The notes below the pieces were generated by a model that saw only the letters and a list, made by a program, of their open reading frames with translations, ran no database searches and was not told where the DNA came from. A DNA stretch of 64,000 nucleotides from Macrostomum lignano (lineage: Eukaryota): the NCBI GenBank assembly GCA_002269645.1, contig NIVC01001639.1, positions 1-64,000 of the forward strand, written 5' to 3'. Both the position numbers and the translations under genes were made by a program. Shown one piece after another: positions 1 to 64,000 of this stretch; the stretch's first letter is position 1, and the number at the start of each line of letters is the position of its first letter.

Positions 1-1400
1 ATCAGATGGGCATTGATCGATGATTTTAAAACGTTCTTCGTTGTGTACAATTAGAGCAGCTGTTACATTCCAAAAGGTGGGTTTGGATGGCCGACGGTTT
101 GAGCCAGTGCTCCCTGGTTCTAGTGTGCAGGTGTCTTTTGGTCTTCCCCACGTAGGAGACGCTCTGGTCAACAGAGCAGTTGAAACAGTAGACAAACACC
201 TGCACGCAGAGCACGGGGTACACGTGACTTTAACCGACCGACAAAACTGCCAACTTTGGAACAGCGGAAAATAACGCGAATTTGGCTGTTGAAAGAGTTG
301 TGGAATAATTTGCAAATCCTGTTTTTGAAGGTGAGAGAAGGATGGCCAAAGAAAGGGAGAATGAGGGTTGTTCACTAAGGTCAATGTGGTCAGGTTTGGA
401 AACTTTTTGGTGATTCACTCTTTCAGAAATGAATTTGTGGATGTTGTGGTGGATGAAGGCAGATGGTAACCGTTTTGTTGGAGCATTTTGGTCAGGAATC
501 TAATTTCTTGGTCAAAGTTGATCCAGGAGTTGCAGACAGTGTAGGCTCTGTGAAGCAAGCATCTGATCAGACCAGATTTCCACTGTCGGGGCACACGGCA
601 TGAAAGTTGAGAATGAGATTGGTGAAGGTTTTTTTGCGGAAAACTTTGGTGAAAAGGTTCCCACCGCTGAGATCGATGTCAAGGTCAAGGAACGGAAGTT
701 TATGGTCAGTAGCAATCTCATTGGTGAACTTAATATTGTCATGGGTGGAATTGATAGCCTGGAAGAAATGGTCAAGTTTGTTCTTGCTTTCAAAGATGGC
801 AAACGTTTCATCGACATAGCGTCTGTAAAATTTGAACGCACAGTCAAGGGACATCCAGTTGTTGGTTTCCCAATGAGTCAAGCAGACTTCAGCCAGAGTA
901 GGGGCCAGCGGACTTCCCATGGCGCAGCCCTCAATTTGCCGGTAGTATTTATTGTTGAACATGAAGATTCCAGAGGTCGCAAAGCCAAGAAGTTTTTTAA
1001 AAGAGTCCTTAGACAAAGAAATGGAGGTAGGATTGCGTTGAAACACTAATTCAGTGGCGAGGTCAATAGCAAGTTTCAGGGGATGTTAGTAAAGAGTGAA
1101 ACAACATCGAAACTGCAGAGAATGTCAGACTTCTTGATGTCAGAGCACGAATTTTGAAGATCTTTCAGAAAAGCGCTGTTGGATTTCGAGGTGAATTCAG
1201 TAGAAATGCAAGGTTTGATGAGCGAGTCCAGGTATTTAGCAAGCTCGTATTCGGCGGTGTTGACCATGGAAACAATTGGTCTGAGGGGTTTTTCTGGTTT
1301 GTGCACCTTGCAGACCCCGTAGAGCTGACCAGGTTGGCTACCGCAGGGTAAGATGCGCTGGCGCTGGTACGTGCAAGGATCAAATGTGTTGTTTGACATG
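1..1400 (-). mobile_element. Penelope-like retroelement (RT + GIY-YIG endonuclease), degenerate, 5'-truncated, runs off the window start
   Basis: Minus-strand frames give PLE RT motifs: QPGQLYGVCKVHKPEKPLRPIVS and SFDVVSLFTNIP (1076-1399), and YRQIEGCAMGSPLAP and YRRYVDETF (567-1046). A GIY-YIG motif VYCFNC..YVGKTKRHLHTRTREH..H..C..C lies at 26-223. The fragments are in different frames and the catalytic YVDD reads YVDE, so this copy is inactive. Confidence 0.92.
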
Positions 1401-1439
1401 ATCCTTGCACACTCACACCTTTCGTTTCAAACAATATAC

Positions 1440-1471
1440 CTGACGATGCACCTTGGTGTGCGAAACGCGTC
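1440..1471 (+). ncRNA. Minimal type I hammerhead ribozyme core of the PLE type; stem I degenerate
   Basis: CTGACGA-T-GCAC(CTTGGT)GTGC-GAAA-CGCG-TC: complete catalytic core, 4-bp stem II and palindromic ACGCGT in place of stem III. Stem I pairs only about 1 bp. Confidence 0.75.
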
Positions 1472-1659
1472 GAAAAAAACCACATGTTGATTTTGGGATT
1501 TCTTCTTATTTTACTTGCCAAGCGAGCCACTTTACCTGATTACAAACAAAAATTTACTACAATAAGAGATTGTTCAAATTTTGTCACAACACTGGGCAGA
1601 GCAGCTCTCGTGCTAATTTGGTGTCAGTTCACGGAATTTCACCTGAAGCCAGTGGTATT

Positions 1660-1935
1660 CGTGCCCATGAGGCAGAGAGTGCATGCAAGCCTGACGATGG
1701 GAAAGTCTAGGCCGCTGTGTACAACCAGTGTGAGCGGTTCCTGCGTTCTTATCCGTGTCCTGGGGGCACCCTGGCGCAACGCCTTTAGTGACATCGTTCC
1801 ATTACAAACGCGGAGGCAATGTTGCCCGCTGACTCCCGAGAACATACAAGTTTGCCAATACTGTACTCAGGCACCACTCATACACACGCTCACACAGGGT
1901 GTACAGGGTCGTGACGTCACTGGCATGACTACCTC
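1660..1935. mobile_element. Two convergent partial copies of the SINE family seen at 15907
   Basis: 1680-1755 (+) matches the SINE hairpin/TGTACACCCTGTGTGAGCG core. 1760-1930 (-) matches the SINE body and tail (CTTGTATG..GGGAGTC..GCGCCAGGGTGC). 1718-1736 and 1887-1905 are 17/19 reverse-complementary. Confidence 0.7.
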
Positions 1936-3573
1936 ACTGACTCAGTGGGTCGACTGTGGCCTTGATTTATGGCAGTGACTAAAGTCCCAAACCTCTGCGG
2001 CCAACGAAACGCAGCCGCTTGGCAGAAACAACGCAGATATTCCATAGGTCGTAGCACTTACTTATACATTCTTTTTTGTCGTCGGCATACGCTAAGTAGA
2101 GCGATCCAACAAGGCATGCTGTTACAATCAAAATACTATGCATATTTTTTCAAAGTCTGCTTCACTGGACGGAAAGGCATAGCTAATCAAGATTTCTTTA
2201 GTATAAGAAGCCTCGTAACTGCCTGTAGGGCTTTGACTAAGTCGAGCAATTCGACATCCAATCAGGGCTGAGCAGAGTTGTAACTTCGTAGTAGAGTAGT
2301 CGAGACTACTACTCTGGTGCAGCACTCAGGCGTGGGAAGTATAAAATGCTGTAGAATCCCAGTTGTGTGAAGAACATCAATGAAAATATTCTTATTAAAT
2401 ATTCATATTAGAATTGTAAAATATAATATTATTTCAAACCTATTGACTGACTTTTTTATTTCTGTACACTTAAATTAGAATAACAGCAAAATTTCAAGTT
2501 TATGACATATCATGAAATTGATCATTTTTTCTAAATTAATATCATGATTATTCTTTGTTCGGCATAAAAATTATAACAATGTCGTCTGAATGTCATGAAA
2601 ATGTGAGTAAATTAAACAAAAATATTAAAGAAGCTTCAAAGCGTATTGAAAGATTTAAGGCATATTTAAGGCATGTCATCATTTAGGCATGAACCATTAA
2701 TAAAAAATATGTAAGACTGAAAAAATGCATGCAAAAAGCTTTAATTATACAAAAAAACTTATTGAACTTAATATATGATTCAAATAATAACATACAAATT
2801 ATTCCTTATTATTTATAAAATTAAATAAATAGTTTTTGTTGCATCGATTTCAAAGCAGTTTTTTTATTGTAAAATTAATATTTATAAGTATTTTAATAGT
2901 CATAGCTAGTTAATGGATAATAGCTAATACGAGTATAATTTAATTGTTAGGTCGGATGCAAAGTGTATGCTTTTTTGCATCTGATCTTGAGGAAAAAAGT
3001 TGAAAAAATATTGCTATTACAGACAATACTGTAACGTAAAAGATATCGGATTTAACTATAAAATACATTTTAAATTTCTGCCGAATATAGCTTAGCTAAT
3101 TGTATAATAAACGCTGGGCCGAACAGTTGGTCAAACGTTCGAAAAATTTAAAATGTTACCGTGGTTGAGTTTAGTTAAACAAGCATAATAAATCGAACTG
3201 ATTAATGCTTCAATGGTCGGCTTATTTGTGACAGGAATGTGTAGAATTTTGTTATTAATAATTCTTTGCATAAAAATAAAGCATTATATTTTTGTTTGTG
3301 TATGTGGGGTGATCCTGTGACCTTGAAACTAGCTGGTCTACGGCTGGTCATTCGAAGGCGCTATTTTGGTACGCGCAACGCATATAAATTCTCGAAGGAA
3401 AGGTCGATAAAATTGTTGCTTTTATACTAAGAATTTTTTCCTAGACAATAGAATTTTTTTAGTTTTAGCTTAATTTTTAGGAAGCAACATCTACGGCCGT
3501 AAAGGATCGGATTGTGCATATTTAATAGCACAGGCAGCCCCACTCTGAGATGCTACAAAAGTCGTCTCCGAAA

Positions 3574-6500
3574 ATGAAATATTTGGTCGTCGTGATCCTT
3601 CTATTAACACTTGGACTGAGTTATGTGAGTTTTAAATGACGAGATTCTCCGTGTCTTTTTAATGCTTTTGTTCAATACATTAAATGCTCTGCGGGTACCA
3701 AACATTAAATTAAAATGAATGCCTGTGCTAACATCTTATTCTTTCTAGGCCTCTGCCGATTGCATTATGTATGATGAGTGCTCTCGTAGCCCAACGGATA
3801 ATCCAATCAATTGCCGATACAACGGGCCCGCGAAGCCTCTTAACAACCAAAAGTCTTTGTCTCTGCTACGATCATTTTGCCCGGAAATCGCTTCTGGAAG
3901 TTCAGGGGACGTCGTGACTTGCTGCTCAGAGCGTCAGATTGAAACGTTGAGCATCCAAATGGATCGCGCAGGCCTTCTATTTAGGCGCTGTCCAGCGTGT
4001 TGGAAAAATTTTCGATCCATGTTCTGCAACATGGCTTGCTCGCCGAACCAAAGCTTGTACCTACAGGCGACCAGCTTCGACGAATCCGTAAATACAGTGA
4101 CAAGCGTGAACTACAACATCAGCAGCAACTTTGCTCACACATTCTTCAACAGCTGCAAAGGCGTTAGTCACGGCAACGGCAAAGCTATATCAGCAATGTG
4201 CGGATCTGTCAGCGTGGAATCGTGCACCGTGAAAGACGTGTTTAAGTTTTTGGGTAGTCCAGCCGAAAATCCGTATGCTCCGTTCGACATAAAATTCTCC
4301 CTTGAGGACCAATGCTTCACTATCGATGGTAAAATGCACTGCCCAATGAATGAAAGCTCAGTTCAGTGTCATCTTGGCGATCGAGAGCGAGGAGTTGCTG
4401 CCTGCTCCTGTAGCGATTGTCAAGCTGTCTGCCCGAAGAAGCCAGACACTCCAAACGATCCGAAACCCTGGCAGGTGCTGGGAATCGACGGCTGGTACAT
4501 TGTCATGGCTGCCATCTACGTCTCATTCTTAGTCGTCTTCGCCGCCTGGAACATTTATTTCTTTGCTCAAACGCACCGTAAGAATTTTAACTCTCGAGTT
4601 AGCACATCTTCCAAGGATTCGAATGCTGCATACTCAGCAGCGTCCTCCGAAAAGGTTACATCCACCGAATTGACGTACGGCCTCACCTCGCCGAGTAGTC
4701 AGGCCTTCCTAACTGACGGCAGTCGCTTGTCCGATACCGAAATCGACTGCTCAGATCGCGTCAGCGGGCAGATTGAAGCTCGAATCGAAGCCGCCTTTAC
4801 TAGCTGGGGTCTGCTCGTGGCGAAGCATCCGGTGCTCGTCATCATGCTGAGCTTTGTAGTTTGCATAGCCCTGTCCTGCGGCGTTCTGTTCTTCCAAGTC
4901 ACTACCGACCCTGTTGAGCTATGGAGCTCCCCGCAGTCTACTGCCCGCCAACAGAAAGCCTTTTTTGACAAAAACTTTGGGTAAGCAAATTGTAACTTTC
5001 CTTTGTGAATACTTACACTTCATCTGTCCTCTTAATTCTGTCTTCTACATTAAGGGTCAGCCATTACCTTGAGTTGTGCTTGAGCGCTGTTTTCGAAAGC
5101 AAAGTATTAACAATGCTAGACCGGCTTTGACTAAAATTTTCTCTTTCCCTCTCTCTTTTCTTCTCTAGGCTGGCAGTCCCAGCCTGTGCGCAGTGTGTCT
5201 ATAGTAGTTCGTGGCGCGCCGCGTTTCGCTGCATCGGCATGATTCCTTTGCAAGCGACGAGGGTACGAGTATAAGAAATTTAGCGCGGCGCGCAAATATC
5301 GAATGCATACAGCGCAAGCTAAAGCTTTTTTTCAGCTGCAGTTGGTCACCCCACAGTTCGATCAGTCCCAGGACTTGGGGGAGGGAAGGGCGCAGACTGC
5401 AGGACTGCTGTATGAAGTCTCTCTTCAGCTATTGAGGGGTTCTGTGGGCAACCCGCTGCTATGCGTGAACATTATTTAACGTATTATATATTGTAACTTT
5501 AAACCCGATTATAAGATTGTAGGGGGAGTCACTTAAGTGCATAAAAATTGTAAGGTAGATTAATATATCGATAGACGGCTTCTAGTCTATCATGTTCAGA
5601 TATGATACATTTTCAATAGCCTCGCATTACAATGGGGGGATCTAGTGCAGTCAAACCCTGTGTACAGAGAGTTGGGTGAGGAGTCTTACCCACCTGACAC
5701 TATGAGCGTAGACCCACCCATAACCCATCATTAGACTACCTGTCTCGGCGGGGGCGGTCATGCCACACGGCCCCCTTCCCACCCAGCGTGCATCAGAATA
5801 AATTAGGCCATTCTGAGCGGCCGCAATCCATCGTAATGTTTTCTTTGCAGCATTCCTTTCTTAATTCCGTCCCAGTCCCGGTGCGGCGCCTATGTGTGAG
5901 CTGTAACGGCGCTCAGAAAAGCACAAACCATTTGCAAGTTTTAAGAAGGCTCCAAATCTTGCCATAATACGTTCGTAATTCAATCTGTCCACACACCGTC
6001 TCTCTGTGTCGGTCAACTCACTTAATTGGCATATAGTTTTTTGTTGTTGCCATAGCTGGGTGCGCCGCCTCGCATTTACCTGGAATTACAGAGCCGCTTT
6101 AAATAGGCTACTCTTCTACTCACTCCAACCCCTCTCTAACCATAAGTAGTGTCGGGCAGAAAGCCAGTTACTTGACACACTCTTAAACCAAATATCTGTC
6201 TGAATTTGCTGGGTTATGCTATTTTAAGTTCAAAAAGTGGCCTGATATGAGATGCCAATGCAACGCACGATGTACTCATTAAGTGTGCACTGATGAACCG
6301 CTCGAACCTTTCTTGTCATTTCAGACCATTCTACCGAACTGAGCAGGTGATCATTATCCCGAGAAACCAGACGCACTACATTCACGAGCCAGAGTCTCCT
6401 TACTTTGATCCTCCAGTGCACAGGGCATTCGGGCCAGTTATTAACAAAAAGTTCCTTCAGAAGGTGCTTAATTTGCAGACAAACATCACTAACATGAAGG

Positions 6501-9485
6501 TGTGGAGCAAAGCCAAGAAACGAGACATCAGCTTGACTGACATCTGCTTTAAGCCGCTTTCGCCTAGCTATTCAACCTGCGCGGTGCAAAGTCCTTTGGG
6601 CTACTTCCAGTCCAACACCAGCACGTTGAACAAGGTCGCCATAGATTTTGACTTCGGTCTGACCTACGCCGACTTTGTCACACACCTGATTGCTTGCACA
6701 AAAAACCCGCTCAGCGTTAATAGCGACATCAACCTGAAGCTGAGCTGCTTCTCAGAGTGGGGCGGCCCGATCTACCCTTGGGTGGTATTTGGCGGCTACA
6801 GTGGAAAAGAGTACCTCAATGCTACCGCCATTGTTCTCACGTTTCTCGTTAATAACGACGCAAATCGGGAATCGGAGCAGGTAAAAGTATTGTCATATTG
6901 ATTCGAATATTATATAGCTTAATGATTGGCATTTGCAAGCGTGTGTTTATCTGCTTCAATTACAGGTTCGCATGGCCATGGAATGGGAGGAAGCTTTTCT
7001 AAACGTAATGCACAAGTTTAAGAACGAGTCGCACGAAGAACTCGACGTGCGTTATTCGTCTGAGCGTTCAATTCAAGACGAGCTAGAACGGGAGTCCAAC
7101 TCAGATGTAGTTACCATTCTTGGTAGCTACCTCTTAATGTTTGCCTACGTGACGTTGACGCTTGGTCAATACAAATCCTGTAGACGGCTGCTAGTTAATG
7201 TAAAGATTACACTAGGCCTGGTTGGAGTTGTGATTGTTCTAGTGGCAGTTTTCTGCTCCCTGGGCGTATGGAGTTACCTGGGATTTCCTGCCACGCTGAT
7301 AATCATCGAAGTAGTTCCCTTCCTTGTTCTGGCAGTCGGAGTTGATAACATATTCATTCTGGTGCACACATTGCAACGTGACTTCGTCGGAGCAGACAGT
7401 GTGGAGGCAAAGGTGGCCCGGGTGGTCGGCCGTGTTGGTCCCAGCATGCTGTTGAGCAGCCTCAGCGAGTCTGTGGCCTTCTTTTTCGGCGCTTTTACCC
7501 CCATGCCGGCGGTGAGGGTGTTTGCGCTTTACGCTGGCATGGCTGTGCTGCTGGACTTTCTGCTCCAGATAAGTTGCTTTGTTGCCGTTCTATCGCTGGA
7601 CGCCAAAAGGCAAGCCGCTAAACGGATGGATCTACTATGCTGCTGTGCGTCTAAGAAAGTGGAGAAGGCGGAGAAGGCAGCGAATAATAAGCCAGAAAAG
7701 ACCGAGAGCAAAGGCCTGCTGTTCCAATTCTTTAAGCGCTTCTTGTCTACCTTTATCTTCAACCGTTGGGTTCGACCAATAATAATTAGCATCTTTGTCG
7801 GCTGGGCCTGCGTGTGCTTGGCCTGCGTACACAACATTCGTGTTGGATTGGACCAAGAGCTGAGCATGCCAGAAGACAGTTACGTGACCTCATACTTTGA
7901 CGGCATCAAGAAGTACCTTAGCGTCGGCCCGCCAGTCTACTTTGTGGTCTCCGGACCGATGGACTTCGCCAATCCGGTGCACCAAAATCTCATCTGCAGT
8001 CGCGCGGGATGCCCACAGAAGTCGATGCTGAATCAGCTGTCTCAATTGGCTGAGGCGCCGAACTACTCGCACATTGTAAGCCCACCGAGCTCCTGGCTTG
8101 ATGACTACGTTGACTGGCTTGAGCCGAGCGAGACTTCGCCTTGCTGCAGCTACCACAAGTCCGGCTCGTTCTGCCCTGCATCGAACCGCACCGCCGACTG
8201 CACGCCTTGTGGCGTCAATTTTACAACCGACGGCTGGCCAGTGCAGGGCGAGTTTTTCCGCTACCTCGACTTTTTCCTCAAGGACAATCCAGGCGTCGCC
8301 TGCCCCAAGGGCGGCCATGCGGCCTATGCTGCGGCTCTTAATCGCGAGAAACGGCAGTCTCGCACAGTGGGGGTGTCCGCCTCTCATTACATGACCTACC
8401 ATTCGGTTTTGCGCAACGGCGATGATTTCATCAATGCGTACAAGATGGCCGTAAAAATTTCGGACGACATCACGAGTCACTTCAAGGACACGACTGGACG
8501 CGACGATCTGAAGGTGTTCCCGTACAGTGTGTTCTACGTATTCTACGAGCAGTACCTCACAATTGTGACGGACACGGCTATCAATCTGGGGGTCTGCTTG
8601 GCAGCGATCGGCCTTGTCACCCTGATGCTGCTTGGCTTCGACTTCTTTGCCACGTTCATCATTCTGCTGACTATTGGCCTAATCCTGCTGTCAATGCTGG
8701 GCCTGATGTTCTTCTGGAACATATCGCTGAATGCCGTCTCGCTTGTTAATCTTGTCATGGTGAGTACTACTCATGCAACAACAAAGCTACTTGTTATCAT
8801 ATTTACTTCTGTAACTATTAGTCTCGACCTTCTGTAGCCTTTGGTACACTTTATCGAAACGTACTTCAGTACAAACGAAATAATATTAATTTACTCAACA
8901 GGCACTCGGAATCTCGGTGGAGTTCTGTTCTCACCTGGTCCGAGCATTTACCGTGTCCGCTGAGAGGACGCGACTGGAGAAAGCGCGCGACTGCTTCGTC
9001 CACATGGGCAGCTCCGTGTTTTCCGGCATCACCCTGACGAAGCTGGGCGGCATCATTATCTTGGGCTTTGCCAAGTCGCAGCTGTTCCGAGTGTTCTACT
9101 TCCGCATGTACCTGGGTATCGTGCTGTTCGGTGCTCTGCACGGTCTCCTGTTCCTGCCAGTGCTGCTCAGCTACATAGGTAAGCTCGTTTGGATCGATAT
9201 TAAGGATTTACCTAGTAATTTAGTGAGGCCTGACTCTATTGGCCGCTATACCGAGTTTACTTAACACTTAAATACGAGCCTATTAGTCAGTCACGGGGCT
9301 GTAAGCAGGTACACCCACAAACTTCGTGGTCGTGAATCGCACGACAAGCCGTACTCAACCCCACCCTGGCAACTGTTGCATTTCAAGCACTGCGATCTTC
9401 AATCGAAAATTGCTCATTTTCAGGGCCGGTCAGCAAGCACAGGCAGATTGTTCGCAAGGTGGCTATTTTGATGGAGAATATCTGA
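3574..9485 (+). CDS. NPC1: Niemann-Pick C1-like sterol transporter, 6 coding exons
   Basis: Exons 3574-3624 (signal peptide; in-frame upstream ATG at 3550), 3749-4980, 6325-6880, 6966-8759, 8902-9178 and 9424-9485, with consistent phases. Cys-rich N-terminal domain, GPFYRTEQ, sterol-sensing domain ([12 protein letters not shown]), GPPVYFV and GKGGHAAY-like motifs. The last exon is the least certain. Confidence 0.95.
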
Positions 9486-10669
9486 GCTGCTCAATGTGAT
9501 TAGCTTATCAAAGTCATTTGTTTTTGCATATCATTAACTAAATGCCATGTAATAAACTATTTTTTTATGTCCTTTTCCCCGCCTACGCCCGCATGGAAGC
9601 TAGCAATTCTGAGTTTTCTGTGTCAAAGATTACAGCTTCCAGTTGCTCGAGATCAGTAATGCTTGGACTGCTTTTCACTGATCAAACTCTTTTGTATTAC
9701 TTAAGCTTTTTTCTAGATATATTTGCTATTTTTCAATTGCTTTTGAGCCCAGAGTAGCTGTTCTCTCTCTCTCTGGCCCATATTAGGAGCTTGTCGCAAC
9801 CGCCAGCAGCTTATGCTACTCCGTTTTGTTTAACCCACTTTGGCACAGCTGAGTTTATCTACCTTTAATACGATAACAGTTGAGAAATTTACCATATTGA
9901 TGCACTATTTAATAAGCAAGGATTCTAATTGTCAATAATTTTTAATTAAGCCAATCCAAACACTGATCTTGTGCTCACGAGCATTCAATTATGAGATGCC
10001 TTTTTTCTGAAAGCACACTATGAAGCATCTGCGCCTTAATTTCGCAAAGGGCAACGCAGCTAAAGACAAAACTTCAAGTGTTTGAGTTCAACTTTATTAA
10101 ACTGAAAAGATGAGGTCTGAACCCGCGTGAGTGCGTGCACACTTGCGAAAGTCTGCTGGGGACCTGGAGGCGCGGCCGAGCTTTTCTCGGTTGGCATTGA
10201 AAGAAATTTTCCATTCTTCTCGCTCACATGACCGCGCGCTTATTGAGGACAATTAGTTATTTGGTCAAAGCGAAGTTAAAGAAATGCTTATGAATCTTTG
10301 AGCAACAAGTTGCCTTCTCAGCTATTCTCTGGCTGCTGCTTGCAAGTCTCTCTTAACTTCATTTTCATTCCACTCGCAGATTTAAGTTTCAATAGCCACT
10401 GTTGCCGTGCCTGTTGCTAGTTGTAATTTTTTACTTTTTTAGACATGGATGCATTCAGTTTTTGGCATAATAACTTGCCTAAGGATGAACTAGAAGCTAC
10501 CGTTGTATCAGAATGTAAAGATATCGTCCAGTGAACAGCTTGCTTTTTAGCAATAAATTATTAAAACCTCTCCTTTCACGCGGCTTCCAATTTGCATGTT
10601 ATCGACGGTAGCGTGACAATTACCTGCGCACAACGGTCTGCATAACAACTAGAGTTAGGATTGTTACTG

Positions 10670-11162
10670 CAGTCAGTTGTCTGACAGTCAGTTGTCTTAC
10701 AGTCAGTTGTCTTACAGTCAGTTGTCTGACAGTCAGTTGTCTTACAGTCAGTTGTCTTACAGTCAGTTGTCTGACAGTCAGTTGTCTTACAGTCAGTTGT
10801 CTTACAGTCAGTTGTCTTACAGTCAGTTGTCTGACAGTCAGTTGTCTTACAGTCAGTTGTCTGACAGTCAGTTGTCTTACAGTCAGTTGTCTTACAGTCA
10901 GTTGTCTTACAGTCAGTTGTCTGACAGTCAGTTGTCTTACAGTCAGTTGTCTTACAGTCAGTTGTCTTACAGTCAGTTGTCTGACAGTCAGTTGTCTTAC
11001 AGTCAGTTGTCTTGCAGTCAGTTGTCTTACAGTCAGTTGTCTTACAGTCAGTTGTCTTACAGTCAGTTGTCTGACAGTCAGTTGTCTGACAGTCAGTTGT
11101 CTTACAGTCAGTTGTCTTACAGTCAGTTGTCTGACAGTCAGTTGTCTTACAGTCAGTTGTCA
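10670..11162. repeat. 15-bp minisatellite (CAGTCAGTTGTCT[T/G]A), about 33 units
   Basis: Direct tandem periodicity; it produces the TTDCK and SYSQL ORFs. Confidence 0.97.
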
Positions 11163-11589
11163 CAGGCAATTGCCGTAGAACCGTCATGGACAGCTGAATT
11201 AGGACGCTGCGCTAGATTTTCTTAGAAATTATCTGGAGGCTTGGTAATAAGGTCGTATCGCTGGCGCATTTGTACACGCTTTTCCAGCCAATTTTAATCA
11301 GAGTCGTATTCTATTTAGGAAAAGAATACATTCAATTTCTCAGTTCTATAGTTATCAAGCCATGTTATCCAAGCCATGTTCACATCACATGGCTTGGACC
11401 ACAATACGCCAGGGCCACAGCGCTACAACCCTATGGCCAGACCGCCGCCAAACATTGACAACGCCAATATTGCCAGTGTGTCTGCTAGCCAGTCAACATT
11501 GTCAGTCAGTCAGCATTCTGACACCTCGGCGCCCTGGTGATGAACCCGACTGGAGGAACCAGGCCTGGCGCACGTAGCAACTCAGCTGC

Positions 11590-11960
11590 AGGAGACGACT
11601 TGAAGGTGCGCCTGTTCCGCGCGGTCGTACAGCCGACTCTCTTCTACTACGGCATGGAGGCTGTGCCGCCGACCGTCACGCGAGAGCGGGCCCTGGACGT
11701 GCTCTACCGATCGCTACTGCGCAACGCACTGGGCGTGCTCTAACCGGAGCGCCTGCCGACTAATGCTCTGGTGAGTCGTGACCCACGCTGGAGCCCCGAC
11801 CCTGAGCGCTACCCTGCGCCGGCGCCGTCAGATGCTGGTGGGTCACTGCTTCAGGACCCTTAGCCGCGGTGCGCCCGTCCCTCTGACCCTGGCTGAACCG
11901 GCCGACCGAGCAACTGTGCAGCGGCCAGGCCCGCACTGCCACTCTGACAGACAGTCTCAT
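11590..11960 (+). mobile_element. Degenerate non-LTR retrotransposon (RTE-like) RT C-terminal fragment
   Basis: LKVRLFRAVVQPTLFYYGMEA...LYRSLLRNALG...LSATLRRRRQMLVGHCFR resembles the post-RT region of RTE-clade LINEs. It contains frameshifts and stops. Confidence 0.75.
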
Positions 11961-12581
11961 CGATGACTTGCAGGCCCTCTGCGTCCTGCTCTCAGGAGTC
12001 AGCGGAATGGGAATAATTGCCTCAGCGCTGGTTTTGGAACGATGTGGTCGAAGGCGTTGTACCAGGGTGCCCTCCTACAATTATCATTTGTAGCATTATT
12101 CTGCCCACAAAACTTGCTATATAGTACATTGGTCGATACCAGATTGCATCGGTATGCGCTCGTAGCATCGACCAATCGTTTGCTACACATTGCTACACTA
12201 TATTTTTACATTGCAATACGAGCGTACATTACAACTCAATGTGTAGATAGCATACATGTTTTATTTTAAAGTCGTGGATTGGCATACGCCTGGTTTATTT
12301 AAGTTCAGTTTAAGCCTTGACAACAACGGCTTTGTCCTAGTGCTTACAAAGTCTGTTTGTCTCCCAGATCTTCCTGGTATCCGTATACATGAATGCCGTA
12401 TTTTAGTGTTACGAGCTAATCCAAATATTCTAATACAAGTACACAGGGATGGCTAAACATCTTGACGGTAACGCGCCCGACTCGCGCTCCATGCAGTTAA
12501 TTCCACCTTACTCACTCCATTACTTTGAGCCTAGTGCTTATCGATCGATTCACGCCCACGAAGGCGCTCCAGCGAGGAAGT

Positions 12582-13376
<795 letters not shown>

Positions 13377-13670
13377 AACTATCGAGATTCACTGAAAAGC
13401 CTCAAGCTACAGATATAAATCTATTTTCCTAAAAAGCCCCCCTCCACGGTCAGACACTTCTCCATGTGATATCGTCATCTCGCCAGATCGTTCGCGTAGA
13501 ATGCTGGGGTCTGCGCCTTCTTGGCAGCCTCTTTGCTGTCATATCGAACCCCCTTGGTTTCTTTCTTCAATTTTGGGGGTCGTTTCACAAGCCCCCAAGC
13601 TCAATCATATAAACCATTTTATTAGAGCTTGTCGCACAAAATATCAGTTTTCAAGCAAAGCTGCAAGTCG

Positions 13671-15454
13671 TCAAACATCTTGACTTTCACGGAGACAGTC
13701 AAGCCGGGATGCGGTCAGCTCAATAACAATTAGAGCCACGACAAGAAGGGCCAGGACGCTCATAAACAGCACAAAGAAGCATCTGTCGGCGGCCAGAGCC
13801 ACAATACGCCATTCGTTACACCGATCGGACTCGGCCGCACGATTTGCGTCCGCAACTCGTTCGGATCGATCTGAATTTGGCTGGGAATTCCCGACTTGGG
13901 CCTGCAAATGGCCAGAGAGGGATTTTTCTAAAGCATGTGGGGCCTTTTTCAATGAGCTAACAAATGCTTGTCGAGAGTCACTCTCACGCAGTTTCCAATT
14001 TGCAGGCCCTTCAGGACGAATCGATTGAGAAAGAGCACCCGAACGGCTCTGTTGTCCACGAGAGTGTCGGCTTGCTGTCGCAGATGGCAGCCCAGAACGA
14101 AAACGTTGCCGAGTACGTTCGCCATTGTCATGACAACAGCCAGGCTGTAGTAACCCGCTGTAGCCAGAGACAGTTATGGTTAATAAAGAAAACAATAATG
14201 AAAATTGTAAACGAAATGACACTCACTAAGCAGGGTAACGGACTCGCTCTGATTTGGAGTGTAGTTGCCAGAGAGCTGCAAGAACACGCACATTGACAGC
14301 ACAATGGTGACGCTGAACGAGACTCGCTCGCCGCACTCTGGCGGCAGTCGAAAGGTGAGAGCGGAGATGGCGAGCAGCAAGATGCTGGGCAGGATGAGGT
14401 TCACCAAATAGAATGTAGATCTTCTCTACAATACAACCAGATCACTCGTTAATGAATTAATTTTGAATCGAACCAACTACCTTGACCCACTAGTTATTAA
14501 CCGCAGAGGCAACTCTGAGTTAGCACTATACCTGAAATGTGACACTGAACTCAATGTAGGCGTAGGTAGTCATGTCCCTCATTCTGTTGCTCATCCGGAG
14601 CAGACAGTACTCGTTGCTCTCTGTGAGAAACGTCGTCACAGTGTCGCTTGGATTTAGTGAACCAATTTGCAGAGCGACGCTCTCGGTGATCATGATGTTG
14701 GCCAGCTTCAGGACGCAAGTCTGCCTGTCGTACGGGAAGTTCAGCAGCTTTAGCTGACACTTCGAGGTTACTTGGACTTCGACTATTTGGTGCACTCTAC
14801 CGTTGCTGAAAACCTTTGCGGGCGATTTACCGGCGGTCAAGTCCTTAACTTCTATGCTGGAATGGCAGCGGAACGCATGTCGATAATTTATAAAAAGATA
14901 AAACTTTGTAATGGATTAGAGTAGTCTTACACGTCATAAAATGTGACATCCGGTTGCCAGATCATATTCACGGGAACAATTATGCTTTTCACCTGGTCAT
15001 AGCTGGAATTAAATTTTCCAAGCCACGATAACCGTTGGTCTATCCAGTTCTGAAGTGTAATAAACTTGAAAATTAAACTAATAACTTCTCATACATTAGA
15101 TAAATACTATAAAACTAATTGTGAAATTGTCAAACCATCGATAGCCAAAGTTGCTGAGTCAAATGCTGCGCCGTTGAGTCCTGAAGAGTAAAAGTTTTGA
15201 ATAACCATATCGCGTGAATGACAAATTGATTGACGCTGTCTCACCATTTTGACCAGGCTCGCAAACAGGACAAAAGCGTTGATTAGGTTGGCGGTGCCAT
15301 TGTCAGGGGGCGGCCGGGCTCCAGCTACGTAGACTCCGCCCGAGGTCAATCCGAGACCACGCATCAAAACTTCGTCCGGCGAAGGCGCGAACCCATCTGT
15401 CAGGTTGCAGGTGCAGCAGAGAGCCAGAGGGAAAATCACTGGGATGACGCGCAT
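13671..15454 (-). CDS. Cys-loop ligand-gated ion channel subunit A (divergent nAChR-like, cation-type pore), 7 exons, 432 aa
   Basis: Exons 15454-15245, 15180-15136 (45-nt exon typical of nAChRs), 15049-14931, 14856-14532, 14425-14227, 14157-13988 and 13901-13671; all GT-AG and phase-consistent. Signal peptide, RPP motif, W-x-PD, Cys-loop CQLKLLNFPYDRQTC, M1-M2 PECGERVSF and M4 EWRIVALAADRC. Confidence 0.9.
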
Positions 15455-15906
15455 CGCAGTAATGAATCGACTGGTCAGGATTGGCAGCTTGAAGAGTCCG
15501 CCCGCTGTCTGCTTTTAGTTCAACTACTAAATGGGCTTATTTGCCACGAGTCTGGGGAGAGGCAAGCATATTTACACGGCTAAAGTTTGATGAAAATGGC
15601 CACCTGACTTAATAAGCGAACCAATGGCTTGCATTGTAGTCCGGGTTTCGACCGGTACCGGTTTCCACTTCCAATAGACCAGCAGGGGAGCTAGATTATA
15701 GAGGCTCACATTAAATGACAGTTATTTGCTGAAACAGTTTTGCAGGTTTCTCCGAAGTGAAGAGTAACTATTGACTCAGTAGCAGCTTCACTTGCATGTA
15801 GAGCAGCGCCAACCATAGAAACGAATTATTCATATTGCGTACTGCATAAAGTTCCACAAAAGTGGAAATGACATAACACAGCATGTAAAGTATTGCGTTC
15901 GAGTTG

Positions 15907-16265
15907 GGGGCCGTAGCCCAGCGGTAGCGCAGCTGCTCTGGTGTGCCAGCGACCCAGGCTCGATTCCAAGTGCAGTCACATTAATTTGGGGCTGAATTGG
16001 AATCTCGGCTTGGCTCTGCTCGTGCAATTAACGGCCTTGAGAGCCAACCCCCCAAGGCGCAGGGAAGTGTACATGCCTAACGATAATATAAAGTTAGAGC
16101 CGCTGTACACTCCTGTGTGAGTGTGTGCCTGCGTACGTATCCGCGCGCTTGTATGCCTGCTCAGGGGAGTCGACGGAATGGACAGTAATGCCTCTCGCCG
16201 GTTGTGTGCCTATGTCGCTTAAAGTGCGCCAGGGTGCACACAACCCCCATGCCTCTAATAAAAAA
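15907..16265 (+). mobile_element. tRNA-derived SINE, full length
   Basis: A-box TAGCCCAGCGG (15914-15924), B-box GGCTCGATTCC (15957-15967), A-rich end, and 15-bp target-site duplication ATTGCG[T/G]TCGAGTTG at 15892-15906 and 16266-16280 (14/15). Homologous copies lie at 1660-1935, 21240-21400 and 41101-41170. Confidence 0.85.
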
Positions 16266-16374
16266 ATTGCGGTCGAGTTGCCACACTATGAAGTTATAAA
16301 GTGAAACGAGGGATATATGGAAACAGTTTGCAAGAGTTATGAGGCATATTGAACAGCAGAATAGAATCAACCAT

Positions 16375-16600
16375 GGACAACAACACTAGTACAACCTCTG
16401 TCTTCATGTCTTCGATCGGCACATTGCACTCGATTTTCATCTCTTGAAGCCAACGGTTACACACTCCAACGGCCCACTTCAGATCTCTAATGTTGTCCAA
16501 GTTGCCGCGATTAACATTCTGATCACGCTGATCTAGCCCTTCTGCTGAAAGCCGATTAACCGATTCGTAGTCTCCAGCGAAGTCTTCACTGAAGTCAACT
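16375..16600 (-). mobile_element. Possible Crypton/DUF3504-like tyrosine-recombinase transposon N-terminal remnant
   Basis: KWAVGVCNRWL..IEDM..LLS in ORF 16294-16674 resembles, from memory, the N-terminus of Crypton-type proteins. No catalytic domain is visible. Confidence 0.35.
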
Positions 16601-17431
16601 TCAGTTGGTTTAAAATATAACTTTCTTCCATTTTTCCTTGCCAGTATTACCAGTAAGCTTAGACTTTGCTTCAAGATCAGTCATGGGTTAAAGCCGAGTT
16701 AAAGGAGGGGGAGACAGACTAAACAATGCGAATCTCTTTTATGTCTATGGTCTCATGTCTTTTCTATCTTCTCAATTAAATACCGTCTTTTCATGTCCAG
16801 TAAAATCAAGTTGAAATGTATTCCAATAACTCCCACAAAATGAAAGTGGTTTAAAATAATAAGTGTGCCATACATGTAGTTTTGAGGTTGGTTTGAGTTT
16901 CAGTCCCGAGAGCCGGCCGAAACCTCTCGGAAAATGGACTTCAACGTGGTTTAATGAGAGCTTGTAGAGGCGCCACTAGAGAGTAATTCGACACCAAAAT
17001 TAGTTCCATTAATATTTCGGATAGTATAGAATTATTTGGAAAAAACTGAAACAATTGAAAACTGCGTATTCTGATGTTGCCTTTTTGATTGTTAAATCTT
17101 TAATTGACTTGATTTATCTTCAGGGGGTTCCGGGCATCCGGGTACAGTGGGGAGGCGTCGCCGACCATTCCGCTAACCCCTGGCAACCACGGGCAGCTAG
17201 TGCTGCGGTGTCGCGCAGGGAGATCCGGTGGTGCCGGTGTCCGCAGCGCAGTCCCCCTCCCGAGAGTGCAGAAGGTGGATGGTCGCTCACCCGGTAGCTC
17301 TTAGTTAGCAGACGAGTTGATTATGTAATCAAACACTGACTGCGCTTAGTCAGACCCTAATCAGACCTTAGTTATGACCGTCAGTAAGTACGAGTAAAGT
17401 TGTAAAGATAGGCTTGTATGCACTTATAGGC

Positions 17432-20400
17432 TCAGGCACCCAGACAATCGCTCCTGGAGACGGAGGTTTCAACAACTAGGAGGGCGATGGCGAGAGACAT
17501 TGTGGCAGCCAGCATGACCAGGAAGAAGCAGCTGTCTGCCGCAGATGCCACGATCGCGAATTCGTTTTCCAAAACTCCCCGATCGTCCGGAGTTGGCCCG
17601 ACAGTTTTTCTGTCGTTGCTGATTCCGCAGAGCGCCAGCCGGTTGAGAAACAGCAGGCGAATGGCTCGGCTTTGAACGCGCGACTCGCTGAACTGTCGAT
17701 AATGACAGCTCAGGACGAAAGCGTTGCCAACTACGGTTAGAATTGTCATGGCAACCGCCATGCTGTAGTAACAGGCTGCAATTGTTTAATTGTGGTTGTG
17801 AATACAAGCGTCCTGGACATACATCAGGGGTCGAGAAACTCCGGACCGCAAAGCCTCTCTATCCGGCCCTCGGATCCTTTGAAACTTCACAATGCCTCCG
17901 GCTCGCTCAAGGTTTGTCTCTTCTCTTCTCTCTCTATTTTTCTCCACTCCACTCCACTCCACTGCACTCCATTCCACTCCACTCCACTCCACTCCACTCC
18001 ACTCCACTCCACTCCACTCCACTCCACTCCACTCCACTCCACTCTACTCCACTCCACTCCACTCCACTCCACTCCACTCCACTCCACTCCACTCCACTCC
18101 ACTCCACTCCACTCCACTCCACTCCACTCCACTCCACTCTACTCCACTCCACTCCACTCCACTCCACTCCACTCCACTCCACTCCACTCCACTCCACTCC
18201 ACTCCACTCTACTCCACTCCACTCCACTCCACTCCATTCCACTCCATTATACTCCACTCCACTCCACTCCACTCCACTCCACTCCACTCCATTCCACTCC
18301 ATTATACTCCACTCCACTCCACTCCACTCCACTCCACTCCACTCCACTCCACTCCACTCCACTCCACTCCACTCCACTCCACTCCACTCCACTCCACTCC
18401 ACTCCACTCCACTCCACTCCACTCCACTCCACTCCATTATACTCCACTCCACTCCACTCCACTCCACTCCACTCCACTCCACTCCAATCCACTCCACTCC
18501 ACTCCACTCCACTCCACTCCACTCCACTCTACTCCACTCCACTCCACTCCACTCTACTCCACTCCACTCCACTCCACTCCACTCCACTCCACTCCACTCC
18601 ACTCCACTCCACTCTACTCCACTCCACTCCACTCCACTCTACTCCACTCCACTCCACTCCACTCCACTCCACTCCACTCCACTCCACTCCACTCCACTCC
18701 ACTCCATTCCACTCCACTCCACTCCACTCCACTCCACTCCACTCCACTCCACTCCACTCCACTCCACTCCAATCCACTCCATTATACTCCACTCCACTCC
18801 ACTCCACTCCACTCCACTCCACTCCACTCCACTCCACTCCATTCCTCTCCTCTCTTCTCCTCTACTTTCCCCTACTCTCATCTCCTCTCCTTCTCTTCTC
18901 TCTTCTCCACTCCTCTCCTTCTCTTCTCTCTTCTCCACTCCTCTCTCCTCTCTTCCTCGCTCCTGCCATGCGCTAGATTCTCTATCTGGCCTTTGAGAAT
19001 AAAAGTGTACCGACCCCTAGCATAAATGGAACAGTAAGCTGTAAAATACCAGCACGCTTACTAAGCAGGGGAACGGACTCGCTCTGCGTTGGAGTGTAGT
19101 TGCCAGAGAGCTGCAGGAACACGCACATTGACAGTACAATGGTGACGCTGAACGAGACTCGCTCGCCGCACTCTGGCGGCAGTCGGAAGGTGAGAGCGGA
19201 GATGGCGAGCAGCAGGATGCTGGGCAGGATGAGGTTCACAACGTAAAACTTGGACATGCGCTGTTGATAAAAAGTGAATTCTGTTTTTTGCTTGGCTTCT
19301 GTCGTGAGAGTTTTCTTAAATAATCCAACCTGAACAATATGGAAGAGCAAACTTGACAGCAAACAGAATCAAAAGTCTCCGGCAAACTTACCTGAAAGCT
19401 CACTAAAAACTCAGCGTACTCGTAGCCCACAGCTGGCACTATACGGAGACTCAAATTCGCAATGCAAAATTCATTGCTCTTGACCAGAAACTCGACCAGC
19501 GCTTCGTCCAGAGCTTTTCCGTGCGGTTCAACATTCAGCTTGATCTTCTCCGGTCGCTGCATCATCGTGGCCGCTTTGATGATGCAGACCTGCTTATCGT
19601 ACGGAAAGTGCAGCATTGACATGCCGCACTTCAGAGTCACTACTTGACCAACTGTGCGCAGGACTTTGCCGCTGCGTTCTAACAGCGCTGGCGCGACTGC
19701 AGCGGTGATGTCTTTCACCTCCATGCTGCGCGGTTCGGTAGGTGCAAGGGGGGAGGCGAAATATGACAATACACTTTTTTAGTGAAACTATTTTTTCATT
19801 CACACCCGTAGCTTAAGGCTATTATTTGCAGACAAACTTGTGCTTCTTTCAGCAGGACATTGGTCAAGCAGTCGCCTATGCGACCTATAGCTCCCTGCGA
19901 CTTTTTCTATTCCCGAATCTCAAGGAAGTGCTCAAAGAAACTCGTTTTTCCAACCTATAGAAGTCATCAGGAGCACCACGACGATGGAGCTCCGGAGTAT
20001 TCCTGAAGAAACCTTCCAGTACCCCACCTGGGACTTTTTTGACACACCTCATGTGTGTTGAGTCCGAGGCGCACTCACAGGCTTATCAAGCTAGCTTTCC
20101 GTGTGAAATGCTACTAAAATAGCTAACTGAGATAGGCATTTTCCAATCGCATTATGTGTTGTACTCGTAAGACACACGAACTCGAATGGTATCTCGAACA
20201 AATCTTCAAGTTTGCCGCATTTTGCCTAGTTCGAGCCTCGGGTAGAATTCACCACCGCTGTCGCCTCTGTGTCCTTGATTTCTTGATGTTGATCAGCGGC
20301 CAGTTCAACTAGACTCGATGTGTCGTGACTCTCTTGGTGCCTCTTGTCGAAAGCCCCCGGCCCTACATCCAAGTCCGCTCCCCAGTTCGACTTGTGTTTG

Positions 20401-22190
20401 GTGAAACCCCGAAAGGTACGTCATCACTGAACACAAAGAACAATCTCTGCTGATGGCAATCTCGTTTTCTCACATTTTCTGATAATTTAATAATTGGAAA
20501 TATTTTTCTCAAAGGTCTCCTAAATTTGTCTCTCTTTTCCCTCTTATTCTGATCTTCTCTCGTTGCTCTTATTTTACCGTCTCAAAAATTTGTCTATGGT
20601 TAGAATATGGGGGCTTCGCTCCCCCACCTTAACGGACGCTAGCAGCAGAAACTATCTATGGTAAAGTGCGTACTACAAATATGTCTATGGCCTTTGACAG
20701 CTATCAATGTCGTCTGCCAATTCCTCCTCACACATCATAGAACGCAACATCCGGCATCCAGATTCGTTCTACCGGCACCAGAATGTTGCTAGTTGAATTT
20801 GCGGTGGCATTGACTTTGTCCATCCATGACAGTCGGCTGTCAAGCCATTCCTGCAATGCAGTATAGACAGAGCTAGTATGAGAACACATATGACTGTTTT
20901 ATTGTAAACTTATTCTCACCAGAGATAGCCATAGTTGCAGTATGATCTCTTGTGCAGATGAGTCCTGGGAGTTGAAAAAAATTATAATTCAATTAGGGAG
21001 AAGCAGGTAAGAGCAAGCATGACTACAATCTAACGCCGCTCAATATTAGGCCTTCGCCATGAATTTTATCTACGACAAAGTCAATCGTCTGGAGTGACCT
21101 CACAGTATTCATCAAATCACATACGTTGTACCACTTTGCGATTGCCTCTCTGCAGCTACTTCATCGGTACTGAAGCTCTGCTCGAACTTCATCTAGAAAT
21201 AAAATCCGCTGTTCTGTCACAGGTAAATGTGTCTGACTCTTGCGCTACGACCCCTGGTTTAATTACGTATTTAATTACATTAATTTGGAGCTAAAATTTT
21301 ACAGGGGGTTGTCGTGTGATTTACTCCCATGAGGGCCAACCACCAAGGCACAGAGAGTGTACATGCCTGATGACTAGAAAGTCAGGGTCATGTGTGACAG
21401 CATGTGCTCATGCCTGACGACTAGAAAGTCAGGGTCATGTGTGACAGCATGTGCTCATGCCTGACGACTAGAAAGTCAGGGTCATGTGTGACAGCATGTG
21501 CTCATGCCTGACGACAAGAAAGTCAGGGTCATGTGTGACAGCATGTGCTCATGCCTGATGACTAGAAAGTCAGGGTCATGTGTGACAGCATGTGCTCATG
21601 CCTGATGATTAGAAAGTCAGGGTCATGAGTGACAGCATGTGCTCATGCCTGACGACTAGAAAGTCAGGGTCATGTGTGACAGCATGTGCTCATGCCTGAC
21701 GACTAGAAAGTCAGGGTCACGTGTGACAGCATGTGCTCATGCCTGACGACTAGAAAGTCAGGGTCATGTGTGACAGCATGTGCTCATGCCTGACGACTAG
21801 AAAGTCAGGGTCATGTGTGACAGCATGTGCTCATGCCTGACGACTAGAAAGTCAGGGTCAGCACTGGTACTTAGGACGATGTCGCGGAAGGCGAAGGCGT
21901 GGAGACGGTCCCTGCTGCAAAAATTCATCTATATAATTCATGAAGCGTCATAGCAAGCGACGGTTTTTGCTCACCACCTTCACCAGGCTGTTTAGCTGAA
22001 TAAACACTGTCACGGTATTTGCCTGCCCGTTGTCAGGCGGTGGCCGAGCATCCCTGTTGTAGGAACCGTTGCGCAGACCCAGCAGGTGCATCGCCAGATC
22101 GTCAAATGAAGCTTTGTCAGACTGTGATGTCGACTGCGACGGGAGTGTGACGAAGCTAACGGCAAAAGTGATAATATGAAGAATGTTCAT
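17432..22190 (-). CDS. Cys-loop ligand-gated ion channel subunit B (paralog of A), 6 exons, 418 aa
   Basis: Exons 22190-21975, 20964-20920 (45 nt), 20850-20732, 19725-19392, 19260-19062 and 17775-17432, phase-consistent. Signal peptide, RPPPDNG, EWLDSRL, IWMPD, Cys-loop [24 protein letters not shown], short M3-M4 loop. Confidence 0.9.
17942..18957. repeat. (CTCCA)n pentanucleotide array grading into CT-rich sequence, in the last intron of channel B
   Basis: Direct periodicity; source of the STPLH/EWSGV ORFs. Confidence 0.97.
21364..21860. repeat. 47-bp minisatellite (about 10.5 units) derived from the SINE hairpin segment, in intron 1 of channel B
   Basis: Unit TGCCTGACGACTAGAAAGTCAGGGTCATGTGTGACAGCATGTGCTCA, preceded by SINE-homologous sequence at about 21240-21363. 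Confidence 0.93.
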
Positions 22191-22866
22191 GTCTAGTTAC
22201 GGCTAATGAATTTCTGGCTTTCAATTTCGTTGAGTTGGTGAGCCAAAAGCAGTTGGAAGCTGGCGAGAGTGGGATAAAAGTAAAACGATTCTGTATTTGC
22301 TAACAGCTGAAATCTCTTCCCCAACCAATACCCGCAAGTGGCATTTAGCATCCCTCATGAACCTACTGCAAACGGCTATGCCACATGCTAGACAAATAAT
22401 GGTTGGCAAACAGAGGTGAAACACTCCGCCGAGAGCTATGCTACCCGAGTAACACCGATCGGTAGACCGAGACAATCGAGGTTACCGGATCAAATTAGCT
22501 ACTCAATCAGTTTCATTGTAACTTTTCAGCACTTCAGTCTTCAATTCAGTTCGGCTAAACCAGTTTGCCCTTCATTGTCCAAATTGAAGAACGCAATACA
22601 GCCCTGTTATCAAAAGTTGCGGTGGCTGCTGAATTTTAAGTTAGGAACAGTTGCCTGTTTGGATAGATATTTGTTGTCTATACTGTCGGGAAGTGCAACC
22701 GCCAACAAACGGAAATGAGACCGCCAAAACGATTGGCACTTGCGACTTGTTTTTGTTTTAGACTCGTTAGCAGTGTTGGACAGCGTTATTAAAAAATTCT
22801 AATTCCGTTAGTGGGAAAAACGCGTTAGCGTTGAAATGAATAATAAGTAACTTCGTAACGGCATTA

Positions 22867-22890
22867 AGACAGACAGACAGACAGACAGTC

Positions 22891-22935
<45 letters not shown>

Positions 22936-22956
22936 CACAGACAGACAGACAGACAC

Positions 22957-22987
<31 letters not shown>
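22867..22987. repeat. (CAGA)n microsatellite abutting the 3' side of a LINE fragment
   Basis: Direct periodicity. Confidence 0.97.
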
Positions 22988-22989
22988 CC

Positions 22990-23295
22990 GGCAGTACAAC
23001 TCGCCGCTGCTGATGTGGCCTGCAAGCTGGATTCGCTCACGGCGCAACAGATCGCTTGAACGGACCGGGCCGGCGCGGCGATACTGTAGTGCCTCGTTGG
23101 AAACTCGCTCGTCGCAGATCTTGAAGGCGGTGCGCAGCATCCACTTGTTGCTTCAGCGAGTCCGTCAGCGTTTAGGTCTCAGCGTTGTACAGCAGGACGG
23201 TCTCGACCACCGCCTGGAACAACGCTGCCCTCTGGCGGTCAGACAGGGCCTCGGACTGCAGGACTGCCCTCACGGAACGGAAGGCAGCCCAGGCA
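22990..23295 (-). mobile_element. Degenerate RTE-like LINE RT C-terminal fragment
   Basis: AWAAFRSVRAVLQSEALSDRQRAALFQAVVETVLLYNAET*TLTDSL...MLRTAFKI..SNEALQY..RRERIQLAGH. Confidence 0.8.
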
Positions 23296-25440
23296 ATGAA
23301 TTTTAACCTCAATAATAATAATGGCTTCTTTAATCAGGGGTTGTTACCTAAATGATGAGATTTCTTCTTAGTGATAATAACTGGCAAACGATACTTACTA
23401 CTAGTCTACTTGTGAAGAAACAGTAGACTAATGTGAACACGATCGATTGCATGCAAATTTCTGAAACATGGTGACAGGAAGCAGAGAAGTTTAGCGGTAA
23501 ACGCCTCTGCGTCCGACTCTCCACACGACCCGGACACACATAAAGATTCGACTATTCTGTTTGCTACATTTGATACCCAACGAAATCTTACTCCTGCTTT
23601 GATCAATTTGCTTATATTTGTTTCAGATCTGGTACGTAAATGTAGAGTTGATGAATTCCGAGCAAATGGGCTTGTATCCTGAAGAAACAGCTCAGGATTA
23701 AATATGATAATAGCCGCGGGAATACATTTCTACCCCCCCCCCCCTACTTAGGTGTGCATTTGTCTAAGTCGATGCAAAGCTATTCGCCTTGAAGCATCTA
23801 TAATTCCTGCTTCATATGCAGTCTGTTAGCACTTTCTTAAACTTTTGCTGAGCTTCAAGTGAACTGAAACCCCCGCTTAGCTCCAACAGTTCTTTCTTTT
23901 GCTTTCAGCCTAGCTGAGCGCCAGCCTCCACTTTGCCTCCGACTCCCCAGCGCAGTGTCCAGCGTGTGCTTGAGTCGAGATTGCTCTCTGGCTATTTGAG
24001 CAAGCGGAACTCTCATGAATTGCCGATGAAACCTGTGCCACAATTTGCGGCTGAAGTGACGAGCCTGCAGAGCAAATATGCTGGCCGCAGAGACCAATAG
24101 TGCTGCAACAGGCGTCCCCAGAAAGGCCTCATTGAATTCAGCCTCTCCTATTCTTCCTTCGTTCTATGCAATTTTTAATTAACCAAAAAACCAACCACTG
24201 CCACCTGTTGTTGTTGGGATCAAAATTAGAAAGGCGACGAGGGAGAGGGAGAGAGAGAGTTGAGAGATCTCAGGCGGTTGCGTGCCCGGCAGACTGACTG
24301 ACCGGGCACAGGAAGAGCCGAGAGCGAGGCCGGGCAGACCCCCCCTCAGGACGAAAAATGGGAATATTGGGAACTCTGAGTCTCTAAAATGCGAGTCTGA
24401 ACTCCACCACCCCGGTGAAGTGAGGGGGGGGGGCAGGCCCGCGTGAGTGAGGCTGGAGCAGATCCAAATACTACCGAGCCGAGATTGGCACAGACAAGCC
24501 ACCTGGTGAGTTTAGCAAGTGCAAGTTGGGCCACCGAGCCATTGCTCTGGATGATCGCCTTTACTCACACATTGGAGAGAGCTGGGAGTCCAGCCGGGGC
24601 TTGGAGATGAAAAAAACCGCTCGCGCATCGAGATGGAGATTCGATGTCAATTTTTTTTAAAGCGCAGAGCAAGTGCAAGCAAACTAGACTCGAACTCAAA
24701 ACTATATAGAGCTGCTTCCTACATACAAGTACAGCGGAACATGAGCTCTGAGTGTCTTCTGCAGCTTAAAAAGGCACTGCGGAGAAATCCTTCGAGCTGT
24801 CGCTCGCAACTGCAGGTGGGCCCGATACTTACGAGGTAGTTTTCCCATTTCTCCAGTTGTCCCATGGGGTTCGTCCACTCTCTGGCTGACAGCCCCCCCC
24901 CCTGGCCGTGGGTTTTTTGGAGGATTTCTCCTCTGGAATTTACTCCCGCATTGCAACCTCGGCCTGAAACCTGATCTCTTATCGCCTGCTATTAATGTCC
25001 GCATCGGGCCCTACAGATCCATGCATAAATGGGTGCTAATTAGCATAAATTATCCGCCCTATCGTCGCCATCGAGGCGGAAATGAACGGCCGCAGGAAAG
25101 TCGCACACGAGGGCGAGAACGAACTGAGATTTGCTTGGCCAGCCGCTGAGGATTCCATTGATGTTCAGCTTGTATTTTTACTGTGCGTCGGACAGCGGCG
25201 CACCTGCTTGGGTCTGTCAATTACGCAAAGAGATGAACGCGGGAGGGTTACATTTTGTGGCGTGTGGAGGGAGGCGGTGTTTTGAAGGGCTCGCAAGAGC
25301 GCTAAAAGACAGCAATGCTTCTTTCTGTTTCTAAATCCTTAGTCAGGGAGAGAAAGAGAGTCACTAGATGGAATCCCGGGTCACTGGGTGCGCTCTCCTG
25401 GTTGTTCCGCTAAGTTTGTCGCCGTTTGATCATCTGCTCT

Positions 25441-28400
25441 TTAGATGCCCTCGGAGCCGAGGAAGCCGCTATCCACGATGCGACCGAATAGGGCGTAGGC
25501 CTCGCGGTAGGCGTCCTCGGGCATGCCGTCCAGGATCAGGTCGAGAACGCGGCCGTCGCGGGCGAATTCCATGGTGCGGACGAGTTTGTTGCGCTGCTCG
25601 GCGGTCAGGTTGACCTTCTTGGCGTAGTCATCCACGCTGCGCTCCTCTGTGGGGAGGGTTCAGGATGGGCAGGATGGGTCAGGATGGGTCAGGATGGGTC
25701 AGGATGGGTTAGGATGGGTCAGGATGGGCAGGATGGGTCAGGATGGGTCAGGATAGGTTAGAATAGGTCAAGATGGGTCAGAATAGGTCAGGCCGGGTCA
25801 GGGCAGGTCAGAATGCGTCAGGATTGGTCAGGATTGGTCAGGGTGGGTAAGAGTGGATCAGGATGGATCAGGATGGGTCAGGATGGAGGATGGGTCAGAA
25901 TAGGTCAGGCTGGGTCAGGGTAGGTCAGGATGGGTCAGGATGGGCAGGATTTGTCAAAGTAGGTCAGGCCGAGTCAGGGTAGGTCAGGGTGGGTCAGGAT
26001 GGGTCAGGGTGGGTCAGGGTGGGTCAGGGTGGGTCAGGGTGGGTCAGAATGGGTCAGTTGGACTCAAAATAGCTTAGGCGAAGTCATATTAGATCAGAAC
26101 GGACTAGATCAAGTCAGCTGTGAGATGAGTAGAGTCAGTTAAGTCCCTTATAGCCGTGAGAATAGTAGCTGAGCAACTTTGATCAATTTCTTCAGCACAT
26201 GCGGCAGTCTGGTGGATTGCCTGACATATTATTTTTTTGAGTCATGCTATGAATTTCTGGATGGCAACTGAAAGAACCTGAAAGATCTTTTCTATTTCTT
26301 ATTCTCTGCGTTGTGGGGGGCATCCAGTTCTGCTGCTGTCTGCAAAGGTTCTGCGACAGGCTTTGACATTCAATAATAGTTGAAGCAATTCGATTCAAGA
26401 TGGAACAAAGATTTAGCCAATTTATTGTGTTTTTACTGTTCAAATGTTTGAGAAGACATAAAAAAATGTTCTGGTAAATGTTTCCTGCTTTTGCATTTGC
26501 ATTGACTTTTCTAATATCTCCTTTTTCGTGTCATTGTTCGTGGTTGACTTTCTGTGTCTGAGTTCAGGTCTTCTGTGCATTCGTAAGTCGGCTGTTCTCA
26601 CCCTATCTCACCCTATCTTACTCCATCTACCTCCATCTAACTCTATCTCATCCTATCGCATCCCTTCTCACAATGTCTCATCCTATCTCATCCTATCTTA
26701 TTTCATCTCATCCAATCTCACTCCACCTCATCATATTTCACCGTATTTCACTTCATCTATCCTTATCTAACTCCATCTCATCCTATCTCATCCCATCTCA
26801 TCCCATTTCATCCCATTTCATCCCATTTCATCCCATCTCACTTCATCTTATCCAATCTCATCCTATGTCATCCCATCTCACTCCATCTCATCACATCTCA
26901 CTCCATCTCATCACATCTCACCCCATCTGATCCCATCTCATCCTATCTCATCCCATCTCATCCCATTTCATCCCATTTCATCCCATCTCACTTCATCTTA
27001 TCCAATCTCATCCTATGTCATCCCATCTCACTCCATCTCATCACATCTCACTCCATCTCATCACATCTCACCCCATCTGATCCCATCTCATCCTATCTCA
27101 TCCCATCTCATCCCATTTCATCCCATCTCACTTCATCTTATCCCATCTCATCCTATGTCATCCCATCTCACTCCATCTCATCCCATCTCACTCCATCTCA
27201 TCCCATCTCATCATGTCTCATCCCATCTCATCCCATCTCATCCCATCTCACCACATCTTATCCCATTCCATTCCATCTCAATCCATTTCAATGTCAGCCA
27301 AAAATTCTTCATATTCTGAGTTCCTTCATCTCAATGAATATTTTCCTATTAAATTCTGCCAGTCACGACCGCGAACAGCAATATCTGTTTAACTAAAACA
27401 GAAAAAAATTCTGCATTTCTCAGACTCTCATTTCGTTCCCTTCAGTGCCGGATTCCCTGCCCGAGCTGCAGCTCTAAAAATAGACTTTAGAGTGTAGAAG
27501 AAGCAGGATTGTTAATAATCTCACTCTGTATTTCCGGGCTCCTCTTGCAGTATTTGAAGAACTTGAAAGCATCTCAGACAGACAGCAAGTGAAATGAGAA
27601 TTAACGCTAATATATTGTTTGAGAACTTTCGAACAGTGACTACTCGATGAGATTGGCTCACCGGTCAGCAGCTTGGACAGGGTGTCCGGGCTGCCCTCGC
27701 CCAGGACACCGGGGATGAGCCAGTAGTGGAATCGTTGGATGAACATCTTCAGGATGATGCTGGCTGGCCGGTCCTCTGAAAGCATAGGAAAGTGCGCGAT
27801 GTACTTTTGAGAGTGGACTAAACTCATTTAGGGTTTAGTACTGTAATAGTGCTGGGGTGAACTAGTGTCTGATAGAGGGAGTGAACTAGTGTCTGATAGA
27901 GGGAGTGAACTAGTGTCTGATAGAGGGAGTGAACTAGTGTCTGATAGACGGAGTGAACTAGTGTCTGATAGAGGGAGTGAACTAGTGTCTGATAGAGGGA
28001 GTGAACTAGTGTCTGATAGAGGGTGTGAACTAGTGTCTGATAGAGGGAGTGAACTAGTGTCTGATAGAGGGAGTGAACTAGTGTCTGATAGAGGGAGTGA
28101 ACTAGTGTCTGATAGAGGGAGTGAACTAGTGTCTGATAGAGGGAGTGAACTAGTGTCTGATAGAGGGAGTGAACTAGTGTCTGATAGAGGGAGTGAACTA
28201 GTGTCTGATAGAGGGAGTGAACTAGTGTCTGACAAAGGGAGTGAACTAGTGTCTGATAGAGGGAGTGAACTAGTGTCTGATAGAGGGAGTGAACTAGTGT
28301 CTGATAGAGGGAGTGAACTAGTGTCTGATAGAGGGAGTGAACTAGTGTCTGATAGAGGGAGTGAACTAGTGTCTGATAGAGGGAGTGAACTAGTGTCTGA

Positions 28401-31400
28401 CAAAGGGAGTGAACTAGTGTCTGATAGAGGGAGTGAACTAGTGTCTGATAGAGGGAGTGAACTAGTGTCTGATAGAGGGAGTGAACTAGTGTCTGACAGA
28501 GGGAGTGAACTAGTGTCTGATAGAGGGAGTGAACTAGTGTCTGATAGAGGGAGTGAACTAGTGTCTGATAGAGGGAGTGAACTAGTGTCTGATAGAGGGA
28601 GTGAACTAGTGTCTGATAGAGGGAGTGAACTAGTGTCTGATAGAGGGAGTGAACTAGTGGGAGTATGTTTGATTTTAATATTTGATCAGATATGTTATTA
28701 TAGTAAATTTTGTCCGAACAGCCTGATAAGAATTCATCTTACAAAGACAAATTTCACCCCCCACAGCGCAGGCCGAGCAGCCCGATGAACTTTTCCCACG
28801 CTACCGAAAAATAGGTTTATGCTCTCACAGCACTGCTCAGGGGGCTGCTGCTGGCTTCCGCCTTCTCCCTTTTTAGATGGGGCATTTTTTCTGTCCCAAA
28901 AGTTTGGCTTCGGCCGCGCGCCCACCACAATGGAGTCCATATTGTGTCCCGCGTGCATTTTTACCTTTCATTTGCCCAATGAATTGCTTGCCCGACCGGG
29001 CTGTGATTAATGCTTTCGGGTGTTCGTATATGGTGGCTTCGGTAGTGCTTTCTACGGTTGTGCCGGGTGTTTTTTTCTGGGCTTTTTTGGGCTGCTAGCG
29101 ATGTGTTTGACTGCGAGTTCATGTGTGTGCGTGTGTGTGGATGTGTGTGCGTGTGTGCGTGTGTGTGAAGAATGAAGCAGCGTGAACATGAAGAATGAAG
29201 CAGCGTGAACATGAAGAATGAAGCAGCGTGAACATGAAGAATGAAGGAGTGTGAACATGAAGAATGAAGGAGTGTGAACATGAAGAATGAAGCAGCGTGA
29301 ACATGAAGAATGAAGGAGTGTGAACATGAAGAATGAAGCAGCGTGAACATGAAGAATGAAGCAGCGTGAACATGAAGAATGAAGGAGCGTGAACATGAAG
29401 AATGAAGCAGCGTGAACATGAAGAATGAAGGAGCGTGAACATGAAGAATGAAGCAGCGTGAACATGAAGAATGAAGCAGCGTGAACATGAAGAATGAAAG
29501 AGGGTGAACATGGAGAATGAAGGAGCGTGAACATGAAGAATGAAAGAGGGTGAACATGGAGAATGAAGGAAGGTGAACATGAAGAATGAAGCAGCGTGAA
29601 CATGAAGAATGAAGCAGCGTGAACATGAAGAATGAAGCAGCGTGAACATGAAGAATGAAGCAGCGTGAACATGGAGAATGAAGGAGCGTGAATATGAAGA
29701 ATGAAGCAGCGTGAACATGGAGAATGAAGGAGCGTGAACATGAAGAATGAAGCAGCGTGAACATGGAGAATGAAGGAGCTTGAATAAAAGAATGAAGCAG
29801 CGTGAACATGGAGAATGAAGGAAGGTGAACATGGAGAATGAAGGAGCGTGAACATGGAGAATGAAGCAGCGTGAACATGGAGAATGAAGCAGCGTGAACA
29901 TGGAGAATGAAGCAGCGTGAACATGGAGAATGAAGCAGCGTGAGAGAGCTTCTGCTTGCTCGGAGGCAGGCGCATTAAATCCACTGATTTTGAAAGAAAA
30001 AATCAAATCCCAAAAGACATTCATACGCAGTGAGCAAACACAATTTTATCTCAAAATGAAATTATTAAATTCAGAAAATTCAGAAAATTCAGAAAATTCT
30101 CGCGCAGTTCCGCTTCGCTCTTGAATCCTTCAACCCTTGATGGAGTTGAAGAGGCTCAGAAGCCATTCGAGTGCCTGCGACACTAAGGTGGGCTGCTGTC
30201 AGCTTCAATATATTGACATTTTCGCAGAGGACCTCACAGTGCGTCACTTATTCCCAGTGTGATTAATTCCTGTTTGCAGAATATTAGACTGACTTGATGA
30301 CAAAAAAAACAACTTGATAAATACAAATCTCCAGTTGACAGGTGAATTTACAGAGGCTGTCACCCGGTCGCCTCCAGGTGACGGGAGCTGTCACAGGTTT
30401 TTGACACCCCAAAATTTTTAGCTGTCACAGCTCCTCAAACTGATAATTAAAAGCGGTGACCGCTTAGACTGAGAATGAAGGAAATGTCAATCTATGTGAA
30501 TGTGCATGTAAATCGCTATTTAAATCTCTATGTCAATCTCTATGCAAATCTCTATGTCAATCTCATTGCAAATCTCTATGTCAATCTCTATGTCAATCTC
30601 TATGTCAATCTCTATGTCAATCTCTATGCAAATCTCTATGTCAATCTCTATGCAAATCTCTATGTCAATCTAATTGCAAATCTCTATGTCAATCTCTATG
30701 TCAATCTCTATGTCAATCTCTATGCAAATCTCTATGTCAATCTCATTGCAAATCTCTATGTCAATCTCTATGTCAATCTCTATGCAAATCTCTATGTCAA
30801 TCTCTATGCAAATCTCTATGTCAATCTAATTGCAAATCTCTATGTCAATCTCTATGTCAATCTCTATGTCAATCTCTATGCAAATCTCTATGTCAATCTC
30901 TATGCAAATCTCTATGTCAATCTCTATGTCAATCTCTATGTCAATCTCTATGCAAATCTCTATGTCAATCTCTATGTCAATCTCTATGTCAATCTCTATG
31001 TCAATCTCTATGTCAATCTCTATGCAAATCTCTATGTCAATCTTTATGTCAATCTCTATGCAAATCTCTATGTCAATCTCTATGCAAATCTCTATGTCAA
31101 TCTCTATGCAAATCTCTATGTCAATCTCTATGAAAATCTCTATGTCAATCTCTATGCAAATCTCTACGTCAATCTTTCTTTAAATCTATATATAAATCTC
31201 TATGCAAATCTTTATGTTAATCTCTACTCTCACCATGAGATTAAATATAATTGTAGAAGATTCTGAATCTTAAGATTCTGAAAATTGAGAAGTTAGAAGC
31301 CTCACAATCTCACCCTGAGAGATTGAAAAGTGGAAGAACAAGCCCCTTTATCTCACCCTGAGACAAAGTAAGCAGAGAGGGCCGGGGCGGTGCCGCCCCC

Positions 31401-34400
31401 AATAAAACAGATAAATTTGCAGCGCAACTGACCTGCAGGACTCAATCAGGCTAATGGAGTCGAGTTAGTTGTTTGACTGACTATAAACTGAGCGGAGAAT
31501 TCCCACCTACTCAAGCAAACAAATGGGCCCTACCCAAGCCCGACCACCTCTGGGTTCACCAGTCCAGCTAATGGCTAGTATCAAGCTGTAAATTAACATT
31601 CCTGCAAAGACTTTTAAATAGCATCTGGACTGGAAAGCCTGATGCCCGATTTCCATTCCTTTCGATTAGTTTGTCTCCCGAATCCAGATTCTTCCCGAAT
31701 CCCAATTCTTTCCGAATCCCAGTTCTTCTCGAATCAGGATTCTTCCCGAATCCCGATTCTTCCCGAATCCCGATTCTTCCCGAATCCCAATTCTTCCCGA
31801 ATCCCGATTCTTCCCGAATCCCGATTCTTCCCGAATCCCGATTCTTCCCGAATCCCGATTCTTCCCGAATCCCGATTCTTCCCGAATCCCGATTCTTCCC
31901 GAATCCCGATTCTTCCCGAATCCTAATTCTTCCCGAATCCCAATTCTTCCTGAATCCCGATTCTTCCCGAATCCCGATTCTTCCCGAATCCCGATTCTTC
32001 CCGAATTCCAATTCTTCCTGAATCCCGATTCTTCCCGAATCCCGATTCTTCCTGAATCCCGATTCTTCCTGAATTCCAATTCTTCCTGAATCCCGATTCT
32101 TCCCGAATCCCAATTCTTCCCGAATCCCAATTCTTTCCGAATCCCAGTTCTTCTCGAATCAGGATTCTTCCTGAATCCCAATTCTTCCCGAATCCCAATT
32201 CTTCCCGAATCCCAATTCTTCCCGAATCCTAATTCTTCCCGAATCCCGATTCTTCCCGAATTCCAATTCTTCCCGAATCCCAATTCTTCCCGAATCCCAA
32301 TTCTTCCCGAATCCCAATTCTTCCCGAATCCTAATTCTTCCCGAATCCCGATTCTTCCCGAATCCCAATTCTTCCCGAATCCCGATTCTTCCCGAATCCC
32401 GATTCTTCCTGAATCCCAATTCTTCCTGAATCCCAATTCTTCCCGAATCCCGATTCTTCCCGAATTCCAATTCTTCCCGAATTCCAATTCTTCCCGAATC
32501 CCGATTCTTCCCGAATCCCGATTCTTCCCGAATCCCGATTCTTCCTGAATCCCAATTCTTCCTGAATCCCAATTCTTCCCGAATCCCAATTCTTCCCGAA
32601 TCCCGATTCTTCCCGAATTCCAATTCTTCCTGAATCCCAATTCTTCCCGAATCCCGATTCTTCCTGAATCCCAATTCTTCCCGAATCCCGATTCTTCCCG
32701 AATTCCAATTCTTCCCGAATTCCAATTCTTCCCGAATCCCAATTCTTCCCGAATCCCGATTCTTCCCGAATCCCGATTCTTCCCGAATCCCGATTCTTCC
32801 TGAATCCCAATTCTTCCTGAATCCCAATTCTTCCCGAATCCCAATTCTTCCCGAATCCCGATTCTTCCCGAATCCCGATTCTTCCCGAATCCCGATTCTT
32901 CCTGAATCCCGATTCTTCCCGAATCCCGATTCTTCCCGAATTCCAATTCTTCCTGAATCCCGATTCTTCCCGAATCCCGATTCTTCCTGAATCCCGATTC
33001 TTCCTGAATTCCAATTCTTCCTGAATCCCGATTCTTCCCGAATCCCAATTCTTCCCGAATCCCAATTCTTCCCGAATCCCAATTCTTTCCGAATCCCAGT
33101 TCTTCTCGAATCAGGATTCTTCCTGAATCCCAATTCTTCCCGAATCCCAATTCTTCCCGAATCCCAATTCTTCCCGAATCCTAATTCTTCCCGAATCCCG
33201 ATTCTTCCCGAATTCCAATTCTTCCCGAATCCCAATTCTTCCCGAATCCCAATTCTTCCCGAATCCCAATTCTTCCCGAATCCTAATTCTTCCCGAATCC
33301 CGATTCTTCCCGAATCCCAATTCTTCCCGAATCCCAATTCTTGCCGAATCCCAGTTCTTCCAGAATCCTTCCTAAGTCTTCTGAAATCCGCAAAACTGTC
33401 ATTACGATTGGTTTCAAGTCTGAGTTCACAGGACTTCTAAAAAGAGCTCCTGGACAGGTGGCGTCCCTTATCCAACCAGCATATCGGAACTCAACCCTAT
33501 CCAATAAGTCGCAGTTGCAGATGCTGTTGTTGGCAACAAGCCAATGCTTTAATACAAGGCCGCTTCCAGTCCAGATGCTATTTTTAGAAGTCCACAATTG
33601 GAACAGATCCTTCTCCATTTTTCTATACACGGAAGGCTACGCATTCAATAAGGATTTATCAGCTTCTCAGATGGACTTTTGGCCATAGACAAATGCTGAG
33701 TAATCAACAACACCGAAGGCTGCTCACTGGCGGTGCACAGCGCCTTGTCCTCGTCGTAGCCGTCGATGCAGTCGGCCCGGCCGTCGCAGATGAAAGCGAA
33801 CGAGAGGCACTGGCCGCTCTTGCAAGGCCACGGAGTCGAACGGGGACAGTCGTTGCCAACAACTCCGGGGCCGGCTGCGGGATCCGGTTGGGAGATTTAT
33901 GGGAAAACTGAGATTTATTGAAGAACTGGGTTTTGGGAAGAATTCGGACTTGGGAAGAATTAGGATTTGGGAAGAATCGGGATTTAGAAAAAAGGGAATT
34001 AGAAAGAATTGGGGGTTTAGGGAGAATTGAAACTTAGGGAGAATCGGGATTTAGGGAAAATCGGGATTCAGGGAGAATCGGGGTTTAGGGAGAATCGGGA
34101 CTTAGGGAGAATCAAGATTTAGGGAGAATCGGGACTTAGGGAGAATCAAGATTTAGGGAGAATTGGGATTTAGGGAGAATCAAGATTTAGGGAGAATCGG
34201 GACTTAGGGAGAATCAAGATTTAGGGAGAATTGGGATTTAGGGAGAATCGGGATTTAGGGAGAATCGGGATTTAGGGAGAATCGGGATTTAGGGAGAATC
34301 GGGATTTAGGGAGGGATCAGTATTTATGGAGAATCGGGATTTAGGGAGAATCGGGATTTAGGGAGGGATCAGGATTTATGGAGAATCGGGATTTAGGGAG

Positions 34401-35215
34401 AATCGGGATTTAGGGAGAATCGGGATTTAGGGAGGGATCAGGATATAAGGAGAATCGGGATTTAGGGACATTCGGGATTTAGGGAGAATCGGGATTTAGG
34501 GAGGGATTAGGATTTAGAGAGAATCGGGATTTAGGGAGAATCGGGATTTAGGGAGAATCGGGATTTAGGGAGGGATCAGGATATAAGGAGAATCGGGATT
34601 TAGGGACATTCGGGATTTAGGGAGAATCGGGATTTAGGGAGGGATTAGGATTTAGGGAGAATCGGGATATAGGGAGAATCGGGATTTAGGGAGAATCGGG
34701 ATTTAGGGAGAATCGGGATTTAGGGAGAATCGGGATTTAGGGAGAATCGGGATTTAGGGAGAATCGGGATTTAGGGAGAATCGGGATTTAGGGAGAATCG
34801 GGATTTAGGGAGAATCGGGATTTAGGGAGAATCGGGATTTAGGGAGAATCGGGATTTAGGGAGAATCGGGATTTAGGGAGAATCGGGATTTAGGGAGAAT
34901 CGGGATATAGGGAGAATCGGGATTTAGGGAGAATCGGGATTTAGGGAGAATCGGGATTTAGGGAGAATCGGGATTTAGGGAGAATCGGGATTTAGGGAGA
35001 ATCGGGATTTAGGGAGAATCGGGATACTCACACTTGCCAGTCCGCATGAGCTGCCTGTAGGCGGTCGCCGAACCCAGAAGGCACAGAACGACGGCAACGG
35101 CAGTTACAAAATTGGCTGCGGGGGGTGGTTAACATGGTTTTTTGGCAAAGTTTCAAGTTGCAATCAGTGACAAATTTTCTAATACTATTAGATTAACCGG
35201 AGACTCACGACTCAT
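25441..35215 (-). CDS. Prohormone-4-like secreted protein (signal peptide + LDL-receptor class A domain + conserved helical C-terminus), 5 coding exons, 185 aa
   Basis: Exons 35215-35209 (ATG AGT C), 35115-35032, 33874-33728, 27775-27662 and 25646-25441; all introns phase 1 and GT-AG. Protein [103 protein letters not shown]. The family call comes from recalled similarity to prohormone-4 (DEDxxLCTAxxRP, terminal LxxxGFL). Confidence 0.75.
25660..26055. repeat. 10-bp minisatellite (TCAGGATGGG)n next to the last acceptor of the prohormone-4-like gene
   Basis: Direct periodicity, degenerate. Confidence 0.9.
26595..27295. repeat. 10-bp minisatellite (TCCCATCTCA)n
   Basis: Direct periodicity with internal higher-order duplication. 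Confidence 0.9.
27857..28659. repeat. 24-bp minisatellite (GTGAACTAGTGTCTGATAGAGGGA), about 33 units
   Basis: Direct periodicity. Confidence 0.97.
29165..29943. repeat. 23-bp minisatellite (ATGAAGAATGAAGCAGCGTGAAC)
   Basis: Direct periodicity. Confidence 0.96.
30525..31230. repeat. 12-bp minisatellite (TCAATCTCTATG/CAAATCTCTATG)
   Basis: Direct periodicity. Confidence 0.96.
31670..33365. repeat. 17-bp minisatellite (AATCCCGATTCTTCCCG)
   Basis: Direct periodicity with internal higher-order repeats. Confidence 0.97.
33905..35025. repeat. 17-bp minisatellite (GGGAGAATCGGGATTTA), inverted relative of the 31670 array
   Basis: Direct periodicity. The unit is 14/17 identical to the reverse complement of the 31670 unit. 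Confidence 0.97.
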
Positions 35216-35864
35216 TGCCTGCCTCAGCTCTTTGCAGTTGCTTTTGTGATGAAGAAAAATCGGTTCCGCCGACTTCCAGAATATCGTGGATTTCTAAAAG
35301 ATTTGGCGAGCGTTTGTCTTCTCCTGGGCAACTCTGCTACTGCGGCAGCGGCGGCGGCAGCGGCGGAGGCTGCCGCGCTGGCAGCTCTATGATGAGGCAG
35401 GAGGGGAGGCTGGGAGGGGAATCTGCCACAGCAGCTTGGATAGGGCAGGGCCAGCAGCCAACAGAAATGAATTGCCCGAGCGTAGCAGCTCTGCTCCCAA
35501 CCAGTTCAATGTTGCCACCAAAAAACTATTGGATAGATAATACAGCACAGCCCAGGTCTCAGTGAGAAGGCTTGAAACGTTTTTTTTAGAATTGAGTAGC
35601 AGATAGTCAGCTGGGGATGGGGGTTATAGCGATGAAGCTGCTGGATTCTGGGCCAACTTTTGTCATGCATAATTCAAGTTGCTAGGCTGCTACCCCCTGA
35701 GCTACCGATCTGACATTCCAGAGCCGAGAGGTGTCTGGAGTAGTCGGGCTGGTTGGTGGCCGTCCATCATGCAGTCACTCAATCCGGGGTGCTTCACTCA
35801 GTGAAGCCACAGGTGCTGCTCTGAATTGATAACTCTACGACTCAAAAAGTGGGATTGCTGCTCC

Positions 35865-36210
35865 GGCAGAGTATGAGAGAGGGGAGAGTAGGGGAAAGGG
35901 GACAGTAGGGGAAAGGGGAGAGTAGGGGGGAGGGGAGAGTAGGTTGAGAAGGGAGAGTAGGGGAGAGGAGAGAGTAGGGGAGAGTAGGGTAGAGTAGGGT
36001 AGAGTAGGGGAAAGGGGAGAGTAGGGGGAGGGGAGAGTAGGTTGAGAAAGGAGAGTAGGGGAGGGAGAGTAGGGGAGAGTAGGGTATAGTAGGGAGAAGG
36101 GAGAGTAGGGGAGAGAGTATGGGAGAGGGGAGAGTAAGGGGAGAAGGGAGAGTAGGGGAGAGTAGGGGAGAGGGGGAGTAGGGGGGAGGGGAGAGTAGGG
36201 TAAAGAGTAG
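35865..36210. repeat. Irregular purine-rich (GGGGAGAGTA-like) repeat
   Basis: Low-complexity G/A tract. Confidence 0.85.
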
Positions 36211-36821
36211 GTATGCGACAGCAGGTCCCGAGTACTTGGTGCAGCCAATTCCCATTTCTGACCAGCTCCCATTGTGCTGAGCAAGCGGGTCGCATTCCAG
36301 CTTTCGCAGTCAGTAACAATGGGCCAGAAGATTTTATCGAAGACTGCAGGCAGCAAATTGCTAGCCTGAGATCTCCTCAGAAAATTTTCATTATCAATAG
36401 AACGTGTCTTTTTTCTTTAAAAAATTCTTCTCTTTAAGGAAAGAATCAGCCATGCAGCAATTTCCTCTCCCAGTCTCCCCCCTGTTCCCCATCAATTGAT
36501 GCAGCAGCAGTAAGAATCAGATTCTGGGACGCAACTATTTGATCAGTCGCTGGCCTCTCAGGCCGACAGTCTGAGCAGCAGCCTCGACACTTGAGCTCGC
36601 TAAGCCAGCCGAAATCATTTCTTGGTCTGTTCAAATCTTTGGATTGCTCGGGCGGGAAGCCGCTGCGATTAGGGGGGGGGGGCAACCAGACCGGCCTAGC
36701 AACGAAGTTGGTTCGGGAAAAACTATTGTTGCGCTTGGAAACCAGAAGCAATAGGTCGGTGGGAAAAGAAATGAGTCTAAATTTAGAAATGGGGCAAAGA
36801 GAAAAAGAATATGGAACTACA

Positions 36822-37300
36822 GAAGTGTGAATGGAGTGACTGTAGAAGTGTGAATGGAGTGACTACAGAAGTGTTAATGGAGTGACTACAGAAGCGTGAA
36901 TGGAGTGACTGCAGAAGTGTGAATGGAGTGACTACAGAAGCGTGAATGTAGTGATTGCAGAAGTGTGAATGGAGTGACTACGGAAGTGTGAATGGAGTGA
37001 CTGTAGAAGTGTGAATGGAGTGACTACAGAAGTGTGAATGGAGTGACTACAGAAGCGTGAATGGAGTGACTGCAGAAGTGTGAATGGAGTGACTACAGAA
37101 GCGTGAATGTAGTGATTGCAGAAGTGTGAATGGAGTGACTACGGAAGTGTGAATGGAGTGACTGTAGAAGTGTGAATGGAGTGACTGCAGGTGTGAATGG
37201 AGTGACTACAGAAGCGTGAATGTAGTGACTGCAGAAGTGTGAATGGAGTGACTACATAAGTGTGAATGGGGTGACTACAGAAGTGTGAATGGAGTGACAA
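36822..37300. repeat. 23-bp minisatellite (GTGAATGGAGTGACTACAGAAGT)
   Basis: Direct periodicity. Confidence 0.95.
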
Positions 37301-37649
37301 CATAAGCAATAATTCAGTGCTAACAGAAAGTGCGAAGAGGACCAGACATCAATAATAAATAAGTTTCGGGTGAAAACTCTAGCCATTTAAACTTGACCAG
37401 ACAGAAAGACCTCCCCCTCACGCACCGCTAAATTTTGAATTTTTAAAGTTCATTCAACTGTAAAATATTTCTCGGCAAATTTCTAATAAATGTAATGAGT
37501 ACAAAAACTGGAGCCAGGGCTTGACTAGTCTAAGAGCCTTTGACAGATTTCAAGTCGGTTGCAAAGCTCCTTTGGGATTTGAGGGTGGTAAATTCAAGGG
37601 AAAATTATCCCACTAGTCTGGGAAGAATTTATTTTTTCGCTAGGTTGAA

Positions 37650-38250
37650 CGAGAGAGGGTAAAACAGAGGGTTGAAGCAGAGAGGGTAAAACAGAGGTTT
37701 GAAGGAGAGAGGGTAAAACAGAGGGTTGAAGCAGAGAGGGTAAAACAGAGGTTTGAAGGAGAGAGGGTAAAACAGAAGGTAGAAGAGGAGAGGGTAAAAC
37801 AGAGGGTTCAAGGGGAGAGGGTAAAACAGAGGGTAGAAGAGGAGAGGGTAAAACAGAGGGTTCAAGGGGAGAGGGTAAAACAGAGGGTAGAAGAGGAGAG
37901 GGTAAAACAGAGGGTTCAAGGGGAGAGGGTAAAACAGAGGGTTCAAGGGGAGAGGGTAAAACAGAGGGTTTAAGAGGAGAGGGTAAAACAGAGGGTTTAA
38001 GAGGAGAGGGTAAAACAGAGGTTTGAAGGAGAGAGGGTAAAACAGAGGGTAGAAGAGGAGAGGGTAAAACAGAGGGTTCAAGGGGAGAGGGGAAACCAGA
38101 GGGTTGAAGGAGAGAGGGTAAAACAGAGGGTTGAAGCAGAGAGGGTAAAACAGAGGGTTGAAGCAGAGAGGGTAAAACAGAGGGTTGAAGCAGAGAGGGT
38201 AAAACAGAGGGTAGAAGAGGAGAGGGTAAAACAGAGGGTTGAAGGGGAGA
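37650..38250. repeat. 27-bp minisatellite (AGAGGGTAAAACAGAGGGTTGAAGCAG)
   Basis: Direct periodicity. Confidence 0.95.
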
Positions 38251-38614
38251 AGGAAGGCAATCTACATGACTCATGTAGACTTCGTCAATTCCAGAATAGA
38301 AAACCTCTGCACAAGCCGGACGCTCGCACAAGATTTCCAGCTCTGCGGCCCCCCTCGCCCCAGATTAATTGTTTCTTTGCTAGCTGGAACAACAACAGCA
38401 GCAGCAGATTGAGCTGGCGGCAGCTGCTGGCTGGCTTAGTGGCGCAGAGAGGGAGAAGGGGGAGAGGGACACGTCAGCACAGTTAGAGCCTTTCCGACTT
38501 CTTTTCCCTAAATTCTAGGAATAAATTCACGAGATCCCCCTGTGGGTCATCGCAGAGTCAAAACATTTCTTTTGCTTTTGTTAGCGTGCAGCGACGAACC
38601 AGTTTGTCCCGGCC

Positions 38615-42387
<3,773 letters not shown>

Positions 42388-42489
42388 AACTATTTTAACG
42401 TGAAAAGATTGCGTGAATCGGAGTGAAAATGACTGAGCGAGTGAATTTCACAGATAATTAGTCAATGTGTGACTACAAAGGGACAGTAT

Positions 42490-43615
42490 TCGAAAAATGA
42501 GTGAACATAGACTGGAAATGTGTGAAAATGAGTGAAAATGGACTGGAAATGCGTGAAAATGAGTGAAAATGGACTGGAAATGTGTGAAAATGAGTGAACA
42601 TGGACTGGAAATGTGTGAAAATGAGTGAACATGGACTGGAAATGTGTGAAAATGAGTGAACATGGACTGGAAATGTGTGAAAATGAGTGAAAATGGACTG
42701 GAAATGTGTGAAAATGAGTGAACATGGACTGGAAATGTGTGAAAATGAGTGAAAATGGACTGGAAATGTGTGAAAATGAGTGAACATGGACTGGAAATGT
42801 GTGAAAATGAGTGAACATGGACTGGAAATGTGTGAAAATGAGTGAAAATGGACTGGAAATGTGTGAAAATGAGTGAACATGGACTGGAAATGTGTGAAAA
42901 TGAGTGAACATGGACTGGAAATGTGTGAAAATGAGTGAACATGGACTGGAAATGTGTGAAAATGAGTGAACATGGACTGGAAATGTGTGAAAATGAGTGA
43001 ACATGGACTGGAAATGTGTGAAAATGAGTGAACATGGACTGGAAATGTGTGAAAATGAGTGAACATAGACTGGAAATGTGTGAAAATGAGTGAAAATGGA
43101 CTGGAAATGTGTGAAAATGAGTGAAAATGGACTGGAAATGTGTGAAAATGAGTGAACATGGACTGGAAATGTGTGAAAATGAGTGAACATAGACTGGAAA
43201 TGTGTGAAAATGAGTGAACATAGACTGGAAATGTGTGAAAATGAGTGAAAATGGACTGGAAATGTGTGAAAATGAGTGAAAATGGACTGGAAATGTGTGA
43301 AAATGAGTGAACATGGACTGGAAATGTGTGAAAATGAGTGAACATAGACTGGAAATGTGTGAAAATGAGTGAACATGGACTGGAAATGTGTGAAAATGAG
43401 TGAACATAGACTGGAAATGTGTGAAAATGAGTGAACATAGACTGGAAATGTGTGAAAATGAGTGAACATGGACTGGAAATGTGTGAAAATGAGTGAACAT
43501 GGACTGGAAATGTGTGAAAATGAGTGAACATGGACTGGAAATGTGTGAAAATGAGTGAACATGGACTGGAAATGTGTGAAAATGAGTGAACATGGACTGG
43601 AAATGGACTGAGTGA
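42490..43615. repeat. 31-bp minisatellite (GAGTGAACATGGACTGGAAATGTGTGAAAAT)
   Basis: Direct periodicity, immediately downstream of the PDI-D stop codon. Confidence 0.97.
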
Positions 43616-44169
43616 AAATAGAGTGGCAGGTGTCAATGGCAGACAGACGGTTTTATTAGTTAGTGATTAATGTTAGAAGTAAAAACATTTCGCCTTCAAC
43701 GCAATTAGTAACAGGTGTGTTATTAATGCGTAAATAATGGCTTATAAACTGAAGTTTAACGCAATTTCTCAACCCTCACGTCATCATAAAAAAACCGATG
43801 CACCCTACCCGCCCCATATCGCTTCCACTTAATACGCCAAATAAATATATAAGTCATAAAAACTGAATCAATCGATTCAATTCATGAATAAACTTGCTAG
43901 GAGTTTAAAATTGTCCAAACAATTCCAATATTAGCAAATTCAAGTAAAAACTGCACCAAGGAATCATGCGCAACACTGGCTACAGAGAAAAATGTATTGT
44001 ATAATTTGAAATGTTGATTCTAACATAAAAAAATTGCTGAAGATGGGTGCTTAGTGGCTTTTGGAATGGGGAATATAGAAATAGGGATTTGGGAGTTTAG
44101 ATGCAGGGTTTCGACTAGACTTGGAAGCAGATTATGATTAGAAAGCTGCACTGCAAAGGAAGTAGCATA

Positions 44170-44656
44170 AGTCAGTCAGTCAGTCAGTCAGTCAGTCAGT
44201 CAGTCAGTCAGTCAGTCAGTCAGTCAGTCAGTCAGTCAGTCAGTCAGTCAGTCAGTCACCCATTCACTCAAGACAGTCAGTCAGTCAGTCAGTCAGTCAG
44301 TCAGTCAGTCAGTCAGTCAGTCAGTCAGTCAGTCAGTCAGTCAGTCAGTCAGTCAGTCAGTCAGTCAGTCAGTCAGTCAGTCAGTCAGTCAGTCAGTCAG
44401 TCAGTCAGTCAGTCAGTCAGTCAGTCAGTCAGTCAGTCAGTCAGTCAGTCAGTCAGTCAGTCAGTCAGTCAGTCAGTCAGTCAGTCAGTCAGTCAGTCAG
44501 TCAGTCAGTCAGTCAGTCAGTCAGTCAGTCAGTCAGTCAGTCAGTCAGTCAGTCAGTCAGTCAGTCAGTCAGTCAGTCAGTCAGTCAGTCAGTCAGTCAG
44601 TCAGTCAGTCAGTCAGTCAGTCAGTCAGTCAGTCAGTCAGTCAGTCAGTCAGTCAG
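44170..44656. repeat. (CAGT)n microsatellite with one short interruption, overlapping the MVD stop codon
   Basis: Direct periodicity. Confidence 0.98.
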
Positions 44657-46250
44657 AATCAAACCAAGCGGCCGCCTCCGCCTGTGGAATATCGAGCGCC
44701 CCCCGGCCGAGCCGGCAGATCAGCAGCGATTCGATCCGGTGGCGCGCAGTCGCCCCCTCGCCGCCGCTGCCGTCGCCAGCCCAGTCTGAGGGAACCTTCG
44801 AATTGTCGGCCGCCTCGCCTAAGTCGCCGACCACCTGGCCGATGTCGAAGGCCCGCTGCAGACAACCAGCAGCCAGGTGTACATCGGCCGGCTGGGCCAG
44901 CAGGCAGACGTTCGGGCCGGCATCCGCTGTGTAGCCGAGAACGACTCGGCCGGAGGCTTCGTTCAGCCGGTGCACGAAGTCGATGATGGCGCGCGAAGCG
45001 TCGGTCAGGTAGTGCACGGGCGGGTAGGTGTCCGCGCACACCGCATGCAGGCAGTTGCTGTCCCGCATGGACATCTCGGCCAGGCTAGCGAAGTCGCGGC
45101 CGGCCACCGCCTCGCGCACCGCGGCCAGCCTGTCGGGCAGGCAGCTCAGCCTGGCCGGAAGCAGCGAGCTGGTGGCCACGGTCCGCGCCATTGCCTGGGT
45201 GGACGGCGCCGATTTGGCGCCGGCGCCAACTACGCAGACGAGGACGCGCAGGTCCCAGTGGCCGGCCGAGGCCAGCTGGCTGGCGGTCGAGTCCACGCCG
45301 TCCGGACGCTGGCCGGCCGACCATTCGGCGAAGCCGGCGAACAGAGAGCGGCAGGCGGAGCCGGAGCCGAGCCGGGCCACCGTGCTGAGCCAGCGAAGGG
45401 TGTCGGCGCTGACGGTGCGGAGGAAGGGAATGGGTGTACAACTGGGGTGCTAGACTGACAAGATTACAACCATAACTGACAAGACTACAGCCACAGCTGA
45501 CAAGATAACAATCACAGCTGACAAGATAACAATCACAGCTGACAAGATAACAGCCCTAGCTGACAAGATAACAGCCCCAGCAGACAAGATAACAGCCCCA
45601 GCTGACAAGATAACAACCACAGCTGACAAAATAACAGCTCCAGCTGACAAGATAACAGCCCTAGCTGACAAGATAACAGCCCCAGCTGACAAGATAACAG
45701 CCCCAGCTGACAAGATAACAACCACAGCTGACAAAATAACAGCCCCAGCTGACAAAATAACAGCCCTAGCTGACAAGATAACAGCCCCAGCTGACAAGAT
45801 AACAGCCCCAGCTGACAGCTACACTCACTCGCAGCTGTCCGAACCGCCGTCGCCCACAATTCCGTACAGCCTGGCGACGGCAACCGCAAAGGCGCACAAA
45901 CCCGAAGAGGAGCTGGCGAGGCCGGCAGCCGTGGGGAAGCTGTTCCTGGTGGCAACCCGCACCTTCCAGCTGGCCAAGTCCTGGCCCCGCTGGCAACGCT
46001 GACGCAGCGACTGCAGTACAGCGCGCATCCGGTCAGTAACCTCGACCGGTTTGCCGTTCAACTCAACAAAATCTTCGGCAAATTCTGGCGAAGCCGTTGC
46101 CATAGTAACCGTGCGCATCAGCTGGTCGTCAAGGGTAACGCTGATAGAGTTATTTAGCGGCAGCACCAGCCTGCTGTCTCGCTTGCCCCAGTATTTAATT
46201 AGCGCCAAGTTTGGCGCCGCCGCCGCGTAGGCAATAAAACTTTCGTCAGA
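44649..46250 (-). CDS. MVD: Diphosphomevalonate decarboxylase; start codon in an unresolved upstream micro-exon (candidate ATG|gt at 46710-46708)
   Basis: Exons 46250-45829 and 45408-44649. Motifs PNLALIKYWGKRD, NSFPTAAGLASSSSG, ARLGSGSACRSL, DSNCLHAVCADTYPP and YTADAGPN. Confidence 0.93.
45465..45818. repeat. 21-bp minisatellite (CAGCTGACAAGATAACAGCCC) forming most of an MVD intron
   Basis: Direct periodicity. Confidence 0.95.
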
Positions 46251-46339
46251 CTGCAAAATGCACGTAAAATCAAACACTACTATGAGTAGCACTGAATTTT
46301 ACTATAAATAGCTTTGTAACTATAAAATGGAATCTATAT

Positions 46340-46625
46340 AATTCCATCCTACTATAAGTAGCATCTCAACTGGAAAACTCGAATTCTATCCTACTATAAG
46401 TAGCATCTCGACTAGAAAACTCGAATTCTATCCTACCATAAGTAGCATCTCGACTGGAAAACTCGAATTCTATCCTACTATAAGTAGTATCTCAACAGGA
46501 AAACTCGAATTTTATCCTACCATAAGTAGCATCTCGACTGGAAAACTCGAATTCTATCCTACTATAAGTAGGATCTCGACTGGAAAACTCGAATTTTATC
46601 CTACTATAAGTAGCATCTCAACTAC
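46340..46625. repeat. 42-bp minisatellite (CTCGAATTCTATCCTACTATAAGTAGCATCTCGACTGGAAAA)
   Basis: About 7 tandem units. Confidence 0.93.
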
Positions 46626-47585
46626 AAAACCCTAAACACTATTGCAAGCGGGCGTAAATCTAAAGCTAGAAGTTATTTGTAACTTTATATAAGCAGTTGA
46701 CTTGTACCATGGATTAATAAATCAAGGTGAATTAAAAGTAAGCAAACAAACAAGGATCACTTAGTTAATACATAAGAGTATGACAGACTTTCACCTGTAG
46801 GCTGTCACATTGCCAGTTACATAAGCGCCTTGTATATTTCGCTCAATTGGGAAGTGGACTTTAAGATAACTTCTGTCTAAGAGTGGAGATTTGAGTGTAG
46901 CTGAGACAGGGGAGACACTGGGGCAGTTACCGGTAGTTAAATCCAAAAACCTGTGGTAATTAGACTGAGGGAGGCCAGGGGTTGGGGGCGCAAAAGCTTT
47001 AAAACAGTACTCGCGCATTATTCTGGTTGAATTTGCTACAAAAACACAGCTGGATACGGCACTGCTATTTGCGCACGGAATTATTAATCAAACGTATTTG
47101 TATTTAACAATAATAGATGCACACACATATATACTACTGCTATTCTTATCAGTAATCCGCTCAAATAAGTAGTACGTATAGCATGCATAAATAAATGAAT
47201 AAATAAATATTATGAAGACACACAAATTCTCACACTGATTACATAAACCCTGCATACAGGACAGACAGAGAGCAGTCTGGGGGGACCGAGACCCAGCAAC
47301 CCCGAAGCCCATTTGACCCCTAGAAGACGGCGCCTAGAATATATAACATAACAATGATAATAGTTAACAGTATTGTAGCACTGATAAATAGCAGGTACAT
47401 TCTCCATCGAGGGGCGAAGAGGGGAGGGCAGGCGTTGGGGCGTCGGCTCCATTAATGCTAAGGAAACACCATCTGCAAAGTCTTTATTGTATTATTATCA
47501 TTAATTCTTATGATGCGCGGCAAAAACATATGATTAATAGTTGATAATAATAATAACAATAATCATTATTATCATTATCTATAGA

Positions 47586-50500
47586 TTAGCAGCATCCGCC
47601 ACCGCCAGACTTGACCGGCTGAGTGCCCGGGTTGACTTTGATGGCCGGCCGAGTCTTTTGGTCGGCTGTCACAGGCCCCATTCGTGCCTTGATCTCCGAG
47701 GCCATGGACAAGAACGCCTGCTCCACGTTGGTGGCGTTCTTGGCGCTGGTCTCCAGGAATTGAATGCCCAGGGACTCGGCGTATTCCTGGTGGGTTGAGG
47801 GGTCAGGTGTGCAACTGGGTGTACAGTGGGGTCTGTGGGAGTGTGGCAGTGGGTGTACAGTGGGTCTATGGGGTGCGCAACTGGGTGTACAGTGGGGTCT
47901 GTGTGGTGTGCGACTGGGTGTACAGTGGGTCTATGGGGTGCGCAACTGGGTGTACAGTGGGGTCTGTGGGGGTGTACAACTGGGTGTACAGTGGGGTCTG
48001 TGGGAGTGTGGCAGTGGGCGTACAGTGGGGTCTGTGGGGGTGTGAGTGTGGCAGTGTGTGAACTGTGAGGATGACTGGTTGTACAATCGGGTCGGTCTGT
48101 GGGTGTACATAAAGGGTTTCGAGAACAACCAGAGTACACTGGGATTCAAGGTTAACATCAACAGAAAGTAGCCTCACCTTGGCGGTGGCAAAGTCCACCA
48201 CCTTGTTGGCCGTGAGGTCGCACTTGTTTCCCACTAGCAGGCGGTTGACGCTGTCGGAGGCGTAGCGCTCGATCTCCTGCAGCCAGTTCTTCACGTTGTT
48301 GAAAGAGTCCTGGTCGGTGACGTCATAGACTACGATGATGCCGTGGGCGCCGCGATAGTAGGATGAGGTGATGGTGCGGAACCGCTCCTGGCCGGCCGTG
48401 TCCCAGATCTAGAATGATGGTTGCGAAAGCAGAATTATATTTGTATGACCAGATTCTGTTGTGACTGCAATCTAGTCTGACCAGATACTGTTGTGACTGC
48501 AATCTAGTCTGACCAGATTCTGTTGTGACTGCAATCTAGTCTGACCAGATTCTGTTGTGACTGCAATCTAGTCTGACCAGATTCTGTTGTGACTGCAATC
48601 CAGTCTGACCAGATTCTGTTGTGACTGCAATCTAGTCTGACCAGATTCTGTTGTGACTGCAATCCAGTCTGACCAGATTCTGTTGTGACTGCAATCCAGC
48701 CTGATTAAAGATTATATTGTGACTGCAATCCAGTCTGACCAGATTATATTGTGACTGCAATCTAGTCTGGCTAGATTCTGTTGTGACTGCAATCCAGTCT
48801 GACCAGATTCTGTTGTGACTGCAATCTAGTCTGACCAGATTCTGTTGTGACTGCAATCCAGTCTGACCAGATTCTGTTGTGACTGCAATCCAGCCTGATT
48901 AAAGATTATATTGTGACTGCAATCCAGTCTGACCAGATTATATTGTGACTGCAATCTAGTCTGGCTAGATTCTGTTGTGACTGCAATCCAGTCTGACCAG
49001 ATTCTGTTGTGACTGCAATCTAGTCTGACCAGATTCTGTTGTGACTGCAATCCAGTCTGACCAGATTCTGTTGTGACTGCAATCTAGTCTGACCAGATTC
49101 TGTTGTGACTGCAATCCAGTCTGACCAGATTCTGTTGTGACTGCAATCCAGCCTGATTAAAGATTATATTGTGACTGCAATCCAGTCTGACCAGATTCTG
49201 TTGTGACTGCAATCTAGTCTGACCAGATTCTGTTGTGACTGCAATCCAGTCTGACCAGATTCTGTTGTGACTGCAATCTAGTCTGACCAGATTCTGTTGT
49301 GACTGCAATCCAGTCTGACCAGATTCTGTTGTGACTGCAATCCAGCCTGATTAAAGATTATATTGTGACTGCAATCCAGTCTGACCAGATTATATTGTGA
49401 CTGCAATCTAGTCTGACCAGATTCTGTTGTGACTGCAATCCAGTCTGACCAGATTCTGTTGTGACTGCAATCCAGCCTGATTAAAGATTATATTGTGACT
49501 GCAATCCAGTCTGACCAGATTATATTGTGACTGCAATCCAGTCTGACCAGATTCTAATGTGACAAAGCTAATATTTGCAGTAAAAAATTGAAGTTCCTAA
49601 AAATTGAAAAAAAAACATAAATAACCTGCAGCTTGATAGTTTTGCCATCCAGTTCAATAGTTCGAATCTTGAAATCCACGCCAATGGTACTGATGTAGCT
49701 GTCTGTGTAAGTGTCATCAGCAAAGCGCAGCAGAAGGCAGCTTTTACCAACACCCGAGTCGCCAATAAGCAACAGCTTGAACAGGTAGTCGCTGATAGGT
49801 TTGGGCAAGGAAGTGAAGGAAAGTAAGTATTACATTACAGTTTGATTTTTTATCCAAAAAGTACAAATATACTGTAATATACTATTAATAATTGCTTCAA
49901 AACTGTCTTTAAGAATTTAGATTTTTTGTAAGATATGCTAACAAAAATTCTCAAAAGTCTAGATTAGCATGTCATATTAGTAATTAGATACAATGGTATA
50001 ATATATCATACTATAACATCTGCATAATATGCCATATTGCAATAATAATCTTATATAACATAAAGCAGGTAAATTAGGCAGCTTTAAACACTTTAAATGT
50101 TTGAACAATCCACCTCACTGTTTCACTTGCCATCATTCTAACCCACTCTCTTGTTGCATCATTATGTATCTTTTTGCCCTATGAATTTTATACAGTAATA
50201 TGTATGTAAAATTAATTATTTATGTATTTATTTATTCCATTTGCCCTAATGTGCAATGGGCAAATGTGCAAAGATCAGCTCAGCTATAGTCTACTGCATG
50301 GTGCATCTGAAGGCTGCATATGGCTGTTTAGTCCAATGACTAAGGGGTTGCCATGTATACTTTCAATTATCCTAACTAATGCAAGTATCCATTTTATAGC
50401 TGGGTGAACTAAAGCAATGCAGAATTATGTTTTGTTTAAGGATTCAAATAAGATTGGGAATCAAACCCAAAACCTTTTAATCATAAGTCCAATGCTCTAA

Positions 50501-51660
50501 CCACTAGGCTATAACCCCCGTAATATATATTTGCCTTAACTAACTACCTCTAATGCCCAAGGTGCATGCATATCATCATGGGTTTTTTATATGTTGCTCC
50601 CCTTAATCATAGAGAATATCATTGCAGGGGTAGATCCAAAGGAGGGGCCAAGGGAGCCATGGCCCCCCTTAGCTGCGGCCAAAGAAATTTTGATCATATT
50701 TTTTGGCTTGCTACTATGCCAAATCTTTTTTATTTTAATTTCTTTTAATTCTAATTTAGTTTATTGGCAAAAAAAATATATTTGATTGCTTTGGGACCTA
50801 CCTTGCTATGTTTTTTGTTTATACTCCCACTTTGCCCATGTCTACCTCTGTTTTAAACATAGAAATAAATAATAAATAAAATAATTTAATTTATACAAGT
50901 TTAGAAAAATACTTAAGCATATTATATTTCTAATATAATACATGCTATTAATATTTAACAAATAAGTTTTAGTTTATACCACATATATATATATATATAA
51001 TAGTTTAGCCTATAATAGAAAGAGAAGTTTAAAATTCTTAAAATCTTTTTGTTTGTCTATTTTATTTATTTAATTAGGCTTATAGCCTAATTTTTTTATA
51101 TTGATTATTTTAAACAATTAGCTAATCTTTAAATTAAAAAGAAATCTTTACTTTATAATAGTTACCTACTACATAATAATTTGTCAAGTTATTAACTTAA
51201 CTATGTATTATTTCAAATGGTTTAAAGATATTTTTTTCTAATAGGAACATTTTAATATAAAATTAAAAAATAACCTGTAAAACTAAGAAAGTTAACTCAG
51301 TGACAACCTTTGTCACATTAACCATTAGGTCTAGCCATTGCAATTTGAATATCACAAAAGATACAATACTGTCAACATAGATGGTTAAAATACATACATT
51401 CATTATCCTTTATGACACCAAAGCAAGATAGGTAAGCAAAGTTTAATTTTATTTAATATGCAGCATTATCAATTTATATCTTAGCTATATCTTATATTAT
51501 ATATCTGATTTTATATTTCATATCTATACTACTTTAGGTCTAGACTACTATAGATACAAACAAAGTAAAAAAGCATGAGTGTATAACCCAGTGAGATAAC
51601 AGGAAAGCTACTAAATGAGCAAAGAATGATTCAAATCGTTACTTACTATTCTGGAGTCAT
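47586..51660 (-). CDS. RAB1: Ras-related protein Rab1, 4 coding exons, 203 aa
   Basis: Exons 51660-51647 (MTPEY), 49791-49626, 48408-48178 and 47786-47586. Motifs [59 protein letters not shown] and a C-terminal CC prenylation motif. Confidence 0.97.
47805..48065. repeat. Irregular 32-34-bp minisatellite (GGGTGTACAGTGGGGTCTGTGG core) in a Rab1 intron
   Basis: Direct periodicity. Confidence 0.9.
48445..49555. repeat. 32-bp minisatellite (GACCAGATTCTGTTGTGACTGCAATCTAGTCT) with higher-order duplication, in a Rab1 intron
   Basis: Direct periodicity; identical ORFs at 48632 and 48826 show a 194-bp higher-order unit. Confidence 0.97.
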
Positions 51661-51924
51661 CTATATGAGTACGGAAATTTAGTTACTAAGTAACAAATAC
51701 AAAATACTACACAACAATTTCAATAAGTAAGCTCAAGTGAAGGTGGAACTCCACTTTCAAGGAATCAACATTTAAATCCTAGACAACGCTTGTTGTTTAA
51801 AGTAAAACAAAGTGAAAAAAATCTGCAACAATTTGAGGTAAAAAGTAACAGTAGACTTACTTTTTCTATTTTAAAATAAAATAATTTTTGTTATTTTTTA
51901 AATAAAGTAGCAAAAAAGCGTTTC

Positions 51925-51938
51925 GTCTCTCTAGTAAC
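51925..51938 (+). promoter_or_regulatory. Candidate RFX X-box upstream of the ciliary gene AK7
   Basis: GTCTCT-CT-AGTAAC fits the 14-bp X-box pattern and lies about 97 bp upstream of the AK7 ATG. A second palindromic GTTAC-TAA-GTAAC lies at 51682-51694. Confidence 0.5.
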
Positions 51939-52034
51939 ACATAGAACTATGTTCATTTTAAATTACTTATTATAAAACACTACGAGAGGAATCCAAATAG
52001 TGAGTGATTAGTACGCACCAAAACTGTCAACATA

Positions 52035-55000
52035 ATGGCTGCTGAAGCTACCAAGCCAGTTCGGATTTTCGTCAATCATGTTGACGAATATCAGGGATAC
52101 CATATTTCAAAGGTGAGTTTATATTTCTGTTTTGATAAGAGACAGAAAACTATTATTCAAGTTATTTGTATGCTAATTACAGTTGTTTTGATGGTAGAGG
52201 TCATAGATATATTGATTTATTAAAAATGTGATTTTATTATATAATAATAAAATACTAAAATAAATCTTCAGTCTAGCAGTCTTTAAAAAACATCCTAGAT
52301 AATCTATATTAGATTAAATAAATTTTAAGCTTGTTTTATAAAAAGTTCATTACGATTTATGAGCACAATTTAAGTTGACTACTTGATTCCACCTAATAAA
52401 GAGCAGAAATTATTATTTGCTCACTTTTATAATTTCGGTCCAGAAACTAACCTAGAAGTTTAACTCGAAATTTCGCTCTTTTTAATGATTCCATTGCAGA
52501 ACTGAAAAAGTAAATTTATATTACTATCATTTGACTTTCAGTACCTTTCACAATGCGCCGTTGGTGCTACTCTTGAAGACAACGAAGAAGAAGAGGAAGA
52601 GGCCGGATCTGTCCTCAGCGGAGACTTCCCAGTGAAGCCAAAGGAAGGCTGCTATGAAATCCATGGCACTTTGAAAAAGACAGGGGCCAAGCAGCCAGAG
52701 TTCGTGAAGGAGATCCTCAGCGTAAGCTTCTTATTCATTTGGGGTTTTATTCTGATTAGTCTGCAATACTGATGAAGATTTGACCGAATACCATAAATGT
52801 TGCTTTTCTAGTACGACACCAGGGAGCAGATGTACGAACATCTGGTCGAGTGCGACGTTATTGTATACGACATCACCCAAGATCCGGACCAAATTGAAGA
52901 GGCGATGTGGGCTCTCACCGAGCTGCATCAAGACATTGAGAAGCTGGAGTCTCAGAAGGTTTTCATCCTCCTGTCCACCGTGATGACGTGGGCTAAGAGC
53001 AAACCGGCTGATGAGGTGAGCCTTATGTGCAACTAGTACTTAATAATGCTTTTCGTACATCCGTCGAAATCCGAAACCGCATTTGCAGGAGGATCTCGAG
53101 AGTCCGCTGACCGAGGAGGACTATCGCAAACGGAAGCCGCACCAGAACTACAAGGAGCATCTGGCGGCGGAGAAGGCCGCAGTCAAGTATGGAAAAACGG
53201 TGAGCTGCCCAGCCGTATTCTACCACGTGTCTGTACGCAAAATACACGTGTACCAAGATAGGATATGGTATTAGTACATGTACACCTGTGTCTGTCTGAG
53301 CGCTGTGCTAATTAGGGTCACGTTATCAGTACACATTTGAACACAAGTACATACCCTGTACCAATCGGTCCTCAGTTAAATTAATAATCCAACTAACCAC
53401 CTCACTCCCATTCGCAGAAGAAGAGCAGGCTCACAACTTACATTGTGGCCAGCGGTCTGACCTACGGCTGCGGAGAGAACATCTTCCACAGCTTCTTCAA
53501 GGCCGCCTGGCACAACGCCTTCACTCTGCCAGTTTACGGAAATGGTCAGAATGTTCTGCCCATGATTCACATCCGTGATCTGGCCGCGGTGTTGCAGAAC
53601 ATCGCCGACAGCAAGCCGAAGGTGAAATATCTGGTGGCGGTTGACGACTCGCAGAACATGCTGGATGAAGTTGTCAAAGCAGTGTCTGTCGGCCTCTGCA
53701 CTGGCAAGATTCGCACGGTGACAAAGGAGGAGGCCGCCCTATCTAAGGACATCGATGTGAGTGACGGGAATGAATGTTAAATCCTCATTGACTCCAATCT
53801 CAACTAAAGCCATCGACTAATCTCATTTTGAAGTGCTGGACCAGTCGACTCAAAACGCTGAGACATCCTATCCACGTCCCTCCCTTGGGTTTCCGTGGAA
53901 ATCATGGGATAAACTGAGGAAAATGACAATTAGAAACTGTGGAATAGAACCAAAAAGTTTCGTAGTTCCTCAGGGTCGCACACGATCGGACAGAATCGCA
54001 GCAGGAATGGCTCGGAATTTTCCAGTTTGGCTTCTGTCGTGCTCACAAAACAGTCTGAAAGGACCGGGTTTTCTGTGTCTAAAATTCAACGATTTGCACT
54101 TTTACCATTGTTGCTCGTAAGTGTCTCAAGTGGACAGCTTTTCCCTCGAAACACTTTCAATAAAAGTGCGCTGTCAGATCCTATAGAAACAGCATCACAG
54201 GGCGCGTCTCTGCGCTTGGGCGCGAACATCGTAGTCGACAAAACGCCAAGTGCGCAGTCTGTCACCGCCGGTATGATGCTTGCAGCGTAAGCAGCAGCAC
54301 CTCCTGCAGGCTGGCGCGGTGAGCTCGTATACAGTGCCGCGTTGGTGCCTCGCTCGTTGCTGGTCTTGAAGGCGGTGCGTAGCACGCACGCCGGGTCAAA
54401 TTGCTGTTTTGAGCGAGTCCGTCAGCGTCCAGGTCTCAGCGTCCAGGTCGCAGGATGGTCTCGACCACCGCCTTCTGGTTGTCACTTAGGGCCTGGGGCG
54501 GAAACCATTTAGCATCACTGCACGAACTGTTTTACTGTTTTCTGGATGGAATCCCTCCGCGTTTCTTGTCGACTGGTACCGAAAGTCGGTCTGGTTAGCA
54601 TCTTGGCTCGGGCTCCGTTCCACTGCTTATGTTGACGTCCCCCTTTTTGATCCCGCACAATGCCCGCGCCCGCCCCGCAGCAAGCCACGCTGGACCAGCT
54701 GATGCTCTCACTGCGTCTTGACGCCATCTACGTGAAGGAGAACTTCAAGATTAACTGGGCCTGCGAAACGGGCATCGTGGAGAACATCGACCAGATCATC
54801 AAGGAGTACAAAAAGGAGCGCGGACTCCAGCCGATCAAGGCGTGCATCCTCGGCCCGCCCGCCTCTGGCAAGTCGGTAATTGTGAAGCAGCTCTGCGACT
54901 TCTACAAGCTGCATCACATCCGGGCTAAGGACGTCATCACGGAGGCCATCGCCAATCTGGTGAGTGCAAGAATTTTCGGCTTTGGTCAGGCTTGTCAGGG

Positions 55001-58000
55001 CCTTACACGTGTTTTTAAGAGCTCAACTTGGCTGACTCTTGCGGCTTTTAATAACCGATTTTTTTTATTCTCAACTCCAGCAACGCAGCGCCGCTCGCGC
55101 CGACGCCGAAGAGGAGGACGACGACGGCAAGGCTGCGGAAGACGCCGAGACGCTCGAGCAGGTCAACGAGAACATGGCCGAGAATAACGACCGATTGGAT
55201 GACAGCTTCGTGATCAGGTATGCGGTCCTGGGAGTCAGTCAGTCAGTTACGAGCTGGTTAGTTGGTTAGTTAGTTAGTTAGTTGCAAATAATTCTCCTCT
55301 CAAATTATTTGCATGGCGCAGGTTCTTCCGAGAGAAGCTGGCCTCCAAGGCGTGCCAGAATCAGGGCTTCATCTTGGACGGCTTCCCGAAGACGAAGCAG
55401 CAGGCTGAGGATCTGTTTGCGCGTGAGTTCAACAGTTCAACTGGAGCGACATTCCGTTTCATACTACTAACTTGATATTTAAGTAGCATGAGATGAGCAT
55501 GATGTGAAATAGCTATATTTCAGATGATAGATGATGAAAAAGTATATTAACTGGCAGTATAAGTGGCATATCCCTGCTACGAGCGTAACCTAGGAAACAG
55601 ATGATAAATTAGAATACCAGAGATAGATTCTGCCATGGACTACTGAAGATGACACCTGGGCGGAAGAGATTTTTGCCAATAATTAATTTACTAATTGGCC
55701 TAAAATAAAAATGTTTTCGATTAGAATAGATCAGATAAGACAGTTATACCATATTTAAAGGGCTTAAATCTAAGGAGCAAAAGTACAAACCGCATGTCGT
55801 AAGCGCGTAACGCCGCTTCTGTCCAGGATTTGAGGCAGTGGCGCCATTCTTTTTACGACTCAAACAGAGAGCAACAATTTTTATTGCCCTAACAAAGAGA
55901 TCAAGCAGAACGACTTGCTTTTTTTGCACTTCCGGACTGTTCTGCTCTGAGAATTCACTGTTGCCTCAATATTGCAGGCCTCTAATCAGCAGATTAGTCT
56001 CTTTGATTTATTGGTTTAAGAGGCAGTTCGAACTTACAAAAACTTAAAATTAAGTTTACGAACTTAAAAATTGAGGATTTCTCAAAGAATTCTTGTCTAC
56101 CGGTGGTTAGGCATCTTGACTGAGGAGCCGCTATAGATATCAGATCTATAGATATCAGATCTATAGGCTGAGGAGTCGCTATAGATATCAGATCTATAGA
56201 TATCAGATCTATAGACTGAGGAGTCGCTATAGATATCAGATCTATAGATATCAGATCTATAGACTGAGGAGTCGCTATAGATATCAGATCTATAAACTGA
56301 GGAGTCGCTATAGATCTAGATCTATAGATATCAGATCTATAAACTGAGGAGTCGCTATAGATCTAGATCTATAGATATCAGATCTATAGACTGAGGAGTC
56401 GCTATAGATATCAGATCTATAAACTGAGGAGTCGCTATAGATATCAGATCTATAGATATCAGATCTATAGACTGAGGAGTCGCTATAGATATCAGATCTA
56501 TAAACTGAGGAGTCGCTTTAGATCTAGATCTATAGATATCAGATCTATAAACTGAGGAGTCGCTATAGATATCAGATCTATAAACTGAGGAGTCGCTATA
56601 GATCTAGATCTATAGATATCAGATCTATAAACTGAGGAGTCGCTATAGATCTAGATCTATAGATATCAGATCTATAGACTGAGGAGTCGCTATAGATATC
56701 AGATCTATAAACTGAGGAGCCGCTATAGATCTAGATCTATAGATATCAGATCTATAGACTGAGGAGTCGCTATAGATATCAGATCTATAAACTGAGGAGT
56801 CGCTATAGATCTAGATCTATAGATATCAGATCTATAAACTGAGGAGTCGCTATAGATCTAGATCTATAGATATCAGATCTATAGACTGAGGAGTCGCTAT
56901 AGATATCAGATCTATAAACTGAGGAGTCGCTATAGATATCAGATCTAGAGACTGAGGAGTCGCTATAGATATCAGATCTATAAACTGAGGAGTCGCTATA
57001 GATATCAGATCTATAAACTGAGGAGTCGCTATAGATATCAGATCTATAAACTGAGGAGTCGCTATAGATATCAGATCTATAAACTGAGGAGTCGCTATAG
57101 ATATCAGATCTATAAACTGAGGAGTCGCTATAGATATCAGATCTATAAACTGAGGAGTCGCTATAGATATCAGATCTATAAACTGAGGAGCCGCTATAGA
57201 TCTAGATCTATAGATATCAGATCTATAGACTGAGGAGTCGCTATAGATATCAGATCTATAAACTGAGGAGCCGCTATAGATCTAGATCTATAGATATCAG
57301 ATCTATAGACTGAGGAGTCGCTATAGATATCAGATCTATAAACTGAGGAGTCGCTATAGATCTAGATCTATAGATATCAGATCTATAAACTGAGGAGTCG
57401 CTATAGATCTAGATCTATAGATATCAGATCTATAGACTGAGGAGTCGCTATAGATATCAGATCTATAAACTGAGGAGTTGCTATAGATATCAGATCTATA
57501 AACTGAGGAGTCGCTATAGATATCAGATCTATAAACTGAGGAGTCGCTATAGATATCAGATCTATAAACTGAGGAGTCGCTATAGATATCAGATCTATAT
57601 ACTGAGGAGTCGCTATAGATATCAGATCTATAGACTGAGGAGTCGCTATAGATATCAGATCTATAAACTGAGGAGTCGCTATAGATATCAGATCTATAAA
57701 CTGAGGAGTCGCTATAGATATCAGATCTATAAACTGAGGAGTCGCTATAGATATCAGATCTATAAACTGAGGAGTCGCTATAGATATCAGATCTAGAGAC
57801 TGAGGAGTCGCTATAGATATCAGATCTATATACTGAGGAGTCGCTATAGATATCAGATCTATAAACTGAGGAGTCGCTATAGATATCAGATCTATAAACT
57901 GAGGAGTCGCTATAGATATCAGATCTATAAACTGAGGAGTCGCTATAGATATCAGATCTATAAACTGAGGGAGTCGCTATAGATATCAGATCTAGAGACT

Positions 58001-59915
58001 GAGGAGTCGCTATAGATATCAGATCTATAAACTGAGGAGTCGCTATAGATATCAGATCTATAAACTGAGGGAGTCGCTATAGATATCAGATCTAGAGACT
58101 GAGGAGTCGCTATAGATATCAGATCTATAAACTGAGGAGTCGCTATAGATATCAGATCTATAAACTGAGGAGTCGCTATAGATATCAGATCTATATACTG
58201 AGGAGTCGCTATAGATATCAGATCTATATACTGAGGAGTCGCTATAGATATCAGATCTATAAACTGAGGAGTCGCTATAGATATCAGATCTATAAACTGA
58301 GGAGTCGCTATAGATATCAGATCTATATACTGAGGAGTCGCTATAGATATTAGATCTATAAACTGAGGAGTCGCTATAGATATCAGATCTATAAACTGAG
58401 GAGTCGCTATAGATATCAGATCTAGAGACTGAGGAGTCGCTATAGATATCAGATCTAGAGACCTAGGAGTCGCTATAGATATCAGATCTAGAGACTGAGG
58501 AGTCGCTATAGATATCAGATCTAGAGACTGAGGAGTCACCTCCAACTCCACCAATTTCAACAGCCGATGAAGACGATGAAGAGGAAGGCGAGGACGGCGG
58601 CGGCCCCTTCAACAAGCGGCTGATGCCCGACCAGCTGTTCGTGCTGGAAGCCGGCGACGATTTCCTGAAGCGGCGAGTTATGCAGCTCCCCGAAGCTGTG
58701 GTGGCCGGGACGCACAACACCGAGGAGGGCCTGCTTCGCCGACTGAGCGAGTACCGAGCCATCAACACCGAGGACGACTCCGTGGTGATGTACTTCGACG
58801 AGAAGGAAATTCATCCGGACGTATTCGACGTTTCCAAGGACGATTCGACGATGCACGCCGCCCTGGTTGAGCGAATCAAGAAGGCCATCGGCAAGCCGAG
58901 AAACTACGGCCTGACGCCGGAGGAGCAGGAGGAGATTCGGCGGCGGGAGGAGACCGAGCGGCTGGAGAACGAGAAGCGAGAGCGGGACGAGCGGGAGAGG
59001 CGCGAGAGGCAGGAGGCGGACGAGAGGAAGCGGTGCCAGGAGGAGTGGGTGAGTAGCGGGACTCGGTGCTCAATGGAGTGGCTGAGTAGCGGGACTCGGT
59101 GCTCAATGAAGTGGCTGAGTAGCGGGACTCGGTGCTCAATGGAGTGGCTGAGTAGCGGGACTCGGTGCTTAATGGAGTGGCTGAGTAGCGGGACTCGGTG
59201 CTCAATGGAGTGGGTGAGTAGCGGGACTCGGTGCTCAATGTAGTGGCTGAGTTGCTCGGGTTGGCCACAGACTGGTCTTCAGCCACTCCTGCATCCGCAA
59301 TCAAATTAGCATAGAACAATCCTGCAGCACTACTCACTCGTGTTTCCCCTAGAAGCAGCAACGCAGCCCTGACAATTCTCAAACTCAAACAAACCACCAA
59401 CAGGCTGCCAGACTTGAGGAGGTGAAGCGCGAGGAGCACGAGCTGCTGGAGATCCGCAGCGAGCCTCTGCGCAACTACCTGATGAAGCACGTGATGCCCA
59501 ACCTCACCAAGGGCCTCATGGAGTGCGCCAAGGTTCGCCCAGACGACGCCATAGACTATCTGGTGAGTCAACTGGGGTAGAAAATCCCATTTGTCTCGAA
59601 TAGGAGAAAATGGGGAGTCCATTTTTCCCATCGATTTTTCCCTTTCCGTCTTCTTCCCCAGCTACTGCTCTCAGGACACTTAAAGAGCATGTGTTTTGAG
59701 CGAATGGGAATTGCCACAAGGCCGCACAGTTACTCCCAATGTTCCCAGTCATATAAACTCATTCCCTCATTTCCCTCCCGAGCTCATGCAAGGCGGAAGC
59801 GCCCTGATTTATCCACTTTTTCCCTTGCCCAAAATCCGTAATCCCAAATCCAAACCAACCGTTTGCACTTTTCCAGGCCGAGTACTTGTTTAGGAACAAC
59901 CCGCAAGTCGACTGA
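52035..59915 (+). CDS. AK7: Adenylate kinase 7 (ciliary; NAD-binding-like N-terminus, AK domain, coiled coil, DPY-30 domain), 11 exons
   Basis: Exons 52035-52112, 52542-52721, 52812-53015, 53089-53199, 53418-53756, 54681-54959, 55081-55217, 55322-55422, 58564-59048, 59404-59562 and 59877-59915. Motifs [20 protein letters not shown]-loop [20 protein letters not shown] and [30 protein letters not shown]. Confidence 0.96.
54300..54480 (-). mobile_element. Degenerate RTE-like LINE fragment in an AK7 intron
   Basis: [34 protein letters not shown], the same family as 22990-23295. Confidence 0.75.
56120..58538. repeat. 33/47-bp palindrome-rich minisatellite filling AK7 intron 8
   Basis: Unit CTGAGGAGTCGCTATAGATATCAGATCTATAAA, plus variants carrying a 14-bp internal duplication. 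Confidence 0.97.
59042..59250. repeat. 33-bp tandem repeat spanning the AK7 exon 9 donor site, about 6 units
   Basis: Unit GGAGTGG[G/C]TGAGTAGCGGGACTCGGTGCTCAAT. Confidence 0.95.
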
Positions 59916-60399
59916 TGAAGCACTGCAGGGCCACGGAAGCTGGACGCAAATTTTTCTCTGCACTTTTTGTTGCTTCGCTCCTGACGCGAACTCCGCTGTG
60001 TTTTCTGTACTAATTTATTAACCACCAGAAATTGCCCTCCGTTGACTTGCAGCCCGGGAATTGATGGCATGCTCGTACATTATTTATTATCTGTTGGACT
60101 TTTTCCCTCCCACTTGGGACGAGACCTGGCCCTCCTACCCTACAGCATGTAAGCCGACACTTACTGACTAAAATTAAATTACTCCCATTCACCAACATTC
60201 TATGAATATAGTCTCCCTTTGTATCTTTGAAATAGCGTATACTATAGCGTATTGATTTAATTGAATAAATGCACAGAATAAAAATGACTTCTCTGGCTAC
60301 AGACGTTTGCTACGATTTTTCGATAAACGAGACATTCTCGACAAAACAGAAATTTGCAATCAGAGGGGGAAATCAACTAATTCAATAAATTTAATGGCA

Positions 60400-61650
60400 A
60401 ATTGGTGGGGCTGGCTCTAAAGATCGTGTGTACATTGTTGGGGTTGGTCCCAAGGATCGTGTGTACATTGGTGGGGTTGGTCCCAAGGATCGTGTGTACA
60501 TTGGTGGGGTTGGTCCCAAGGATCGTGTGTACATTGGTGGGGTTGGTCCCAAGGATCGTGTGTACATTGGTGGGGTTGGTCCCAAGGATCGTGTGTACAT
60601 TGGTGGGGTTGGTCCCAAGGATCGTGTGTACATTTGTGGGGTTGGTCCCAAGGATCGTGTGTACATTGGTGGGGTTGGTCCCAAGGATCGTGTGTACATT
60701 TGTGGGGTTGGTCCCAAGGATCGTGTGTACATTGGTGGGGCTGGCTCTAAAGATCGTGTGTTCATTGTTGGGGTTGGTCCCAAGGATCGTGTGTACATTA
60801 GTGGGGTTGGTCCCAAGGATCGTGTGTACATTGGTGGGGTTGGTCCCAAGGAACGTGTGTACATTTGTGGGATTGGTCCCAAGGATCGTGTGTACATTGG
60901 TGGGGTTGGTCCCAAGGATCGTGTGTACATTGGTGGGGTTGGTCCCAAGGATCGTGTGTACATTGGTGGGGTTGGTCCCAAGGATCGTGTGTACATTTGT
61001 GGGGTTGGTCCCAAGGATCGTGTGTACATTGGTGGGGTTGGCTCCAAGGATCGTGTGTACATTGGTGGGGTTGGTCCCAAGGATCGTGTGTACATTGTTG
61101 GGGTTGGTCCCAAAGATCGTGTGTACATTTGTGGGGTTGGTCCCAAGGATCGTGTGTACATTGGTGGGGTTGGTCCCAAGGATCGTGTGTACATTTGTGG
61201 GGTTGGTCCCAAGGATCGTGTGTACATTGGTGGGGTTGGTCCCAAGTATTGTGTGTACATTGGTGGGGTTGGTCCCAAGGATCTTGTGTACATTAGTGGG
61301 CTTGGTCCCAAGGATCGTGTGTACATTGGTGGGGTTGGTCCCAAGGATCGTGTGTACATTGGTGGGGTAGGTCCCAAGTATTGTATGTACATTGGTGGGC
61401 TTGGCTCCAAGTATTGTGTGTACATTGGTGGGCTTGGTCCCAAGGATCGTGTGTACATTGGTGGGGTTGGCTCCAAGTATCGTGTGTACATTGGTGGGCT
61501 TGGCTCCAAGTATTGTGTGTACATTGGTGGGCTTGGCTCCAAGTATTGTGTGTACATTGGTGGGCTTGGTCCCAAGGATCGTGTGTACATTGGTGGGGTT
61601 GGCTCCAAGTATTGTGTGTAAATTGGTGGGGTTGGCTCCAAGTATTGTGT
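60400..61650. repeat. 33-bp minisatellite (GGTTGGTCCCAAGGATCGTGTGTACATTGGTGG)
   Basis: Direct periodicity. Confidence 0.97.
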
Positions 61651-62464
61651 GTACGTGTGGTGTTTTACAGAGTTAAATAAATCACGCAAGAGAATTTATT
61701 AAATATTTTTCTCTCAACACAGAATTATGTTAATATATATTTTGATAAGAACTCCAAAATTAATTAGGCGATTTTGTTGACAGATTTATTGCACGACCCA
61801 GACAATTTCGAATTTTTAAGAGAATTACGATCAGATCCCATACAGCACTAAATACTTCCGCATGCCTCTCTCAACTGTTTAAGCTAAAAAGCAGGGGTCA
61901 CAAATTAGCAAAGCTCTCTAGCAAACTGTGACTAAATATTCGGGTAAAAGCATCTGGGAAGAACGGTTTTGAAGACACGGTGAGAAAGAGAAAGATGGAG
62001 AGAGCTGGCTACGCACAATGACCACTGTTAGACTAAGCACGGAACCGATTCAAATCTAATGGGGATCATAGTCGAAGGCTTTTATAGTTAGTTAAGTTTC
62101 CGACTATTCTTAAAACCTTAAACAGATTCCCAGAGATTTGCAGTGGATCTTGGCTATACGTACATTTTGGCGCTTGACTAATATTATGATTATTATGAAT
62201 ATTATGAGAATTTGATGACGCAACAGAATAAACATCAATCTTTCATTGGACGATGTAAAGGGCGCGAATAGGCGGTGCAGTTCAAGTGTGAATCTGCTAC
62301 GCGATGGTCGAGAGACTGTGCAATGCACTGTTATAATTTACACAATCTATACATGCAAGAGTATGCCGTAGCTTCTAAAAAATAGCGACCGCCGAAAAGG
62401 GCTAAAAGTACAAATTAAAAAATGGCAATTATATTTGCTTATGAGTAATGAAGAGCTTGAGGCG

Positions 62465-64000
62465 GGTATGGTCCAGTGTACATTAGAGTTAGGTGGGATT
62501 GGCCAAATGGTCCAGTGTACATTAGAGTTAGGTGGGATTGGCCAAATGGTCCAGTGTACATTGGAGTGACGTGGGGTTGCCAAATGGTCCAGTGTACATT
62601 GGAGTGACGTGGGGTTGCCAAATGGTCCAGTGTACATTGGAGCGAAGCAGGGTTGCCAAATGGTCCAGTGTACATTGGAGCGAAGCAGGGTTGGCCAATG
62701 GTCCAGTGTACATTGGAGCAAAGCAGGGTTGGTCAATGGTCCAGTGTACATTGGAGCGAAGCAGGGTTGGTCAATGGTCCAGTGTACATTCGATTGAGGT
62801 GGGGTTGACCAATGGTCAAGTGTACATTGGCGTGAGGGTGGGTTGGTCAATGGTCAAGTATACATTGGCGTGAGGTGGGGTTGGCCAATGGTCCAGTGTA
62901 CATTGGCGTGAGGTGGGGTTGGTCAATGGTCAAGTGTACATTGAAGCGAAGCAGGGTTGGCCAATGGTCCAGTGTACATTGGCGTGAGGTGGGGTTGGTC
63001 AATGGTCAAGTGTACATTGAAGTGACGTGGGGTTTCCAAATGGTCCAGTGTACATTGGAGCGAAGCAGGGTTGGCCAATGGTCCAGTTTATATTGGAGCG
63101 AAGCAGGGTTGGCCAATGGTACAGTGTACATTGGAGCGAAGCAGGGTTTGCCAATGGTCCAGTGTACATTGGAGCGAAGCAGGGTTTGCCAATGGTCCAG
63201 TGTACATTGGAGCGAAGCAGGGTTGACCAATGGTCCAGTGTACATTGGCGTGGATGGGGTTGGTCAATGGTCCAGTGTACATTCGATTGAGGTGGGGTTG
63301 GCCAATGGTCAAGTGTACATTGGCGTGAGGTGGGGTTGGCCAATGGTCCAGTGTACATTGGCGTGAGGTGGGGTTGGTCAATGGTCAAGTGTACATTGAA
63401 GCGAAGCAGGGTTGGCCAATGGTCCAGTGTACATTGGCGTGAGGTGGGGTTGGTCAATGGTCAAGTGTACATTGAAGTGACGTGGGGTTTCCAAATGGTC
63501 CAGTGTACATTGGAGCGAAGCAGGGTTGGCCAATGGTCCAGTTTATATTGGAGCGAAGCAGGGTTGGCCAATGGTACAGTGTACATTGGAGCGAAGCAGG
63601 GTTTGCCAATGGTCCAGTGTACATTGGAGCGAAGCAGGGTTTGCCAATGGTCCAGTGTACATTGGAGCGAAGCAGGGTTGACCAATGGTCCAGTGTACAT
63701 TGGCGTGGATGGGGTTGGTCAATGGTCCAGTGTACATTCGATTGAGGTGGGGTTGGCCAATGGTCAAGTGTACATTGGCGTGAGGTGGGGTTGGTCAATG
63801 GTCCAGTGTACATTGGAGTGAGGTGGGGTTGGCCAATGGTCCAGTGTACATTCGATTGAGGTGGGGTTGGCCAATGGTCAAGTGTACATTGGCGTGAGGT
63901 GGGGTTGGTCAATGGTCAAGTGTACATTGGAGTGAGGTGGGGTTGGCCAATGGTCCAGTGTACATTTGGAGTGAGGTGGGGTTGGCCAATGCTCCAGTGT
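62465..64000. repeat. About 38-bp minisatellite (GGTCCAGTGTACATTGG..GGGTTGGCCAAT) with a 455-bp higher-order repeat; runs off the window end
   Basis: Direct periodicity; near-identical ORFs start at 62875 and 63330. Confidence 0.96.

Follow-up and report, generated by a model that had tools for sequence, protein, structure and literature searches.

How can two neighboring genes whose silent sites are saturated in the rest of the coding sequence share one stretch of a pore exon that is nearly identical at silent sites as well? This question is raised by a 64-kb window (the whole stretch of DNA analyzed here, 64,000 nucleotides of contig NIVC01001639.1) of the flatworm Macrostomum lignano, which encodes two Cys-loop receptor subunits, A and B. 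A sequence-only reading had proposed that gene conversion or exon-level concerted evolution maintains a shared pore while the ligand-binding domains diversify. The analysis presented here indicates that the shared tract very probably arose by non-allelic gene conversion limited to the transmembrane-coding region.

Two complete channel genes in tandem

13671-15454, minus strand: gene A, 432-aa Cys-loop receptor subunit, seven exons (15454-15245, 15180-15136, 15049-14931, 14856-14532, 14425-14227, 14157-13988, 13901-13671)
17432-22190, minus strand: gene B, 418-aa Cys-loop receptor subunit, six exons (22190-21975, 20964-20920, 20850-20732, 19725-19392, 19260-19062, 17775-17432)
14227-14404, minus strand: putative conversion tract, gene A copy, exon 5 nt 22-199, covering M1 (from NLILPS...), the M1-M2 loop, M2 and the M2-M3 linker
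19062-19239, minus strand: putative conversion tract, gene B copy, exon 5 nt 22-199
14405-14425, minus strand: first 21 nt of exon 5 of gene A, outside the tract (pre-M1, RRSTFYL)
19240-19260, minus strand: first 21 nt of exon 5 of gene B, outside the tract (RMSKFYV)
14022-14157, minus strand: M3 exon (exon 6) of A, with moderately raised similarity to B 17640-17775 (72.7% nucleotide identity over 139 nt)
17942-18854, no strand assigned: (CTCCA)x183 microsatellite in intron 5 of gene B, found by TRF

Genes A and B form a tandem on one strand, and 4.8 kb separates their pore exons. Both are complete, with open frames, their own start and stop codons and GT-AG at every splice site, and an AATAAA motif lies downstream of the gene A stop. 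Pfam domains Neur_chan_LBD (2.6e-28 for A, 4.1e-29 for B) and Neur_chan_memb (4.6e-18 and 1.3e-18, respectively) were identified above the gathering scores. The Cys-loops, with two cysteines 13 residues apart and an FPxD motif, are CQLKLLNFPYDRQTC in A and another 15-residue sequence in B, and both loops quoted in the sequence-only reading were recovered in the gene models. Residues 42-395 of gene B align with residues 20-368 of nAChR alpha4 (5kxi_A) at E 6.8e-35 with M1-M4 all covered, and alignment to nAChR alpha4 in 5kxi was used to assign the transmembrane helices of the tract. M2, aligned with alpha4 ECGEKITLCISVLLSL, carries a glutamate at position -1' and a leucine at 9' (the gate). Glutamate at M2 -1' confers cation selectivity.

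Like the cationic Cys-loop receptors (nAChR alpha4/beta2, muscle nAChR, 5-HT3A), A and B align over their full length to solved structures (E 1e-35 to 1e-30) and possess the C-x13-C Cys-loop, GE(R/K) at M2 -2' to 0' and the 9' leucine. In contrast to these receptors, they have a very short M3-M4 loop; in the databases searched, no sequence from outside M. lignano exceeds 35% identity to them, and a reading of the A and B translations, as distinct from a mapping of loop C, showed no vicinal loop-C cysteines. Judged from sequence, A and B are pentameric (Cys-loop) ligand-gated channels of the predicted cation-selective branch, and they are placed as old tandem paralogs within a clade of such cation-type channels that is specific to Macrostomum.

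The gene models are matched by other data. The exon sizes 45/119/199 of gene A equal those of the NCBI-annotated paralog J, and this pattern is common within the flatworm family. The UniProt model P0001 (A0A1I8HXL4, M. lignano) is 100% identical to gene A across exons 3-6, and the fused UniProt model P0014 contains gene B exons 5-6 with two amino-acid changes, upstream of an A copy. At the protein level, the S of gene B is replaced by T in the B copy of P0014, and P0013, an A copy, bears the T...P linker residues of B. A variable/constant exon cluster of the protocadherin or UGT1 type, as well as mutually exclusive exons, was ruled out because each tract lies inside a complete gene of its own.

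Intron 5 is ~1286 nt long in B versus 69 nt in A, and the microsatellite accounts for much of the difference. Pentanucleotide microsatellites are found in intron 5 of B and also of paralogs J and K.

A sharply bounded tract of near-identity

The count of seven differences in the sequence-only reading was exact: between A 14227-14404 and B 19062-19239, compared as coding sequence on the minus strand, 7/178 nt are mismatched (14236, 14252, 14253, 14281, 14300, 14351 and 14380 in A numbering). Mismatches at exon nt 21 (14405) and intron +3 (14224) define the edges and limit the tract to 180 nt at most; blastn of the A against the B gene region aligned 14219-14404 with 19054-19239 (95.2% over 186 nt) and detected no further non-coding similarity, the introns being unalike, as had been claimed. 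The 5' edge is sharp, for the first 21 nt of exon 5 are 47.6% identical and none of the 4 conserved residues in the 8 codons preceding the tract uses the same codon, again in agreement with the earlier description. At the 3' end, which coincides with the exon 5 donor, the invariant GT and 5/7 donor bases match and no intron bases are informative. The window holds two copies of the tract, those of A and B, and thus a pair only instead of the receptor array that had been envisaged.

Within the tract dS is 0.10 and dN 0.02, with the same codon at 52/56 positions (93%), whereas the coding sequence outside it has a saturated pS of 0.68 and a dN of 0.56, and the proteins are ~44% identical. The per-exon comparison of dS and dN thus revealed low dS in the tract only, and not a similar dS across all exons. 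The strong divergence described for M3-M4 was somewhat overstated for M3: exon 6 retains 64% nucleotide and 50% amino-acid identity, with dS ~0.7 (saturated for A-C and B-C) and the same codon at 16/27 positions. This similarity is possibly an eroded remnant of an older, longer conversion, although it is not significant by itself. GC3 is 0.78-0.80 in the tract versus 0.40-0.68 in the other A and B exons, a modest elevation that codon bias would also produce.

The near-identity, silent sites included, goes beyond chance. In 5000 permutations of codon columns the lowest number of mismatches in any 177-nt window was 38, compared to the 7 observed, and for silent sites alone 20000 permutations yielded a maximum of 47 identical codons versus 52/56. 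A chance origin of the identity is excluded.

The age of the two genes does not account for the tract either. Outside the tract, dN is 0.56 for A-B and 0.58 for A-C, where C, a single sequence, is the outgroup DNA of the same subfamily, and the extracellular domains (ECD) are 46% and 37% identical. Within the tract there are 7 nucleotide differences between A and B versus 30 for A-C and 27 for B-C, that is, four-fold fewer at similar age (P ~4e-7). Protein identities are likewise incongruent: A and B share 46% of the ECD and 97% of the tract, compared to 61% and 81% for C and D.

An independent pair with the same pattern

A second tandem pair of the same family, J/K, was found on contigs NIVC01000984, NIVC01003722 and NIVC01003094. 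Its tract of near-identity is longer, ~620 nt, and comprises 34 nt of intron 4, exon 5, the entire intron 5 and 149/161 nt of exon 6; the J-K differences counted in unique sequence amount to 5-7/264 nt and 2-6/189 nt. The ECD exons of the pair are saturated, with dS from 1.35 to infinite and 40-59% amino-acid identity. Because the J/K tract runs through an intron, selection on protein or codons could not have produced it. Moreover, at 8 sites in the 3' half K3 agrees with J against K2 and K4 and is thus a mosaic, which points to a separate event and shows that conversion recurs.

For A and B, it is J/K that argues, by analogy, for an exchange at the level of DNA. The mechanism advanced in the sequence-only reading, conversion between anciently diverged tandem paralogs, is borne out by the low tract dS against saturated flanks, by an identity well beyond the codon-sharing baseline of the exon, and by the J/K intron tract. 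Its proposal that the exon is the unit had to be abandoned, because the A/B tract leaves out the first 21 nt of its exon and the J/K tract extends from the upstream intron into the M3 exon.

A probable route of exchange

One of the two genes would have been broken within exon 5 and repaired on the neighboring paralog as template, without crossover. This interlocus conversion would have overwritten ~180 bp encoding M1, M2 and the M2-M3 linker, and either A or B could have served as the donor. The tract would lie where it does because strand invasion and heteroduplex formation are possible at the pore alone, the sole part that purifying selection on the pore has left sufficiently similar in nucleotide sequence. 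The 5' stop would fall 21 nt into exon 5, and the 3' stop at the exon 5 donor would reflect the unrelated introns, where homology for the heteroduplex ends. We infer this repair pathway and its homology-limited edges, together with the dispensability of selection for a shared pore.

Seven substitutions would have followed the conversion. Polarized with paralog C, 5/7 fall in A and 2/7 in B, and the only two amino-acid changes are both in the M2-M3 linker of A.

Possible exchange beyond neighbors and possible selection for a matched pore

A broader process, in which dispersed members of the family (A, B, C, E and others) exchange pore exons as well, is rather doubtful, although several comparisons favor it. 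The tract dS is 0.42-0.43 for both A-C and B-C with every other exon saturated, and the same codons are used at 74% of tract positions versus 35-44% outside (P 1e-4). Third positions agree at 70-78% with a further, fourth pore exon deduced from the P0004 antisense tail, and F and G share 92% of tract residues versus 33% in the ECD. However, at the 27 sites conserved in four genes A-C share 19 codons and B-C 21, compared to 18 for the distant paralog J, no more than the deep baseline would give, and the similarity to C fades to background in the linker.

Slightly less probable is that conversion was also favored by selection, A/B and J/K co-assembling into heteropentamers in which matched M1-M2(-M3) is advantageous, the "variable sensor, constant pore" arrangement. 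The same domain was homogenized in two independent pairs, a stretch of 11 residues in M2 is invariant across all members of A's subfamily, the tandem same-strand layout is compatible with co-regulation, and the sole amino-acid changes after conversion affect the linker through which the ECD acts on the pore. A passive, homology-limited process nevertheless predicts the same location and fits equally well, the pore tract of the tandem pair C-D is not homogenized (81% of residues), and homomeric channels would need no matching. It seems unlikely that conversion of the transmembrane module is regular and selectively maintained in Macrostomum tandem pairs, with A+B and J+K as heteromer partners whose pore and gating helices stay matched through recurrent conversion and whose ligand-binding domains are free to diverge. 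With A and B as heteromer partners, re-tuning of the M2-M3 linker after conversion would explain the two changes in A. On this reading, the breaks that initiate conversion may also lie in the pentanucleotide repeats carried by intron 5 in B, J and K.

Possible constraint on the nucleotide sequence

Selection at the nucleotide level without DNA exchange (codon bias, codons for cotranslational insertion, splicing enhancers, RNA structure or an antisense element), combined with protein constraint, could draw on several features of exon 5, which is codon-biased (GC3 ~0.8). The distant paralog J (35% overall identity) shares ~67% of codons with it at conserved residues (18/27) versus ~50% expected from codon usage (P 0.003-0.03), an unusually high and in part unexplained baseline, so that part of the synonymous identity is not due to conversion. 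Furthermore, tract pS between subfamilies levels off near 0.48 instead of 0.7, and the antisense frame is open in some copies. Yet the codon usage of the tract itself predicts 55% shared codons for A/B versus the 93% observed, and the baseline with J and C is 67-74%; over the J baseline, the probability of at least 52/56 is 5e-6 (range 5e-6 to 3e-4). The statement that protein selection would not preserve third positions has to be qualified in view of the high codon-sharing baseline of this exon. No notable RNA structure was detected (folding z-scores +0.25, -0.90 and -0.13), and the antisense frame contains a stop in A and B. Taken with the four-fold deficit of differences relative to A-C and B-C and with the J/K identity in introns 4 and 5, these data make nucleotide-level constraint a very improbable sole cause, one already largely refuted for A-B.

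Still less credible is a chimeric or mis-polished contig with one pore exon pasted into both genes: M. lignano, a hidden polyploid of recent origin whose copies are numerous and nearly identical, is indeed hard to assemble (PMC5704211, PMC10733133), but the copies differ at seven sites within intact, correctly spliced, distinct genes, UniProt models on other M. lignano sequences give A exactly (P0001) and B followed by A together with the pore they share (P0014), and J/K repeat the pattern on three separate contigs with copy-specific variants.

Relation to known systems

Classical interlocus conversion between adjacent duplicates is found in the globins, the red/green opsins, RHD/RHCE and CYP21A2/CYP21A1P. 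The Macrostomum pairs resemble these in non-reciprocal copying between neighbors, short tracts and haplotype mosaics (compare K3), while the classical pairs are similar over their full length and A/B have, outside a single island of homology, saturated silent sites and a protein identity of ~44%.

Regional gene conversion has been described among tandem protocadherin paralogs of fugu, zebrafish and human (PMC1852091; Noonan et al. 2004, as cited therein). Here too, tandem paralogs combine a divergent recognition part with a sharply bounded stretch nearly identical at synonymous sites, GC3 is higher in the converted part, and the argument is the same, namely silent-site identity beyond protein constraint. 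In contrast to the protocadherins, where EC4-EC6 and the cytoplasmic part are involved, the Macrostomum tracts measure 0.18-0.65 kb and lie on the membrane pore; the genes encode ion-channel subunits and form pairs, compared to arrays of tens, and each carries a complete series of exons, none of which is constant and held in common.

Implications

Gene conversion is a well-known process, of the same kind as in protocadherin clusters, that recurs here in a second pair, and A/B and J/K reveal no new mechanism. They provide a clean and quantifiable case of domain-restricted conversion between otherwise saturated paralogs, for which a conserved island of ~180 bp is evidently enough. Trees and dS estimates of flatworm ligand-gated channels will be wrong if M1-M3 is included, and from direct repeats spaced by 4.8 kb one would expect deletion or chimera alleles in which the B sensor is joined to M3-M4 of A. 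Finally, two independent pairs with the same homogenized module lead to a testable prediction on heteromer partners within an orphan channel clade confined to the lineage of a model flatworm.

Gene models, family assignment and surroundings

Two tandem Cys-loop receptor genes, both carrying the Neur_chan_LBD and Neur_chan_memb domains and bounded throughout by canonical GT-AG introns, contain the near-identical pore-coding tract, of which the window holds only these two copies:

15454-15245, 15180-15136, 15049-14931, 14856-14532, 14425-14227, 14157-13988, 13901-13671, minus strand: gene A, 7 exons, 432 aa
22190-21975, 20964-20920, 20850-20732, 19725-19392, 19260-19062, 17775-17432, minus strand: gene B, 6 exons, 418 aa
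14227-14404, minus strand: tract copy in exon 5 of A, encoding M1, the M1-M2 loop, M2 and the M2-M3 linker
19062-19239, minus strand: tract copy in exon 5 of B

The full-length B protein aligns to structures of nAChR alpha4/beta2 and 5-HT3A (E 1e-35 to 1e-30), and the UniProt model P0001 (A0A1I8HXL4) is identical to A over 248 aa. The nearest paralogs are 43-49% identical; relatives above 44% identity come exclusively from Macrostomum lignano, and the next, at 35% identity or less, are 5-HT3A-like proteins of molluscs, annelids, brachiopods, acoels and fish. By structure alignment, the tract spans M1 (from NLILPS), the M1-M2 loop, M2 (GER at -2' to 0', Leu at 9') and the M2-M3 linker. A glutamate at position -1' of M2 is characteristic of cation channels, and the M2 sequence shared by A and B, with its -1' Glu, implies a putative cation channel.

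The genes are surrounded by repeats and a few unrelated features:

17942-18854: (CTCCA)x183, 913 nt, in intron 5 of B
21362-21860: 47-mer x10.6, in intron 1 of B
12583-13376: (TATC)x198, immediately downstream of A
10670-11161: 15-mer x33, farther downstream of A
3767-8837, plus strand: NPC1-like gene (Niemann-Pick C1, sterol-sensing domain), three long open exons, about 50% identical to animal NPC1
25444-25659, minus strand: terminal coding exon of an upstream gene encoding LDL-receptor class A-like cysteine motifs
50453-50512, minus strand: Rfam tRNA match, 34.6 bits, barely over the gathering score and covering model positions 7-64 only

For M. lignano, the protein collection searched yielded no NPC1 entry. 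More than 20 long minisatellite arrays, with periods of 10-47 nt and lengths of up to 2.2 kb each, take up the greater part of the 38 kb from 25660 to 64000, and many ORFs there are mere repeat translations. Since the Rfam match is partial and ARAGORN made no call at 50453-50512, this segment is probably a tRNA-derived fragment or a repeat.

Extent of the tract and divergence outside it

The two pore segments reported in the sequence-only reading are real: 14227-14404 and 19062-19239, both coding, show 7 differences in 178 nt. The block is at most 180 nt long, being flanked by mismatches at 14405 and 14224. In a blastn comparison of the two gene regions the tract forms a block of 186 nt at 95.2% identity, the next exon gives a weak match (72.7%), and no intron similarity is detected.

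Divergence was estimated exon by exon with the Nei-Gojobori method. The 21 nt with which exon 5 begins, outside the tract, are 47.6% identical and share 0 of 4 codons. The tract has a dS of 0.10 and a dN of 0.02, A and B agreeing there at 57/59 amino acids and 52/56 degenerate codons, whereas the remaining exons are saturated at silent sites (pS 0.45-0.90, overall 0.68), with a dN of 0.56, 44% amino-acid identity and 54/122 shared codons. No permutation came close to the observed block. Exon 6, which encodes M3, is somewhat more similar between A and B than would be expected (dS about 0.7, with 16/27 codons shared). By analogy with J/K, described below, this may be left over from an older tract that crossed intron 5 at a time when the two introns were still alike.

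Polarization with a further paralog, C (P0015; DNA from locus L001 of assembly GCA_002269645.1), assigns 5 of the 7 tract changes to A and 2, both silent, to B. Those in A comprise three silent C-to-T changes and the replacements T58N and P64T (window 14253 and 14236; exon 5 codons 58 and 64), both in the M2-M3 linker. Through this linker the ligand-binding domain is coupled with the pore. The two replacements are the sole amino-acid changes since the conversion and are absent from another copy of A, P0013.

A second tandem pair with an intron-spanning tract

Paralog J (P0285 = PAA50078.1 and others; BOX15_Mlig024351) occurs on three contigs, in each case with a paralog, K, upstream on the same strand. 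The exon sizes of J (231/45/119/331/199/161/219 nt) reproduce the architecture of A. The conversion tracts, of about 620-680 nt, cover exon 5, intron 5 and most of exon 6:

L002, 3341-4022 / 9685-10301: J/K conversion tract
L003, 2974-4022 / 7942-8558: J/K conversion tract, K copy mosaic
L004, 3346-4022 / 7942-8558: J/K conversion tract

The extracellular domains of J and K are only 36-59% identical in protein sequence, with dS from 1.35 to infinite, and exon 5 has a dS of 0.04 and 64/65 shared codons. Near identity starts 34 nt inside intron 4, continues through exon 5 and the entire intron 5 and extends to 149 of the 161 nt of the M3 exon, with abrupt loss of similarity at both ends; within intron 5 the copies differ chiefly in how long a (TGTGC)n array is. 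Selection acting on the protein or on codons cannot produce identity in an intron.

Of the six J/K sequences, those of J are all the same, and K2 and K4, the K copies of L002 and L004, are identical to each other; K3, from L003, agrees with J, against K2 and K4, at 8 sites in the 3' half. Non-coding identity between the locus copies is 96.8-99.5%. The agreement of K3 with J, unlike K2 and K4, indicates that conversion recurred after the copies had separated. By analogy, this independent pair settles conversion as the mechanism.

Constraint, codon bias and other explanations

Constraint and codon bias were controlled for as alternative causes of the silent-site identity. The tract is codon-biased (GC3 0.78-0.80). 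Outside the tract A, B and C are about equidistant (dN 0.58 for A-C, 0.58 for B-C and 0.56 for A-B), and within it they differ at 30, 27 and 7 nt, respectively (P about 4e-7). Codon sharing between A and B reaches 93%, against 55% predicted by shuffling codons among positions of the same residue. J, a paralog with no more than about 35% identity, provided a stricter baseline. All four genes have 27 conserved residues in common, and at these J uses the same codon as A, as B and as C in 18 cases each, compared with 19 for A-C, 21 for B-C and 24 for A-B. Sharing between A and B still exceeds the J baseline (P 5e-6 to 3e-4).

This baseline is itself high and in part without explanation. In exon 5 (window 14227-14425, L001 11745-11943, L004 7976-8174) about two thirds of the codons at conserved residues are common even to subfamilies with 35% overall identity, a higher share than the codon usage of the exon would give (P 0.003-0.03). 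Possible causes are constraint, a codon bias that depends on context, or exchange in the distant past.

Family-wide conversion including C appeared at first to be favored by a dS of 0.42 and 74% codon sharing, compared with 35-44% outside the tract, but the case for recent exchange of C with A or B falls because the distant J gives about equal codon sharing (18/27 versus 19-21/27). The tandem pair C-D is not homogenized, with extracellular domains 61% identical, closer than those of A and B, and yet 81% identity in the tract. Homogenization of the pore exon across the family is not shown. At L001 (12581-22581, Mlig_3_7 contig), C lacks the M4 exon present in UniProt model P0016, and of its neighbor D only exons 1-3 are found, which reflects either a structural difference between copies or a truncated copy.

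An assembly artefact is argued against by UniProt models that derive from other sequences of M. lignano and reproduce the locus. P0014 joins B exons 5-6 to a complete A, keeping the order seen in the window, with 2 amino-acid changes in the B part and 2 in the A part, and P0013 is an A-type copy with the T...P linker residues of B; these sequences hint at exchange among the A/B copies as well. The recent hidden polyploidy of M. lignano explains why there are multiple copies (PMC5704211, PMC10733133). Several UniProt models (P0004, P0014, P0016, P0137, P0138) are fusions of 2-4 adjoining receptor genes with intergenic read-through; P0014 also includes the exon at 25444-25659, and the C-terminus of P0004 is an antisense translation of an adjacent inverted pore exon. 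The family is accordingly arranged in tandem arrays, and such models are unreliable as proteins.

RNA structure does not account for the silent-site conservation, as in none of A, B and C does exon 5 fold better than shuffled sequences, and Rfam has no matches inside the genes. Alternative exons, or a cluster of variable and constant exons, are ruled out since each tract copy lies inside a complete gene.

Gene conversion and its implications

A short DNA tract has been copied between the neighboring paralogs A and B. The gene conversion proposed in the sequence-only reading is supported by the low tract dS against saturated exons, by codon sharing above both baselines and by the J/K tract. A break would have been repaired without crossover from the paralog lying at a distance of 4.8 kb, and on its 3' side the tract would have been limited by the loss of homology at the donor site of exon 5. 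A pentanucleotide microsatellite is present in intron 5 of B, J and K and absent from A and C; its role as an initiator is anecdotal.

The closest known kind of system is the regional conversion of tandem protocadherin genes, in which the 5' part is divergent, the 3' part nearly identical and GC3 raised; the same silent-site argument has been made for them (PMC1852091). A/B and J/K differ from them in gene family, in forming pairs instead of arrays, and in their shorter tracts and saturation outside the tract. A literature search found no report of conversion in flatworm Cys-loop receptor genes.

The 'variable sensor, constant pore' array is a hypothetical adaptive reading, and nothing in the data requires selection for a shared pore. 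Confinement of conversion to M1-M2(-M3) may instead mean that this is the sole region where purifying selection has preserved the nucleotide identity that strand invasion needs.
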